A DNA stretch of 37,377 nt from a virus, in IMG/VR virus record IMGVR_UViG_3300032105_000006. The stretch is one strand, 5' to 3'. Positions 1 through 37,377 of the stretch are shown one piece after another (positions within the stretch are counted from its first letter, which is position 1; the number at the start of each line of letters is the position of its first letter). The position numbers and the translations under genes were made by a program. Below the pieces are notes generated by a model. That model saw only the letters and a program-made list of their open reading frames with translations. It did not search any database and was not told where the DNA came from.

Positions 1-113
1 TAGCCGTTGCCGTAGCCGTCGCCGTATCCGTAGCCGTAGCCGTAGCCGTAGCCGTTGCCGTAGCCGTCGCCGTATCCGTAGCCGTAGCCGTAGCCGTAGC
101 CGTAGCCGTCGCC
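1..113. repeat. Tandem hexanucleotide array (GCCGTA with GCCGTT/GCCGTC/TCCGTA variants). Nt 1-55 are identical to nt 37323-37377.
   Basis: Direct reading shows a 6-nt period over about 19 units. The 55-nt match between window start and end is exact. Confidence 0.95.
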
Positions 114-137
114 TACCGGCTTAAATTCGCCAGCCAT
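1..137 (-). CDS. Gly-Tyr repeat protein, 5' part. The ORF leaves the left edge and continues at 37322->37187 once the 55-nt overlap is collapsed (90 aa in total).
   Basis: ATG at 137-135 overlaps the TAA stop of ORF 137..454 (TAATG). Translation is MAGEFKPVGD(GY)n with periodic GDG/GNG. 137 nt + 136 nt = 273 nt, which is in frame. Confidence 0.6.
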   Translation of the reverse strand, partial: MAGEFKPVGDGYGYGYGYGYGYGDGYGNGYGYGYGYGYGDGYGNG

Positions 138-454
138 TACAGCCCCCATTCACTATCCACCGGGATAGAAAACAGTTCAGAATCAGCAGGCATGTCAACG
201 TCAGCCAGGGTCTTGAGAGTCACATTGTTGCTCTTCGGATTCTTAATGACGCCATCAAATCCAATGGACTCCCAGCGGAACACATGCAGTGCACGGGCGA
301 TCTTGATGCGGCCATTCTCGCGGGTCACATCGCCTGCGAAAATCCAGCCACGGTCACACACAACCACGTTGCGATTCCCGTTGGGCTTTACCTGGACCGC
401 ATCAGAGCGGACATATTTGATGTCGTCAATCGTAATCGTTTCGGGCTTGCTCAT
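137..454 (-). CDS. Hypothetical early protein (105 aa)
   Basis: ORF track. AAGGAG RBS upstream of ATG 454. Stop is coupled to the next ATG. Confidence 0.8.
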   Translation of the reverse strand: MSKPETITIDDIKYVRSDAVQVKPNGNRNVVVCDRGWIFAGDVTRENGRIKIARALHVFRWESIGFDGVIKNPKSNNVTLKTLADVDMPADSELFSIPVDSEWGL

Positions 455-492
455 ATTTACTCCTTAAAAATCTGCGATATTGCAGTGTGTTT

Positions 493-536
493 ATCCTAGC
501 CTATGGATTGATTGGGTTCTATAGGTGTTTACCCTA
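493..536 (-). promoter_or_regulatory. Conserved box TAGGGTAAACACCTA (522-536, minus orientation) plus -10-like TAGGAT (493-498)
   Basis: One of about 9 copies of the box. Box centre to -10 is 31 bp. A half-copy GTGTTTATCCTA lies at 487-498. Confidence 0.5.
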
Positions 537-1167
537 CATTATTTGTAACACCAGCAAGCAATGCTCCAATGCTTCTAGGTCCGCGCTCGATAGCAGTGAA
601 TCCGCCTTGGTAGACGTTTTTCGCGGCCTGCTCATTCCCGATCATTCTAGGCTCCGGCGCTTTTAGTCCGCGCTTTGCAAACAGTGCAGCCGATGCGGTT
701 TCCCCAATCAATACCTTCGGATATTCGTAGTCGCTGCGGCCAGCGTATGCGGAATAACTCTTGCAAAACTGGTGCTGTAGGTAGCTCAAGTTTTCCATGC
801 TGGTACGGCACATCTTCACCCATCCGCCACAATCGTTTACAGCGGCATTAATCGCGGCCTCATCAAAGCACACATCCGTATAGGCTCCGACGCTGCACAT
901 TGCGTCGTAAACCTTGCCCCAAGCCACCATAGAGCGATCCGTCTTTGTGCCTTGAAGAAGTCTAACAATGTCTGCCACCTTCGGCGCAAATTGGCCCTTG
1001 TCCGGGTCTTTGGCGTGAGCATTAAAAGCCTTGGACACGGCTTCAAACTCCAAGTCTTTGCAGGCATCCCAAAAAACGTTAAGCATGAACTCGGATGTGT
1101 CCTGCTTGTAGTAACTCATCACATCTGCAACCATCTGGAAAAAATCCTGTTTTTTACTGTATTCCAT
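529..1167 (-). CDS. Early protein, possibly a replication accessory or helicase-loader-type protein (function uncertain)
   Basis: ORF track. Overlaps the upstream DUF1376 gene by 14 nt. Weak resemblance to lambda P-type proteins around QFAPKVADIV. Confidence 0.65.
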   Translation of the reverse strand: MEYSKKQDFFQMVADVMSYYKQDTSEFMLNVFWDACKDLEFEAVSKAFNAHAKDPDKGQFAPKVADIVRLLQGTKTDRSMVAWGKVYDAMCSVGAYTDVCFDEAAINAAVNDCGGWVKMCRTSMENLSYLQHQFCKSYSAYAGRSDYEYPKVLIGETASAALFAKRGLKAPEPRMIGNEQAAKNVYQGGFTAIERGPRSIGALLAGVTNNVG

Positions 1168-1930
1168 GTCCGTCCTTTTCGAGCAACCGTTTCACCACTG
1201 CGCGGTTTGAGGCTTCCAATGCCTCCTGCTTGTTCAGCTTCGGCGGCGCACCTTTTGGCGGGAGCACCTTTGCCAGCCATTCCAGAGGCTGTAGCGGCTT
1301 AGCACGGATGCACTCTCGCAATGCGTCTACAAGCTCACCGTCACCGTGAGATTTCCGCAGGCCACCCAAGAACGTCCTAGCCTGCTTTTCAGGCGTCCCA
1401 GCGTTGGTAAGCAATGGGACCCCGTACCCGAAGATTATTTCGTCTGGAGTGAGCGGCGCTTTTGCGCCCGTACCTTTAGGTACGGAATTAAATGAAGTAG
1501 AAGATGAAGAAGAAGATGAAGGGGTTGGTTTTTGCTTATCCTTGAGGTTAACCTTGAGGTTAACCTTATCTGGAGACTTCAATGCAGGATTGCCGCCTAA
1601 CTTTCCTCCGGCAGCACGCATGTTTCTTAGGTTTTCGTCTCTTATCATGCGCCTTGACAAAATAGTTCCATCGGCATCAACGTCATAGACGCCTGCTGAT
1701 CGAAGTTCTTCTAGCCAACCTTCAACATCAGGCAAGGTTGATCCGACCATAGCCGCAAGGTTAGCAGGAAGGATAACCTTGTTACCAACCTTTAGATGCC
1801 CGTATGGATTGCCCTCATGCATAAAACATATCATGTCTATCCAAAGGCCTCGCGCACCAATAGAGCAGGTTCTAAGGGCCGTATCCCTTAGCCAGTCACT
1901 TGGGTAGAACTGAAATGAAGGTCGCTTCAT
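1154..1930 (-). CDS. DUF1376 (YdaU-like) replication-associated protein
   Basis: N-terminal RPSFQFYPSDWL signature. Start set at ATG 1930 (ATGA overlap with the HNH stop). The track ORF extends to 1948. Confidence 0.8.
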   Translation of the reverse strand: MKRPSFQFYPSDWLRDTALRTCSIGARGLWIDMICFMHEGNPYGHLKVGNKVILPANLAAMVGSTLPDVEGWLEELRSAGVYDVDADGTILSRRMIRDENLRNMRAAGGKLGGNPALKSPDKVNLKVNLKDKQKPTPSSSSSSSTSFNSVPKGTGAKAPLTPDEIIFGYGVPLLTNAGTPEKQARTFLGGLRKSHGDGELVDALRECIRAKPLQPLEWLAKVLPPKGAPPKLNKQEALEASNRAVVKRLLEKDGHGIQ

Positions 1931-2457
1931 TTTCCTGCCGCCTTGCACTTATTAATGCAAATCCCGCAGAAGTATCTAAACTGGCGCGAAAGACTCCAGT
2001 AGTTTCTTGCGCTTGCAATCTCTGCCGCATTCATTACTTCATCAAGTCCTAGCTTGTCAATGAAGTTTCTAATGCTTTGAAAATCGGCCTTGTTAAAGAC
2101 GTTTGCGTCTTGATTAAAAATATGGACTACATTCCAAGCAGCATCTTCCAGCCTGCTTCTTTTTGCCATGATTGCTTTTTGATAGCCAACGATCTGGGCT
2201 TCTGACTCAGCAATCTTTTTTGCCTTTTCTTCTAGGCTCTCAGGAATTGCCGTAAGAAGTCTTGCGCCTTTGCCAAAGTTGCATTCTTCACACGATGTGA
2301 CTAAGTTGTCAATATCGTTTGTTCCACCTTCAGCAACAGGATGTATATGATCTACATGCAAAAGAACGCCGGGTGGATGCGATCCGCAATATTGACACTC
2401 AAAACTATCGCGCTTGAATACTTCAAAGCGAAGTTTTTTAGAGATTGATTTTCTCAT
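1927..2457 (-). CDS. HNH endonuclease
   Basis: CQYCG...HVDHIHPVAEGGTNDIDNLVTSCEECNFGKG motif. AT-richer than its neighbours. Confidence 0.85.
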   Translation of the reverse strand: MRKSISKKLRFEVFKRDSFECQYCGSHPPGVLLHVDHIHPVAEGGTNDIDNLVTSCEECNFGKGARLLTAIPESLEEKAKKIAESEAQIVGYQKAIMAKRSRLEDAAWNVVHIFNQDANVFNKADFQSIRNFIDKLGLDEVMNAAEIASARNYWSLSRQFRYFCGICINKCKAAGK

Positions 2458-2467
2458 CTCAGCCTAA

Positions 2468-2547
2468 CAAAAAAGGCTTCACCTGCTGTCTCACCCTTTC
2501 GGATGTTGGCGGACTGGTGGGCACCAGCAGACAGCATGTGAAGCCTT
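2468..2547 (-). terminator. Long hairpin (19-nt arms, 18/19 paired) followed by a U6 run on the minus strand
   Basis: Arms at 2473-2491 and 2529-2547. A-run at 2469-2474 on the plus strand. Inner hairpin CTGGT-GCCC-ACCAG. Confidence 0.55.
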
Positions 2548-2570
2548 GCCCAATACGCCGCCAAGCGTTT
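2468..2570 (-). ncRNA. Candidate ~100-nt structured transcript (sRNA or attenuator leader) between the promoter and the terminator
   Basis: Bounded by the promoter at 2576-2604 and the terminator at 2468-2547. The 5' UUGGCGG (2564-2558) is complementary to CCGCCAA (2512-2506) in the hairpin loop. Confidence 0.35.
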
Positions 2571-2575
2571 CATAA

Positions 2576-2604
2576 ATTATAGCGATGCTATTTACGTGCG
2601 TCAA
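2576..2604 (-). promoter_or_regulatory. Near-consensus sigma70-type promoter TTGACG-17 nt-TATAAT
   Basis: -35 at 2604-2599, -10 at 2581-2576, spacer exactly 17 nt, read on the minus strand. Confidence 0.6.
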
Positions 2605-2694
2605 TACGGCGCATCCGGCCACTTAGACGGATCAAACTTCTTTGCTGGCAATAGGGGTAGTCCGTTATGAATTGGCCATGGCCATGGGGCGCGT

Positions 2695-3117
2695 TTATTC
2701 TGTTTCATCTTCCCACCATTTAGGCTTTATTTGTTGAACGTCGCTGTAGCAATTTTTAGTTATTGTGTAACGTACAACGTTGTAATGGCATCCAAGCCGT
2801 TCAGAAATTTTTTTCATTGGCCATCCATGTGCCCACAGGAATCTGATTTGACCAGCTCTTAACTTTCGATCTGACAGCATTGATTCGTAGTCTGGCAGAC
2901 CTTCTTTTGGTGGTTTACGTACAAATTTTTCTGGCTCTATTTTTACAAACAATCTAGGAATTACAACCTCTCCATTTTTGTGCTGGCGATAGCGAAGAGC
3001 CTTACCTTCAATATTTTGAACCTTTGGTGGGTGGTCGCTTTTTTGGAAATATAGTTTTTTATTGTAGGGACGTTTACCGTAGTCAATAGGTTCCAACTCA
3101 AACTTTTTGTAGGACAT
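2695..3117 (-). CDS. HTH-containing protein (140 aa), AT-rich
   Basis: ORF track. C-terminal KKISERLGCHYNVVRYTI helix-turn-helix-like segment. Confidence 0.7.
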   Translation of the reverse strand: MSYKKFELEPIDYGKRPYNKKLYFQKSDHPPKVQNIEGKALRYRQHKNGEVVIPRLFVKIEPEKFVRKPPKEGLPDYESMLSDRKLRAGQIRFLWAHGWPMKKISERLGCHYNVVRYTITKNCYSDVQQIKPKWWEDETE

Positions 3118-3118
3118 A

Positions 3119-3349
3119 TCACTTAACCCACTTTGTTTGCGGCTTGTAAGCCTTGGTGACGCGGTAGACGTTGATGCCGTTCAGACCTTTTTGATAACTC
3201 TTGTAGCTGGTAAGCTCTTCGCCTTCTTGCAGGCTTTCACGAATGCGTTTCCAAGGGCAGGTACTGATACCTGTCTGTAGAAGCTCCATAGTGGTCATAG
3301 GGCGCTGCTTGAGCAGTGCGATTAGCTTGCGGCCTTGGGTCTTGTTCAT
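3119..3349 (-). CDS. Small winged-helix/HTH protein (76 aa)
   Basis: ORF track. The pattern LIALLKQRPMTTMELLQTGISTCPWKRIRESL resembles HTH_39-type domains. Confidence 0.7.
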   Translation of the reverse strand: MNKTQGRKLIALLKQRPMTTMELLQTGISTCPWKRIRESLQEGEELTSYKSYQKGLNGINVYRVTKAYKPQTKWVK

Positions 3350-3513
3350 TCTTGCTCCTTCAGTTTTTTCACTTCTTCCTCACTCAACAGTCGGGCTACA
3401 CACTCTTTCTTTTCTACCAGATCAAGGGTGTAGATTCTTCCAGCTACAAGGTCTGTAAAGTCTTTGGGCAGAGGCTTTGTAGTGGTGAATTGGATTAGGA
3501 TGGAGTGGTTCAT
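3346..3513 (-). CDS. Hypothetical protein (55 aa, below the track threshold)
   Basis: Own translation MNHSILIQFTT...KEQE. ATGA overlaps at both ends (3510-3513 and 3346-3349). Confidence 0.6.
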   Translation of the reverse strand: MNHSILIQFTTTKPLPKDFTDLVAGRIYTLDLVEKKECVARLLSEEEVKKLKEQE

Positions 3514-3722
3514 TTAGCAATACCTCTCCATTTGTCATTCTGAAAACAAGAAGCTGCCGGCCATTTAATTTTTGCTGCTATTTCAGGCGACACATCCCAT
3601 TCATACCAATATTCACCATCCCAATATTGGTATCCAATCATTGTTTGTGTTCCATTAAACAATTGGTATACGCCTTTTCTAACAGGCTTAATTTCTCCGT
3701 CAAACCAAGGTGTTACTTTCAC
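3510..3722 (-). CDS. Hypothetical protein (70 aa)
   Basis: ORF track, translationally coupled. Confidence 0.75.
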   Translation of the reverse strand: MKVTPWFDGEIKPVRKGVYQLFNGTQTMIGYQYWDGEYWYEWDVSPEIAAKIKWPAASCFQNDKWRGIAK

Positions 3723-3964
3723 TTCAATCTCCTAGCTGGTCGGTGTACATGAAAAGCCTTGGAATTGTGCTTGTCGATTACGATCATCCCAATACCATGG
3801 ACTGTGGCTAAGTCTCTACCATAGTTCTCAGCCTTCTCTCTGCTTGCGCTTGCAATAGCTGAGTTGGTTAGACCTTCTCTACCTTTAGGGGTGAAGTATG
3901 GGTCTTTGGCAAAGATGGATGGTTCGCCTGTGTTCCAATGGAAGGCGCTCTTTATGTTGCTCAT
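3719..3964 (-). CDS. Hypothetical protein (81 aa)
   Basis: ORF track, ATGA coupling. Confidence 0.75.
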   Translation of the reverse strand: MSNIKSAFHWNTGEPSIFAKDPYFTPKGREGLTNSAIASASREKAENYGRDLATVHGIGMIVIDKHNSKAFHVHRPARRLK

Positions 3965-4140
3965 AGTGCCTCGGCTACCAAAAGGTAAAAGGTACGAAGA
4001 TCACTTATTCTCATTGATGCCAAATCACGATCCTTAAATGGAATACATGCATTAAAGCATCTAATATCAACACCAATCCACGGGTCTTCATCCTCACACG
4101 CAGACCGCCGAAGCTCTGCTTTGATTTGTGATTTAGTCAT
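3961..4140 (-). CDS. Hypothetical protein (59 aa, below the track threshold)
   Basis: Own translation MTKSQIKAELRRS...VAEAL. ATGA overlaps at both ends. Confidence 0.6.
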   Translation of the reverse strand: MTKSQIKAELRRSACEDEDPWIGVDIRCFNACIPFKDRDLASMRISDLRTFYLLVAEAL

Positions 4141-4424
4141 ACTTTCTCCTTCTCAAGATCATGTAGCTTCTTCATTGCTTCTATGGATTCTTCGGGGGTT
4201 TCGCCGGGGCGGATTGGGCGCAATACGTTATCGCCAATACCATTTATTTGTGAGCCACAACCACATTCACAATAAACTTCTGGACCCTCATAAGTCCAAT
4301 ATGGATGCCCATTTAGGGTAGTGCCTCCAATGGATTTAAGCTTGAAAAGCTTATCAACAAGGCCCGTTTCTTTCATTTCTTGCGAGTTGATAACAATCGC
4401 CATATCACCCGGTTTGCAATTCAT
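4137..4424 (-). CDS. Hypothetical protein (95 aa) with a CECGCG motif
   Basis: ORF track. Confidence 0.75.
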   Translation of the reverse strand: MNCKPGDMAIVINSQEMKETGLVDKLFKLKSIGGTTLNGHPYWTYEGPEVYCECGCGSQINGIGDNVLRPIRPGETPEESIEAMKKLHDLEKEKV

Positions 4425-4427
4425 ATC

Positions 4428-4628
4428 TCACTCCTTTACAAAAAACATCCTAGCCCTACCCTCAGCGCTTAAATGAGGTGTAGCCATTTCCAATGCTCTC
4501 ATCAGAATAGCCTGCACCAGGGCTTGCTCATCTTCTGGAGAGTCTCGTTCTTTTGCGATGATGTGGGCCATCTGCTTGGCGCTTTCTAGGATGCGCTCTG
4601 ATAATAGCCGCTCTTGGGCCTCTGTCAT
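4428..4628 (-). CDS. Hypothetical protein (66 aa)
   Basis: ORF track. Confidence 0.7.
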   Translation of the reverse strand: MTEAQERLLSERILESAKQMAHIIAKERDSPEDEQALVQAILMRALEMATPHLSAEGRARMFFVKE

Positions 4629-4930
4629 TCGGTAGCCTTACGGATGGCGGCGCGGGCAAGTCCGATCCGGATTGTCAAATAGCCATCTTGTTCCATGTAT
4701 GGACTCACTGCGTGTAAAACACCTTTCAAAGACTTTAGCAAATCCGGTGCTGCTGCTATTAGCTTGGCGTTGTCTCTGGTTTCTTTTGCCTCTTGCTCAT
4801 GAACACCGTCATAAATAGGCTTCAAAACATTTGCCACTTTGTAACGGCCTCCAAGTAAAGTTCCGCGAATCCTGATATATGGTTTATCGCATTCTTCCGG
4901 CAAAACAGCCCACGGTCCTTTGGTGTGCAT
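4625..4930 (-). CDS. Hypothetical early protein (101 aa) with the NAKLIAAAPDLL motif common in phage early proteins
   Basis: ORF track. GGAG RBS upstream of ATG 4930. First gene of the leftward operon. Confidence 0.8.
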   Translation of the reverse strand: MHTKGPWAVLPEECDKPYIRIRGTLLGGRYKVANVLKPIYDGVHEQEAKETRDNAKLIAAAPDLLKSLKGVLHAVSPYMEQDGYLTIRIGLARAAIRKATE

Positions 4931-4953
4931 GATTTCTCCTATAAAACACCCAC

Positions 4954-5058
4954 AGAATACACCCAGCCTATAGCCTTTACTATAGGGATAAACCCTTAGG
5001 TCTGTTACATGTAGGTAGGGTTTTCACCTATGGTTTTTTTTGCTGGGCATGGCATGAT
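4954..5058. promoter_or_regulatory. Divergent early control region with two box variants and -10-like elements on both strands
   Basis: TAGGGATAAACCCTTA at 4983-4998 and TAGGGTTTTCACCTA at 5016-5030. CATGAT at 5053-5058 lies 30 bp from the second box centre. TATTCT (minus) at 4954-4959. Confidence 0.5.
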
Positions 5059-5081
5059 TAAGCCACTTTAGGAGGTAAACC

Positions 5082-5393
5082 ATGAACGACCCACGCGGCC
5101 CCAACGACTTCCCGCCCACGGACGCAGAGCTTGAGCGCATCTACGGCACGCCTGTAACAGAATACGAGCGTATGGACGCTATCCGTCGCCAGTCTGAGGC
5201 ATTTGATAAGGATGACCTCATGGATGTGCTTTATGAGCATGGAGAGCGCCTGCTGGCTGATATTGCAAACGGTTTCGCATGGAGCGTTGGCGATCGCATC
5301 ATAGAGGCCCGCAAAGAAACCATCGCCCGCCGTGCCAGCATGGAGCTTTACGGTAAGCCTGATGTAATCAAGGCATCGGAGATTCAATCATGA
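5082..5393 (+). CDS. Hypothetical protein (103 aa)
   Basis: ORF track. Strong AGGAGG RBS. Confidence 0.8.
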   Translation: MNDPRGPNDFPPTDAELERIYGTPVTEYERMDAIRRQSEAFDKDDLMDVLYEHGERLLADIANGFAWSVGDRIIEARKETIARRASMELYGKPDVIKASEIQS

Positions 5394-6055
5394 AAACCAT
5401 CATCGCATTTATCATCGGACTTTTTAGTCTGTCGGCTAATGCTCTTGACATTGAAATCGGCGCAGGCCAGACCCGCTGGAGCAAGACGCCGAACACACAA
5501 TACTGGCAGCAAGAATTCCCCAATAGTTGGGACTTGCTGAGTGCAGCCTACTATGTCGGGGTCACTGACAAAATCGGCCGCTATCGTCTGCGAGCTGGCT
5601 GGCTTGACCTGGGCAACGTCAGCAACCGCGCCTATGCAACCTCAGACGTAAATTACAAGGAAGGCGTGGGCTGCATCAACCCGTGTCCCATCCTTGGAAT
5701 TTGGGACGTGGAGGGCCGCACCAAGGGCGTGGAGTTCTCGGTCGCCCCCGAGTGGCAAGCCGGAGAATTCACACTGTTCGTCAAGGGCGGCGTGCTGATC
5801 CATCGCCCTCGCGTGGATGTGAAGATTTATCGATACCCCGGCGACACTCAGCGCACGCATTTCAACTACCCCGAGCAGTTGAACTATGCGCCCACGATTG
5901 GTTTCGGCGCGACCTACGGCAAGTGGAATGCAAGCCTGTCGTTCTACAAGATCGACGCGACCACGGACACGCAGGAAGAAGACAAGCGCATCCCGCCGAA
6001 TTGGGGTTCTAAGTTGACGGATACGACCGTGCTGATGGTTACGCGGAGGTTTTGA
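5390..6055 (+). CDS. Secreted outer-membrane beta-barrel-like protein (221 aa)
   Basis: Signal peptide MKTIIAFIIGLFSLSANA. Alternating hydrophobic strands. C-terminal ...VTRRF ends in Phe. Confidence 0.7.
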   Translation: MKTIIAFIIGLFSLSANALDIEIGAGQTRWSKTPNTQYWQQEFPNSWDLLSAAYYVGVTDKIGRYRLRAGWLDLGNVSNRAYATSDVNYKEGVGCINPCPILGIWDVEGRTKGVEFSVAPEWQAGEFTLFVKGGVLIHRPRVDVKIYRYPGDTQRTHFNYPEQLNYAPTIGFGATYGKWNASLSFYKIDATTDTQEEDKRIPPNWGSKLTDTTVLMVTRRF

Positions 6056-6056
6056 T

Positions 6057-7292
6057 ATGAACACGAACCACGACGCGCTGCGTGAGGCGCTGAACGAGAG
6101 CTGGTTTCTCGCTTGTAAAGAAATCATTGATCGCTGCGTTGCGCCGGATATGTACGCCAATGCCCGGCAGCTTCTAGACCTCGCAATGCGCAAATCCCTC
6201 TCCCAGCCAATGCCAGAGGCAGCGGCGCCCGGATACGCGCTGATGTGCCGAGAGTGCGAGAGGCTGGACGGGCATCATTCTGTTGGGTGCTCACAGCGTT
6301 CTGAATCACCAGCCGCGCCCGATGGATGCTGCGAGGGCAAAGTGTCGGCACTGTGCCCCGGGTGCCCGCGTGCTGCCGCACCAGATGGGGCGAAGCCTGA
6401 GCGTGAAATTGAGCAGCTAATCCGAGAGCGAGACCAACGCGATGAAATCATTGATCGGCTGTGCGATGCAGTGCTTGGCAGTGAGCGCCCAGAGTGGAGC
6501 AGCGCCTACGGATTTGATGACGCCGTGGCGGATGTTGAGGGGCGAATAGACGAGCTTCTACAGCCATCAGTGAGTAAGGCTTGGGATCGTTTCGAACGGG
6601 CAAGTACCGCCCAGCCTCAAGCGCAGAGCGCAACGCTTCGGCAATGCGCGAACCCTGATAGTGCTGGGCCAGAACAGAAAAGCAGATTTACTTTTTACGC
6701 CAAAGATCATCCGGTCTGGAGGGTTCGATATTACGGGTCGCTCGATTTGAAGGGCTACAACATCTATGCATTCCGCAATCCGGATGCCACGCATGGCGAA
6801 AGAATTGCCAATCTCGGTGAAAACAGCGATGCGGCTGAAATGATCTGCGCGGCACACAATGAATTAGCCGCTGCATTCATTGAGGAGAAGGAAACTGCGC
6901 AACAGCTAAACCACGCCCTGCGTGAAGCCACCGAAGCGCCCACGTTCATGGGTGAGCCTGTTGCCGTCCAGCCCCCGCACCCCCAGCCTCAAGCGCAGGG
7001 AGAGCCTACAGTTGGATGGGTTCACGGGTGGGAGCTTGAGCGCGCCAACGAGTCAAAGCGTTGGGCAATGAAAGAATGCCGAGAACTCCGCGAAGCCATC
7101 GCCAAGAGAGACGCAGCACTGGTGGCGTGCGTGGAGGCGCTGGAAAATATGAAGAAGGTTTCTGCTGCGAAGAGCGCAATGGCATACCTGAGAAAAGGCA
7201 TCGGCACAGCTACGGAGGATGTTGCGTGGCTGCGTATTGATCCCGCCATCACACAGGCCAATGAAGTGCTGGGCAGAAAGGAAGGTAAGTGA
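6057..7292 (+). CDS. Mosaic Ea22-like early protein (411 aa). Its C-terminal module is paralogous to 10152..10556.
   Basis: ORF track. Shares REAIAKRDAALVACVEALE and QANEVLG segments and a 57-nt near-identical DNA block with the paralogue. Confidence 0.8.
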   Translation: MNTNHDALREALNESWFLACKEIIDRCVAPDMYANARQLLDLAMRKSLSQPMPEAAAPGYALMCRECERLDGHHSVGCSQRSESPAAPDGCCEGKVSALCPGCPRAAAPDGAKPEREIEQLIRERDQRDEIIDRLCDAVLGSERPEWSSAYGFDDAVADVEGRIDELLQPSVSKAWDRFERASTAQPQAQSATLRQCANPDSAGPEQKSRFTFYAKDHPVWRVRYYGSLDLKGYNIYAFRNPDATHGERIANLGENSDAAEMICAAHNELAAAFIEEKETAQQLNHALREATEAPTFMGEPVAVQPPHPQPQAQGEPTVGWVHGWELERANESKRWAMKECRELREAIAKRDAALVACVEALENMKKVSAAKSAMAYLRKGIGTATEDVAWLRIDPAITQANEVLGRKEGK

Positions 7293-7293
7293 G

Positions 7294-7452
7294 ATGGACC
7301 AAGTAGTCCAAGTAGAGCTTTGGATGGTTGCAATCTTATGCGCCATGTGGATGGCCGGAGGATTGGTCAATTGGATCATGCTCGGCCTGTTGACGCGCAT
7401 GGCGTCAGAGCTTCGCAAGATTATGGAAGCCTGGGGGAGAGAACAATCATGA
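7294..7452 (+). CDS. Small membrane protein (52 aa)
   Basis: ATG 7294 lies 1 nt after the upstream stop and has an AAGGAAGG RBS. Hydrophobic WMVAILCAMWMAGGLVNWIMLGLL. ATGA overlap with the next gene. Confidence 0.55.
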   Translation: MDQVVQVELWMVAILCAMWMAGGLVNWIMLGLLTRMASELRKIMEAWGREQS

Positions 7453-7952
7453 CCACCCAACAAGATGAGCGTGCTGAGTTGACCAAGGAAGAAAAGGCGC
7501 TGGGCGCATTCCTATCTGCCATGCATGACTGCAAACTCGACGGCGGAAAGATGCGCGAGGCCATGCTCAAGGTGCTTGGGCTGGAAGCTGATGCCAAGGG
7601 CGGGGAGGCGGTGGCTGAGTGGCACCTTGACTCCGAAGCAGCACAGTTTCTCGCAGAGCTAATAACAGCAGACGAGGACGGGCCGACTGAAATTTCTCTG
7701 CGCGTTGGTCAAATCAAGGACGACGATGGCACCGTTAAGCATGGGCTGCTCGTTTATGAAACGGAGTACCCAGAAGAAGGCGCAAGCCTGCTGGTCGAGT
7801 GCCCGCCGCTCTACAACCGCCCCCAGCAATCAGCACAGGTGCCGCTGACGCAGGAGCAAATACGAGAAATGGCATGGCCTGCTTTTTATCGCGATGACCA
7901 ACGGTTTATTCCATTCGCCCGCGCCATTGAGAAAGCACACGGCATAGGGTAA
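7449..7952 (+). CDS. Hypothetical protein (167 aa)
   Basis: Start moved to ATG 7449 (GGGGGAGAG RBS, ATGA coupling). The track ORF starts at 7320. The TAA stop lies inside the conserved box. Confidence 0.75.
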   Translation: MTTQQDERAELTKEEKALGAFLSAMHDCKLDGGKMREAMLKVLGLEADAKGGEAVAEWHLDSEAAQFLAELITADEDGPTEISLRVGQIKDDDGTVKHGLLVYETEYPEEGASLLVECPPLYNRPQQSAQVPLTQEQIREMAWPAFYRDDQRFIPFARAIEKAHGIG

Positions 7953-7986
7953 ACACCTATTGCATGAGTGTTTTTAGTCTGTAGTA
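7944..7986 (+). promoter_or_regulatory. Conserved box TAGGGTAAACACCTA (7944-7958) plus TTGCAT -35-like and TAGTAT -10-like (7981-7986)
   Basis: Box centre to -10 is 30 bp. The predicted start near 7993 precedes the AGGAG RBS at 7999-8003. Confidence 0.5.
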
Positions 7987-8007
7987 TTGGTATTTTTAGG
8001 AGATGTT

Positions 8008-8145
8008 GTGGATATTCTTGCAAACATCATGCTGCTTTTTCTTGCATTGGTAGCTATCTTCGGCTATCTACACTTTGCCTTGAAAAGCAATGACCCGCTA
8101 GAAAAGGCTAATCGAGAGTTTCGTAATAGAGAAAGGGTGAAGTGA
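8008..8145 (+). CDS. Small membrane protein (45 aa, GTG start)
   Basis: Own translation VDILANIMLLFLALVAIFGYLHFAL... AGGAG lies 5 nt upstream. Confidence 0.4.
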   Translation: MDILANIMLLFLALVAIFGYLHFALKSNDPLEKANREFRNRERVK

Positions 8146-8303
8146 TGGATGAGCAATGGTACGAGACTGTAGCTAGACAAGATTTCAAGCAAAGAGCATT
8201 GCAAGGAAAAAGAAACAGCGATGCTTATGATCTTGGTTTTTATCTTGGGATGTGTCTACCATTTTGGTTTGCCATGCTAATCATCCGGTTTATTTATCGC
8301 TAA
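8145..8303 (+). CDS. Small protein (52 aa) with a C-terminal hydrophobic segment
   Basis: Own translation MDEQWYETVARQD... TGATG coupling to the previous ORF. Confidence 0.5.
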   Translation: MDEQWYETVARQDFKQRALQGKRNSDAYDLGFYLGMCLPFWFAMLIIRFIYR

Positions 8304-8312
8304 AGGAAAAAC

Positions 8313-8444
8313 ATGGATCAAGCTTACTATGAGCAAGTGGCTAGACAAGAGGAATGGGAAGAAGAACAAGAGGCAATGCGCTGGAAGATGGTGCAAGAGC
8401 GAGTAGAGAAAGATAGGCAGTATCTTGTGAGGAATAAGAAATGA
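8313..8444 (+). CDS. Small acidic protein (43 aa), N-terminus paralogous to 8145..8303
   Basis: Own translation MDQAYYEQVARQEE... AGGAAA RBS. ATGA overlap with the Sak gene. Confidence 0.5.
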   Translation: MDQAYYEQVARQEEWEEEQEAMRWKMVQERVEKDRQYLVRNKK

Positions 8445-9019
8445 GCGATTTGCTGAAAATCAATGTAAACCAGCACACCGAAAAAAAGGGAAATCTAACC
8501 TATTTGTCATGGGCCTGGGCCTGGGCAGAGGTTCTCAAGATTGACCCGGATGCGGAATGGTTCCCGCACGAATTCGGACCCGAAGGCTCTAAGCTGCCCT
8601 ACATGATGCTGCACGACACGACCGCGCTGGTTAAGGTGACGGTAACTATTCGTGGTAAGTCCAAGCTGGCGATTCTGCCTGTCATGGATCATCGCAACAA
8701 GGCTATCCAAGGCCCGGATGCGTTCCAAGTTAACACAGCCACGATGCGATGTCTTGCCAAGGCTATTTCCATGCATGGGCTTGGCTTGTATATCTATGCA
8801 GGGGAAGACCTACCGCCTATTGATGAAGAGGCCCTGCGCGATTTCTGCGGGAAGCTGGTCGCCTTGCACGAAGAAGGCAATAACTTGGAAGCCGTGCGTA
8901 TGTGGTACGCAGAACGTCCCGACAACAGCAATGAGGCTGTCGAATTCATGTGGGGGCAACTACGTGACTATTCCGAACTCCGTTCCGCAATTAAAGCAAA
9001 CAAACCTGAAAGCAAATAA
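8441..9019 (+). CDS. Rad52-like single-strand annealing protein (Sak/DUF1071 family)
   Basis: YLSWAWAW and MHGLGLYIYAGEDLP signatures. Confidence 0.8.
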   Translation: MSDLLKINVNQHTEKKGNLTYLSWAWAWAEVLKIDPDAEWFPHEFGPEGSKLPYMMLHDTTALVKVTVTIRGKSKLAILPVMDHRNKAIQGPDAFQVNTATMRCLAKAISMHGLGLYIYAGEDLPPIDEEALRDFCGKLVALHEEGNNLEAVRMWYAERPDNSNEAVEFMWGQLRDYSELRSAIKANKPESK

Positions 9020-9295
9020 ATGAACTACGAAGTACGCGCAAAAACCGGCACCTATACCGACAAGAGCGGGCAAGAAAAATCCAGCTATAAGACGATTGGG
9101 CGCACGGTTCAAACCAAGAACGGACCAATGCTCAAGCTAGACGTTATTCCGATGAATTGGGATGGCTGGGCATATCTGAGCGAACCTCAGGAGAAACAGG
9201 CCCCGCAAGCCAAGCGTCCTAGCCATGATGCTGCTAAAGCACGGGATACGCGAGGAAGCGGTTTTGAAAACATGGACGACGACGTGCCCTGGTGA
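9020..9295 (+). CDS. Short SSB-like protein (91 aa) with an acidic SSB-type C-terminal tip
   Basis: C-terminus ...FENMDDDVPW, compared with the canonical SSB tail DDDIPF. Sits immediately after the annealing protein. Confidence 0.6.
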   Translation: MNYEVRAKTGTYTDKSGQEKSSYKTIGRTVQTKNGPMLKLDVIPMNWDGWAYLSEPQEKQAPQAKRPSHDAAKARDTRGSGFENMDDDVPW

Positions 9296-9296
9296 T

Positions 9297-9539
9297 ATGA
9301 AATACATCAATCACAGCACTGAAGGCTTCATTGTATGGGGCCATCTAGGCCATGCAGAGCTAGCCCATAAAGACGTAGCTGATTTCGTTCTATCCAAGCT
9401 CGGCGGGTTTATTCATTCCGCTGGGTTTGTGATGATGTTCGATGATGGGCCGTACTGTGAAGGTGAGTCTATGTCTCTAGGGATTCATTCTGAGCCAGGG
9501 GATACAGAGGCTCTTAAAAAGCAATGGGGGGTTGAGTGA
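9297..9539 (+). CDS. Hypothetical protein (80 aa)
   Basis: ATG 9297 lies 1 nt after the upstream stop. The track ORF starts at 9225 inside the previous gene. Confidence 0.65.
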   Translation: MKYINHSTEGFIVWGHLGHAELAHKDVADFVLSKLGGFIHSAGFVMMFDDGPYCEGESMSLGIHSEPGDTEALKKQWGVE

Positions 9540-9748
9540 TGAAATTAACAGGCGACCGAAATCAGTGCCAAGGCTGCAAGGAGTATTTCAACTCTACATT
9601 CGCCTTTGACAAACATCGAACTGGTGAATACGGAAAAGATCGTAGATGCCTAAGCACAAGCGAAATGCTAGAGAAAGGCATGGACAAAAACAACGCTGGA
9701 TTCTGGATTAGCGCAAAAATGCCTGATTCTGCAATAAACCAAGGGTAA
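9539..9748 (+). CDS. Small zinc-finger protein (69 aa)
   Basis: CQGC...H...C pattern. TGATG coupling. The TAA stop lies inside the conserved box. Confidence 0.7.
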   Translation: MKLTGDRNQCQGCKEYFNSTFAFDKHRTGEYGKDRRCLSTSEMLEKGMDKNNAGFWISAKMPDSAINQG

Positions 9749-9783
9749 ACACCTATTCCAATCCCATCCCAAATAACTACCAT
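9741..9783 (+). promoter_or_regulatory. Conserved box AAGGGTAAACACCTA (9741-9755) plus -10-like TACCAT (9778-9783)
   Basis: Box centre to -10 is 30 bp. The predicted start coincides with ATG 9790, so the mRNA may be leaderless. Confidence 0.45.
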
Positions 9784-9789
9784 GTAGAC

Positions 9790-10155
9790 ATGATTTTTCA
9801 TCGCCCAGGCCCATCCATCATCTGCATGGCAATTTTCATCCTGCTGATCTGGTTTGGGTTCTTTAAGCTGGTGTTCTGGCACTACCCTAGGTTCTATCTC
9901 ACAGGCAACAGGAAGTCTTATCGGTACATCTACCACTATGCAAAGTCACTCGATCAATCTGCTTGTGCTGGGGCTTTTGGTGGGAATAGTGATGAGACGA
10001 TCAGTAACAGGGCGGGACGGATTTTCAAGGAAAAAGAGTGGCATTCTCCATGGTGGTGTATCGTGACAAAAAAGCTCACAGACCGATGGGAAGAAAACCA
10101 CATCATGAACAGTATCGAGCCACTCAGGCCAGACCCTACGGAGGAATTGAAATGA
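9790..10155 (+). CDS. Membrane-anchored hypothetical protein (121 aa)
   Basis: ORF track. N-terminal TM segment. ATGA overlap with the next gene. Confidence 0.6.
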   Translation: MIFHRPGPSIICMAIFILLIWFGFFKLVFWHYPRFYLTGNRKSYRYIYHYAKSLDQSACAGAFGGNSDETISNRAGRIFKEKEWHSPWWCIVTKKLTDRWEENHIMNSIEPLRPDPTEELK

Positions 10156-10556
10156 GTAATCAGCAGCCTCAAGCGCAGGGAGAGCCGGATTGGAGCCATC
10201 CGAAAATCCAAGCCGTGTTGAGTTCTAGGGCGCGCGCTCAAATTGAACTTGCTCTGGTGCAGGCATTGCTTGAAAGCGAAGCGCCGGATTTTGCTGCCTA
10301 CGAAATGGAATACTGGACCTCTTTACACGACAAACTGCGCGACACCCTGCAATCCCACCGCGAAGCCATCGCCAAGAGAGACGCAGCACTGGTGGCGTGT
10401 GTGGAGGCGCTGGAGAAATCGCGGACACGGGTGGTTGATGGAAGACCCGCCATCACGTTGAGCAAATCGGCCACTTATCGAGCCTACGTGAGTGATTTGG
10501 GGGCCATTGACGCCGCCATCGCCCAGGCCAATGAAGTGCTTGGGAAGGGCGAATAA
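10152..10556 (+). CDS. Ea22-like protein (134 aa), paralogue of the C-terminus of 6057..7292
   Basis: Start moved to ATG 10152 (GGAGGA RBS). The track ORF starts at 10038. Confidence 0.75.
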   Translation: MSNQQPQAQGEPDWSHPKIQAVLSSRARAQIELALVQALLESEAPDFAAYEMEYWTSLHDKLRDTLQSHREAIAKRDAALVACVEALEKSRTRVVDGRPAITLSKSATYRAYVSDLGAIDAAIAQANEVLGKGE

Positions 10557-10807
10557 TGTTCGAACCACTCAAACCTAAGGAGTATCACTACTTGGATGCG
10601 CCTTTAGAACCTGAGCCTGATTGGCAAAAGCTCTACATTGAGTCTCTGGAGCAGACCATGCGGCTTGCAGGAGCGTTCAGGAATATTCTGCTAAACCCTG
10701 AGAGGATCGAGTCTGTAGGAGATTCACTCGGAGGTAACCTGACGCGGCTACAGGAGAATTTAGCTGCTCAGATCATGTCAACGGAAATTGCACGGAGCAA
10801 AAAGTAA
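10556..10807 (+). CDS. Hypothetical protein (83 aa)
   Basis: ORF track. TAATG coupling. Confidence 0.7.
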   Translation: MFEPLKPKEYHYLDAPLEPEPDWQKLYIESLEQTMRLAGAFRNILLNPERIESVGDSLGGNLTRLQENLAAQIMSTEIARSKK

Positions 10808-10809
10808 TC

Positions 10810-11103
10810 ATGGAAGAACTTAAACTCATTCTCGAAACCATCAGCAAAATCAGTGGCGATGCAAGTACTGTAGCGATCTGGTGGGTTGCACTTCATTACA
10901 GCACAAAAATCCTTACATCCATCATCGTTTTCGGTGGCGTTGCAGTGATCGTTTACATTATTGCAAAGGCATTCCAAAACACTAGCGAATGGTCTAACTT
11001 GGCAAAATCAATTGTTAAGGCTCATGGCGGTCGTGGTGGTTATTGCGTCTTTCATGAGGATGAAGCGGCAGCCAAGAAAGCTATTGAGGCGGCAAAGCAA
11101 TGA
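10810..11103 (+). CDS. Membrane protein (97 aa)
   Basis: ORF track. Two hydrophobic segments. Confidence 0.7.
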   Translation: MEELKLILETISKISGDASTVAIWWVALHYSTKILTSIIVFGGVAVIVYIIAKAFQNTSEWSNLAKSIVKAHGGRGGYCVFHEDEAAAKKAIEAAKQ

Positions 11104-11273
11104 AACCCAGCCACTCCACCACTCCGCGCACTCTCAATGAGTGCGTATTCCTCTACGATGCAGACCCGATTGATGCGCCTGAGAAGCGGCCTTTTGACAA
11201 GCAGGACAAGATTGTCATGTGGGGCTGTGCTGTGGCTGCTGTAGCGCTTATGGTGGTGCTGTGGATCGGCTAG
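11100..11273 (+). CDS. Small C-terminally anchored membrane protein (57 aa)
   Basis: Own translation MKPSHSTTPRTLNE...WGCAVAAVALMVVLWIG. ATGA overlap with the previous stop. Confidence 0.5.
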   Translation: MKPSHSTTPRTLNECVFLYDADPIDAPEKRPFDKQDKIVMWGCAVAAVALMVVLWIG

Positions 11274-11497
11274 GCTCAATCGTCGTCCTAGTCCTGCTAG
11301 CAGGGTTTATATGGGTTCCGTTTACCATGAGGTACGCGGATATGAGACAACACCATGAAATCCACCAGCAGGCCAAGAAAGACGCCAAGATCGAGCTACA
11401 CAAGCAAATGCGGAAGTCTTGTCAGTGCTGGTTTGATGACTCTAGATGCAAGGCTAGTAAGGCTATAGTGGCTTGTAAGAAACCGGAGTGGATGTGA
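11219..11497 (+). CDS. Hypothetical membrane protein. Start uncertain (GTG 11261 is possible).
   Basis: ORF track. Overlaps the previous small ORF. Confidence 0.45.
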   Translation: MGLCCGCCSAYGGAVDRLGSIVVLVLLAGFIWVPFTMRYADMRQHHEIHQQAKKDAKIELHKQMRKSCQCWFDDSRCKASKAIVACKKPEWM

Positions 11498-11537
11498 TGG
11501 AAAACTAATCATTGTCTACTCAACGAAAAGGAAATGT

Positions 11538-11735
11538 ATGGGATTTGAGTGTGCAACAATTGCAGATATTATTGAAGGCAAAAAAGAATGCCCACTGCCT
11601 TTAGAGGTTATTCCAAACAAACTAGGAATTAATCTGGTGTCAGTTGAATCTGTTTCTTGGCAAAAAACAGATGATAATCAATTGAAAAATCTAACCATTC
11701 ATTTCATTCCGGCCAAGCATCCTGCATCAGTCTGA
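11538..11735 (+). CDS. Hypothetical protein (65 aa), AT-rich
   Basis: ORF track. Its 3' end overlaps the convergent spanin gene by 32 nt. Confidence 0.4.
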   Translation: MGFECATIADIIEGKKECPLPLEVIPNKLGINLVSVESVSWQKTDDNQLKNLTIHFIPAKHPASV

Positions 11736-12150
11736 CGTCCGAGACGCATCTGTCAGCTTCTTTCGCCAAGCCTGAATATCGCTCGATGCTTTCTCGGAAT
11801 ACGTCATCGAGGGCGTTTGCGTAGTTACGGACGGCATCGCAACTTTTGGCGGGCATTTCGGCTCTGGCTGAATCAAGCTCGGCGCGCAAGCTGTCAACAT
11901 TGGAATCAAGATCACGAGCAAGAGCCATGTTCTTTTGGGCGCGTTGAGTAGCTTCATTGAGTGCCTTGTCCTTTCGTTCAATGTCTGCCTGATACTCGCG
12001 TTGCATGTATTCCATGGCTTTGCGTGCGGATTCGGATTGCTCTGCGCGGGCCTCTTGGATTTTCTCTCCATAGCGGTAATCTTGCACCTGCCATGTGGCT
12101 ATGCTTGCAACGATTGCGGCAGCGCCTGCGGAGAGTAGGGCGATTTTCAA
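11704..12150 (-). CDS. Inner-membrane spanin (Rz-like)
   Basis: N-terminal TM MKIALLSAGAAAIVASIATW followed by a charged coiled-coil. Contains an embedded lipoprotein ORF. Confidence 0.75.
   Translation of the reverse strand: MKIALLSAGAAAIVASIATWQVQDYRYGEKIQEARAEQSESARKAMEYMQREYQADIERKDKALNEATQRAQKNMALARDLDSNVDSLRAELDSARAEMPAKSCDAVRNYANALDDVFRESIERYSGLAKEADRCVSDVRLMQDAWPE
11727..11957 (-). CDS. Outer-membrane lipoprotein spanin (Rz1-like), fully embedded in the +1 frame
   Basis: MKLLNAPKRTWLLLVILIPMLTAC lipobox and a Pro-rich mature part. Start set at ATG 11957 within track ORF 11727..12071. Confidence 0.7.
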   Translation of the reverse strand: MKLLNAPKRTWLLLVILIPMLTACAPSLIQPEPKCPPKVAMPSVTTQTPSMTYSEKASSDIQAWRKKLTDASRTSD

Positions 12151-12184
12151 TCAGTAACTCCAGCAAATTGTGTATAATGGAGAT

Positions 12185-12802
12185 ATGAATAAAGAGCTAT
12201 TGCAATCACTTCTTGATTATGACCCGTTAACTGGCATTTTCAAATGGAAAGTCAGCAAGCCTCCACGAGGGAAAGCTGGGGAAATTGCTGGATACAACAA
12301 TGGCTCAGGATATATCAAGATTTCTATTGCTGGCAAAAGGCATTACGCTCACAGGCTTGCTTTCATTTTTATGGGATTTGATGAGCCTGAGATTGTTGAC
12401 CACATAAACGGCGTTAGACATGACAATCGGTTTGAAAACCTTAGGTCAGTATCTTCTCAAGTTCAAAACCTAAACAACACAAATTACGGCAAAGGAATTA
12501 GAAAACGATACGGCAAATGGTATGCAAGAATTGGAGGCTCCCACATTGGAGTTTTTGATAAAGAGGATGAAGCCATAAATGCATACAACAAGAGAAAACT
12601 AGAGCTTGCAGAATTGCCAGAAATACAAATTGAAAAAGTAGATTCTCCGAATACAAAAAGATGGAGCTATAACAAACTTCTACTCAATGGCAAATCAATT
12701 TCTGAGTGGTCAAGAAACTCTGGAATTCCGCAGCAAACCTTGTATTACAGAGTTCACAAAATGGGCTTGGATATCCAGTCTGCTATAAAACTAGGGATAT
12801 GA
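12185..12802 (+). CDS. HNH homing endonuclease with AP2-like and C-terminal HTH domains
   Basis: HRLAFIFMG...VDHINGVRHDNRFENLR and GKWYARIGGSHIGVFDKEDEAINAY. GGAGAT RBS before ATG 12185 (track start GTG 12170). Opposite strand to the lysis genes. Confidence 0.85.
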   Translation: MNKELLQSLLDYDPLTGIFKWKVSKPPRGKAGEIAGYNNGSGYIKISIAGKRHYAHRLAFIFMGFDEPEIVDHINGVRHDNRFENLRSVSSQVQNLNNTNYGKGIRKRYGKWYARIGGSHIGVFDKEDEAINAYNKRKLELAELPEIQIEKVDSPNTKRWSYNKLLLNGKSISEWSRNSGIPQQTLYYRVHKMGLDIQSAIKLGI

Positions 12803-13171
12803 CCACAGCATCGGTCGGGGCTGGCTACCGTCTTCAATATCATCCAGATGGAGAAACCGACCCTCTCCCTTTTGCTGGACGCCTATCCCTGTAAAACCGT
12901 GCTGCAAGGCCAGTTTTAGCAGTTCTACAGCCTCTGCGCCTCGGATGGCTACATCGCACGCCCTGCCACTTGCGTGAGCGCCTGGGACGGATTTCTTGGC
13001 TTCTATGGGATGAGTAGGATCACGGTATCCGCTGGTAATCCTCATGGGCTTGCCGTAGGCTGTGCGGAGCCTTTGAAGGCGTGCCATGAAGTCGGGATGC
13101 ATGGCAGATTTGCCGGTATGACGGCACCGGAATTCATCCTCGGAGAAGTTGGGGTAGTCTGACCAGTTCAT
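12791..13171 (-). CDS. Endolysin, peptidase M15 (zinc D-Ala-D-Ala / L-Ala-D-Glu peptidase type)
   Basis: SGYR...H...GRACD...HLDD metal-site pattern. Confidence 0.85.
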   Translation of the reverse strand: MNWSDYPNFSEDEFRCRHTGKSAMHPDFMARLQRLRTAYGKPMRITSGYRDPTHPIEAKKSVPGAHASGRACDVAIRGAEAVELLKLALQHGFTGIGVQQKGEGRFLHLDDIEDGSQPRPMLWSYP

Positions 13172-13494
13172 CCGTACTTCTTCTCTAGAAAGTCTTTAAC
13201 GTGCAGACCTTGCCTCCAGAGCCAAATCCAGAATAGAAGCATGGACCCTAGACCAATAATGAGCAGTGTCCACATCGTCCTTACCTCTCCACTGACAGCA
13301 CAGAAGAACATGCCAACAGCGGAGAAAACGATAGAACACAGGAAAAGGAGAACGATGGGAGGAGATTTAGTAGGAGCCGCCGCCGCCATGCAGATGAAAT
13401 GCACGAACATACCAGCACCTATCAATGCAACTAGCATTCTCTCGAATAGCATCAGATGCATGATGCTTTCCCACGTAGCAAACACTTCATTCAT
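13168..13494 (-). CDS. Multi-pass membrane protein (holin/antiholin candidate)
   Basis: ORF track. Three or four hydrophobic helices. ATGA coupling to the endolysin. Confidence 0.7.
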   Translation of the reverse strand: MNEVFATWESIMHLMLFERMLVALIGAGMFVHFICMAAAAPTKSPPIVLLFLCSIVFSAVGMFFCAVSGEVRTMWTLLIIGLGSMLLFWIWLWRQGLHVKDFLEKKYG

Positions 13495-13496
13495 GA

Positions 13497-13853
13497 TCAG
13501 TCCTTTTTACTCGGCATGTACTTATCCCACATATACGGCCACAGCAGAGCAACAAGGAATGCGGCCAGATATAAAGGCGGCTGACTCACTCCGGGAACGG
13601 CGACAGAAACAAGCCATGGTGCACCAAGTCCACCCAAAAAGACAGAAATGATTCCATTGCTTACAGATACCACCTTGCTAACCTCCGGGTGTCTAAGTCT
13701 ATAAGCCACAGCCCCAACCCCGGAAACCGCCCACGTTACCCAATCATGCGATACGAACGCCGCAGTAGCTGCTGTTGCTGTAGAAGCCGCTATAGCGTGT
13801 TTTGAAGCTGCTGCGTAGGCGAACAAAAGTATCAGCTTTCGTTTTAGTCTCAT
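13497..13853 (-). CDS. Multi-pass membrane protein (holin candidate)
   Basis: ORF track. Hydrophobic helices and a charged C-terminus. Confidence 0.7.
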   Translation of the reverse strand: MRLKRKLILLFAYAAASKHAIAASTATAATAAFVSHDWVTWAVSGVGAVAYRLRHPEVSKVVSVSNGIISVFLGGLGAPWLVSVAVPGVSQPPLYLAAFLVALLWPYMWDKYMPSKKD

Positions 13854-14074
13854 GTCCTTCCCTTTTCAAGAAATAAGCGGATTCTAAGGTTGAGATAGAA
13901 CCAGATCATCCTAAGAAGGAACAACCCAGCACTGACGATTATAACGCTCACTGTAGAGACACTCTCTCCAAGAGCTTGGTAGAAACTAGGGACAAAAGCC
14001 GCGTTGAACAAGAAAATCCCGAGGCTCTCCACAAAGGCGATTGCCCAGCTTTTCTTGTCCCCTAAGTGCTTCAT
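13850..14074 (-). CDS. Two-TM small membrane protein (holin-like)
   Basis: ORF track. Confidence 0.7.
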   Translation of the reverse strand: MKHLGDKKSWAIAFVESLGIFLFNAAFVPSFYQALGESVSTVSVIIVSAGLFLLRMIWFYLNLRIRLFLEKGRT

Positions 14075-14523
14075 TTGAGGCTGTGGCAGATCGCCGCAAA
14101 CTGCGATGGCCCAAAAATCTCAGGGCACTTTAAGCCTACAGAGGCCCCAACAGCGCCGTTGCAGAACCATTCATCCCACTCGCCCCACGAGAAAGGCATA
14201 CAGGAAGCAAAGGCCCCACGCCAGTCATAGGGCGCGCCTTCATGGTCAATAAACCACTGCTCTGCGGCCTCTGCGCTCCATTGAGGCACGTTCACAATAT
14301 CCCAATGCTCAAGGTTCAGGTGGCAGCGTTTCATGCGAACGCCACCATCCCGAAGACTTGCAGAGCCGATCAGGACTGATCCGTCCTCGTACTCTCTCAA
14401 GATAGCTTCTACATGGGTGACGTTTCGATAATCACCTTTCTGAACAAGGCGAGTCAACCACCACCCTAGACGGACACTTGGCGTATCCTTGGTGTGCTTC
14501 CCGATGTATAGAGCTACGCGCAT
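14071..14523 (-). CDS. Permuted papain-like (NlpC/P60, YiiX-type) amidase candidate
   Basis: His (VTHVEA) precedes a late Cys (WFCNGAV), as in permuted C92-type enzymes. Assignment is by motif order only. Confidence 0.5.
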   Translation of the reverse strand: MRVALYIGKHTKDTPSVRLGWWLTRLVQKGDYRNVTHVEAILREYEDGSVLIGSASLRDGGVRMKRCHLNLEHWDIVNVPQWSAEAAEQWFIDHEGAPYDWRGAFASCMPFSWGEWDEWFCNGAVGASVGLKCPEIFGPSQFAAICHSLK

Positions 14524-14900
14524 TACAGTTTTGCCGCCTCGATAAAAAGTGCATCCATTTCTGATTCAGTCATACCAATAGACTGTGCGAGAGAAATGGT
14601 TAACAGTTGATCCCGTTTCACCTCGTTAGAGTAGTCCCATTCAATCCGTGCTGCCTCGCCTTGGGGGCCGGTCATTGAAGCAATTGCGTTGTTCACTGCT
14701 TGTAACTTACCGGCCTGCAAAAGCGCCAATCGAGCTTGACGCATAGTTACTGATTGCGGAACAGGCTGAATAGGTTTATTTGCATCACGGATGGCCTCTG
14801 CCTCCTGCTCGGTGATCTGGACACAGCCGGTCGGCAGCAGGTAGGCGAACTCTGGATCGATGACGTGTAGGGTGTTGTCGGGGTCTTTGTAGTTTTTCAC
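14523..14900 (-). CDS. Tail fibre assembly/chaperone-like protein
   Basis: Position directly after the tail fibre gene. General resemblance to DUF4376-type proteins. Confidence 0.5.
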   Translation of the reverse strand: MKNYKDPDNTLHVIDPEFAYLLPTGCVQITEQEAEAIRDANKPIQPVPQSVTMRQARLALLQAGKLQAVNNAIASMTGPQGEAARIEWDYSNEVKRDQLLTISLAQSIGMTESEMDALFIEAAKL

Positions 14901-14910
14901 GAGTCAGTCC

Positions 14911-16263
14911 TTATCGAAGTTCATACCATGTGGCAATTCCGCTGGCCGGAGCTGAAGAATACGACTGAAACGCAGGAACCGTAAACGAATAAAGGTTTGT
15001 GGGAGCAGAAAAAATAGTAGTACCGTTCACAGTAGCCGAAGAATCAGAGCCTCCAGTAACCGGCTCAATAATCACGGAAATCGGCTTACCTGTAGTGTTG
15101 TAGTAAGTTGTCCCGCTGGAGCGAGAGCTAGTCACGTCCTGCCAAGTTTGGCCATAGCCCAGAGAAGACATTGCAGTGAGTGCATTACCTCCAGCGCCTT
15201 GAATCAGGCTGGGGGCAGTTGCCCAAGTTCCTGCTGTTGCCTGAGTGCTTCGGATAATACCAATCACCCGATAGGCCACGTTAGTGCGTGCAGTCGTTGA
15301 GTAGATCACCGTTGCACTGTCAGCACCACCAGCACCACCCTCTGCGGTTGTGCTGATAAGTCCAGTTTCTGACAGATCAACACCACCAGACATGTTGACG
15401 GCTGCAAGTTCAATCGTGCCAGCATTGTTAATCGCAAGGACTACAATCTGGCTTTGAATTCCGTTTACCGTGCCAAGCGTAGAACCGCTGGAAATAACAA
15501 GGTTAGCGGGAGTTCCAGAAACAGTAGTAACAGTCCCACTACCAAGAGTTGTAGAGCGGAAATCAAGCGTTAGGGCGCTTGCGCTGATGGTCAGTGCGTT
15601 AGACCCTACGGATGCGCTGATGGACTGAATAACGCCCCTGACCGCCCTATCTGCGTAAGCAGTAGTAGCAATTTTCGTGCTGTTGTCGTAAAGAGCTTGA
15701 GTAGTGGTTGTTACGCCAGCATCAAGAGTGGCAACAGTTTGTGCAGCAAGATTCGTCAGTTGAAAACGAGTGCCGTCATAGACAATCTGTACCAAAGCAC
15801 CGCTAGGAATATCACCGGCAGCTAGTGCTGTAGTTCCAAGTTTTGTGATGCTTTTAGCACCAAGGCCGTTGATGTTGATTGTTACAGCGCCAGTATTCGC
15901 ACCGGCAGAAACGAACTCAAATCGCTGCCCTGCGGCGTAAGCCACAAGAGCAGGGGTAAGGCTACCGGTGATCGTGTCTACACCGGAAATTGATCCGATA
16001 TAGGTGTAAGCGGAATCCTGAACCTGACCAAGATTGATGGAGTCACTACGGGCAGATCCATTCCCTACACTGGTGAACTTGAAGTTCCCCATGGGGATGT
16101 TTGCCGTAGCAGCAGCGGTACCATCTCTTTTAAGGTTTGCTGCGTCAGAAACTTGAATGGCATCAAACTCATTGTCAATTTCGGTCCCCTTGACAATCTT
16201 GCTGGGGTTACCAGAAGGCAATGCGTCTTTGGCGGCAAAGTCGGTAGTCTTGGTGTAGCTCAT
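14911..16263 (-). CDS. Tail fibre protein
   Basis: N-terminal ...NGLGAKSITKLGTTALAAGDIPSGALVQIVYDGTRFQL, typical of phage fibre anchors. Ser/Thr/Gly-rich distal part. Confidence 0.8.
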   Translation of the reverse strand: MSYTKTTDFAAKDALPSGNPSKIVKGTEIDNEFDAIQVSDAANLKRDGTAAATANIPMGNFKFTSVGNGSARSDSINLGQVQDSAYTYIGSISGVDTITGSLTPALVAYAAGQRFEFVSAGANTGAVTININGLGAKSITKLGTTALAAGDIPSGALVQIVYDGTRFQLTNLAAQTVATLDAGVTTTTQALYDNSTKIATTAYADRAVRGVIQSISASVGSNALTISASALTLDFRSTTLGSGTVTTVSGTPANLVISSGSTLGTVNGIQSQIVVLAINNAGTIELAAVNMSGGVDLSETGLISTTAEGGAGGADSATVIYSTTARTNVAYRVIGIIRSTQATAGTWATAPSLIQGAGGNALTAMSSLGYGQTWQDVTSSRSSGTTYYNTTGKPISVIIEPVTGGSDSSATVNGTTIFSAPTNLYSFTVPAFQSYSSAPASGIATWYELR

Positions 16264-16305
16264 GGTTTATCTTTCACTTGATAAATCAAGTTAGTGAGTC
16301 CTTAC

Positions 16306-17850
16306 TTAAATTCTACCATCCTTGGTTGTTACTTCCAGCTTTTGGATAGAGACGTTTTGATTGTTGATTGTTGCTTCCAAGCCAAACTGCCAGACCCGGC
16401 CCGATCCACCTCCATTGACTGATACTTCTTCCACAAAAATACCAGTGGTGTATTCCCATGTCGTGTTGTATTCAGCTACGTTGTATTCAGCTGCATTCGG
16501 GCTTCCATCAATATCATTCGTTTCTGAGCGATAGAAGTTTTCGTAGTCCTTGGCCCATTTGAAAATCAAGGTCTGAGCAGCGCCACCAATCATTGTGTAC
16601 CTGATCTTTTTAAGGATAGAGGTCTGAACCTGATTGCCAAAATCAATCCATGTCGTGAAGTAAGTCATCCGGTAGGTTTTTGTGTCATCCAAAAACCCTG
16701 AATACTCACCGATATAACCAGATTTTCCGATGTAAAACTTTCGGTTACTGGTTTCAAAGAAGGCACAAGCAAAGAAGTCAGGCCAAGCCGTCACCCGTGC
16801 AGAGCCATCGGGTAGAGTTCCTCTGGTATCAAAACAATAGGTAATGTTACCAATCGGAAGTCTCAAAAGATAAAACTGGTTGACTTGGCTGTAACCAGAT
16901 TTAATGTCCTCGGTATCTTCAAGACTCAAATACTGCATGAGGTCATCGCGGATGTTCTTGGAAAGATCGCGCATTGGAGCGGACTTTTCCTGAATGGTGC
17001 GAAGCATACTTCTAACACCCGTATCGGAAAGGAACAGAACATCAGTTCCGATGTTTTGAACCGAGTCCCGAGAGATGCATCCAATCCCGACAATAGAGTC
17101 TTCAAGGAATATATTTGCTGGGTCCGTAGCGTTGGCAAAGACAAGAATCTGCCTCTTGCCCATGATGAACAGACGGTTGTTGTGAGCCGCCAAGGCAACA
17201 ATCTGATCGCCACCAAGCGGCCAAATCTTAACAATATCCAAAGTCCCAGAGGTCCCGCCAGTCCATACATGAGGCGCTTGGAGGTCGGAGAAATAGACAA
17301 TCTGGCGCTCAGTTATAGTGTCTGCCGCCCAGATACGTCCAAACGCGGAAATCGCCTCATTGGCGTCAGGAACAGTACCTGCTGAGCCTGATTTTTCGCT
17401 CAGTCTTCGATATGTGGTCGTTGAAACAGCGGGGTCGTAAATCAAGGCATCGTAGTTCCTCTGCCAAAAAATACCAACCCCGTTGAGTTGGCAGAACTTC
17501 CAGTTGTTATCAAGAATGGTAGGAGCTACGCCACCACCACCATAAGTCAATTCAACCAGAGAGCCAGAAGACAGTTTGAACAGCTTGTTATTGCCAGCGC
17601 AAAGAACCGTTCCAGTCCCATCGTTTTCAATCACTTCTCCAATTGCACAGACTTGCGCAGTTGATAGTTCCGTACTGGCGGTATTCGCTTTGACCCATCC
17701 CTTTCGCCCGGCAACTCGTCCAAACTTGTCAATGACGCAGTTATTCGCCTCCAGAGCAAAATTAGGGGAAAGGTCTACCGGGCTTTCAGCGGTGTTGAGT
17801 CCGTAAAAACCGGGCGCTTGAATAGAAAAAGGAGACAGCGAACGAGCCAT
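16306..17850 (-). CDS. Tail hub/nozzle-type virion protein
   Basis: Size and position. Start set at ATG 17850 (TAATG coupling). The track uses TTG 17856. Confidence 0.6.
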   Translation of the reverse strand: MARSLSPFSIQAPGFYGLNTAESPVDLSPNFALEANNCVIDKFGRVAGRKGWVKANTASTELSTAQVCAIGEVIENDGTGTVLCAGNNKLFKLSSGSLVELTYGGGGVAPTILDNNWKFCQLNGVGIFWQRNYDALIYDPAVSTTTYRRLSEKSGSAGTVPDANEAISAFGRIWAADTITERQIVYFSDLQAPHVWTGGTSGTLDIVKIWPLGGDQIVALAAHNNRLFIMGKRQILVFANATDPANIFLEDSIVGIGCISRDSVQNIGTDVLFLSDTGVRSMLRTIQEKSAPMRDLSKNIRDDLMQYLSLEDTEDIKSGYSQVNQFYLLRLPIGNITYCFDTRGTLPDGSARVTAWPDFFACAFFETSNRKFYIGKSGYIGEYSGFLDDTKTYRMTYFTTWIDFGNQVQTSILKKIRYTMIGGAAQTLIFKWAKDYENFYRSETNDIDGSPNAAEYNVAEYNTTWEYTTGIFVEEVSVNGGGSGRVWQFGLEATINNQNVSIQKLEVTTKDGRI

Positions 17851-18497
17851 TAACAAGCCACCCAGATAGATTGGTCGCCAGAACGAGTACTCTCCATGCT
17901 GATCAAGTCTGCCATCATGGAGCGGAACAATTGATAAGCCTCGTTACTAGTAATACCGCCATCTTCTCCTCTCTCAACAAGCGCACGAGCATAAGCGCCC
18001 TGGACAACCAAATCATTGTCCATAAGAATGATGTCACCGTCTGCTGACAGGTCTGCTTGTGGGATGAACAGGTTGAACTTGATCGTATAGATTCCGTCAG
18101 GGATAGGATAAAGACGGACTTTTGTATCCGTACCATCCGACCCGCTGAAAGCATAGAAAGAAGGCCCGCCAGTCTGGGACGTTGAGAGTTGTGTCAGTCG
18201 ATCAAGATGATCAAGCGTGACAGCCTTAAGAATCGCATCATTCGTGTCATCAATCACACTGGATACACGGAACTTCCTACCAGAGCCAACTACCGTGTAT
18301 TCCTCTGTAGACGCGGAGGTCGTCACGTTGATCGTGTCGTACAGTGCTTCCCAGGTCCATGCGTTTTCAACCTGACGCTTGGAGTCGTTGACAAATTTAC
18401 CAATCAGCTTTGAATAAGCGTTGGCCGTGACAGTATTGACCTCATCCTCACGAAGTCTTACAAGCACATCGTTTACGCATTCAAGGTATGTAGCCAT
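17850..18497 (-). CDS. Head-tail adaptor-type virion protein
   Basis: Size and position upstream of the hub gene. Confidence 0.55.
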   Translation of the reverse strand: MATYLECVNDVLVRLREDEVNTVTANAYSKLIGKFVNDSKRQVENAWTWEALYDTINVTTSASTEEYTVVGSGRKFRVSSVIDDTNDAILKAVTLDHLDRLTQLSTSQTGGPSFYAFSGSDGTDTKVRLYPIPDGIYTIKFNLFIPQADLSADGDIILMDNDLVVQGAYARALVERGEDGGITSNEAYQLFRSMMADLISMESTRSGDQSIWVAC

Positions 18498-20149
18498 TAT
18501 TGCTCCGATAGAGCGGAAAAGTTAGCGACCACTGACTCTGATAGAACTTTCTGAGCAGCAATCCGGAAAGGGTCTTTTGCGGGTCGTTGGAGAAGTTTTG
18601 CAAACTCGTCAGGATCAGCAAGACGACGCGCCAGTTCTTGCGCCACCGGAGTATTTACATCCCCAAGCACGTTCTTGATCACGTAGTTGATGATCGTTGC
18701 AGGGCGAGACAAAAGATTAGGGGCTTGTGGAAGCTTCCCCGCCACGGAGTCTCTTAGAGACGTAGCCCGCACAATGTTCGCAATCCGCTTGGCTTCTTCC
18801 TGCCGACTAAGCTGGGCCTCGATATTCTTCATGCCTTTGGAATAGGTATTGAGATACTCTTTCCAAGAACCGCCTGCGCCTGCTTTTTCAATTGCGTCGT
18901 CAATGTACCTTTGCACGCTTTTCTCCAAACCGGCGGCCAGTTTCTTGTCCCAATTGGCAGTTTCCTTGGAGAATTGGGCAATCGTATTCCCAACTTCCTT
19001 ACGAACTGTGTAAAGATCATTGGCGTCAATCGTCCCATTTTGATTGCGAGGTAAAGCGCCGATCTTTTGCTGGATCGCAATCAGGGCTTTATTCACCACT
19101 TCGGAAGCACGTTTACCTGGAGTGTTGAGAATCTTGTCAATCTCGTAGGAAATGACGTTAGGGGTCACGCCTTGGACATTGGCGCGGGCAATCGCTGTTT
19201 CTCGAAGAGGCGCAGTAAGTTCACCAATGCTTTTCTCGTAAGCCTTGATAGCGGCCTCTTGACGACGAGCGACACTGGGAAGTAGGTCTTCCATTCCAGA
19301 AGCGCCGGTCAGTTGCTCTTGGAGTTTTACGACAGCACCGCCAGTTTGACGAGGTTGCCCAAGGTTTTGCTCGGCAATTGCTTCTGCAACAGTTGGACGA
19401 GCGCCGGGCACAAACTCGGAACGATTCCTGATCGCAGCAAGAATCTGCTGTTTTTGATCGCCTACGATTCTTTCGGCTGCATCGCCTGCAACTTTACTGA
19501 TTGCACGCTTATTTCCAAGAGAAGCGGCCAAAAGAGTAGCGGCATCCTTTGATTTCTCAGCAACCATCCTACCGGCAGCAAACGAAGCTTGAGGTGCAAT
19601 ACCTCCGACAAGACCGCTTACAAGTTGTCCCGTCTCTCCCATGCCGCTTTCACGCGCAAATCCTTGGCCCGCGCCTGCACCGGCAGAAGAAGTAATGCCA
19701 ACACTTGAGCCAAGACGCTCTGCAACTGCACGAGTCACAGGAGAAGCGGCGACCCGGGAAACTCCAAGAGCAACACCAGCCGCCCCGCCAGCACCAGCCA
19801 CCGTGCGAGAAATATCGCCAACAATGCGTTCCTTAGATGTTTCTGGCTGAGGAAGCCCAGCAACATTCGCCAAAGACTCACCAGATCCAGCACGAATCTG
19901 CATGTCATCTGGCAATACCATGTTCAAACCAGCACGGAAAGGGCTGGAAAGAACATCCAAGACACCGCCAACACCTTCAAGGCCGTATCTAGCAGTCAAT
20001 CCAAGTTGACGGCCAAACTCTTGACCAGTTGATCTTTGTTGAGCAGGCTGAATCCCCATCATCTTTTGGACGGTTGCTTGAATCACTTCGTTTGAAGTGC
20101 CTTCTGGAAATTCCAGAACAGTACCATCGGGCAGTTCTGCTTCAATCAT
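18497..20149 (-). CDS. Internal virion/ejection protein candidate (550 aa)
   Basis: N-terminal ELPDGTVLEFPEGTS motif seen in podophage internal proteins. Gly/Ala-rich segments. Confidence 0.6.
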   Translation of the reverse strand: MIEAELPDGTVLEFPEGTSNEVIQATVQKMMGIQPAQQRSTGQEFGRQLGLTARYGLEGVGGVLDVLSSPFRAGLNMVLPDDMQIRAGSGESLANVAGLPQPETSKERIVGDISRTVAGAGGAAGVALGVSRVAASPVTRAVAERLGSSVGITSSAGAGAGQGFARESGMGETGQLVSGLVGGIAPQASFAAGRMVAEKSKDAATLLAASLGNKRAISKVAGDAAERIVGDQKQQILAAIRNRSEFVPGARPTVAEAIAEQNLGQPRQTGGAVVKLQEQLTGASGMEDLLPSVARRQEAAIKAYEKSIGELTAPLRETAIARANVQGVTPNVISYEIDKILNTPGKRASEVVNKALIAIQQKIGALPRNQNGTIDANDLYTVRKEVGNTIAQFSKETANWDKKLAAGLEKSVQRYIDDAIEKAGAGGSWKEYLNTYSKGMKNIEAQLSRQEEAKRIANIVRATSLRDSVAGKLPQAPNLLSRPATIINYVIKNVLGDVNTPVAQELARRLADPDEFAKLLQRPAKDPFRIAAQKVLSESVVANFSALSEQ

Positions 20150-21297
20150 TTGACAATATTCCCTTGAGCATCAAACTTGATGCGTTTGCGTTGAGTAGGC
20201 TGAGTTTCGTTAGGATTAATAGGTGCGCCACCTTCCTGAACAGCAGCCTCATTAACGCTTTTTAACCAATTGTTGTAATGCCCAAGAATCTTGTTCAAAT
20301 TAGACTTGAGTTGGCCTGGACTTTGCTTCTGTTTCAGGCTTGCAAGCGTAGATTGCAGCATGTCCAGTTCCCGGATAGCAACTTGACCCAATGCTCCACC
20401 AGTAGGGGAGGCGTCTCGCATGGCTTGAAGCTCATCAAAACCGATGTTTGCTTGAATCGTATCAATCGTGGACTCAAGGTTTGCAGCCGGAGTACCGCCG
20501 ATGGCAGCCGTTGTCTGCCCAACAACACCTGCACTCAAAAGACCAACTTGAGTAATTGCTTCATTGATCTTGGAAATAACCAATTGAGCTTTTGTGCGCG
20601 CACGTTCACGCGCAGCAGCTTGCTTTGAAGTGTTGTCTTTAGGGCCGCCAGGAATAGGCTCAAGATCACCATTTGCAGTGTAGCGATAACCAGTCGGTGG
20701 TTTCGGAATTCCTGTAGTTCCTACTTTTTCAGCAGCAGCGTTTTCTTTGCGAATCAAGGCATTGATGCGACTATCAATGATGTTGTATTCGTTGCTTCCA
20801 ACAGGATAACGATTCCGGTCAAGAATAAAGCGCTGAATATCGCTTGCATACTTTGCTGGGTCTTCTGCCTCATTGGGTTTCAACGCTTTTTGAGCCTGCG
20901 CCAATGCATTACGTTCTTGAGCTTGATTTTCAGCAATTTGAGATTGACGCAGACGCATGACTTGAGCGGCCTGACTGAGCCGATAAGCCATATCAGTATT
21001 CCCAGCTTGATTAAATGCCTGTGCTGCTTGTAGCATTCCTTCAGGCGTACTGGTGTCAAATCGGCTCATAATGCTTTGCTGCTGTTGAGCCATTGCCTCT
21101 TGAGGGTTTTGCAGGCCAATCAACCCAGCACCTGCACGCGCCAAGTCTCCACCGGCTTGGTATAGTTGCATGTTGGCACGTTGGAAAGGATTCAGTTGTG
21201 CAAATTGCAGCGCAGCAGCATCCGAATCCGCCATTTCCTGACGGCGGATAGCTTGAGGGGTCAACCCAAACAGACTTTGAACGATGCTTTCAGCCAT
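20146..21297 (-). CDS. Internal virion protein candidate (383 aa), Gln/Ala-rich
   Basis: ORF track, position, ATGA coupling. Confidence 0.6.
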   Translation of the reverse strand: MAESIVQSLFGLTPQAIRRQEMADSDAAALQFAQLNPFQRANMQLYQAGGDLARAGAGLIGLQNPQEAMAQQQQSIMSRFDTSTPEGMLQAAQAFNQAGNTDMAYRLSQAAQVMRLRQSQIAENQAQERNALAQAQKALKPNEAEDPAKYASDIQRFILDRNRYPVGSNEYNIIDSRINALIRKENAAAEKVGTTGIPKPPTGYRYTANGDLEPIPGGPKDNTSKQAAARERARTKAQLVISKINEAITQVGLLSAGVVGQTTAAIGGTPAANLESTIDTIQANIGFDELQAMRDASPTGGALGQVAIRELDMLQSTLASLKQKQSPGQLKSNLNKILGHYNNWLKSVNEAAVQEGGAPINPNETQPTQRKRIKFDAQGNIVK

Positions 21298-22277
21298 TAT
21301 TCACCCCACGAAGTGCTATAGCCGTAGTTGGGTATACCTGTGTAATCAGGCGGCGTGTAAGTAGAAGTGTAGCCACGAAGCGCGTTGCCAAAACCACCAA
21401 GTAGGCTTGCAAATGGGTTATTGGCTTGAGCTTGGGCGCGGCTTTGGGCAGCAGCGTTAAGACCGCTTTGTAGCATTCCAGCCCCGACTTGGCTAGCAGC
21501 AGTCCCACGAGCGCCAATGTTCACACCAAGATCAAGTGCGTTCTGTCCCAGACCTTCAAGAGTCTGAGCGCCGCCAAGAGCCGTTTGATACGGAGAGTAT
21601 GCTTGGTTTTGAACGTCATACATAGACCCAAGCAACCCACCGCCCGTACCGACAAGACCAGCTCCAAATCGAGCGTAATCCATGCCAGCTTGAGTGGCGT
21701 TTGCAGCCAATTCACGGTCTTGACGAGCAATTGAGTTGTAGTAAGCAGCCAACTCAGGATTGGTCGCCATCATTCCACCTTCTCCGCCTATAGCAAGACC
21801 TTCTCTGCCACGCTGGAAAAGGTTATTGCGTAGACCAGCAAGTTGTTCAGCACGTTGCGGAGCCAACAATCCTTGTTGTTCTTGCAGGAACTTTTGAGCC
21901 TGCTCTTGAGGGGTAGAAGCAAGATACTGTTGACCAAGACCAATAAGACCTTGACCAGTTTGACCTAGACCTTGGGTTTGAGCAAATGCGTTTTGATACT
22001 GTTGAAGGGCATTGCTGGAAATGCCAAGAAGTTGCTCTTGTTGAGCGCGAAGTGTCGGATCAAGCGTGTATCCAGCACCAGTAACATTACCTTCGGCGTC
22101 AGTAGTAAAGTTAGAACTACCAAATCGCGTAGTTACGCCAACAGGGCGGAAACGCGACATTTCTGCGGCTTGTTCTGCCGCTGCTTGTTGTGAATCTGCT
22201 TGAGATTGAGCGGCCTTCTTCGCAGACCTACTCTGGAGGTAACCGCTTGCTACTGTTGCCGCTGCTGCCCATGGCAT
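21297..22277 (-). CDS. Internal virion protein candidate (326 aa), Gln/Gly/Ala-rich
   Basis: ORF track, position. Confidence 0.6.
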   Translation of the reverse strand: MPWAAAATVASGYLQSRSAKKAAQSQADSQQAAAEQAAEMSRFRPVGVTTRFGSSNFTTDAEGNVTGAGYTLDPTLRAQQEQLLGISSNALQQYQNAFAQTQGLGQTGQGLIGLGQQYLASTPQEQAQKFLQEQQGLLAPQRAEQLAGLRNNLFQRGREGLAIGGEGGMMATNPELAAYYNSIARQDRELAANATQAGMDYARFGAGLVGTGGGLLGSMYDVQNQAYSPYQTALGGAQTLEGLGQNALDLGVNIGARGTAASQVGAGMLQSGLNAAAQSRAQAQANNPFASLLGGFGNALRGYTSTYTPPDYTGIPNYGYSTSWGE

Positions 22278-22278
22278 A

Positions 22279-22812
22279 TTAATCTCCTTTGCGGATACAA
22301 ATAATCATTGTTACCCGCTCATAAGGTGTTTCATTTGTTACCCAATGAGTAAATTGGTTGTCAAACCAAAATAAATCACCGGGCTTTGTTTCAAGTTCTT
22401 CGCCTTCAAAACAAAATTTTTGACCGGGCGCACTGGTAATTTGAACTGCAAATTTTTGATAACGTCTAGCGTGCCATCCCGGATCAGTATGCGGCTTACA
22501 CATTTTCCCAGGAGGAATTCTTGTGATTAATACTCCGCCAAGTTCGTCACCTTCTGCAAACCTAAAAATATCATAAACAAGAGGCTTGATACCCAAAATA
22601 TCAGATGATGGATACCATTTGCTATCGTGAGCCTCTCCATCTACCGCTCTTTCCTGTTCTCCAAATCTTGCCCAAATATCATCTAAACCAAAATGCGGAC
22701 TTTTTTCATCCTCTGTCCTCGCAGTGTTTTGGTTCCATAAAGAAGGATTTTTTAGAAGTGCCCAATAAATAGGCGCAACATTAATACCCTCTTTAAGTAG
22801 TTTGATCTTCAT
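22279..22812 (-). CDS. Asp/Asn beta-hydroxylase-like (Asp_Arg_Hydrox family) 2OG/Fe(II) cupin oxygenase
   Basis: HTDPGWH...FAVQI...GDLFWFDNQFTHWVTNETPYERVTMIICI pattern. AT-rich. Confidence 0.7.
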   Translation of the reverse strand: MKIKLLKEGINVAPIYWALLKNPSLWNQNTARTEDEKSPHFGLDDIWARFGEQERAVDGEAHDSKWYPSSDILGIKPLVYDIFRFAEGDELGGVLITRIPPGKMCKPHTDPGWHARRYQKFAVQITSAPGQKFCFEGEELETKPGDLFWFDNQFTHWVTNETPYERVTMIICIRKGD

Positions 22813-23119
22813 GAATCAATCTCAATGAATCTTTTGCAAGTTCCTTTGGGGCTACATCATCAGCCCATAAACAAAGCCACACAATGTCAGTAAGTGCTAA
22901 CACCGAGTGTACTGTATTCTTTGGGATTGTGATGAGGTTGTAGCCAGAATACTTGGTTTTTTTGCCATCCACTGTGACTAAAGCGTCACCACTGACAAGC
23001 ACACTCATGTGCGAGTGTTCGTGTTTGTGAGACTCCAGATAATGACCGGCTGGAGCCTTTGTTTCTACAGCGAAAACGTTTCCAGACTCATCATCGCCGC
23101 CATGAAAATTGATTTCCAT
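22793..23119 (-). CDS. Monocupin metal-binding protein (108 aa)
   Basis: HKHEHSH...G and P..TVH cupin motifs. Start set at ATG 23119, 1 nt after the upstream stop. The track ORF starts at 23224. Confidence 0.65.
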   Translation of the reverse strand: MEINFHGGDDESGNVFAVETKAPAGHYLESHKHEHSHMSVLVSGDALVTVDGKKTKYSGYNLITIPKNTVHSVLALTDIVWLCLWADDVAPKELAKDSLRLIHEDQTT

Positions 23120-23120
23120 G

Positions 23121-23360
23121 TCAGTTAGGAGAAAGAAGACCGCGCTTTTGCTTAATCTGCTCTTCCAGCATCTGACGTTGTTGCAGCTGCTGTTGAGATT
23201 GCTGCTCCTGAATCCGTTTGACAAACTCAGGAAATGGTAAAGGCTGAACGCCCATCATCGCAGCCTCTTCCATGTGTCGGATATAGAGGTCACGAAGACC
23301 GCCAGTTTCTACCGAGACTTGTTTGCTCGGGGCAGAACGCAAGAAATCAAACAGTCCCAT
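23121..23360 (-). CDS. Hypothetical protein (79 aa), Gln-rich C-terminus
   Basis: ORF track. Confidence 0.65.
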   Translation of the reverse strand: MGLFDFLRSAPSKQVSVETGGLRDLYIRHMEEAAMMGVQPLPFPEFVKRIQEQQSQQQLQQRQMLEEQIKQKRGLLSPN

Positions 23361-23535
23361 TGCCGTTCCTTAGTTTCAGTACTCGCCTTTTTTGGGCTTT
23401 TTGCTGGGCTTTTTCGTCTTTTTCATCGGTTTCATCTTTGACCTCTTCATAAGCTGGATGGGTTTTCATCTGCTCGATGTCATTAGGATTGCTGAACTCA
23501 GCAATGTGACCGCTTCTTAGACAACGAAACTTCAT
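23347..23535 (-). CDS. Hypothetical protein (62 aa)
   Basis: ORF track. Confidence 0.6.
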   Translation of the reverse strand: MKFRCLRSGHIAEFSNPNDIEQMKTHPAYEEVKDETDEKDEKAQQKAQKRRVLKLRNGNGTV

Positions 23536-23541
23536 AGAAGA

Positions 23542-23559
23542 AAGCCCCCGAAGGGGCTT
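23542..23559 (-). terminator. GC-rich hairpin AAGCCCC-UUCG-GGGGCUU followed by UUCUUCU (attenuating terminator candidate)
   Basis: 7-bp stem with a UUCG loop, directly after the capsid-decoration gene. Confidence 0.45.
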
Positions 23560-23562
23560 ATG

Positions 23563-23880
23563 TTACCAAGCTGGTCGGCCAACCACAAACTTTACAGTCG
23601 TGGATGCGAGGTCAACAGCACCAGCAGTGTTATTCAGCAGCGTCAGAGTAACGGTATTTGCAGCCGTCACAGCGCCACCAATAACAGCGTCAACAGTGTC
23701 AACGCCAACGCTGATGAAACCAACAGCGTCACCAAGCGCAACGCCAGGAACAGTCACATCTGCGGAAGCAAACGTACCAGAACCAGTAGCAGCATTGCCA
23801 AAATCAACAGTTTCCTTGACCGTCCAAAGTTCTTTGAACAGACCTTGGAACTGTTGCGTACCTTGATTAACAGTAGCCAT
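23563..23880 (-). CDS. Small beta-rich capsid decoration/cement-type protein (105 aa)
   Basis: Position after the capsid gene. Ala/Val/Thr/Gly-rich beta-type composition. Confidence 0.55.
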   Translation of the reverse strand: MATVNQGTQQFQGLFKELWTVKETVDFGNAATGSGTFASADVTVPGVALGDAVGFISVGVDTVDAVIGGAVTAANTVTLTLLNNTAGAVDLASTTVKFVVGRPAW

Positions 23881-24454
23881 ATTTGTCCTTTCGATGTTTA
23901 ACTAAATAATCAATCGCTTTTGCCAAAAAATCAACATTTTCGTAAAAATGTCCAAGTCCTTTATTACATTGGGAGCAAAGTAGTTTTCTTATACTACCAG
24001 ACTTGTGGCAATGATCAACAACCAATCCGGCTCTGCCTTCTGGCGGTTTTTCTTGCTCACAAATTGCACAGCATCCTTTTTGTTCACTGTACATCCTTTT
24101 GTAATCATCAAGTGTTATTCCATAAGTTGCACGAAGCATTGTGCTCCTATGCTGTTCTGGATCACGCCTTAATTTTCTGCGCTCATTATCAAGTCTAGCA
24201 AGCTCTGGATTAGATTGTCTTTTTTCTCTACGCTTTGCATTAATTGACTCAGAATTTTTCCTAGTCCATTCTCGCATATATGCGTTATAAGACTCTCTAT
24301 CTTTCGCCCTACTTTTCTCTTTAACTAAACGCTGCCTTTCCTTTTCCTTTTCTCGGTTTTTTTCAACATAGTTTTTTCTATATGTTTTTAACCGTTCTGC
24401 GTACTCTGGATCAGACTCTTTTCTTTCTTTGACTTGCTGATAAGTAAGTGGCAT
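23867..24454 (-). CDS. Endonuclease VII-type HNH homing endonuclease
   Basis: CCAIC...VVDHCHKSGSIRKLLCSQCNKGLGHF motif. AT-rich. Inserted between the capsid and decoration genes. Confidence 0.85.
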   Translation of the reverse strand: MPLTYQQVKERKESDPEYAERLKTYRKNYVEKNREKEKERQRLVKEKSRAKDRESYNAYMREWTRKNSESINAKRREKRQSNPELARLDNERRKLRRDPEQHRSTMLRATYGITLDDYKRMYSEQKGCCAICEQEKPPEGRAGLVVDHCHKSGSIRKLLCSQCNKGLGHFYENVDFLAKAIDYLVKHRKDKYGYC

Positions 24455-24455
24455 A

Positions 24456-24487
24456 AATTCTCCTGCCGTGTTAATGACAGGAGAATT
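24456..24487 (-). promoter_or_regulatory. Perfect 10-bp hairpin whose 3' arm contains the AGGAG RBS of the EndoVII gene
   Basis: Minus-strand RNA AAUUCUCCUG-12 nt-CAGGAGAAUU-U-AUG. A second hairpin lies at 24493-24511. Confidence 0.55.
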
Positions 24488-24514
24488 GTAGCGACTAATC
24501 CATAATTAGTCTAG

Positions 24515-25558
24515 TCACGCAGGTACCGCACAGGCCAGGCCCGCGTAATCGCGCAGTTCGGTCGTACCAAACAGGCAATCAGCGGTCACAAGGTAGCCCA
24601 GATACTCTTGCTTGTACTGTTGTTGGACGCGCATCTTCATCTGCTCACCGAGCAGCATGGAGTCACGCGAGAACAGCAGCGCAGCACGGTACTTGGTGTC
24701 GGTCGGGCTGGAGGTGGCCCAGTCAACCGTCAGGTCAAACTCGTCAACAAACGATGCGCCGGTCGGAGCGGTGGAGGTAAACGTCACAGATTGGGTGCCG
24801 GTCACGCTGTTGACATGAATCCACGGGCACAGCGAGGAAATATAGATTTCCACACCATACAGGTTGCCCAGACGGCCAGTGCGCAGGGCAGTACCGTCAC
24901 CACGGAAGGCTTGTTCCGTGAATCGGGCAATACCGCGCATGACGTTGGCTTCCACCGGAGGAATCACAAAATACTGCTCATCGCTCGGAACGTCATCATC
25001 TTCCAGATTCTGGATCATGGCGCGGAAGCCAGCATCGGTAATCGCCGCACCGTTACCGGTGTTGGTGTTTGCAGAACCGGAGAATGCAGTCGTACCGTTG
25101 CTGCCAATCACAGCCGATTCGTAGAGGTTGGTAGCACCAGCAATGGAACCACCGTTGAAACGAGCGCCGATCTTGTGCAGTTCGCGGTCAATCCGCTTTG
25201 CCAGAGCATAACCAGCATCGTCCGTGTAGAAGGGCTTCATGCCATTCAGAGCCTGAATGTCAGCGATGTCCTCGTACAGTTTCGAATACTCGTAGTGCTT
25301 GTCAATCGTGAGTCTGATTTCGCCAGCGGTGTCAGCAATCAGCGTAACCTGAGTGTTGGCAGCCTTGACGGAAGCATCGCCGCGAGCGGGATTGGGCAGG
25401 TAGAAGGTGTCACCCTTTTTACCTTGGACGGGCATCTTCTTGACCAGATTGGCCATGACAGTTTTGCCCTTATAGGTTGCGATAGCTTCATCTTCCCATT
25501 GCGCGGGAATCCACTTGTCTGCAACCGTAGTGGTCGTGTTATTCGTACCCAAAGGCAT
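24515..25558 (-). CDS. Major capsid protein
   Basis: 347 aa, follows the scaffold gene. General HK97-type capsid sequence character. Confidence 0.85.
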   Translation of the reverse strand: MPLGTNNTTTTVADKWIPAQWEDEAIATYKGKTVMANLVKKMPVQGKKGDTFYLPNPARGDASVKAANTQVTLIADTAGEIRLTIDKHYEYSKLYEDIADIQALNGMKPFYTDDAGYALAKRIDRELHKIGARFNGGSIAGATNLYESAVIGSNGTTAFSGSANTNTGNGAAITDAGFRAMIQNLEDDDVPSDEQYFVIPPVEANVMRGIARFTEQAFRGDGTALRTGRLGNLYGVEIYISSLCPWIHVNSVTGTQSVTFTSTAPTGASFVDEFDLTVDWATSSPTDTKYRAALLFSRDSMLLGEQMKMRVQQQYKQEYLGYLVTADCLFGTTELRDYAGLACAVPA

Positions 25559-25580
25559 GATAGTTTCCTTTCAAAGTTGT

Positions 25581-26354
25581 TTACCGGACCCGCCCCTCAT
25601 AGTAGGCACGCTCGATTTCTTCTCGTCGTGCTTCAAACTCTTGAGGTTTGGTCAATTTAAGCTGGATGATGTCCGACCTACGGTAAATCTTTTTGGAACT
25701 CTCTCCACTGCCACCAGTTTCAACACTTGCCTTCTTGAGCGATTCGGTACGATTCGCTTTTTCAACAGGGTCAATCTTGGGCTTTGCAGTCAAAGTCTTG
25801 CGCTCTTTGTAAAGAGAATACAACTCGTCTGCGGCCTCAACGTCCAACTTCTGGTCAGCTTCAATGGCAAGCCGAGTCCGTACTTTGCTGGCTGCAATCC
25901 AACTCCGAAACTCGGGGTCGGCTGCTAGTTCAAGTGCGTCAGGATGCTTGCTCAGTAGTTGGGCACGCGCCTGCTCTTGATAAGCCTGCAAGGCATACAG
26001 TTCTGCCTGCTTTACCTTCGGATTTGACTCAACTGCGCGTCGAATCGCCTCCTCAGGGTTCTCAAAAAAATCGACTTTCGCCGGTTCTTCTTCAGTCTTG
26101 GGCTTCAGTTGTGATTTGATAAGCTCATCAGCAAGTCTTCGAACTTCACCGACCTCTTGAGACTGACGCGCAATAAGCTTTTCAGCCTCTTGATGCATCT
26201 TGACGATGTCTTTGAGAGTTTTCCCTTTGTATCGGGGCTCCAAATCATCATCTGTCTCTACCGCTTCTTTGGTCTCTCGGGCCTCATCAACGGTTTCGTC
26301 GGTCAAATTCTCAAACTGCTCTTGCTCCAAATCCTGCTGCTCAGACATAAACAC
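25581..26354 (-). CDS. Scaffolding protein
   Basis: Acidic, helical/coiled-coil composition, directly upstream of the capsid gene. Confidence 0.7.
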   Translation of the reverse strand: MFMSEQQDLEQEQFENLTDETVDEARETKEAVETDDDLEPRYKGKTLKDIVKMHQEAEKLIARQSQEVGEVRRLADELIKSQLKPKTEEEPAKVDFFENPEEAIRRAVESNPKVKQAELYALQAYQEQARAQLLSKHPDALELAADPEFRSWIAASKVRTRLAIEADQKLDVEAADELYSLYKERKTLTAKPKIDPVEKANRTESLKKASVETGGSGESSKKIYRRSDIIQLKLTKPQEFEARREEIERAYYEGRVR

Positions 26355-26493
26355 TCCTGCCCAAATGGGTTGTCAGGTTAAACAACCTCTGCCTTTCGGT
26401 TACCAGAGGACTAGTTGAAATGTACTCGCAATTTTCAAAGTTAGCAAGTGGTCACTAACTTAGATGCAAGCACTCACTTCAATTTTTGCGAAA

Positions 26494-26736
26494 TTAATAC
26501 TCTTCGGCCCAGCTTTTTTTGCCTTTGACCTTGCGATTCTGCTCACGGATGTTTGCCCAGCGGTCGTATGCGGTTGGGAAATCACCAGTAGTTCCATCCA
26601 GTTTGATGCTTGGCATAGAGACTTGTCGGTTCGCGTGACCGCCGCATTCACACTCAACTGAATGTATGTTGGTACTTACTAACTTTTCAAACATTTCGCC
26701 ACAGTCGTGACAGAAAAAGTCATAGAGTCTCTTCAT
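26494..26736 (-). CDS. Zinc-ribbon protein (FmdB-like CxxC...CxCG)
   Basis: FCHDCGEMFE...VECECGG. Confidence 0.7.
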   Translation of the reverse strand: MKRLYDFFCHDCGEMFEKLVSTNIHSVECECGGHANRQVSMPSIKLDGTTGDFPTAYDRWANIREQNRKVKGKKSWAEEY

Positions 26737-26965
26737 TCTTTAATTCCTCATAAGCCTTTTCGGACATTTCCTTGAGTCCAAGGAACCATTTCATGATCGA
26801 AACCTCACCTTTTCTGAAGAACATCTTGTCTGCTGAGTCGATATTATCCAGATTGTTAGTGGCCGCTAACATTTGCTCAACATCTTCAACCAAGTCTTTC
26901 CAGCCTTGTGTTGCCATCATTGAGAAACGTTCTTCGTAATAGCGTTCAAGTTCTTTGTTCATCAT
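26720..26965 (-). CDS. Hypothetical protein (81 aa)
   Basis: ORF track. Confidence 0.7.
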   Translation of the reverse strand: MMNKELERYYEERFSMMATQGWKDLVEDVEQMLAATNNLDNIDSADKMFFRKGEVSIMKWFLGLKEMSEKAYEELKNEETL

Positions 26966-27054
26966 TGGTCTTTGATTAAAACAATGTCATAACCACCGGA
27001 AAGGTCAAGATGCTCTGAATGAAGTTCGTTATAAAACTGTTGCAAGGCTTTCAT
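26962..27054 (-). CDS. Micro-ORF (30 aa) bridging the portal and the next gene
   Basis: Own translation [34 protein letters not shown] overlaps at both ends. Confidence 0.45.
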   Translation of the reverse strand: MKALQQFYNELHSEHLDLSGGYDIVLIKDQ

Positions 27055-29042
27055 TGACGCATTTGAGACATGGCGATACGCTCATTGCTGTCGATGTCTT
27101 TTTCTTTCAGCATCAACTGAGCAAGTTTGTAGCGACGGTCGAACTCTTGGTTCACCTCATTGTCATCAGAAGGGAGATTTCTACTGATAGCAGAGAGAAC
27201 CTTGGCCTTTGTTTCTTCGGGTGCGAGTTGAGCGTTCACCATGTTCAGGATGATCTGGGATTCCTTTAAATGAGTCGCAACTGTCTGATCTGCAATCTGT
27301 GCGTCCACCAATTGCATTTGTTTCTGCATCTGGGCCATCGCAGTTTCTTGTTGAGCAGGGTCAGGCTGGGCAAGCTGGATCAGTTGTTGAGCGATTTCCT
27401 CACGATCCGCCATGGAGGTATTTCTCATGATCGAGGCCATGAGAATAGGCGTTAGCGGAGAATCCGCCCCCAGAGTCTGGACGAGGAAAGCCAGTTGTTT
27501 CTGTTCGTACTCACGGGCAATAATTCCAAGAGTAGCTGTCGGGATGAAATTCACATCCACGGACGGATACCGCTCAGGATCGAACTGCATGTATCTCCAG
27601 CATGCTTTTTGAACGAACGGAATGATGAAGTCTTCCTGGCGATTCACCAAGGCTCGTTTGTTCTTCTTGATCATCGTGGCAACGGCAAGATCAAATCCTT
27701 GTCCACCATCACGAGCTACCTGAGTCACTTGTCCATTGGAGTCTACGGTATTCGTAGACATGAGAAGCATACGCTCAAACTCATTGGCCGTCTGCATGGC
27801 CTGACCGTCAGTCTGACCAAACTTCATCGGCGTGAAGATTTCGGCAGGGTTCCCGTTAGCCAGAAGTGACTTACCTGGGATGACCTCAAACTTCATCCCT
27901 CGTGGGATACGAGTCGCGTCAATTCCCATCATGGGGGCAGTTGTGAGGGCAAGAGAATCCATATGGGACCTCATGGACCCATCGATTGCCATCTGCATAT
28001 TGAAGGCTTTTTCAATCGTCCCACGCCCCGGAAGACGACCGGGAACGGTGTCGTCCTGATATGTCAGGATAGGACGATCCTGCATCATGTACGGGTTCTC
28101 TCCGTACTTTAAAAGCATCCCGTTGTTCCCGATGACTACGATAGCTTCAACCATGTCTTCGTAGTCATCGAGGCCTTCGTTTTCTACCAAAGGTTCGACT
28201 TCTTCTTCCCCGAGATATTCACGAGGAACCAGACCGTAGTAGGTCAGAAGTAGAACTTTCTCGTCCTGAAAATTCGTCTTTTCCTGAGTCGCCTCAAATT
28301 TATCCTCCGAGTACATGCTGTCAATATTGACATTCAGGTACTTCCCCGAGGTAATGCCTTGGGCGATTCTATGGAGAGAGACGTACTTTTCAATCGCAAC
28401 GCCCATGCAATCTTCTACGGATGTCCCGTTGGGGTCCCAAAGGAAGTTTTTTGGGTTGACGGGGACAAGCTGGACGGAGATTCTTTCCCTTGGCATCGTT
28501 CCATAGGCCATTTCGGTTGCGTTGACCGGAACACTCGTCGGATAGAACTCTTTCTTTTGGCTAACAATGACTTCGCCAATACCTGTACCATAAATCTCTG
28601 CCATCAACTCAATTTGATCGACTGACTTCCTCACTTTATCCCGAGAGAAGTCCTCGTAGAGTTGTTTTTTGATCTTGTTGACATCCAGTTGTTCCTGATC
28701 TTCAAGATCGTCTTTGATGTCAAACCACTCACCTTGTCCGAAGATGGCCTCCATCATTTCGGCATGACGGGTCTCTACTGCTTGTTGGGAGGCGGGAGAA
28801 ATAATGCGGGAACGCTCCGACTGACGAATCTTGTCGTCTTCCGTCCACTTTCCTCGAAAGATTCTTTCGTACTTTTCCCAATCATCCATGAAGTTCTGGT
28901 CCCGATAGTCTCTCCATCGGTCGCAGTGGTCCATGACGAAAGCAATGAGCTTTTTTTCGCTTTCAGTGTATTCATGGTATACGGGCTCCGAATCATCAAT
29001 CGGAGTGATCTGCTCGGCCTCACCAGTATTCTTGATCTTCAT
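27051..29042 (-). CDS. Portal protein
   Basis: 663 aa, between the terminase and scaffold genes. Confidence 0.85.
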
Positions 29043-29176
29043 TTCTTTTTAGGCTTTGCAAGCCCTGCCTTTGAAAGAGCGATGGCGACATCTTGTTTCT
29101 GAGGTTTACCAGCCTTGATTTCCTTGCGGATATTGGAGCTGATGACTTTTTGGCTTTTCCCGGACTTGAGTGGCAT
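29039..29176 (-). CDS. Small basic protein (45 aa) between TerL and the portal
   Basis: Own translation [49 protein letters not shown] overlap with the portal start. Confidence 0.6.
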
Positions 29177-29211
29177 ATGACCCCCAAAGTAAGTAATTGC
29201 TTACATTCTAC

Positions 29212-30477
29212 TCAGTACCCAGATATTGTGTCCAGAGGCTGGTAGTCGTATTCCTCATCCTCGATGTAGGTTGTAACAGCCATCTGGTCAATCATGGAGA
29301 GGGCGTCAATCAAATCATCGTGGACGCTGGAAGTCGGAAACATGAGGTACTCGTCCTTGAACTCATCCCAGTTTTCTTCTTCATTCAGGATGATCCGACC
29401 GTGTTCAAACCTACCCTGAAGCGCCCAGATAATCCGGTCGTTCTTTTTCTGATTTCCGTGGGTAAGTGGTTGGATGTGGGCGAACTGGTTGTTTTTCCTC
29501 ATCAGTTCACTGAGGTAAGGCATGACAGCGTTAAAAAGAGAGCCTTTTTCAATCCCTACCTTCATGGGTTTGAATTCACGGATGTTTTTAAGGATGCGGA
29601 TGGCGGTTTCACGAATATCCCAGCGTCCATGTTCAATTTTCCTGACAAACCACTTCGCGTCATCTTGTTGTTTGACGACACAAATCGCTGATTGGTCGAG
29701 TCGTTTTTTGCTTTTAGAGGCTGATTGGCCTACGGATTCAAAACCTGCAAGGTCAACCGCGATGTAATAAGAGCCCGGTTTTGGTTCTTTCCCAAACTTC
29801 AACCATTGTTCTTTGAAAACATCCGTCCCAGCGTTATCAAAGTCAGCCAAGTATTCCTGACGGAAAGCAAAGGTACTCAGAGTTCTCTTTGCAGCCTCGA
29901 TTTCAGCGGGGTCGATGAGTTCGTTGTCTGCTGTATAGAAAAGCCATGACTTCCATTCATCGTCTTTTTCATGAACTCCAATCTGATAAAGGTCGTAGAA
30001 GTGGTTTCTTCCCTTTGGAGTCCCAATAAACAAAGCCCGGCCCTTATGGCGAGACAAAGCAGCACGGATAACCTGCTCCCACACAATCGGCTTCATGTCT
30101 GCGTATTCGTCCATGACGACATACCACAGGTCCATGCCTCGAAGGGTATCCGGTCTATCAGCACCACGGACGTAAATAACACACCCGTTGACCAGAGTTA
30201 TCTCCATGTTATTCACATGGGATGAGGCAATGATCTCATGCCCCAAGTCCATCAACAAGTCCCAGATAATGACTCTTGCCTGACCTTGAGTAGGAGCGAC
30301 GTACATCACTCCAGAACCTTTAGGGCATTTCAGGGCTTCAATGAGAAGGGAAACAGCAGCCAGACGAGACTTGCCTGAACGTCTTCCAGCAACTACTACC
30401 TTGAATCGAGACGGATCAGGAAGAACCTTCCTCTGCCACTTGAGAAGCTGGAACGATAAATTAGGCATTATTTGCAA
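29212..30477 (-). CDS. terL: Terminase large subunit
   Basis: Walker A VVAGRRSGKS, Walker B-like LWYVVMDE, C-terminal nuclease-type domain. Confidence 0.9.
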   Translation of the reverse strand: MQIMPNLSFQLLKWQRKVLPDPSRFKVVVAGRRSGKSRLAAVSLLIEALKCPKGSGVMYVAPTQGQARVIIWDLLMDLGHEIIASSHVNNMEITLVNGCVIYVRGADRPDTLRGMDLWYVVMDEYADMKPIVWEQVIRAALSRHKGRALFIGTPKGRNHFYDLYQIGVHEKDDEWKSWLFYTADNELIDPAEIEAAKRTLSTFAFRQEYLADFDNAGTDVFKEQWLKFGKEPKPGSYYIAVDLAGFESVGQSASKSKKRLDQSAICVVKQQDDAKWFVRKIEHGRWDIRETAIRILKNIREFKPMKVGIEKGSLFNAVMPYLSELMRKNNQFAHIQPLTHGNQKKNDRIIWALQGRFEHGRIILNEEENWDEFKDEYLMFPTSSVHDDLIDALSMIDQMAVTTYIEDEEYDYQPLDTISGY

Positions 30478-31067
30478 TACTCAAAAGAATAGCCTTTTGT
30501 TGAAGCAATTTTTTTCTTGCAACATTTGACTATATGGCTCATGTCTAAACAAAGCTCTTTTGCTGCAAAAGTAATTGATTCGTATCTAATGCCATTAGTT
30601 GTACAAAATACAGGAATCCAAGCTTTTGGAGATTGAGTTCCTTTTTTTGCTTTACTTAAATTTTCTTTGTGTTTTTTACTTTTGGGAACGCCTATTAAAG
30701 CTTCCCGTAAATTCTTTAAAGCAAGATCGCTTGGTTTTTTGCCTTTGTGAGCAATACTGAGTCTTTTTTTACTTTCTTCAGTGTGTCTTGGGCCAGAATT
30801 ACTTTTCCCACCAGAACAAATATTGGCCAATTTTTGGCCTAAATCTCTAAAAACAGAGATTAAAAATTCCTCATGAGCTAACGCATCTTGCTCAGAATCA
30901 AAACAGCAAAGTATCTCACTTTTAAAACCACCCGCTTTATTGACAATATTGTGCCAATAATTATTCCTGTTTTGTCTTTTCAAGTGCCTGTTACTTTGTC
31001 CCTTACCAATGTAAAAAAGACAATTTGTATCTGCTCTGTAATGAGCATACGTGTAAAAGTTAGCCAT
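30468..31067 (-). CDS. GIY-YIG homing endonuclease with NUMOD3-like repeats
   Basis: FYTYAH...LFYIGKG...R...N, HTEESKKRLSIAHKGKKPS and KHKENLSKAKKG. Strongly AT-rich. Confidence 0.85.
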   Translation of the reverse strand: MANFYTYAHYRADTNCLFYIGKGQSNRHLKRQNRNNYWHNIVNKAGGFKSEILCCFDSEQDALAHEEFLISVFRDLGQKLANICSGGKSNSGPRHTEESKKRLSIAHKGKKPSDLALKNLREALIGVPKSKKHKENLSKAKKGTQSPKAWIPVFCTTNGIRYESITFAAKELCLDMSHIVKCCKKKIASTKGYSFEYCK

Positions 31068-31310
31068 TAAAGAAATATCATTCCAACCACAAGTCCAATA
31101 ACAATGCCGGCAACAAGATAGTATGGTCGAATATATAGATAAATGTTAGTCATTGCTAACTTCCCAAATCTCCACTCCATCATCTGCTTTCTTTCCAGAA
31201 TCAGAGAACTTCAAGTTAAGATTTGCCATCAGGTCCCTGAAGCAGCCACAGGACAAAACTTCCCATTTTCATGAAAAATCTCAAGCTCCGTAGAAGGATA
31301 AAGTTCGAGA

Positions 31311-31598
31311 CTATTCATCAACTACTCCTATAAGCTCTTTTAAAGAAGGCTCATCCCATAGCACTAAAAGATCATCAGTAAAAAAATACAGTTTTTCAGC
31401 AACAGCATGAGCGTATGTCATTTTTGCAATATTGCAGTTTATTTCTTTTATTTTTGATGTTGCGTATTCCAAAATCAACGCCCTGTCTTCTAAAGAAGAA
31501 TTGCTCATTGAATTAATAACCAACAAAGCAGCATCTCTTTTATGAGAATCGCCGCATTTATGATTATTAAGAAAAATCTTTGTTTCAGGATTCATCAA
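31311..31598 (-). CDS. Hypothetical protein (95 aa), AT-rich
   Basis: ORF track. Overlaps the TerS 3' end by 14 nt. Confidence 0.6.
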   Translation of the reverse strand: MMNPETKIFLNNHKCGDSHKRDAALLVINSMSNSSLEDRALILEYATSKIKEINCNIAKMTYAHAVAEKLYFFTDDLLVLWDEPSLKELIGVVDE

Positions 31599-32043
31599 TC
31601 TCTCCGGTATCGTTGTCTATTGTAATCGGAGATTCACCAATCCCAGTGATGTTAATCTGCACAGCAGTCCTGTTCCCACCCTTTTTAGGTTCAAACAGGC
31701 TGACAGGAAGAATCCGATCCGCACACATCTTCAACGCCGCCATCTGCCCAGGATGGTCATCATTCATAGCAATCTCAAACGTCTTACGAATCACCTTGGT
31801 AGCACGAGGATCACTCAAGAGATATTCCTTGAAGTCCTCCATCCTCTGCTTCTTACCCTTCGTCGTAGCTACAGGCTCCCTAGCCTTCACCACAGGGTTC
31901 ATATTCCTCATCTTCCAAGCCTCCTTATTCAGCTTGGACTTCTCTTTCCTCGTCAGCTCCTTCACAGGCCTGGAACTCAAATCAATCAACTCATCCAGCT
32001 CTTCATCTTCAAGGTCCATTCGGATTTTCCTTTTCGAGTCCAA
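31585..32043 (-). CDS. Putative terminase small subunit
   Basis: First gene of the late block. Charged N-terminus and AALKMCADRILP segment. Assignment rests mainly on position. Confidence 0.5.
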   Translation of the reverse strand: MDSKRKIRMDLEDEELDELIDLSSRPVKELTRKEKSKLNKEAWKMRNMNPVVKAREPVATTKGKKQRMEDFKEYLLSDPRATKVIRKTFEIAMNDDHPGQMAALKMCADRILPVSLFEPKKGGNRTAVQINITGIGESPITIDNDTGEIDES

Positions 32044-32377
32044 TTTCTCTTTTCATGTGGGGAGGAGGATACAACAACTATTTCACCACAACTCACACCC
32101 TCCCCCCCCTAGTAACCACTCACTTCTGTCTATTCCAACAGTAGCAAGCACTTACATCACTCACTTCAGGTGCATGCTTAACATAATTGGCATCGTATCT
32201 GCTACATCCTAGCCTGTATGTTAGTGCTTACTATAGTGTAGGTTATCAAACTGTATGGCTTTGATAAGAACTGTGAATGTAAGGATGGCCGATGGTCCTT
32301 ATAAGGCATCTCTCAGCTATCTCTCATCCATCTGCTTCGCTTGCATCATCCTGGCGCTGATCTATCCCTATCTATAT

Positions 32378-32429
32378 CGCGTGCGCACGCGCGAGGTGAT
32401 TATACGTTAGCGCTTGCTAACATTGTCAA
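32378..32429 (-). promoter_or_regulatory. Late promoter candidate TTGACA-19 nt-TATAAT with a centred dyad GTTAGC-N4-GCTAAC, followed by the 14-bp palindrome CGCGTGCGCACGCG
   Basis: -35 at 32429-32424, -10 at 32404-32399, dyad at 32406-32421, palindrome at 32378-32391. Confidence 0.5.
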
Positions 32430-32675
32430 CCTGTTTGTTTCTGGAATGCATTCAAACCCCTAGCGCGTGGGGTGTTTTCTTGGCATGGCTTTTGTGCTTA
32501 TGCCGTGGGCTATCTTGTTTATCCCTTGCTGCCTGCTGATCTGGTGCATCGCTGTGCACAATCATTCAGGTGGCCTAGATGCTTATACGCTGGCCTGTCG
32601 CAGGGTTTATCCGATGGGTCTAGCCTAACCGCTTCGGGGACCGGGTCTCAGTCCCAGGATTTGATGCCCTCATTC

Positions 32676-32690
32676 TAGGTGTTTACCCTA
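32676..32690 (-). promoter_or_regulatory. Conserved box TAGGGTAAACACCTA without an obvious -10 at the usual spacing
   Basis: Exact core copy, minus orientation, about 260 bp upstream of the late promoter candidate. Confidence 0.4.
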
Positions 32691-32715
32691 TGCTGGTCAA
32701 ACGATCAGTGCTTTC

Positions 32716-32759
32716 TAAGGGTTTTCCCTAATGGCATTCTGTCAGTTAATGCCGATAAT
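32716..32759 (+). promoter_or_regulatory. Box variant TAAGGGTTTTCCCTAA (32716-32731) plus -10 GATAAT (32754-32759) for the 32799 operon
   Basis: Box centre to -10 is about 30.5 bp. ATGGCA -35-like with a 17-nt spacer. Confidence 0.45.
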
Positions 32760-32798
32760 TAAACCATCAGCAACCCACCACAACCTAGGAGAAATAAC

Positions 32799-33002
32799 AT
32801 GCAAGTTCAACAAAAGATAGCCTCCTTACTTGAAGTCGCATTCAGCACTCGCGGCCTTGAGTTCGGAACCCGAAATCTCATACTGTCCGATGCTGCTTGC
32901 GCCGCTGGCTTCAAGCTGTTTCATAGCGGCCACGGTCGCCACAGCGACATCATCCACTTCGAGCTGTACAGCGGCCGTCGCGCTCTGGCTTGCTTTCAGT
33001 GA
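32799..33002 (+). CDS. Hypothetical protein (67 aa). The coding strand is uncertain.
   Basis: AGGAGAAATAACATG start context. An antisense ORF 32826..33128 is also open. Confidence 0.45.
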   Translation: MQVQQKIASLLEVAFSTRGLEFGTRNLILSDAACAAGFKLFHSGHGRHSDIIHFELYSGRRALACFQ

Positions 33003-33018
33003 CTCTGGAGAAATAATC

Positions 33019-33123
33019 ATGCAACGCATCACCATCAAAGACCTGCAAGCCGTCTGCAATCGCCTGAACCGCGAAACCAGCTCGCCGCAAGCAAAGGCAG
33101 ATTCATTGTTTATCTCGAAGTAA
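33019..33123 (+). CDS. Small ORF (34 aa, MQRITIKDLQAVCNRLNRETSS...)
   Basis: GGAGAAATAATCATG start context duplicated from 32785-32801. Confidence 0.4.
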   Translation: MQRITIKDLQAVCNRLNRETSSPQAKADSLFISK

Positions 33124-33190
33124 CCCACCAGCCATTGCGCCTAGCATCCTGGGCGCAATACCGGGCGTGTTGACCCGATTGGAGTAACCT

Positions 33191-33430
33191 ATGAATCTGA
33201 CACCTGAAACCATCCAGCAGACGCGCCAATGGTACGCGGACAACGCCATGGCTTGCATCGCTGAAGTTCAAGAAGGCCGCGTCAGGGTAAACAATCCAGA
33301 ATCCTACTTCGCACGGTGCCTGCAAAATCGGGCCGACGCATTGGCTGGTAAATTCGATCATTCGTTTGCTTTCCGCCAGCGTGCCCACTATTTCCAGACC
33401 GGTGAATGCGTCCCTATTCTCCCAGCCTAA
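33191..33430 (+). CDS. Hypothetical protein (79 aa)
   Basis: ORF track. GGAG RBS. Confidence 0.65.
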   Translation: MNLTPETIQQTRQWYADNAMACIAEVQEGRVRVNNPESYFARCLQNRADALAGKFDHSFAFRQRAHYFQTGECVPILPA

Positions 33431-33446
33431 CCCAGAAAGGCCAATC

Positions 33447-33557
33447 ATGAATACCCGCAATGAATACGTCTCTCACCTTTCCCGATGTGCCTCTCTCGGC
33501 ATCGAGCCCTTGCCCTATCGGCGCTTCCTGCTGATTCTTCGGGAGATCGGGCTATGA
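33447..33557 (+). CDS. Small ORF (36 aa)
   Basis: Own translation MNTRNEYVSHLSRCASLGIEPLPYRRFLLILREIGL. ATGA overlap with the next ORF. Confidence 0.45.
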   Translation: MNTRNEYVSHLSRCASLGIEPLPYRRFLLILREIGL

Positions 33558-33655
33558 TTGAACTACTCTTCTACTTCTTCCTCGCTGGGTTCTTCGTGAC
33601 CATCCTCTGGGCCATTATCGAGGCTCTAGCGAAGGCAATCGAGGACATGCTATGA
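33554..33655 (+). CDS. Small membrane peptide (33 aa)
   Basis: Own translation MIELLFYFFLAGFFVTILWAIIEALAKAIEDML. ATGA overlaps at both ends. Confidence 0.45.
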   Translation: MIELLFYFFLAGFFVTILWAIIEALAKAIEDML

Positions 33656-33825
33656 CGCCCTTGGAGATCAAGGAAAAACGCCTACAGGCCGGTTTAACGC
33701 AGGCCCAGGCGGCCAGAGTAGTCTATGTCCACATTAGGACATGGATCAGGTGGGAAACGGGGGATATTCCAATTCCTCGGATGGCGTGGGAATTGTTCAC
33801 ACTGCGGACTGAATGCCCTATATAG
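33652..33825 (+). CDS. XRE-family HTH protein (57 aa, Cro-like)
   Basis: Own translation MTPLEIKEKRLQAGLTQAQAARVVYVHIRTWIRWETG... Confidence 0.65.
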   Translation: MTPLEIKEKRLQAGLTQAQAARVVYVHIRTWIRWETGDIPIPRMAWELFTLRTECPI

Positions 33826-33855
33826 GCTTTCGACCTGTAAATTTTACTGTGTCTT

Positions 33856-33931
33856 TGGCCCGCCGTGCAGGAATCGAACCCACATCTAGACGGTAGAAAC
33901 GTCTTGTTCTAATCCTTTGAACTAACGGCAG
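33856..33931 (-). tRNA. tRNA-Arg (anticodon UCU), CCA encoded
   Basis: Manual cloverleaf. 7-bp acceptor, GTTC/GAAC D-stem, AGACG/CGTCT anticodon stem, loop UUUCUAC, TTCGATT T-loop. Confidence 0.85.
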
Positions 33932-33936
33932 TTATT

Positions 33937-34013
33937 TGGTGCGCTGTGGTGGACTCGAACCACCAGATAACAGGGTTTAAGCCTGCTGACTTTACCAATT
34001 TGTCTAACAGCGC
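33937..34013 (-). tRNA. Class-I (short variable arm) tRNA with anticodon UAA (nominally Leu), A73, CCA encoded
   Basis: Manual cloverleaf GCGCTGT/ACAGCGC, anticodon loop CUUAAAC, 5-nt variable loop, GGTGG-TTCGAGT-CCACC. Confidence 0.7.
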
Positions 34014-34016
34014 TGT

Positions 34017-34090
34017 TGGAGCGGATAGTCGGAATCGAACCGAACCCTGCACAGCTTGGAAGGCTGGCGACTAACCTCTAGCTTACCCGC
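34017..34090 (-). tRNA. tRNA-Gly (anticodon UCC), CCA encoded, several non-canonical pairs
   Basis: Manual cloverleaf GCGGGTA/TATCCGC, anticodon loop CUUCCAA, short D-loop, TTCGATT T-loop. Confidence 0.7.
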
Positions 34091-34150
34091 TTTGCAAAAC
34101 TCAATTCTAAAAATCACTTCGTTTCTCCTATTTACGTTGCTGATGTAGTT

Positions 34151-34192
34151 ATTATCGGCACCTAAACACAAAATCTATAGGTGTTTACCCTA
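34151..34192 (-). promoter_or_regulatory. Conserved box TAGGGTAAACACCTA (34178-34192) plus -10 GATAAT (34151-34156) upstream of the tRNA cluster
   Basis: Box centre to -10 is 29-30 bp. Predicts a ~55-nt leader before tRNA-Gly. Confidence 0.5.
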
Positions 34193-34200
34193 GTGTTTAT

Positions 34201-34395
34201 TTATACAGGCCAATGCTCTTTGCATGTACCGTCTTTGTAACTGCGTGGCGGCTCCATAAACCACGGGGAGCGCGGCCCAGCAGGTTTAGCCCACAGAATA
34301 CGCCTGCACGTGTTGCACGGCGCGACAAGCTCGCCCTCATCGGTCGATACGCCGTGGCATCGGCAGCAGTCATAGGGCAATGTCGAATGGTCCAT
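34201..34395 (-). CDS. Possible zinc-ribbon protein (64 aa, CxxC-x16-CxxC)
   Basis: Internal ATG 34395 of track ORF 34201..34431, with an AGGA RBS. MDHSTLPYDCCRCHG...CNTCRR. Confidence 0.4.
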   Translation of the reverse strand: MDHSTLPYDCCRCHGVSTDEGELVAPCNTCRRILWAKPAGPRSPWFMEPPRSYKDGTCKEHWPV

Positions 34396-34404
34396 ATCGT
34401 TCCT

Positions 34405-34436
34405 AAAAAGACCCCGTAGCCACACGGCCACGGGGT
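34405..34436 (-). terminator. Rho-independent terminator (11-nt arms, 10 paired, 4-nt loop, then CUUUUU)
   Basis: ACCCCGUGGCC-GUGU-GGCUACGGGGU on the minus strand. T-run from plus-strand A-run 34405-34409. Confidence 0.6.
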
Positions 34437-34498
34437 TAAGGATGCATAGGCGGCAACTGCGCTAGGAGTGAACGCAAAACCTATGCACCAGGGGAGAT

Positions 34499-34696
34499 TC
34501 AAAAATCAGGCGTGCCAACCTCTGCGTCTTTACGTAGATAGCATTTGTTACAGATGAACTCGCCACGTTTCAGCCGCTCAATCTCAGCCAGCAGTGGTGC
34601 TACTGCTTGTTCTGCGTATTGGCGCAGGTCGGCTGCTGTGTAGTCGTTGCCTGGAATTTGCGGGTATGGCAAAGGCGGGTATTTGTACTCCATCAT
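34499..34696 (-). CDS. Hypothetical protein (65 aa)
   Basis: ORF track. Confidence 0.7.
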   Translation of the reverse strand: MMEYKYPPLPYPQIPGNDYTAADLRQYAEQAVAPLLAEIERLKRGEFICNKCYLRKDAEVGTPDF

Positions 34697-34702
34697 TCAC
34701 TC

Positions 34703-35062
34703 CTATCGCGTTGCATTGTCCTGGCATATGCCCTTATCAATTGATCTGTTGCTGGCTTGCTCTGTCCGCCAGATTTGAACAGAAAGATCAGCCGCCAACA
34801 TTTTGTATTTCAGCGTTTCCTCGGCCTCTACAGCAGTTCTAAGCCCTTTCAGTAGCTCGATGTACTCTGGATGCGCGTAGGCATACGCTTCCTTTGCGTT
34901 TACTGCTCCTTCGGTCTGAGCCATGAGCAGGCTTTTCTTGCTTCTGAGAAAGTTCTCCACATAGACCCTCTCAGCCTTGGCTTTGGCGAACCTGGGGGCT
35001 GTCTTAATGAGGTACTCTACAGCAGATCGCGGATTGTTGTCTTCCATTACAGCCATTTCCAT
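34703..35062 (-). CDS. Hypothetical early protein (up to 119 aa; start may be ATG 35047)
   Basis: ORF track. ATGs at 35062, 35056 and 35047; the last is TAATG-coupled to the HNH stop. Confidence 0.75.
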   Translation of the reverse strand: MEMAVMEDNNPRSAVEYLIKTAPRFAKAKAERVYVENFLRSKKSLLMAQTEGAVNAKEAYAYAHPEYIELLKGLRTAVEAEETLKYKMLAADLSVQIWRTEQASNRSIDKGICQDNATR

Positions 35063-35562
35063 TTATAGCCATTTTTTATGTTTTTTAGATGGCGAATGTT
35101 TATACCAAGAGACTGTGAAATTTCTTTTATGTCTTCTTTTGCAGCAATCCTATTTTTAGCGGTTTTTATGAGACTTTCTGAATATTTATTGTTGCCATTT
35201 CTTTCGCCGCGATTTGATGTCCCGTGATCTATCTTGTCCATCTCGTTAGAGCTTTTGCTGCCAACTCGAAGATTATCTAAACGACAATCTGTTTTTATCC
35301 CATTTTTATGGCATACATCCATACCAAATGGAATTTCACCAAAATAAGTAATTGCAACCAGCCTATGAACGTCAAACGTTTTTTGTTTATCTTTTTGATA
35401 AAGTCTTACTGTTAAATAGCCTCTTTTTGTATGCAAGTGCGGTTTTATTTGTTTGCCAACTTTTGCGCCTTTTGCTTTACCAATTCTGTAAATTAATCCA
35501 TCTTTGGTTATGCCATAAGATTCCCAATCTGGAATTGGCTTTACGTTATCAAAAAGGCTCAT
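35047..35562 (-). CDS. HNH homing endonuclease (NUMOD4-like N-terminus, HNH_3 core, C-terminal HTH)
   Basis: VHRLVAITYFGEIPFGMDVCHKNGIKTDCRLDNLRVGSKSSN. AT-rich. Confidence 0.85.
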   Translation of the reverse strand: MSLFDNVKPIPDWESYGITKDGLIYRIGKAKGAKVGKQIKPHLHTKRGYLTVRLYQKDKQKTFDVHRLVAITYFGEIPFGMDVCHKNGIKTDCRLDNLRVGSKSSNEMDKIDHGTSNRGERNGNNKYSESLIKTAKNRIAAKEDIKEISQSLGINIRHLKNIKNGYKWKWL

Positions 35563-35594
35563 TGTTATTTATTCATGTGGGTCTTTGGGTTCGC

Positions 35595-35822
35595 TCATTT
35601 GCTTGCACGGATGGCCCCACCAATATCAGGAACATCAGTAGTGTATTGTCGAATGTGATGATAAAAAGAATCTGCGATCCTTGCATCTTCTTCCTTAGTA
35701 GCTGCTCGGATGGCGGCGGCGAAGCGTTCTAGTTCTTCGCTTGTAAACTGGTGCAAGTCGTATTGCCCGCGATATTCTCCACCAGATTCAAACGTCTGCT
35801 GAATCAATTTCTCGCGGCTCAT
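35595..35822 (-). CDS. Hypothetical protein (75 aa)
   Basis: Start moved to ATG 35822 (ATGA overlap with the upstream stop). The track ORF starts at 35882. Confidence 0.7.
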   Translation of the reverse strand: MSREKLIQQTFESGGEYRGQYDLHQFTSEELERFAAAIRAATKEEDARIADSFYHHIRQYTTDVPDIGGAIRASK

Positions 35823-36007
35823 GACTGCTCCTGTGTGCATTTGGCGATCAATCCCCGAAGCGCACTCTTGGTTTCTTGCCAATGCCCGTCTTCAAGCGCA
35901 TCTTCCACCTCAATAACCGCGTGCAGCAACTCATCCCTCTCCTGCTGCAAACGCTCACACATGGCCTTGATCTTGTCTAGTGCGCTGGCTTCTACTTCGA
36001 TCTTCAT
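35819..36007 (-). CDS. Hypothetical coiled-coil protein (62 aa)
   Basis: ORF track. AAGGAA RBS. Confidence 0.65.
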   Translation of the reverse strand: MKIEVEASALDKIKAMCERLQQERDELLHAVIEVEDALEDGHWQETKSALRGLIAKCTQEQS

Positions 36008-36069
36008 TGCTGTTCCTTTGCTTTGGCGCGTGCCCTTCCACGCCGCACCACCTCTAAGTACACGCCTAA

Positions 36070-36112
36070 ATCATCGCCTCTCTATGGAATAAAACAATAG
36101 GTGCTTACCCTA
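36070..36112 (-). promoter_or_regulatory. Conserved box TAGGGTAAGCACCTA (36098-36112) plus -10-like GATGAT (36070-36075)
   Basis: Box centre to -10 is 30 bp. Confidence 0.5.
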
Positions 36113-36122
36113 GTCTGTGTTT

Positions 36123-36407
36123 TCATCCAGCCTTTAGCACATTCAGTGCACGTATCGCGGCCTCAGGGCCATCGACAAGGCAGACTGGGTAACCCTCGTA
36201 CAACTCAAAGAAACGCTGCTGTAGGGCCGTTTTCTTGCGCTGGCTGGCATATTTTGCGCCGTCCTTCACCTCGAACAGCGCGAACCGTCGATTAAACCCT
36301 ACCAGCAGGTCTACAGGCTTTCCAATGACCATTACCTTAGCTCCTGCGGCCTCTAGTGCGCTGATTACTTGCGCCTGATTGGCGTCTACACGGAGTGCGT
36401 ATCTCAA
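36123..36407 (-). CDS. VRR-NUC-type PD-(D/E)xK nuclease (94 aa)
   Basis: GKPVDLLVGF...ALFEVKDG...LQQRFF pattern and size. Confidence 0.65.
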   Translation of the reverse strand: MRYALRVDANQAQVISALEAAGAKVMVIGKPVDLLVGFNRRFALFEVKDGAKYASQRKKTALQQRFFELYEGYPVCLVDGPEAAIRALNVLKAG

Positions 36408-36408
36408 T

Positions 36409-36606
36409 TCAGCCCCCAGCTTTCTTTGCTTCTTCGCTCGATTTCCTCATAGCGCTCTTTAACTCTTGGGCAATTCCACAATACAACCCGCTCTGGTCTT
36501 TGTCTAGCTCTTGTGCCCTGTGCCATGCGTGGTGTCGCCATCCTGGTTCCTTTGATAGCTTGATTAGCCAGTCTAGGGTTGTTTGGCGGGCTGTGGTTAG
36601 GTTCAT
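36409..36606 (-). CDS. Hypothetical protein (65 aa)
   Basis: ORF track. Confidence 0.65.
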   Translation of the reverse strand: MNLTTARQTTLDWLIKLSKEPGWRHHAWHRAQELDKDQSGLYCGIAQELKSAMRKSSEEAKKAGG

Positions 36607-36710
36607 TTCCGCACAAGATCAATAGCCCTCTGTACTGCCTTTGCTTCCAGAAACTTCTGCTGTTTCTTGTAGTTGTCTCGGAGCTTGGTTAGCTTTTCTA
36701 GGATGGTCAT
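36603..36710 (-). CDS. Micro-ORF (35 aa)
   Basis: Own translation MTILEKLTKLRDNYKKQQKFLEAKAVQRAIDLVRK. ATGA overlaps at both ends. Confidence 0.5.
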   Translation of the reverse strand: MTILEKLTKLRDNYKKQQKFLEAKAVQRAIDLVRK

Positions 36711-36895
36711 TCTGCAAGCCTATAAACAACACGCTGATAAATACCATCGGCAGACACAACATCTTTTCTCATCAGACACTGAATCGCACTCCACGCTTCG
36801 CTAGGCTTCCATCCGGTTGTCTCTACTATCTCACGGAATCTTAGCTCACCGTGCTCTAGGAGGCGTTTTAGGGCATATGTCTTGGTCATGGTCAT
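36707..36895 (-). CDS. Small winged-helix DNA-binding-like protein (62 aa)
   Basis: Start moved to ATG 36895 (ATGA overlap). LLEHGELRFREIVETTGWKPSEAWSAIQCLMRKDVV. Confidence 0.6.
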   Translation of the reverse strand: MTMTKTYALKRLLEHGELRFREIVETTGWKPSEAWSAIQCLMRKDVVSADGIYQRVVYRLAE

Positions 36896-37161
36896 TGTTG
36901 ATCCTTTCTTGCAGCGTCGATTACTGCTCTTAGGCATCCAGGCAGGCAAGCAATGCGTTTAGGTTCTCCGCCGCTGATTTCTTTGTCAAGCCAATCAAGC
37001 CTCTCGGCATCTGCTTGCAGTTCTTCTACCTGAGCTTGCAAATCACGAATATTTTGTGCCGATTCTTGGCCTCGCTGCCAATATTGCCATCTAGAAAGCT
37101 CATCATTCATTGCCATGTTGTAAGGCATTTCAAGAACTCCAAAAAGCATTACATCGCTCAT
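36892..37161 (-). CDS. Hypothetical early protein (89 aa) with an RLDWLDK motif
   Basis: ORF track. Confidence 0.7.
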   Translation of the reverse strand: MSDVMLFGVLEMPYNMAMNDELSRWQYWQRGQESAQNIRDLQAQVEELQADAERLDWLDKEISGGEPKRIACLPGCLRAVIDAARKDQQ

Positions 37162-37186
37162 ACTTCCTCCTATTGGATGCCTTATC

Positions 37187-37377
37187 CTAGCTTCTGCGCT
37201 TGCGTGTATTGCCGGTAACAGTGCCGTAGCCGTAGCCGTTGCCGTAGCCGTCGCCGTATCCGTAGCCGTAGCCGTAGCCGTTGCCGTAGCCGTCGCCGTA
37301 TCCGTAGCCGTCGCCGTATCCGTAGCCGTTGCCGTAGCCGTCGCCGTATCCGTAGCCGTAGCCGTAGCCGTAGCCGT
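37187..37377 (-). CDS. Gly-Tyr repeat protein, 3' part (...GYGYGTVTGNTRKRRS, stop TAG at 37189-37187)
   Basis: Own translation of the minus strand. In frame with the 5' part at 137..1 after removing the 55-nt overlap. Confidence 0.6.
   Translation of the reverse strand, partial: GYGYGYGYGYGDGYGNGYGYGDGYGYGDGYGNGYGYGYGYGDGYGNGYGYGTVTGNTRKRRS
37223..37377. repeat. Tandem hexanucleotide array, the other side of the circular junction. Nt 37323-37377 duplicate nt 1-55.
   Basis: Direct reading. Confidence 0.95.

What the first reader, a model, noticed from the sequence alone, without database searches (positions are those of the whole stretch)
1..137. 90-aa (Gly-Tyr)n low-complexity protein encoded by a hexanucleotide array across the circular junction (second half at 37187-37377)
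What the sequence shows:
- On the minus strand, ATG 137-135 is TAATG-coupled to the stop of ORF 137..454. It opens MAGEFKPVGD followed by GY dipeptides, punctuated every few repeats by GDG or GNG.
- After collapsing the 55-nt end overlap, the frame continues in phase (137 + 136 = 273 nt) to ...GYGYGTVTGNTRKRRS and stop TAG at 37187.
- Composition is roughly 45% Gly and 35% Tyr, with periodic Asp/Asn and a basic tail.
- The gene sits inside the early/replication operon, just downstream of the DUF1376 and P-like genes.

I do not recognise any characterised phage protein of this type.

What is inference only:
- [G/S]Y[G/S] arrays drive condensate or hydrogel formation in FUS-type low-complexity domains.
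- Tyr-rich repeats can be oxidatively cross-linked.
- The same genome encodes an Asp/Asn beta-hydroxylase-like oxygenase (22279..22812), and this repeat offers regularly spaced Asp/Asn next to aromatic residues.

The repeat number may be mis-assembled.
Basis: partly seen in the sequence, partly recalled or inferred. Interest (0 to 1): 0.8.

Follow-up and report, generated by a model that had tools for sequence, protein, structure and literature searches.

The report
Conserved phage Gly-Tyr repeat protein
The hexanucleotide array at the ends of this circular phage genome is a real, early-expressed gene for a disordered (Gly-Tyr/Asp/Asn)n protein; the gene always follows a small Sm-like protein gene, occurs in well over a hundred phages, and has never been studied.

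Summary
The window has one exact 55-nt terminal overlap. Collapsing it gives a 273-nt minus-strand ORF of 90 aa, or 94 aa from an upstream ATG. Two independent contigs that span the junction carry the same array at the same length.

It is a conserved gene, not a chance ORF and not a DNA iteron.
- Relatives of the upstream gene ORF105 (137..454) number at least 1546 clusters. Of 96 fetched loci, 94 carry a G-[Y/D/N/S] repeat ORF immediately downstream; in the other two the contig ends first.
- These ORFs share an N-terminal F-[KR]-P-[VI]-G motif and a C-terminal G-T-V-S-x-N-R-x-R-R tail.
- The start codon overlaps the ORF105 stop.
- Codon periodicity in the flanking motifs shows that the GY frame is the one under selection.
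- Array length changes in 6-nt steps between otherwise identical cultured Rheinheimera Barba phages. There the pair (gp018/gp017) is transcribed early.

AlphaFold predicts the repeat protein as fully disordered and ORF105 as an Sm-like barrel. No third gene is conserved beside the pair. The Asp/Asn hydroxylase does not co-occur with it.

The function is unknown. My best inference is a self-associating, sticker-spacer scaffold or tether that works with its Sm-like partner.

The parts
1..137 (-). 5' half of the GY-repeat gene: ATG 137-135, N-terminal MAGEFKPVG, then G-X dipeptide codons running off the window start
37187..37377 (-). 3' half of the GY-repeat gene: G-X dipeptide codons, tail GTVTGNTRKRRS, stop TAG at 37189-37187. 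Bases 37323-37377 duplicate 1-55.
   Evidence: junction-spanning contigs L221 and L222
1..113 (-). Hexanucleotide array, left part: (GGC-NAC)n on the coding strand, TAGCCG on the + strand
   Evidence: TRF period 6, 18.8 copies
37223..37377 (-). Hexanucleotide array, right part
   Evidence: TRF period 6, 25.8 copies
111..125 (-). Conserved N-terminal motif F-K-P-V-G (family consensus [FYM]-[KR]-P-[VI]-G)
   Evidence: 47 unique relatives. Codon third positions vary: Pro is CCA/CCT/CCG, and the basic residue is encoded by AGR, CGN and AAR.
37187..37225 (-). Conserved C-terminal tail G-T-V-T-G-N-T-R-K-R-R-S plus stop (family consensus G-T-[VIC]-S-x-N-x-R-[KR]-R)
147..149 (-). Alternative upstream in-frame ATG (MGAV-MAGEF..., 94 aa), formed by the Trp codon region of ORF105
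143..147 (-). GGGGG run inside the invariant Trp-Gly codons of ORF105, 6-10 nt upstream of ATG 137-135. It is a Shine-Dalgarno-like element for the coupled gene.
   Evidence: 45 of 58 unique relatives have an SD-like G-run at this spacing; 34 of 58 have a TGATG/TAATG stop-start overlap.
137..454 (-). ORF105, the obligate upstream partner: a 105-aa protein with a predicted Sm/LSm-like beta-barrel and no Pfam family
1..55 (.). Terminal overlap identical to 37323-37377 (circular-contig signature)

Best explanation
What it is (shown, about 0.95 confidence)
- It is a genuine protein-coding gene. It is the second gene of a conserved two-gene phage module.
- ORF105, a small Sm-like beta-barrel protein, is followed by a 30-136-aa protein. 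The second gene starts at an overlapping stop/start (TAATG/TGATG) with an embedded SD-like GGGG.
- The second protein has three parts:
  - an N-terminal [FYM]-[KR]-P-[VI]-G motif;
  - a variable (Gly-X)n array, with X about 53% Tyr, 20% Asp, 19% Asn and 5% Ser;
  - a mostly Arg/Lys-rich tail, G-T-V-S-x-N-R-x-R-R.
- The array is an in-frame hexanucleotide VNTR. It grows and shrinks by slippage while the frame is preserved.
- In the one cultured relative with transcriptome data (Barba18A) the module is transcribed early, and here it lies in the early/replication operon.

How it most likely works (inferred, about 0.35 confidence)
- The array is an intrinsically disordered sticker-spacer polymer. 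Tyr residues are the stickers, Gly the spacers, and Asp/Asn/Ser act as solubility gatekeepers.
- The two conserved termini act as short binding motifs. I propose the N-motif binds the co-translated Sm-like partner, which would be oligomeric if it behaves like Sm/Hfq rings. I propose the basic tail binds nucleic acid or an acidic target.
- Together they would form a multivalent assembly, either condensate-like or amyloid-like, in the infected cytoplasm. This assembly would concentrate or sequester nucleic acid or host factors during early infection.
- Array length would act as a quickly evolvable tuning knob.
For: Gene and frame
- ORF reconstruction.
- Junction-spanning contigs with the same length and frame.

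Conserved pairing
- 79 of 80 IMG/VR loci and 15 of 16 genome loci found through ORF105 carry the GY ORF directly downstream. In the two exceptions the contig ends first.
- The cultured Barba phages have the pair annotated as CDS gp018/gp017.

Protein-level selection
- The N-motif shows 3-periodic variability and synonymous Pro/Arg codon diversity.
- The tail keeps its motif with varied Thr codons.
- Lineages using other codons still encode G-Y: GGA-TAT in L051 and GGC-TAT in L016/L040. A codon-heterogeneous array in a Novosphingobium prophage does too.

Coupling
-.

VNTR behaviour
- Barba isolates with 100% identical flanks differ by single hexamers at two different sites.
- L023/24/26/27, whose ORF105 products match the query at the same 60.4% identity, have GY proteins of 40, 54, 54 and 70 aa.

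Expression
- Barba18A gp017 and gp018 peak at t1-t2 and then decline (PMC9305737 Table S2; gene numbering checked).

Disorder and composition
- AF2 pLDDT is 31.7 with no secondary structure.
- Composition is conserved but residue order is random.

Partner fold
- AF2 pLDDT is 80. The top 50 PDB hits are Sm/LSm proteins or Sm-based designs.

Self-association chemistry
- The synthetic GYGYGYG peptide forms amyloid fibrils (PMC8163036, PMC10510724).
- The Tyr-Arg sticker grammar of FUS-family proteins is my own knowledge (Wang et al. 2018, Cell).

Precedent
- Phase separation by a phage protein, SPO1 Gp27 (PMC13401047).

Modularity
- The same G-[YDNS] arrays are fused to at least four unrelated phage domains.
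Against: - There is no experimental evidence of translation, assembly or binding for any family member.
- AlphaFold disorder is also what a mere flexible linker would give.
- The Sm-like assignment is weak: Foldseek E about 1e-3, TM normalised by the query 0.45-0.5, and no sequence-level hit to Pfam or PDB.
- Oligomerisation, and binding of the N-motif to ORF105, are guesses.
- Some family members lack a basic tail, for example GTVSSTLK and GTVGSLKMLNSGETE. Nucleic-acid binding therefore cannot be universal.
- Tyr at every second residue is far denser than in known phase-separating domains. That could favour insoluble aggregation or toxicity.
- The extreme C-ending codon bias is not fully explained by a protein-only model: GGC 90% in the arrays against 38% in the adjacent gene.
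Confidence: 0.45

Rival explanations
1. Passive tether or adaptor. The two conserved termini are the only functional parts, acting as short linear motifs that bind two different partners. The array is just a flexible spacer whose length drifts by slippage.
For: - The termini are the only positionally conserved parts.
- L008 keeps both termini with only about 4 dipeptides.
- Residue order in the array is random.
- AF2 predicts disorder.
Against: - A neutral spacer would not keep about 50% Tyr and exclude nearly all other residues across many lineages whose ORF105 products are only 53-88% identical to the query.
- The same Tyr-rich array is attached to several unrelated domains. That suggests the array itself carries a function.
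Confidence: 0.2
2. Anti-host or anti-defence decoy. The acidic, aromatic, disordered polymer acts as a competitive inhibitor, sponge or mimic that titrates a host enzyme, for example a nucleic-acid-binding or Tyr-directed enzyme. ORF105 would serve as chaperone or co-inhibitor.
For: - The pair lies in variable early regions full of small accessory genes, with no conserved third neighbour.
- It is expressed early.
- Asp makes up about 20% of X positions.
- It diversifies rapidly, as expected for arms-race genes.
Against: - There is no PADLOC or anti-defence family match.
- No target is known.
- Length variation by slippage is mutation-driven and does not by itself indicate an arms race.
Confidence: 0.15
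3. The array works at the DNA or RNA level, as origin iterons, a protein-binding array or a recombination hotspot. The ORF would then be incidental.
For: - Codon choice is strongly uniform: GGC 90%, TAC 89%, GAC 91% and AAC 84%, against 38-51% in the adjacent gene.
- The +1 frame (Ala-Thr) and one reverse frame are also always open.
- The array lies next to replication genes.
Against: - The non-repeat flanks are conserved as protein in the GY frame, with synonymous variation.
- Start-stop coupling is conserved.
- The hexamer differs between lineages (GGA-TAT, GGC-TAT, and a heterogeneous prophage array) while the peptide pattern stays the same.
- A 6-nt unit is unlike iterons, which in my own knowledge are about 17-22 bp.
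- The pair also occurs in Barba, far from an initiator gene.
- The mRNA is not unusually structured (z = +1.36), and there is no Rfam hit.
Confidence: 0.04
4. Precursor of a modified or exported peptide: a RiPP, a microcin-like product, or a Gly/Tyr-rich antimicrobial peptide.
For: - It is small, with a short conserved N-terminal stretch, a repetitive core and a conserved C-terminal stretch.
- From my own knowledge, Gly/Tyr-rich antimicrobial peptides exist in nematodes.
Against: - No modifying enzyme, protease or exporter is conserved nearby. Nothing besides ORF105 is found in more than 10 of about 77 loci.
- ORF105 is Sm-like, not a PqqD-type recognition element.
- I see no signal peptide or double-glycine leader in the sequences (read by eye; no prediction tool run).
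- It is in an early operon.
Confidence: 0.03
5. Assembly artefact. The contig merely broke in a repeat, and the reconstructed ORF joins two unrelated ends.
For: - The contig ends lie inside a repeat that holds internal 59-nt duplicates.
- Many related contigs also break in the array.
Against: - The two ends supply exactly the complementary halves of the family architecture. The left end has the N-motif after ORF105, and the right end has the tail.
- Two other contigs span the array with the same length.
Confidence: 0.01

Closest known systems
FUS-type [G/S]Y[G/S] prion-like low-complexity domains (sticker-spacer phase-separating scaffolds)
   Same: - Gly/Tyr-dominated and polar.
- Predicted disordered.
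- Tyr in the array plus Arg in a separate segment, the two sticker types of the FUS-family grammar (own knowledge).
- Composition is conserved but residue order is not.
   Different: - No homology.
- Strict dipeptide register, with Tyr at about every fourth residue overall and runs of GYGY. This is much denser than in FUS.
- Asp/Asn replace Gln/Ser.
- Only 30-136 aa, and a stand-alone phage protein.
- Encoded by a slippage-prone hexamer VNTR.
- Phase separation is untested.
Synthetic prion-inspired heptapeptides GYGYGYG / NYNYNYN / SYSYSYS (PMC8163036, PMC10510724)
   Same: The alternating X-Tyr sequence is identical to the array core. Those peptides self-assemble into amyloid-like fibrils.
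   Different: The peptides are 7-mers made in vitro. The natural arrays are interrupted at random by Asp/Asn/Ser, carry conserved termini and sit in a cellular context. No assembly data exist for them.
Sm/LSm/Hfq proteins with Gly-rich tails (eukaryotic Sm RG tails; Acinetobacter Hfq with a Gly-rich C-terminal repeat, own knowledge)
   Same: A small Sm-like barrel goes together with a Gly-rich low-complexity polypeptide.
   Different: - Here the barrel and the repeat are separate, translationally coupled genes. No fusions appeared among the 150 listed representatives (of 298 clusters), of which I read the 9 atypical sequences.
- There is no sequence similarity to Sm/Hfq.
- The repeat is Tyr/Asp/Asn-based, not Arg/Gly-based.
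- RNA binding and ring formation are untested.
Rheinheimera phage Barba gp018/gp017 (hypothetical proteins, GenBank MK719701, MK719729)
   Same: It is the same two-gene module. gp018 is 43% identical to ORF105 over residues 1-61. gp017 is a 69-71-aa G-[YND] repeat protein.
   Different: - Barba is an 80-kb myovirus of a gammaproteobacterium.
- gp017 lacks the FKPVG motif and the basic tail, and ends in ...GYGYGD.
- There is a 3-nt spacer instead of a stop/start overlap.
- It has never been characterised. Neither Barba paper's main text mentions gp017 or gp018.
Gly/Tyr-rich structural proteins of eukaryotes (trematode eggshell precursors, plant GRPs, insect cuticle proteins), which are cross-linked through Tyr
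   Same: GYGYG-type sequences with interspersed Asp/Asn/Lys.
   Different: Those are secreted and are cross-linked by tyrosinase or peroxidase. Here I see no signal peptide in the sequences, no oxidase is conserved nearby, and the setting is early and cytoplasmic.

Membership tests
ORF105-coupled phage GY-repeat protein family (defined here) | Gene immediately downstream of an ORF105 homologue, same strand, start overlapping or within a few nt of its stop | tested here: met
   TAATG at 139-135. 34 of 58 unique relatives have the same 1-nt overlap.
ORF105-coupled phage GY-repeat protein family (defined here) | N-terminal [FYM]-[KR]-P-[VI]-G, then a (G-X)n core with X mostly Y/D/N/S, then a G-T-[VIC]-S/T...R-x-R-R tail | tested here: met
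   The window protein is MAGEFKPVG-(GX)35-GTVTGNTRKRRS.
FUS-like prion-like low-complexity domain | Low-complexity, polar, Gly/Tyr-rich composition predicted to be disordered | tested here: met
   G 42%, Y 28%, D+N 12%. AF2 pLDDT 31.7 with no secondary structure.
FUS-like prion-like low-complexity domain | Demonstrated reversible phase separation, hydrogel or cross-beta polymer formation | not testable with these tools
   Needs purified protein or in-cell imaging.
FUS-like prion-like low-complexity domain | Common descent or sequence-family membership | tested here: not met
   No Pfam or NCBIfam family; only low-complexity noise (TrAA12 at 21 bits, below its cut-off). Every one of the 120 listed homologues is unnamed or called 'hypothetical protein', mostly from metagenome collections with a few NCBI records.
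Sm/LSm/Hfq fold (for the partner ORF105) | Small strongly bent beta-barrel superimposable on Sm proteins | tested here: inconclusive
   AF2 pLDDT 80. The best PDB matches are Sm/LSm (3by7, 1i8f, 1d3b) at E 1e-3 to 1e-2, with TM 0.45-0.5 normalised by the query and 0.6-0.7 by the target.
Sm/LSm/Hfq fold (for the partner ORF105) | Sm1/Sm2 sequence motifs, or a profile match to the LSM/Hfq families | tested here: not met
   No Pfam hit for any of 42 members, even at E <= 5. No PDB sequence hit.
Sm/LSm/Hfq fold (for the partner ORF105) | Ring oligomer that binds RNA | not testable with these tools
   No multimer prediction or biochemistry was available.
RiPP / microcin precursor | Conserved adjacent modifying enzyme, recognition element, protease or exporter | tested here: not met
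   Clustering of all neighbouring ORFs in about 77 loci found no family in more than 10 loci.
Replication-origin iterons | Repeat conserved as DNA, independent of reading frame, and associated with the initiator gene | tested here: not met
   Protein-level conservation of the flanks. Different hexamers encode the same peptide. The module is also present in Barba, away from any initiator.
Substrate of the phage Asp/Asn beta-hydroxylase-like enzyme | Co-occurrence of the hydroxylase and the GY gene across phages | tested here: not met
   Hydroxylase homologues occur in 4 GenBank phages, none of which has ORF105. The 115 Barba genomes with the pair have no hydroxylase hit.

The most novel reading that the evidence does not exclude
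G-[Y/D/N/S] dipeptide arrays may be a previously unrecognised, widespread cohesive module of phage early proteins. The module occurs stand-alone next to an Sm-like partner, as here. It also occurs fused to at least four unrelated domains of unknown function, DUF7666 among them. Proteins carrying it would co-assemble into a phage-built membraneless compartment or fibrillar matrix in the infected cell. Hexamer slippage would give each phage population a standing range of assembly strengths.
Probability: 0.15. Interest if true: 0.85.

Novelty: new variant of a known kind. Interest (0 to 1): 0.62.

Why it matters
Low-complexity Tyr/Gly domains are central to eukaryotic condensate biology. Whether phages use the same physics is only starting to be asked; one case, SPO1 Gp27, was published in 2026 (PMC13401047).

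This family offers three things:
- a minimal, natural (Gly-Tyr)n polymer of 30-136 aa with two short conserved end motifs;
- natural length variants between otherwise identical cultured phages, the Barba isolates that infect the cultured host Rheinheimera sp. BAL341;
- a defined partner protein.

That makes the sequence-to-assembly relationship directly testable in a simple system. It would also assign a first function to the ORF105 family (at least 1546 clusters) and to its coupled GY gene, both currently labelled hypothetical.

There is a practical point too. The array systematically breaks short-read assemblies of these phages, so contig ends fall inside the gene and it will be under-annotated.

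Tried and rejected
Searches that found nothing useful
- Megablast of both flanks against GenBank phages gave no match.
- The downstream 89-aa gene has no IMG/VR relatives, so it is not part of the module.
- Pfam, PHROGs, NCBIfam and PADLOC on the GY protein gave only low-complexity noise.
- The search for related loci with the GY protein failed because tblastn masks the repeat. Its single hit, L098, is an unrelated pentapeptide-like repeat.

Tests that turned out uninformative
- Counting stops in alternative frames does not identify the coding frame. The +1 (Ala-Thr) frame and one reverse frame never contain stops, because of GGC/NAC codon use. I used codon periodicity of the flanking motifs instead.
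- His (CAC) is 24-fold rarer than GAC or AAC. I did not use this as an argument for protein-level selection, because GGC-CAC creates GGCC, so site avoidance could explain it.

Ideas checked and dropped
- Regular spacing of Asp/Asn: not different from shuffles.
- ORF105-GY fusion proteins or a programmed frameshift: no fusion among the 150 listed representatives, only tandem ORF105 duplications in the sequences I read. I also saw no canonical slippery heptamer at the 3' end of ORF105 in the window or in the upstream sequences.
- A structured RNA: z = +1.36 and no Rfam hit.
- The hydroxylase link.
- Literature searches for GYGYGYG, GYGDGYG, phage Gly/Tyr repeats and prion-like domains in phages. 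No description of this family turned up.
Full report
**1. The observation**

The window's first 55 bases equal its last 55, and no other overlap length matches. Removing one copy gives a 37322-bp circle.

- On the minus strand, ATG 137-135 overlaps the TAA stop of ORF 137..454 (TAATG).
- It opens a 273-nt frame that crosses the junction and ends at TAG 37189-37187.
- The product is MAGEFKPVGD, then 34 further Gly-X dipeptides, then GTVTGNTRKRRS: 90 aa, with Gly 42%, Tyr 28%, 6 Asp and 5 Asn.
- TRF reports period-6 arrays at 1-113 and 37223-37377.
- An in-frame ATG 12 nt upstream (149-147) would give 94 aa.

The array contains exact internal repeats of up to 59 nt, so copy number could in principle be mis-assembled. 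The two copies of the longest one lie 138 nt apart, a multiple of 6.

Looking up the exact ORF105 protein found other contigs of the same phage. In two of them the array is internal: ERZ650195 NODE_119, which is cut at a different point of the circle, and ERZ23497985 scaffold_1137, from another sample. Both align without gaps to my circularised junction, and each differs from the window in the array by one TAC/GAC change. Frame and length are therefore reproduced.

**2. It is a conserved gene, and half of a two-gene module**

ORF105 has 294 confirmed relatives in IMG/VR. It has at least 1546 clusters at 90% identity in the protein collection, all unnamed and without Pfam domains, and 298 clusters at 50% identity.

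- In 79 of the 80 best IMG/VR loci, whose ORF105 products are 53-88% identical to the query, a G-[Y/D/N/S] repeat ORF follows immediately. The exception is a contig that ends 35 nt after ORF105.
- The same holds in 15 of 16 loci from genome assemblies. One of these is a prophage in a Novosphingobium isolate whose array is degenerate and codon-heterogeneous.
- Many contigs end inside the array, so it is a systematic assembly breakpoint.
- Clustering all neighbouring ORFs found no third gene present in more than 10 of about 77 loci. The module is these two genes only, set in variable early regions.

The only cultured relatives are the Rheinheimera Barba myoviruses, 115 genomes in all. Their gp018 resembles ORF105 (43% identity over residues 1-61). 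Their gp017 is MEPESLAIKIT-GNGYGNGYGYGYG...GYGYGD. Both are annotated as hypothetical proteins, and neither Barba paper's main text mentions gp017 or gp018.

**3. Family anatomy**

The relatives share three parts:
- an N-terminal [FYM]-[KR]-P-[VI]-G motif;
- a core of about 4 to about 60 Gly-X dipeptides;
- a tail G-T-[VIC]-S-x-N-x-R-[KR]-R, usually with 3-6 basic residues, although some members have a non-basic variant.

Over 36 arrays in strict register, X is Tyr 53%, Asp 20%, Asn 19% and Ser 5%. The order of Tyr versus the other residues is indistinguishable from a shuffle (mean z of the longest Tyr run = -0.09). Composition is conserved and position is not.

In 34 of 58 unique relatives the start overlaps the ORF105 stop as TGATG or TAATG. 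The invariant Trp-Gly codons at the end of ORF105 place a GGGG run 6-10 nt upstream. That run is SD-like in 45 of 58. This is classic translational coupling.

**4. Which frame, and protein or DNA?**

Stop counting is uninformative. Because the arrays are (GGC-NAC)n, the +1 frame (Ala-Thr) and one reverse frame are also always open. Tyr/Asp/Asn differ at a base that would be a silent third position in the Ala-Thr frame.

The flanks decide the question.
- In the five codons of the N-motif, variability is 3-periodic in the GY frame. Entropies at third positions are 1.67, 1.72, 1.56, 1.55 and 0.63, against 0 at the first two positions of Pro and Gly.
- Pro is encoded by CCA, CCT or CCG. The basic residue is encoded by AGR, CGN or AAR. 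The Thr of the tail is encoded by ACT, ACA, ACG or ACC.
- Lineages with a different hexamer still encode Gly-Tyr: GGA-TAT in L051, GGC-TAT in L016/L040, and mixed codons in the Novosphingobium prophage.
- The array mRNA is not unusually structured (z = +1.36), and nothing in Rfam matches.

That criterion was relatives keeping the DNA array but with frameshifts or stops in the GY frame.

One DNA-level oddity remains. C-ending codons dominate the arrays: GGC 90%, TAC 89%, GAC 91% and AAC 84%. In the adjacent ORF105 genes the figures are 38-51%, and flank GC ranges from 33 to 68%. Descent of GAC/AAC from TAC, plus homogenisation by slippage, explains part of this but perhaps not all.

**5. A hypervariable in-frame VNTR**

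- Barba isolates with 100% identical upstream sequence carry arrays that differ by one hexamer, inserted at two different places (Barba15S and 10-8B against Barba1A). A third isolate has an AAC-to-TAC change.
- The IMG/VR contigs L023, L024, L026 and L027, whose ORF105 products match the query at the same 60.4% identity, have GY proteins of 40, 54, 54 and 70 aa.
- The other assemblies of this very phage differ from the window by one TAC/GAC change.

Length therefore changes quickly, always by whole dipeptides.

**6. Expression**

The Barba18A infection transcriptome is in PMC9305737, Table S2. gp017 reaches log-cpm about 10 and gp018 about 13. Both are highest at the first two time points and then decline, the pattern those authors call early (gene numbering verified). 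In the window, no promoter-like or terminator-like site turned up on the gene's downstream side (36000-37377). It lies about 70 nt downstream of the replisome-organizer-like and DUF6475/helicase-loader-like genes.

**7. Structure**

- AlphaFold2 with a small family alignment predicts the GY protein as entirely disordered (mean pLDDT 31.7, no secondary structure).
- ORF105 is modelled at pLDDT 80 as an all-beta barrel.
- Its best PDB matches are Sm/LSm proteins (3by7, 1i8f, 1d3b and others). E values are 1e-3 to 1e-2, and TM is 0.45-0.5 normalised by the query and 0.6-0.7 by the target.
- Among predicted viral structures it matches the Barba protein and DUF6948 proteins.
- There is no sequence-level match to Pfam or PDB. 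The Sm-like label is therefore a fold-level lead, not a membership.
- No ORF105-GY fusions appear among the 150 listed representatives, of which I read the 9 atypical sequences; two of those are tandem ORF105 duplications.

**8. Mechanism**

Shown:
- a translated-frame, disordered, Tyr/Gly/Asp/Asn polymer with two conserved end motifs;
- co-expression with a small beta-barrel protein;
- early transcription in the cultured relative;
- rapid evolution in length.

Inferred:
- The alternating X-Tyr sequence is the one that makes synthetic GYGYGYG peptides assemble into amyloid-like fibrils (PMC8163036, PMC10510724).
- Tyr together with Arg are the sticker residues of FUS-family phase separation (own knowledge).
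- Asp/Asn/Ser interruptions would moderate aggregation.

I therefore favour a multivalent scaffold. ORF105, possibly an oligomer, would hold the N-motifs. The Tyr-rich arms would self-associate. The basic tips would bind nucleic acid or an acidic partner. The result would be a condensate-like or fibrillar assembly early in infection. I give this about 0.35.

The main rivals are a passive two-motif tether (0.2) and an anti-host decoy or inhibitor (0.15). DNA-level function, RiPP or bacteriocin precursor, and assembly artefact are each unlikely, for the reasons given above and in the rival list.

The proposed link to the Asp/Asn beta-hydroxylase-like gene is not supported. That gene is real (22279..22812; PF05118, 33 bits) but lies among late genes. 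Its homologues occur in 4 GenBank phages that lack ORF105, and the 115 Barba genomes that carry the pair lack it.

**9. A wider pattern**

- 37 have ORF105 upstream.
- 29 have too little upstream DNA to tell.
- 53 have no ORF105.

In those 53 loci, and in proteins, the same kind of array appears in other architectures:
- at the C-terminus of a '...VVDVLDxGACIDGV...' domain;
- at the N-terminus of a roughly 150-aa 'IKSFNGExVY...' domain;
- at the N-terminus of a '...WRSxxKGxPSNGG...' domain;
- at the N-terminus of a '...VGCExHTIxxWRxNW...' domain;
- after DUF7666 (PF24703).

All of these are of unknown function. The array thus behaves as a portable module. That argues that it has an activity of its own, and it motivates the more novel reading.

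**10. Novelty and verdict**

The feature is real, conserved and widespread, and it is already present as an unnamed 'hypothetical protein' in GenBank phages. No publication, Pfam, PHROG or NCBIfam family describes it.

It resembles known Tyr/Gly low-complexity domains in composition and in predicted disorder. It differs from them in its strict dipeptide register, its VNTR genetics, its end motifs and its obligate Sm-like partner. I rate it a new variant of a known kind, with interest 0.62. Identity is secure, function is open, and the system is experimentally tractable in Barba/Rheinheimera.

Noticed in passing
IMG/VR loci L100, L104, L112, L120, L130, L135, L136, L143, L158, L167, L169, L170, L177, L178; proteins P0273, P0283, P0295, P0374, P0377: The same G-[Y/D/N/S] dipeptide arrays occur in at least five other phage protein architectures. 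They are fused N- or C-terminally to unrelated domains of unknown function, one of which is DUF7666 (PF24703). None of these has ORF105 nearby.
   Followed up: partly
window 22279-22812 (-): Asp/Arg beta-hydroxylase-like gene (PF05118, E 5e-8, 33 bits) among late/structural genes. The closest GenBank relatives are in a Manatee Spring Caudoviricetes genome, Limnohabitans phage DC33 and Pseudomonas phage PfAn1. It is not co-distributed with the GY module.
   Followed up: partly
window 33856-34013 (-): Two adjacent tRNA genes, tRNA-Arg(TCT) and tRNA-Leu(TAA). ARAGORN and Rfam agree.
   Followed up: no
window 1492-1567 (within ORF 1154..1948, -): Two short 12-nt tandem duplications (ATGAAGNAGAAG x2 and TTAnCCTTGAGG x2) lie inside the replisome-organizer-like gene, next to a poly-Ser linker. 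This is a more conventional place than the GY array to look for origin iterons.
   Followed up: no
arrays in L001-L080 versus the adjacent ORF105 genes: The arrays show an extreme preference for C-ending codons (GGC 90%, TAC 89%, GAC 91%, AAC 84%, against 38-51% next door), although flank GC ranges from 33 to 68%. CAC (His, which would create GGCC) is 24 times rarer than GAC or AAC. This is only partly explained by slippage.
   Followed up: partly
proteins P0121 (209 aa) and P0122 (247 aa): Some relatives carry two tandem copies of the ORF105 domain in one polypeptide. That is compatible with a domain that normally works as an oligomer.
   Followed up: no
window 1927-2457 (-): An HNH endonuclease gene (PF01844, E 1e-15) lies immediately upstream of the replication genes, and its end overlaps the start of the replisome-organizer-like ORF.
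   Followed up: no
L221, L223, L224 (ENA ERZ650195, ERZ25043466; JGI 3300010931): The same phage was assembled in several public datasets at 37377, 37377 and 37369 nt, cut at different points of the circle. Two of the three contigs end inside the GY array, which shows that the array is a recurrent contig breakpoint.
   Followed up: partly

Follow-up and report, generated by a model that had tools for sequence, protein, structure and literature searches.

A conserved 15-base box in helical phase with sigma-70-type promoters of unrelated phages is probably a binding site for a host transcription factor

The virus record IMGVR_UViG_3300032105_000006, a stretch of 37,377 nucleotides that is referred to below as the window, carries a 15-base sequence, TAGGGTAAACACCTA, that recurs between its genes. 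What protein reads this box, and with what effect on transcription? Since the window bears a 55-bp terminal direct repeat, it corresponds to a closed genome. A pattern search of this 37-kb freshwater phage genome with TAGGGTAAACACCTA, allowing up to three mismatches, gave eight matches as compared to 0.41 expected. The expectation was the mean of dinucleotide-preserving shuffles, and none of 100 shuffles gave eight matches. All eight matches were intergenic or overlapped a stop codon, and each copy of the box ran in the same direction as its gene block. The recurrent, co-oriented box described by the first-pass annotation was thus borne out. Its presence before nearly every operon was overstated: a 19-kb structural block has no box, and neither has the best consensus promoter of the early arm, TTGACG-17-TATAAT (2604..2576). 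The coordinates given earlier hold, apart from one copy that had been placed one base off (7944-7958 for 7945-7959). The four exact copies, the two copies with one mismatch and the three variants are as follows, together with the promoter-like elements beside them:

522..536, minus strand: exact canonical box; its TAA (531-529) ends a helicase-loader-like gene (529-1167).
521..493, minus strand: predicted promoter, -35 TAGAAC (521-516), 17-nt spacer, -10 TAGGAT (498-493), score 6.8, above the 99th percentile of background; AAGGAG lies 3′ of it, then ATG at 454.
4983..4998, plus strand: variant box TAGGGATAAACCCTTA, more palindromic than the canonical box.
5008..4979, minus strand: promoter-like element, GTAACA (5008-5003), 18-nt spacer, TATAGT (4984-4979).
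5016..5030, plus strand: variant box TAGGGTTTTCACCTA, 5′ of the first rightward gene (5082-5393); a weak TGGTTT-16-CATGAT goes with it, its -10 at 5053-5058.
7945..7959, plus strand: exact canonical box; its TAA (7950-7952) ends the open reading frame 7320-7952.
7960..7987, plus strand: predicted promoter, -35 TTGCAT (7960-7965), 16-nt spacer, -10 TAGTAT (7982-7987), score 8.6; AGGAG lies 3′ of it and the next gene starts with GTG at 8008.
9741..9755, plus strand: box with one mismatch, AAGGGTAAACACCTA; its TAA (9746-9748) ends an open reading frame with a zinc-binding domain (9536-9748).
9756..9783, plus strand: predicted promoter, -35 TTCCAA (9756-9761), 16-nt spacer, -10 TACCAT (9778-9783), score 6.3.
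32676..32690, minus strand: exact canonical box.
32700..32672, minus strand: predicted promoter, -35 TTGACC (32700-32695), 17-nt spacer, -10 TAGAAT (32677-32672), score 14.1, the strongest sigma-70-like promoter of the region.
32716..32730, minus strand: variant box TAGGGAAAACCCTTA, 15 nt 5′ of the -35 of the preceding promoter, a distance that does not share the phase of the canonical spacings.
34178..34192, minus strand: exact canonical box, 5′ of a tRNA-Leu/tRNA-Arg pair (34013-33856); predicted promoter TAGATT (34177-34172), 15-nt spacer, GATAAT (34156-34151).
36098..36112, minus strand: box with one mismatch, TAGGGTAAGCACCTA; predicted promoter, -35 TTGTTT (36097-36092), 16-nt spacer, -10 GATGAT (36075-36070), score 4.4, above the 95th percentile of background.

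Of the six canonical copies, five are followed directly by a weak -35/-10 pair, which puts the centre of the box near -43.5. The pair at offset 0 exceeded the 95th to 99th percentile of background at four of the six, with poor -35 hexamers. The promoter at the 34178 copy is a weak prediction because of its short spacer, and the mRNA made from the 9741 promoter may be leaderless since ATG 9790 lies only about 7 nt past the -10. A -10-like hexamer 29-32 bp from the box centre had been claimed for eight of nine copies. We verified one at 29-31 nt for six of them only (522, 7945, 9741, 36098, 34178 and 5016), and no such hexamer was found downstream of the 32676 copy. As regards the class-II activator position proposed earlier, the location of the box as an upstream site adjoining the promoter stood, while the centre at -41.5 did not, the box ending where the -35 begins (centre about -43.5). 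Strict class II had to be given up as well: because the box lies one, two or three helical turns further upstream in other phages, it behaves as an upstream site that depends on the face of the helix. The box itself does not fit an UP element (NNAAAWWTWTTTTNNNAAANNN, A/T-rich, -38 to -59), its arms being G+C-rich. An A-rich stretch often found 3′ of the box (GAAAATAATTT...AAA) resembles an UP element by eye; in the window, where the box abuts the -35, there is no such stretch.

Two copies of the box in the window lie within the core promoter itself, an arrangement that would suit repression and that had been overlooked. The canonical box at 32676-32690 occupies the spacer and the first two -10 bases of the 32700..32672 promoter, about 630 nt 5′ of a small-terminase-like gene (31585-32043). 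The TAGGGATAAACCCTTA variant is contained in the spacer of the 5008..4979 element, with which the leftward early arm (4930 down to 137) begins. The three TAA stops within boxes (529-531, minus strand; 7950-7952 and 9746-9748, plus strand) were confirmed. They look incidental: the box has TAG and TAA in two frames.

In agreement with the first-pass annotation, no RNA polymerase gene was found in this phage. Among the window proteins scanned against PHROGs and Pfam there was no polymerase family, and the largest open reading frame (663 aa) encodes the portal. The box recalls promoters of the K11/SP6 type (TAGGG..., and TAGGTG on the other strand), but a promoter for a T7-like single-subunit polymerase was rejected in view of the closed genome, in which no polymerase gene was found. 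A split polymerase of the N4 type, encoded by the pair of 221- and 411-aa open reading frames at 5390-7292, was discarded too, these being outer-membrane-like and low-complexity proteins instead. The other box-bearing loci yielded no polymerase either, and the scans of window proteins brought up neither an integrase nor a repressor gene. A role at the RNA level was set aside: a stem of 4 bp closing a loop of 7 nt is too weak, the predicted starts are 3′ of the box, and Rfam returned two tRNAs only. By eye, readings as a sigma-54, sigma-28 or ECF-type promoter failed for want of a -10/-12 partner at a fixed short distance, and GCCGATAA, which follows the 34178 copy, has the wrong spacing for an alternative sigma element. 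Searching INPHARED gave no close relative at the DNA level and only three distant portal matches.

The exact 15-mer recurs in unrelated uncultured phages, with box-bearing contigs numbering several hundred. At least 119 IMG/VR contigs have it, and these differ in their portals, terminases and primases. The exact 24-mer extension TAGGGTAAACACCTAGAAAATAAT occurred in 52 contigs and a 20-mer consisting of the box followed by TTGAC in 58, with a chance expectation of about zero for both. Only 14% of the boxes were inside crude open reading frames as compared to 77% of random positions. Sigma-70-type promoters with a score of at least 8 were mostly downstream of the box on the same strand (53, whereas 7 lay upstream of it and the opposite strand had 18). 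With a score of at least 10, 24 were downstream on the same strand as compared to 2-5 in each of the three other arrangements. The distances from the end of the box to the -35 clustered at 0-1, 9-12, 20-23, 29-32, 42 and 52 nt. Over 39 non-redundant promoters this corresponds to helical phasing with a period of 10.5 bp (Rayleigh p ~1e-10). The number of independent observations behind this statistic may be inflated, since boxes with GAAAATAAT could in part belong to a single sequence family spread by recombination. The same phasing was repeated in the 24-mer set, with eight promoters at 11 nt, eleven at 20-22 nt and none at 13-19 nt. The commonest position of the box is about one turn 5′ of the abutting one, with the centre at about -54. 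Many of the box-linked promoters in other phages are near consensus and have UP-like DNA. Therefore, the need for an activator is not obvious there, and the factor could modulate or repress. Several box loci show a 5′ hairpin after the promoter, then TTTTAAGGAG.

The distribution of the box among phages is patchy. Portal relatives at 43-70% identity had no box within up to 10 kb of flanking sequence and about ten other relatives had one, showing that the box is not inherited with the phage lineage. Among cultured phages, Limnohabitans phage DC31 carries an exact box together with GAAAATAATTTG, and its host, Limnohabitans, is the sole known host of a box-bearing phage. The box is missing from Limnohabitans phage DC33 and from Curvibacter phage P26059A, so that phages of this host group can do without it. 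The phage tRNAs of the window read UUA and AGA; as these codons are rare in a host of 60% G+C, the tRNA content would fit the host assignment. Neither the 15-mer nor its 13-mer cores had a match in the literature, and the published description of a Limnohabitans phage mentions no promoter or motif.

Host chromosomes were then considered. In Limnohabitans sp. T6-20 and T6-5 and in several metagenome-assembled genomes (MAGs), a site of the form TAGGG[T/A]A[A/T]N[T/C]AC[C/T]TA occupies one fixed place in the boxR-boxC intergenic region while its flanks vary. With respect to boxC, it stands 21 nt 5′ of the -35 of a good promoter, in phase. The divergent glpR/ABC-transporter region (glycerol regulon) of several Comamonadaceae MAGs conserves [T/C]AGGGTAAA[C/A]ACCTA, with no convincing promoter predicted downstream. 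These host sites are at orthologous positions and slightly diverged, in chromosomes with 58-62% G+C. Conservation in hosts was judged from the two operons examined and from six to seven Comamonadaceae/Burkholderiales matches. An extended scan of bacterial genomes gave 17 matches, which is a chance number, the informative part being their taxonomic skew and the two loci. No box adjoining a promoter was found in 107 betaproteobacterial sequences upstream of 16S genes, each 300 nt or longer (metagenomic, including Comamonadaceae-like contigs, with a taxonomy judged from the V1 sequence alone). Two matches with up to three mismatches were present in this set, both in reverse orientation and neither adjoining a promoter. 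By inspection, the motif fitted none of the CRP, FNR, NtcA, IHF, Fis, PhoB and LexA consensus sequences.

Overall, these data suggest that the box is probably bound by a sequence-specific transcription factor, and that this factor comes from the putative host, a Limnohabitans-type member of the Comamonadaceae, rather than from the phage. A host factor is favoured because unrelated phages share the site, many relatives lack it, no window protein is common to the box loci and two host operons have sites. The first-pass annotation had proposed a dimeric factor of phage or host origin acting with host RNA polymerase. The use of host polymerase agrees with the promoter-like hexamers adjoining the box, and the choice that was left between phage and host now leans to the host. 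Such a factor would bind TAGG-N7-CCTA, the conserved asymmetric core and the frequent A-rich neighbour GAAAATAAT giving direction. Placed on the upstream face of the promoter, it would work together with the sigma-70 RNA polymerase of the host. Most likely, it would hold the alpha C-terminal domain on the adjoining A-rich DNA, or touch sigma region 4 where the box abuts the -35. In this phage, judging from the geometry, it would serve at least five promoters with the box against a poor -35 (centre near -43.5), so that both early arms and the tRNA pair would depend on it. At the two spacer copies the same factor would repress, namely the leftward early promoter and the strong promoter before the packaging genes.

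An alternative is a regulator encoded by the phages, with the box, the A-rich stretch and the promoter forming a mobile cassette that travels with or without the regulator gene. Identity letter for letter over 15-24 nt across unrelated phages is easier to obtain by transfer than by convergence. The window offers candidates, a winged-helix-like protein of 76 aa (3119-3349) and an HTH_23-like C-terminus in 2695-3117, and a family of 119-aa proteins is found near 22 of the 119 box loci as compared to 0 of 79 portal relatives. However, tblastn of the window open reading frames against the 119 box loci revealed no widely shared DNA binder, the HTH candidates being present in 0-1 other loci; gene absence is weak evidence here because the loci span about 5 kb on each side of the box. 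The most shared window protein (119 aa, 34703-35062) models as a UvsY-like helical hairpin and not as a DNA-reading fold (pLDDT 86; matches only to T4 UvsY-like helical hairpins, TM 0.65, E 0.2). With the conserved orthologous sites before boxC and the glp-region ABC operon left unexplained, a phage regulator appears unlikely. Host architectural proteins are often used by phages, and an abundant one (IHF-, Fis- or Lrp-like) might bind the box and bend the upstream DNA around RNA polymerase. The face-of-helix dependence, strict over up to five turns, and the UP-like A-rich DNA adjoining the box speak for it, as does the resemblance to the E. coli Lrp consensus, YAGHAWATTWTDCTR, in the length of 15 bp, the odd-centred dyad and the AG-N9-CT ends. 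Nonetheless, we hold this reading to be improbable. By inspection the box fits neither the E. coli IHF consensus (WATCAANNNNTTR) nor the Fis consensus (G-N13-C), its lack before the 107 rRNA promoters argues against a role of the Fis/rrn-P1 type, and the usual tolerance of such proteins for sequence variation is far above that seen in the box.

Two further readings give the box little or no part in activation. It would be mainly a repressor or roadblock site, stoperator-like, that silences or insulates phage transcription units, and the asymmetric, multi-copy, intergenic and co-oriented sites, some of them over stop codons, resemble such a system, as do the two window copies within promoter spacers. 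We consider this very unlikely given that no integrase or repressor was recognised among the scanned window proteins, that the site is common to unrelated phages and host operons, and that it is found at phased distances 5′ of the -35 and not at arbitrary spots in transcribed DNA. Alternatively, the box would have no regulatory role and be a shared recombination linker or module boundary, in line with identical short sequences at the gene boundaries of mosaic phages and with the three stop codons within boxes. These two roles, put forward in the first-pass annotation, found no direct support, although the 15-24-mers common to unrelated phages would make such recombination possible. Neither helical phasing with a fixed orientation to promoters nor conservation in host catabolic promoters is expected of a linker, which makes this reading highly implausible.

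The host-factor reading can be pushed further, to a version that we think quite doubtful. In this version a single regulator of catabolic operons in Limnohabitans-type Comamonadaceae would be the shared transcription entry for hundreds of unrelated freshwater phages and, in this phage, a developmental clock. From about -43.5, the factor would turn on early and middle promoters, at least five of them, and it would occupy the spacer of the strong promoter before the packaging genes. Late expression would start once replicated genomes, with nine sites each, titrate the factor away. In addition, the box would serve as a tag by which uncultured viral contigs could be placed in the Limnohabitans-type host group.

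Limnohabitans and related bacteria rank among the most active in lakes and, to our knowledge, their phages have hardly been studied. Were the promoters of many unrelated phages gated by one host factor, the success of infection would depend on the physiological state that controls this factor. Judging from the two host operons identified, that state may be carbon-source status. The 15-24-base box could mark metagenomic viral contigs for the Limnohabitans-type host group. The finding also points to an undescribed regulon of the Comamonadaceae and its regulator, for which the phage consensus site would be a ready high-affinity bait, and to a compact phased promoter design (site, UP-like stretch and core) for genetic tools in these bacteria.

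Among known systems, the class I and class II sites of CRP and FNR in E. coli likewise keep to a single face of the helix, being located near -43 or whole turns further upstream, with room for the alpha C-terminal domain before the -35 and a weak -35 where the site abuts it. However, CRP-family sites are even-centred dyads (5-6-5 or 5-4-5) that work in either orientation, whereas the box is an odd-centred TAGG-N7-CCTA in fixed orientation, and CRP is not known to activate from a centre at about -54. NAC, a LysR-type protein of Klebsiella, binds a 15-bp site, ATA-N9-TAT, near -64 before sigma-70 catabolic promoters and needs the right face and one orientation. The box is similar in its 15 bp, in its fixed orientation and in its restriction to one helical face. 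The sequence differs, the box giving A-N11-T and LysR boxes T-N11-A, and nothing here points to a LysR protein. At rrnB P1, Fis sites, an UP element and the core promoter follow one another; the box, the A-rich stretch (GAAAATAATTT as compared to AGAAAATTATTTT) and the near-consensus -35/-10 come in the same order, but the box does not fit the Fis consensus and is missing before the 107 rRNA promoters. The stoperators of cluster A mycobacteriophages are many asymmetric 13-15-bp sites in short intergenic gaps, co-oriented and in some cases over stop codons, all of which recalls the box. They are bound by the phage's own immunity repressor, are lineage specific and have no tie to promoters, whereas the box is phased to promoters and common to unrelated phages and host operons. 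PeSL elements of T4-type phages are mobile early-promoter cassettes with a stem-loop, spread within a lineage. They too are short conserved modules at many gene boundaries, and a hairpin follows in several box loci. However, PeSL are defined by promoter plus stem-loop, whereas the box is conserved 5′ of diverse promoters and across phage lineages. Finally, marine cyanomyoviruses carry 1-16 sites per genome for the host regulator NtcA, with a mean of 8.9 (PMC3037559). NtcA and Pho-box sites are, like the box, sites of a host global regulator scattered through the intergenic regions of many phage genomes, and they are read as the phage tapping the host nutritional response for its own genes. In that case NtcA and the motif that it recognises, GTA-N8-TAC, had already been described, whereas the box is a new motif with a putative factor. 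Compared with the NtcA sites, the box belongs to mutually unrelated phages of a freshwater Comamonadaceae host group and stands in helical phase with the core promoter.

The 15-base box TAGGGTAAACACCTA has eight matches with at most three mismatches in the window, as compared to 0.41 expected, and none of 100 shuffles reached eight. The enrichment reported in the first-pass annotation is thereby borne out. Every copy is intergenic or overlaps a stop codon and points in the direction of local gene transcription, as had been claimed, and TAA stop codons do lie inside three copies. The coordinates stand, except that 7944-7958 was wrong by one base. DNA downstream of the boxes was scored with a simple sigma-70 weight matrix, an E. 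coli-style approximation for which random places in the window gave a 95th percentile of 3.0 and a 99th percentile of 6.2.

Box copies in the window, with predicted promoters (-35, spacer length, -10)
522-536, minus, exact copy; TAGAAC-17-TAGGAT, score 6.8
7945-7959, plus, exact copy; TTGCAT-16-TAGTAT, score 8.6
32676-32690, minus, exact copy
34178-34192, minus, exact copy; TAGATT-15-GATAAT
9741, plus, one mismatch; TTCCAA-16-TACCAT, score 6.3
36098, minus, one mismatch; TTGTTT-16-GATGAT, score 4.4
5016, plus, looser variant; TGGTTT-16-CATGAT, weak
32716, minus, looser variant
4983, plus, looser variant

At boxes 522, 7945, 9741 and 36098, the best -35/-10 pair starts at the first base past the box, and the -35 hexamers abutting window boxes are poor. 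A -10 hexamer some 30 nt away from the centre of the box, predicted for most copies, was recovered at six sites and not at the others proposed. Because the best pairs abut the box, the proposed centre near -41.5 is refined to near -43.5. Two copies have a different placement, which had been missed. At 32676, the exact copy occupies the spacer and the beginning of the -10 of TTGACC-17-TAGAAT (32700..32672, score 14.1), the best promoter of its region, and the spacer of a leftward promoter, GTAACA-18-TATAGT (5008..4979), is taken up by the palindromic variant 4983. The claim that nearly every operon carries a box was too broad: in the early arm, the promoter closest to consensus, TTGACG-17-TATAAT (2576-2604, minus strand, 11 of 12), situated in the gap 2457-2695 before an HNH gene and the replication genes, is boxless.

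Several other features were seen around these promoters. At 9778-9792 (plus strand), the ATG of ORF 9790-10155 lies about 7 nt past the predicted -10 TACCAT without a Shine-Dalgarno sequence, which suggests a leaderless mRNA; the product is hydrophobic and possibly a holin-like protein. Between the strong promoter 32700-32672 and a small-terminase-like gene, about 630 nt (32044-32671) contain a G+C-rich hairpin (32456-32473), with no minus-strand ORF of at least 50 aa and no Rfam match; this gap may serve as a long leader or encode an unrecognised RNA. A strong hairpin of 11 pairs, 8 of them G-C, lies at 34411-34436 (minus strand) within an apparently spurious ORF (34197-34502) and is followed by CTTTTTAGGA. 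The order of a hairpin and then TTTTAAGGAG also occurs after many box-linked promoters of other phage contigs (e.g. L011, L018, L066), and is reminiscent of an element that stabilises the 5′ UTR, or of a terminator combined with a ribosome-binding site. Another motif of higher symmetry, TAGGG-N4/5-CCCTA (as in TAGGGTTTTCCCTA, TAGGGAAATCCCCTA and TAGGGTAAACCCTTA), often lies less than about 100 nt from the canonical box, as in contigs L009, L013, L049, L063, L065 and L075 and, in the window, at 4983-4998 and 32716-32730. The same putative factor may use this motif as a weaker or alternative site.

In IMG/VR, the exact 15-mer was found in at least 119 contigs, a count that is, by a rough estimate, about the chance expectation for a collection of this size. 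Nevertheless, these matches are not random, since only 14% of the boxes fall inside crude ORFs versus 77% of random positions, many loci have two or three copies or near-copies, and the downstream flanks are structured. Longer words settle the matter: TAGGGTAAACACCTAGAAAATAAT (24 nt) occurs in 52 contigs and TAGGGTAAACACCTATTGAC (20 nt) in 58, with essentially none expected. Only 12 and 10 of these contigs, respectively, are shared with the first 119 listed, so the box-bearing viral contigs must be several hundred in all. Among the matches listed, the contigs are mutually unrelated by their large proteins, which include D5-type primases, a T4-type terminase, a cytosine methylase, collagen/YadA-like fibres and an SU10-type portal; an RNA polymerase was not found among them.

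We also examined 80 loci retrieved through similarity to the window's portal protein (43-70% identity, flanks up to 10 kb). Apart from one 99%-identical copy of the window phage, they contained neither the box (at most two mismatches) nor an equivalent repeated word. Some ten further phages whose small terminase, large terminase and portal are homologous do bear the box, usually directed away from the packaging genes. This patchy distribution shows that the box tracks something other than phage ancestry. As a side observation, a family of G+C-rich terminase-bearing contigs (L005, L030, L088, L103, L107, L206) carries up to seven 17-bp palindromes, TGCACCA-N3-TGGTGCA, of NtrC-site shape, adjoining the box and TTGACGGAT (e.g. 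L088:806-1113, L103:3280-3587). These arrays may be iterons or operators; some contigs of the family also contain sigma-54-like TGGCAC-N5-TTGC matches.

The position of the box relative to promoters was then analysed across contigs. In non-redundant contexts, 24 promoters scoring at least 10 were found downstream on the same strand, versus 2-5 for any of the three remaining arrangements. Counted from the final base of the box to where the -35 begins, distances were quantised at 0-1, 9-12, 20-23 and 29-32 nt, with single cases at 35, 42, 48 and 52. The Rayleigh statistic (n = 39 promoters) peaked at a period of 10.5 bp with p ~1e-10, though the GAAAATAAT class may in part be a single sequence family that recombines, which would leave fewer independent data points. 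In the 24-mer set, independent by selection, the -35 starts at 11 nt in 8 cases and at 20-22 nt in 11, and never at 13-19 nt. Directly 5′ of the box the information content falls to nothing; on the 3′ side, G(A/T)AAATAAT is very frequent at any -35 distance. When the interval is 20-22 nt, the whole stretch is UP-element-like, as judged against the E. coli consensus and rrnB P1. As read from these sequences, the geometry is that of a putative protein on one helix face upstream of RNA polymerase, with room beside it for the alpha C-terminal domain, and the asymmetry of the box has a predicted functional direction.

The window is a podovirus-like phage genome of 37,377 bases, 48% G+C, with two divergent early arms starting near 5000. 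Its first 55 bases are identical to its last 55, within a GCCGTA-type repeat. This identity makes the contig a closed circle, with a complete inventory of genes.

Main features of the phage genome
529-1948, replisome organiser and helicase-loader-like pair
8441-9019, Sak-like annealing protein
structural and packaging block, minus, with the next four entries
14911 to 22277, minus, tail and internal proteins
24515-25558, minus, major head protein
27051-29042, minus, portal (663 aa, largest ORF)
29212-30477, minus, large terminase
33856-34013, tRNA-Leu(UAA) and tRNA-Arg(UCU)
1927-2457 (minus), 12170-12802 (plus), 30468-31067 (minus), 35047-35562 (minus), 36123-36407 (minus), HNH/homing-endonuclease genes or fragments (at least five)

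One of the HNH/homing-endonuclease genes or fragments lies directly upstream of the large terminase gene. The 55-bp exact direct repeat (within 1-136 and 37162-37377) is part of a long GCCGTA/GCCGTC/GCCGTT repeat that would encode, on the minus strand, a Gly/Tyr-rich repeat protein across the circle junction; its repeat number may be mis-assembled. Comparison with 50,697 deposited phages gave no near relative.

No RNA polymerase or sigma factor gene was found in the closed genome, in agreement with the earlier claim of no phage polymerase. A split N4-type polymerase, considered for the adjacent ORFs of 221 and 411 aa (5390-7292), was rejected, these being a signal-peptide beta-rich protein and a low-complexity protein without family match. 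To see whether the factor might be encoded by the phage, all window ORFs were compared with the 119 box loci, which cover about 5 kb on either side of a box, and no shared DNA-binding candidate emerged. A winged-helix-like 76-aa protein (3119-3349) and an HTH_23-like protein (2695-3117) are each present in one or no other locus. The most widely shared window protein (34703-35062, minus strand, 119 aa) occurs close to 22 of the 119 boxes and is absent from all 79 portal relatives. Its family is small and without annotation, with about 217 environmental members. AlphaFold models it with confidence (pLDDT 86) as a long helical hairpin, for which T4 UvsY chains were the only structural neighbours in the PDB (TM ~0.65, E ~0.2). 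It appears to be a recombination accessory that marks a shared gene pool, not the box reader, and may be a recombination mediator partner of the Sak-like protein 8441-9019.

On the host side, Limnohabitans phage DC31 is the only cultured phage with the box, an exact copy plus GAAAATAATTTG in a 0.9-kb unannotated gap. A search of 185,579 bacterial species genomes with the box and five semi-specified bases gave 17 matches, a chance number; 6 or 7 are in Comamonadaceae/Burkholderiales assemblies, and five of these have 58-62% G+C. One of them, the 'Rhodoferax' contig L204, is an element of viral type, which was binned as a Rhodoferax MAG and is at the same time the IMG/VR record IMGVR_UViG_3300014204_000355 (L251, 39,858 bp). 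The contig codes for a ParB-H-NS fusion and for an integrase that ends on a stop codon inside the box. Its probable nature is that of an integrative or plasmid-like element from Comamonadaceae.

Two of the host loci were studied in more detail. In the first, the site lies between a BoxR-type regulator gene (HTH and shikimate-kinase-like domain) and a boxC-like enoyl-CoA hydratase gene. Comparison of the orthologous region in Limnohabitans sp. T6-20, T6-5 and several metagenomic Limnohabitans showed the site kept at the same place in all, with minor differences (TAGGGAAAATACCTA, TAGGGTAAATACTTA, TAGGGTAATTACTTA, TAGGGTAAACACCTA), while adjoining bases drift. It is exactly 21 nt upstream of a good promoter, TTG(T/A)GT-17-TAAA(A/C)T (scores 9.4-11.2), that is, in the third phase class. 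Between site and promoter are TGCA-N6-TGCA repeats, of the known BzdR/BoxR operator type. In the second locus, a GlpR-type repressor gene and a MalK/UgpC-type ABC transporter operon diverge, and the site is found between them, as [T/C]AGGGTAAA[C/A]ACCTA in four assemblies and as a decayed copy in one; Rhodoferax assemblies with a different gene order there had no site. Promoter prediction with the sigma-70 matrix gave nothing confident at this site. Since the site is kept at orthologous positions before two unrelated chromosomal catabolic operons, it probably belongs to a host regulon (two operons). These operons have their own local repressors, which use other operators, so the box reader is neither BoxR nor GlpR. 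The first-pass annotation had allowed a phage or a host factor; the two host loci favour the host, and no DNA-binding candidate of the window is shared by the 119 box loci.

As to the nature of this factor, the succession of site, UP-like stretch and consensus core recalls rrnB P1, and betaproteobacterial 16S 5′ ends were therefore examined. The box was not upstream of rRNA promoters in 107 metagenomic upstream regions of at least 300 nt, including types with a Comamonadaceae-like V1 region, which argues against a Fis/rRNA-type site. Compared by eye, the box matches none of the E. coli IHF, Fis, CRP, FNR, NtcA, PhoB and LexA consensus sequences, and its odd-centred dyad TAGG-N7-CCTA (variants TAGGG-N5-CCCTA) speaks against the CRP/FNR family. 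As leads, the dyad is compatible with Lrp/AsnC-, LysR-, IclR- or TetR-type dimers, and its ends, AG-N9-CT, are those of the E. coli Lrp consensus. A T7-type polymerase promoter fails as an explanation, no polymerase having been found in the window, as does a stoperator, since no phage repressor was recognised and the box is promoter-phased and not lineage specific. We consider it rather likely, from these sequence comparisons, that the box is a host-regulator site co-opted by phages.

Host RNA polymerase with the main sigma factor would then transcribe the whole phage genome. At least five window promoters with weak -35 elements would rely on the host factor, a putative Limnohabitans-type Comamonadaceae regulator, bound directly upstream with its centre near -43.5. 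Box 522 would serve gene 137-454 and the subsequent minus-strand genes across the circle junction, box 7945 the Sak module and box 9741 the possibly leaderless membrane-protein gene; 36098 and 34178, the latter ahead of the tRNAs, would be further factor-dependent promoters, and variant 5016 would play the same role for the first rightward gene. At the spacer copies (4983-4998 and 32676-32690), the same factor would shut the leftward early promoter and the strong promoter before the packaging genes. Geometry and weak -35 elements suggest that the factor activates; alternatively, it might modulate already strong promoters, as it would in many other phages. The UUA and AGA tRNAs would fit a 48% G+C phage in a host of about 60% G+C.

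The positional rules of the box resemble class I/II activation in E. coli, and also those of the LysR-type NAC protein, whose 15-bp sites are orientation- and phase-dependent. No paper containing the box sequence was found in the literature searched, and the motif, its host group and its breadth across unrelated phages appear undescribed. The nearest precedent is found in marine cyanomyoviruses, where NtcA and Pho-box sites, i.e. sites of a host nutritional regulator, are spread over phage genomes (PMC3037559).

Follow-up and report, generated by a model that had tools for sequence, protein, structure and literature searches.

The DNA analysed here is the whole 37,377-nt stretch of the virus record IMGVR_UViG_3300032105_000006, referred to as the window in the following. 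Because its two ends overlap by 55 nt, within a repeated hexamer, we take the window as a probably complete circular assembly, corresponding to a phage genome of about 37.3 kb. Among the proteins of the window we found no integrase. A gap of 755 bp without ORFs (32044-32798) separates a terS-like gene on the minus strand from a divergent operon on the plus strand. The minus-strand block, which we refer to as the late block, includes in this order the terS-like gene, a GIY-YIG-type endonuclease gene, terL and an SU10-type portal gene, followed by genes for the scaffold, the capsid protein, an SU10 adaptor, tail proteins and an M15 endolysin. Pfam, PHROG and fold searches with the terS-like first gene product gave no match. 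Among GenBank phages we found no DNA match to the gap and only remote matches to the portal protein. In a species-genome collection the promoter pattern was not matched, and the terL query retrieved only three short, differently binned MAG contigs.

Read in the direction of the late genes, the gap contains an upstream promoter P1, a structured non-coding RNA (ncRNA) cassette, a second promoter P2 and, at the predicted start of P2, a GC-rich alternating tract (Table 1). The first-pass annotation had described P2 as the only strong promoter-like element in the gap. This has to be corrected, since P1 (TTGACC-17-TAGAAT, 32700-32672) is located in the same gap and scores 10/12. The -10 element of P1 is kept in relatives. 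We also noticed a second, asymmetric motif, AGGGTAAACACCTAT, which is present in five copies, each oriented with local transcription; one of them lies in the P1 spacer.

For the ncRNA cassette RNAalifold predicted 33 base pairs from seven sequences and compensatory changes in 15 of these pairs; judged by the G-U pairs, the minus (late) strand is preferred. At Rfam gathering thresholds only two tRNAs were found and the cassette was unmatched. Relaxed Rfam searches returned noise only, both for the gap (E up to 10) and for the alternative cassette of the relative L001 (E up to 1). L001 is a near-identical relative, with a first late gene that is 99% identical and an identical P2. In this relative the ncRNA is replaced by about 330 nt of unrelated sequence between the same P1 start and the -35 hexamer of P2, and sequence conservation with the window starts at that hexamer. 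From this we conclude that the ncRNA can be exchanged as a cassette and that the conserved late module starts at the P2 -35 hexamer. Intrinsic terminators were considered between the ncRNA and P2 as well as between P2 and the first gene, and no convincing one was found at either place.

Table 1. Coordinates of promoter elements, dyad copies, genes and other features discussed in the text.
Feature	Position	Strand	Context or basis
57-aa Aca10-family HTH gene, candidate regulator	33652..33825	plus	Pfam HTH_31/HTH_3; PDB 7XI5, E 8.4e-10
Divergent operon, small variable ORFs ending in the HTH gene, acr-aca-like layout	32799..33825	plus	gene order
Upstream promoter P1, TTGACC-17-TAGAAT, motif TAGGGTAAACACC in spacer	32672..32700	minus	10/12 score
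Structured ncRNA cassette between P1 and P2, about 225 nt	32440..32665	minus	RNAalifold
P2 -35 hexamer TTGACA	32424..32429	minus	invariant across the seven lineages
P2 spacer ATGTTAGCAAGCGCTAACG, 19 nt	32405..32423	minus	length 19 in 7/7 lineages
Spacer dyad GTTAGC-AAGC-GCTAAC, putative operator	32406..32421		half-sites invariant, central bases vary
P2 -10 hexamer TATAAT	32399..32404	minus	invariant across the seven lineages
GC-rich alternating purine/pyrimidine tract CGCGCGTGCGCACGCG, holds the 14-bp palindrome	32378..32393		predicted start
14-bp palindrome CGCGTGCGCACGCG	32378..32391		exact sequence match
First gene of the late block, terS-like by position only	31585..32022	minus	gene order
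Dyad copy GTTAGCAATGACTAAC	31145..31160		intergenic, upstream of GIY-YIG-type gene and terL
Internal promoter-like site P3, TGGACA-18-TAGAAT	29205..29234	minus	junction of terL and 47-aa gene
Dyad copy GTAAGCAATTACTTAC	29189..29204		directly after the -10 of P3
Dyad copy GTTAGCGGCCACTAAC	26855..26870		within 81-aa gene
Dyad copy GTTAGCACTTACTGAC (relaxed form)	22886..22901		pattern scan
Dyad copy GTCAGTGGTCGCTAAC	18521..18536		ends 24 nt upstream of next start codon
Dyad copy GTAAGGACTCACTAAC	16290..16305		intergenic, ahead of tail-fibre-like gene

Promoter P2 and its conservation among relatives

P2 lies 355 bp upstream of the packaging and structural block. As annotated in the first pass, it combines perfect -35 and -10 hexamers with a 19-bp spacer and a centred dyad, and we found sequence and coordinates to be exact on the minus strand. 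The spacer dyad can be written in the general form GTNAG-N6-CTNAC; its 16-bp core spans -29 to -14 and is centred at about -21.5. In the whole window TATAAT occurs four times and TTGACA 30 times, and a 12/12 hexamer pair with any spacer between 14 and 22 is expected 0.08 times per shuffled window. The promoter scan that we used, in its standard form, fails to report P2 only because its spacers are limited to 16-18. The other good promoters of the window have 17-bp spacers (P1 at 32700 and TTGACG-17-TATAAT at 2604).

Relatives were collected as metagenomic contigs by three routes. We searched for homologues of the first late gene, scanned for a motif of the upstream RNA, a route that introduces no bias towards the promoter, and ran a profile search of viral contigs. 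P2 is present in seven distinct lineages (the window, L003, L004, L008, L009, L014 and L021), and the first late genes of these lineages show 60-84% identity to that of the window. All seven share the same layout, with TTGACA followed by 2 nt, the 16-bp dyad, 1 nt and TATAAT, and diverging flanks. In an alignment of 126 nt 28 columns are invariant, of which 21 belong to the two hexamers and the half-sites GTnAG and CTAAC. Variation is seen in the 45 nt upstream and at the centre of the dyad. L004, L014 and L021 carry a change of the outer dyad pair on both sides, from GTTAGC..GCTAAC to GTTAGT..ACTAAC (C..G to T..A). L017, which shares the upstream RNA only and has a terL with 26% identity, carries TTGATC-16-TATAAT and half a dyad. 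More distant clades of the same first-gene family possess TTGACA-17-TATAAT with neither a dyad in the spacer nor an alternating tract. The earlier view that a promoter-like element heads the late block is thereby strengthened, and the retention of the 19-bp spacer and the dyad in all seven distinct lineages indicates that both are under selection. Since P2 is kept in seven lineages and the other good promoters of this phage have 17 bp, we conclude from sequence comparison that the P2 element is functional and that the 19-bp spacing is a maintained deviation.

The alternating tract at the predicted start is the longest alternating purine/pyrimidine run of the window. A run of this length (16 bp) is expected about 0.6 times per window by chance, therefore only its positional conservation is meaningful. 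In 7/7 lineages an alternating run of 10-26 bp, mostly composed of CG and CA steps, begins 3-6 nt past the -10 hexamer. The sequences of these tracts differ among the lineages, and their predicted hairpin strength ranges from -1.2 to -9.5 kcal/mol. The palindrome that had been noted at the predicted start is present exactly at 32378-32391, but across lineages it is the alternation that is kept and not the palindrome.

One reading of these features is that P2 senses supercoiling. The long spacer would make the promoter dependent on negative superhelicity, generated by divergent transcription or by the topology of the phage DNA, the alternating GC tract would serve as a buffer prone to B-to-Z transition or melting, and the dyad would have another purpose. 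Long spacers have been linked to supercoiling dependence. In line with this reading P2 is located between P1 and the divergent operon; the close clade combines a 19-bp spacer, a dyad and an alternating tract, all of which are absent in the distant 17-bp clades, and the tract has retained its alternation while sequence and hairpin strength vary. The reading is, however, purely inferential, it can draw on the tract only as far as its position is conserved, given the chance expectation of such runs, and it leaves the conserved half-sites of the dyad unexplained. We consider it quite unlikely.

Relation of P2 to MerR-regulated promoters

The architecture of P2 had been annotated as MerR-type geometry. 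In a survey of MerR-regulated promoters spacers of 19-20 bp were found in 28 of 28 cases, and the operator palindrome fills the spacer with a central kink at -24 (PMC7722741). P2 shares with promoters of this class such as PmerT, PcopA, Pbmr and PsoxS hexamers close to the consensus, a spacer of 19 bp and the location of a palindromic operator within it. The proposed geometry therefore holds for the length of the spacer but not for the position of the dyad, which is centred at -21.5 instead of -24, about 2.5 bp or a quarter-turn off, and does not reach the -35 hexamer, two bases lying between the latter and the 16-bp core. Whereas MerR operators have a single fixed geometry, the dyad of the P2 clade is also found immediately behind a -10, around +15 and, with a different offset, within a further spacer, and the same operator occurs six more times in the late module of the window.

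A search of the 67 ORFs of the window found no MerR-family domain and no match to MerR, MerR_1 or HTH_17, which bears out the earlier statement that the phage encodes no MerR-like protein. In contrast to MerR systems, the divergent operon encodes an HTH protein of XRE/Aca10 type. Lambda gpNu1 is a MerR-like winged HTH protein. The same assignment is not supported for the terS-like protein, whose AlphaFold model is poor (pLDDT 65) and all-helical, and for which neither a sequence nor a fold match was found in the PDB.

If P2 nevertheless worked in this manner, the 19-bp spacer would lock the promoter, and a dimer bound to the dyad would underwind and kink the spacer and thus switch P2 on. Candidates for the dimer would be a MerR-family regulator of the host or a phage protein that is unrelated to this family and has arrived at the same mechanism by convergence. 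Such a mechanism would fit the retention of perfect hexamers, 19-bp spacer and spacer dyad in all seven lineages as well as the spacer lengths of the surveyed MerR-regulated promoters (19-20 bp in 28/28; PMC7722741), and since the other good promoters of this phage have 17 bp, the 19-bp spacer has the appearance of a deliberate deviation. It is difficult to reconcile with the lack of a MerR-family domain in the 67 ORFs, with the displacement of the operator centre by about a quarter-turn and a 16-bp core that does not overlap the -35, and with the presence of the same dyad over a start site and at other offsets. In addition, the dyad family is confined to this clade and to its late module, so that a phage factor is favoured over a host stress sensor. 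Activation of this kind is in our opinion unlikely. Membership of P2 in the MerR class is not supported; P2 may possibly work like a MerR promoter, because its perfect hexamers and the 19 bp are otherwise unexplained.

The dyad family of the late module

The pattern GTNAG-N6-CTNAC occurs seven times in the window, compared with 0.64 copies expected, and all copies are located within 16290-32421, which corresponds to the late module. The perfect form GTTAG-N6-CTAAC is found not only at P2, it is also present at 31160-31145 and 26870-26855. For the perfect dyad 0.47 copies are expected in the whole N0-14 class, so that the expectation for the N6 spacing alone is about 0.03. Three of the six copies outside P2 are intergenic, the intergenic share of the late block being 666 of 19,253 nt (3.5%). 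A dyad upstream of the scaffold gene, AAGTTAG-N10-CTAACTT, had been listed as related to the P2 dyad. It does exist (26438-26461) but is not kept as a dyad in L003 and L004; the truly related copies have the N6 spacing and are located away from this site.

In relatives, dyad copies are found at homologous places: directly ahead of the start codon of the gene following terS, at the terL/portal junction, inside a Zn-ribbon gene and about 190 nt into the leader. At the terL/portal junction of six lineages (the window, L003, L004, L008, L014 and L021) a conserved -10-like hexamer (TAGAAT, TACAAT or TATAAT) is followed immediately by the dyad. The dyad directly after the -10 of the promoter-like site P3 thus lies on top of the predicted start. 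The -35-like part of this site shares sequence with the terL reading frame and could be fortuitous. Extra dyads of L004 are found in the leader, at about +15 of P2 and in the P1 spacer, where the offset to the -10 is 3 nt. For some of the dyads in relatives, which coincide in part with conserved coding sequence or ribosome-binding sites, the sequence could reflect these other constraints.

Position 3 of the half-sites varies without compensation (T/A, A/A, G/A, T/T and A/C). This lack of covariation argues for the site of a dimeric protein rather than a hairpin, and a reading of the dyad as an RNA or DNA hairpin was ruled out on this basis. The variant GTAAG..CTAAC is found in one orientation at a ratio of 9:1, many of those copies being homologous. 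Taken together, the location of dyads in a spacer, over a start site and downstream of a promoter points to the behaviour of a repressor or roadblock and not to that of an activator that needs one geometry. The best reading of the dyad, as far as its sequence and distribution allow, is that of an operator for a clade-specific dimeric DNA-binding factor acting negatively.

The sites of mycobacteriophage L5 are asymmetric 13-mers, strictly oriented and bound by gp71 as a monomer. Similar to these operators and stoperators, the dyad is a single site family that is found in a promoter and in short intergenic spaces within operons, an arrangement that would permit whole gene blocks to be silenced. 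In contrast to L5, the site is a dyad, it is present in about seven copies only, and no gp71-like protein was recognised. The late promoters of bacteriophage P1 are not known to have a -35 element. As in the window, several late transcription units of this phage share a conserved inverted repeat as the site of their regulator, but P2 of the window has a perfect -35, the other dyads show no fixed distance to a -10, and no Lpa-like match was found. Eleven Lpa-dependent late promoters have been described in bacteriophage P1 (PMC10695390). That the other dyad copies of the window are Lpa-like late promoters with a fixed -10 offset was ruled out, as their offsets differ.

Antiterminators of the Q and AlpA type also bind between the -35 and the -10, with the AlpA element at -25 to -20 and the two 21Q subsites near -21 and -13 (PMC6606751, PMC9371919). 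The spacer dyad of P2 could accordingly be the loading site of such an antiterminator in a constitutive late promoter, where the bound protein would engage an RNA polymerase paused just downstream and confer resistance to terminators. Like the lambdoid Q and Pseudomonas AlpA systems, which have a -10-like sequence downstream of the start, relatives of the window show a -10-like element (TATAGA, TATAGT, TATAAA or GATAGT), possibly a pause element, past the GC tract at about +17 to +25. The dyad is, however, an inverted repeat; 21Q binds to a direct repeat and AlpA to one single element. Searches against Pfam and PHROGs revealed no protein resembling Q or AlpA, intrinsic terminators are not predicted in the interval from P2 to the first gene, there is no lysis cassette, and copies of the dyad within and between late genes are unexpected for a loading site. 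We consider an antiterminator site highly improbable.

The dyads could also be sites of the cosB or pac kind, recognised by the small terminase or some other protein involved in packaging, with the copy in P2 providing feedback control of the operon. A G-run, GGGGGGGGAGGG, at 32109-32098 has been retained throughout the wider family, even in clades that lack the HTH gene. Related dyads are located at a distance of 20-45 nt from this G-run, and the N-terminal part of the terS-like protein is clade-specific like the dyad. On the other hand, dyad copies are found 5-16 kb away in the late block, and the terS-like protein has no recognisable DNA-binding fold (poor model, no PDB match). We regard a role of the dyads in packaging as very unlikely.

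A model of late control and candidate binding proteins

The explanation that we prefer, and to which we assign as a whole a probability of about one half, is that P2 is a genuine sigma-70-type promoter heading the packaging and structural module of a novel phage, with an operator in its spacer that is bound by a clade-specific dimeric factor exerting negative control over the late genes. The 19-bp spacer of P2 would carry one copy of the 16-bp dyad operator GTNAG-N6-CTNAC, and the dimeric DNA-binding protein of the clade would bind this dyad and the six other copies of the late module. The factor would most likely act negatively, either by occluding promoters or by blocking elongation, and would thereby gate late-gene expression; a negative action is proposed because dyad copies occur at several registers, one of them over a start site. 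The long spacer may keep the consensus promoter P2 intrinsically weak or sensitive to twist. We infer the actual initiation of transcription at P2, the sign of the regulation and the identity of the binding protein alike.

A plain repressor model offers no explanation for the perfect hexamers, the exact 19 bp and the alternating GC tract in 7/7 lineages. Since the persistence of the 19-bp spacer is not accounted for, activation of P2 by twist or supercoiling is conceivable. In its most explicit form this would be a twist switch independent of MerR, in which the conserved 19-bp spacer shuts a consensus promoter and so gates the structural module of a new clade. Either superhelical stress, with the conserved Z-prone GC tract as a buffer, or a small dimeric protein that is unrelated to MerR and binds at -21.5 would open the promoter, and the other sites of the same protein in the late module would be repressive or titrating. 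We consider such a switch doubtful. Provided that P2 is the late promoter, this uncultured clade would time its structural genes with the RNA polymerase of the host, and a small site-specific factor would exert control on a deliberately mis-spaced consensus promoter and on sites inside the operon, a layout that to our knowledge is undescribed for phage late control. It would represent a compact, portable and testable switch consisting of about 50 bp and one small protein, and a natural case for the question whether locking by spacer length has also arisen in systems other than the MerR family.

In those relatives whose contigs reach far enough upstream (L004, L009 and L014), two non-late proteins only are conserved beside the promoter, a 36-aa peptide and the 57-aa XRE-type HTH protein. 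The latter shows 64-89% identity with a conserved recognition helix, and its gene is always the last one in the divergent operon. The small ORFs of this operon gave no informative Pfam or PHROG match. A homologue search with the HTH protein returned one near-identical match; for the 140-aa ORF the search returned the query itself only, and an exhaustive search gave 10 remote relatives.

Aca10, the family to which the HTH protein was assigned, is a dimeric repressor that binds a palindrome of 19-21 bp overlapping the promoter of its operon (PMC9410881). Aca proteins have been predicted to regulate neighbouring operons, their motifs can sit between genes, and some of them bind RNA hairpins (PMC13551039). 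The locus resembles the Aca systems, including Aca10 (PDB 7XI5), in that a gene for a small dimeric HTH protein ends an operon of small variable genes, and in that a strong promoter contains a palindromic operator, the predicted start following about 13-14 nt after this motif. The additional dyads of the late module have their counterpart in several Aca families with predicted extra sites at neighbouring operons and between genes. Unlike in Aca systems, the dyad here putatively controls the structural module and not the operon of the HTH gene itself. No copy of GTNAG-N6-CTNAC was found near the promoter of the HTH operon (32716-32798), although autoregulation is a hallmark of Aca proteins; this region contains other, variable palindromes. 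Palindromes of the AGGGTAAACCCT type were ruled out as a common operator, since they differ between close relatives. The dyad is further unrelated in sequence to the Aca10 site ATACGCTCATTGAGCGTAT, and R44, the key DNA-reading residue of Aca10, is not conserved in the HTH protein. The dyad was also not seen to travel with more distant Aca10-like genes, with two dyads in 650 kb of viral contigs.

As the only conserved DNA-binding gene linked to the locus, the 57-aa HTH gene is tentatively the leading, though weak, candidate for the dyad-binding factor. The dyad may instead be bound by a protein of the late module, for example the conserved Zn-ribbon protein encoded at 26494-26736, or by a host factor. 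The neighbourhood of P2, with an Aca10-like operon and a swappable structured RNA cassette, is likely an anti-defence island beside the packaging genes.

A structured RNA between P1 and P2

The interval between P1 (TTGACC-17-TAGAAT) and P2 (TTGACA-19-TATAAT, the promoter heading the late block) contains a structured non-coding RNA of about 225 nt, in which 15 of the 33 predicted pairs show compensatory changes. P1 is the predicted promoter driving this RNA, for which no match was found in Rfam. Since in the near-identical relative L001 the interval from the shared P1 start to the -35 element of P2 is instead occupied by about 330 nt of unrelated sequence (4250–4580), the RNA behaves as a swappable cassette. 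Within it two GGAUAAAC motifs each follow a stem. These motifs are similar to the ends of type I-E CRISPR repeats, a likeness which hints that the transcript might act as an RNA anti-CRISPR.

The spacer of P1 is filled by one copy of an asymmetric motif, (T)AGGGTAAACACCTAT, present five times in the window and in each case aligned with the local direction of transcription. In three of the five copies the preceding gene terminates at the motif's TAA. One copy is located upstream of the tRNA pair and another is followed by an ORF-free gap of 490 nt (7953–8440).

Features of the window and of related contigs
Feature	Position	Strand	Remarks
Structured RNA	32440–32665	minus	
(T)AGGGTAAACACCTAT copies	34192–34178, 32690–32676, 536–522	minus	
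(T)AGGGTAAACACCTAT copies	7946–7960, 9742–9756	plus	
Divergent operon of small ORFs	32799–33825	plus	ORFs vary among relatives
36-aa peptide gene	33447–33557	plus	conserved; near end of divergent operon
57-aa Aca10-family HTH gene	33652–33825	plus	end of divergent operon
Promoter-like site of divergent operon	within 32716–32759		ATGGCA-17-GATAAT
Internal promoter-like site	within 29159–29234		TGGACA-18-TAGAAT; directly after terL stop
47-aa lysine-rich ORF	29176–29039		conserved; absent from ORF list
Dyad before gene after terS, relatives	L003 1661, L004 6275, L008 2783, L009 6589, L014 2162, L021 1073		
Scaffold gene 5' leader	26386–26409		strongly conserved; hairpin CCTCTG-GTAACCGAAAGG-CAGAGG
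tRNA-Arg(TCT), tRNA-Leu(TAA)	33856–34013	minus	
Terminator-like hairpin before tRNAs	34411–34436		
Homing-endonuclease-type genes	1927–2457, 12170–12802, 23867–24454, 30468–31067, 35047–35562		

The divergent operon

The layout of the divergent operon is typical of anti-CRISPR or anti-defence (acr-aca) operons. Within 32716–32759 a palindrome, TAAGGGTTTTCCCTA, adjoins the -35 element of its promoter-like site and a second one, GGCATT-N9-AATGCC, lies inside the spacer. Among close relatives the counterparts of these palindromes vary in an immunity-like mosaic pattern.

Signals within and ahead of the late block

Downstream of the internal promoter-like site a copy of the dyad (GTNAG-N6-CTNAC, the putative operator) is followed by the lysine-rich ORF. 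In six relatives the gene that follows terS is preceded by a dyad, which ends 0–4 nt short of the start codon and often reads GGAG or GAGG at its centre; at the matching place the window lacks the dyad. By analogy with Aca2, for which action at the RNA level has been reported, the relatives' copy could also act on RNA. The scaffold leader with its hairpin, nearly the same in sequence in L003 and L004, is a possible translational operator.

Upstream of the terS-like gene, the first of the late block, the G-run GGGGGGGGAGGG (32098–32109) pairs with a downstream CCTCCTCCCC in a hairpin extending to about 32060; the G-run is followed by a conserved ACATGAAAAG. Even the distant clades L027, L050 and L093 retain a G5-8-A-G3-5 run at this place, and the G-run is a possible cos or pac element.

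Genome ends, tRNAs and homing endonucleases

Hexamer repeats of the GCCGTA type are found at both ends of the window (1–110 and 37225–37377) with an overlap of 55 nt, which gives the window the look of a circularly closed genome that has been cut within a repeat-encoding gene. The hairpin preceding the tRNA pair is a strong one and stands where the minus-strand operon upstream of the pair ends. The 37-kb genome carries five genes of homing-endonuclease type (HNH, two HNH_3, Endonuclease VII and NUMOD/GIY-YIG-type), and terL of L009 (6606–8717) contains an intein.
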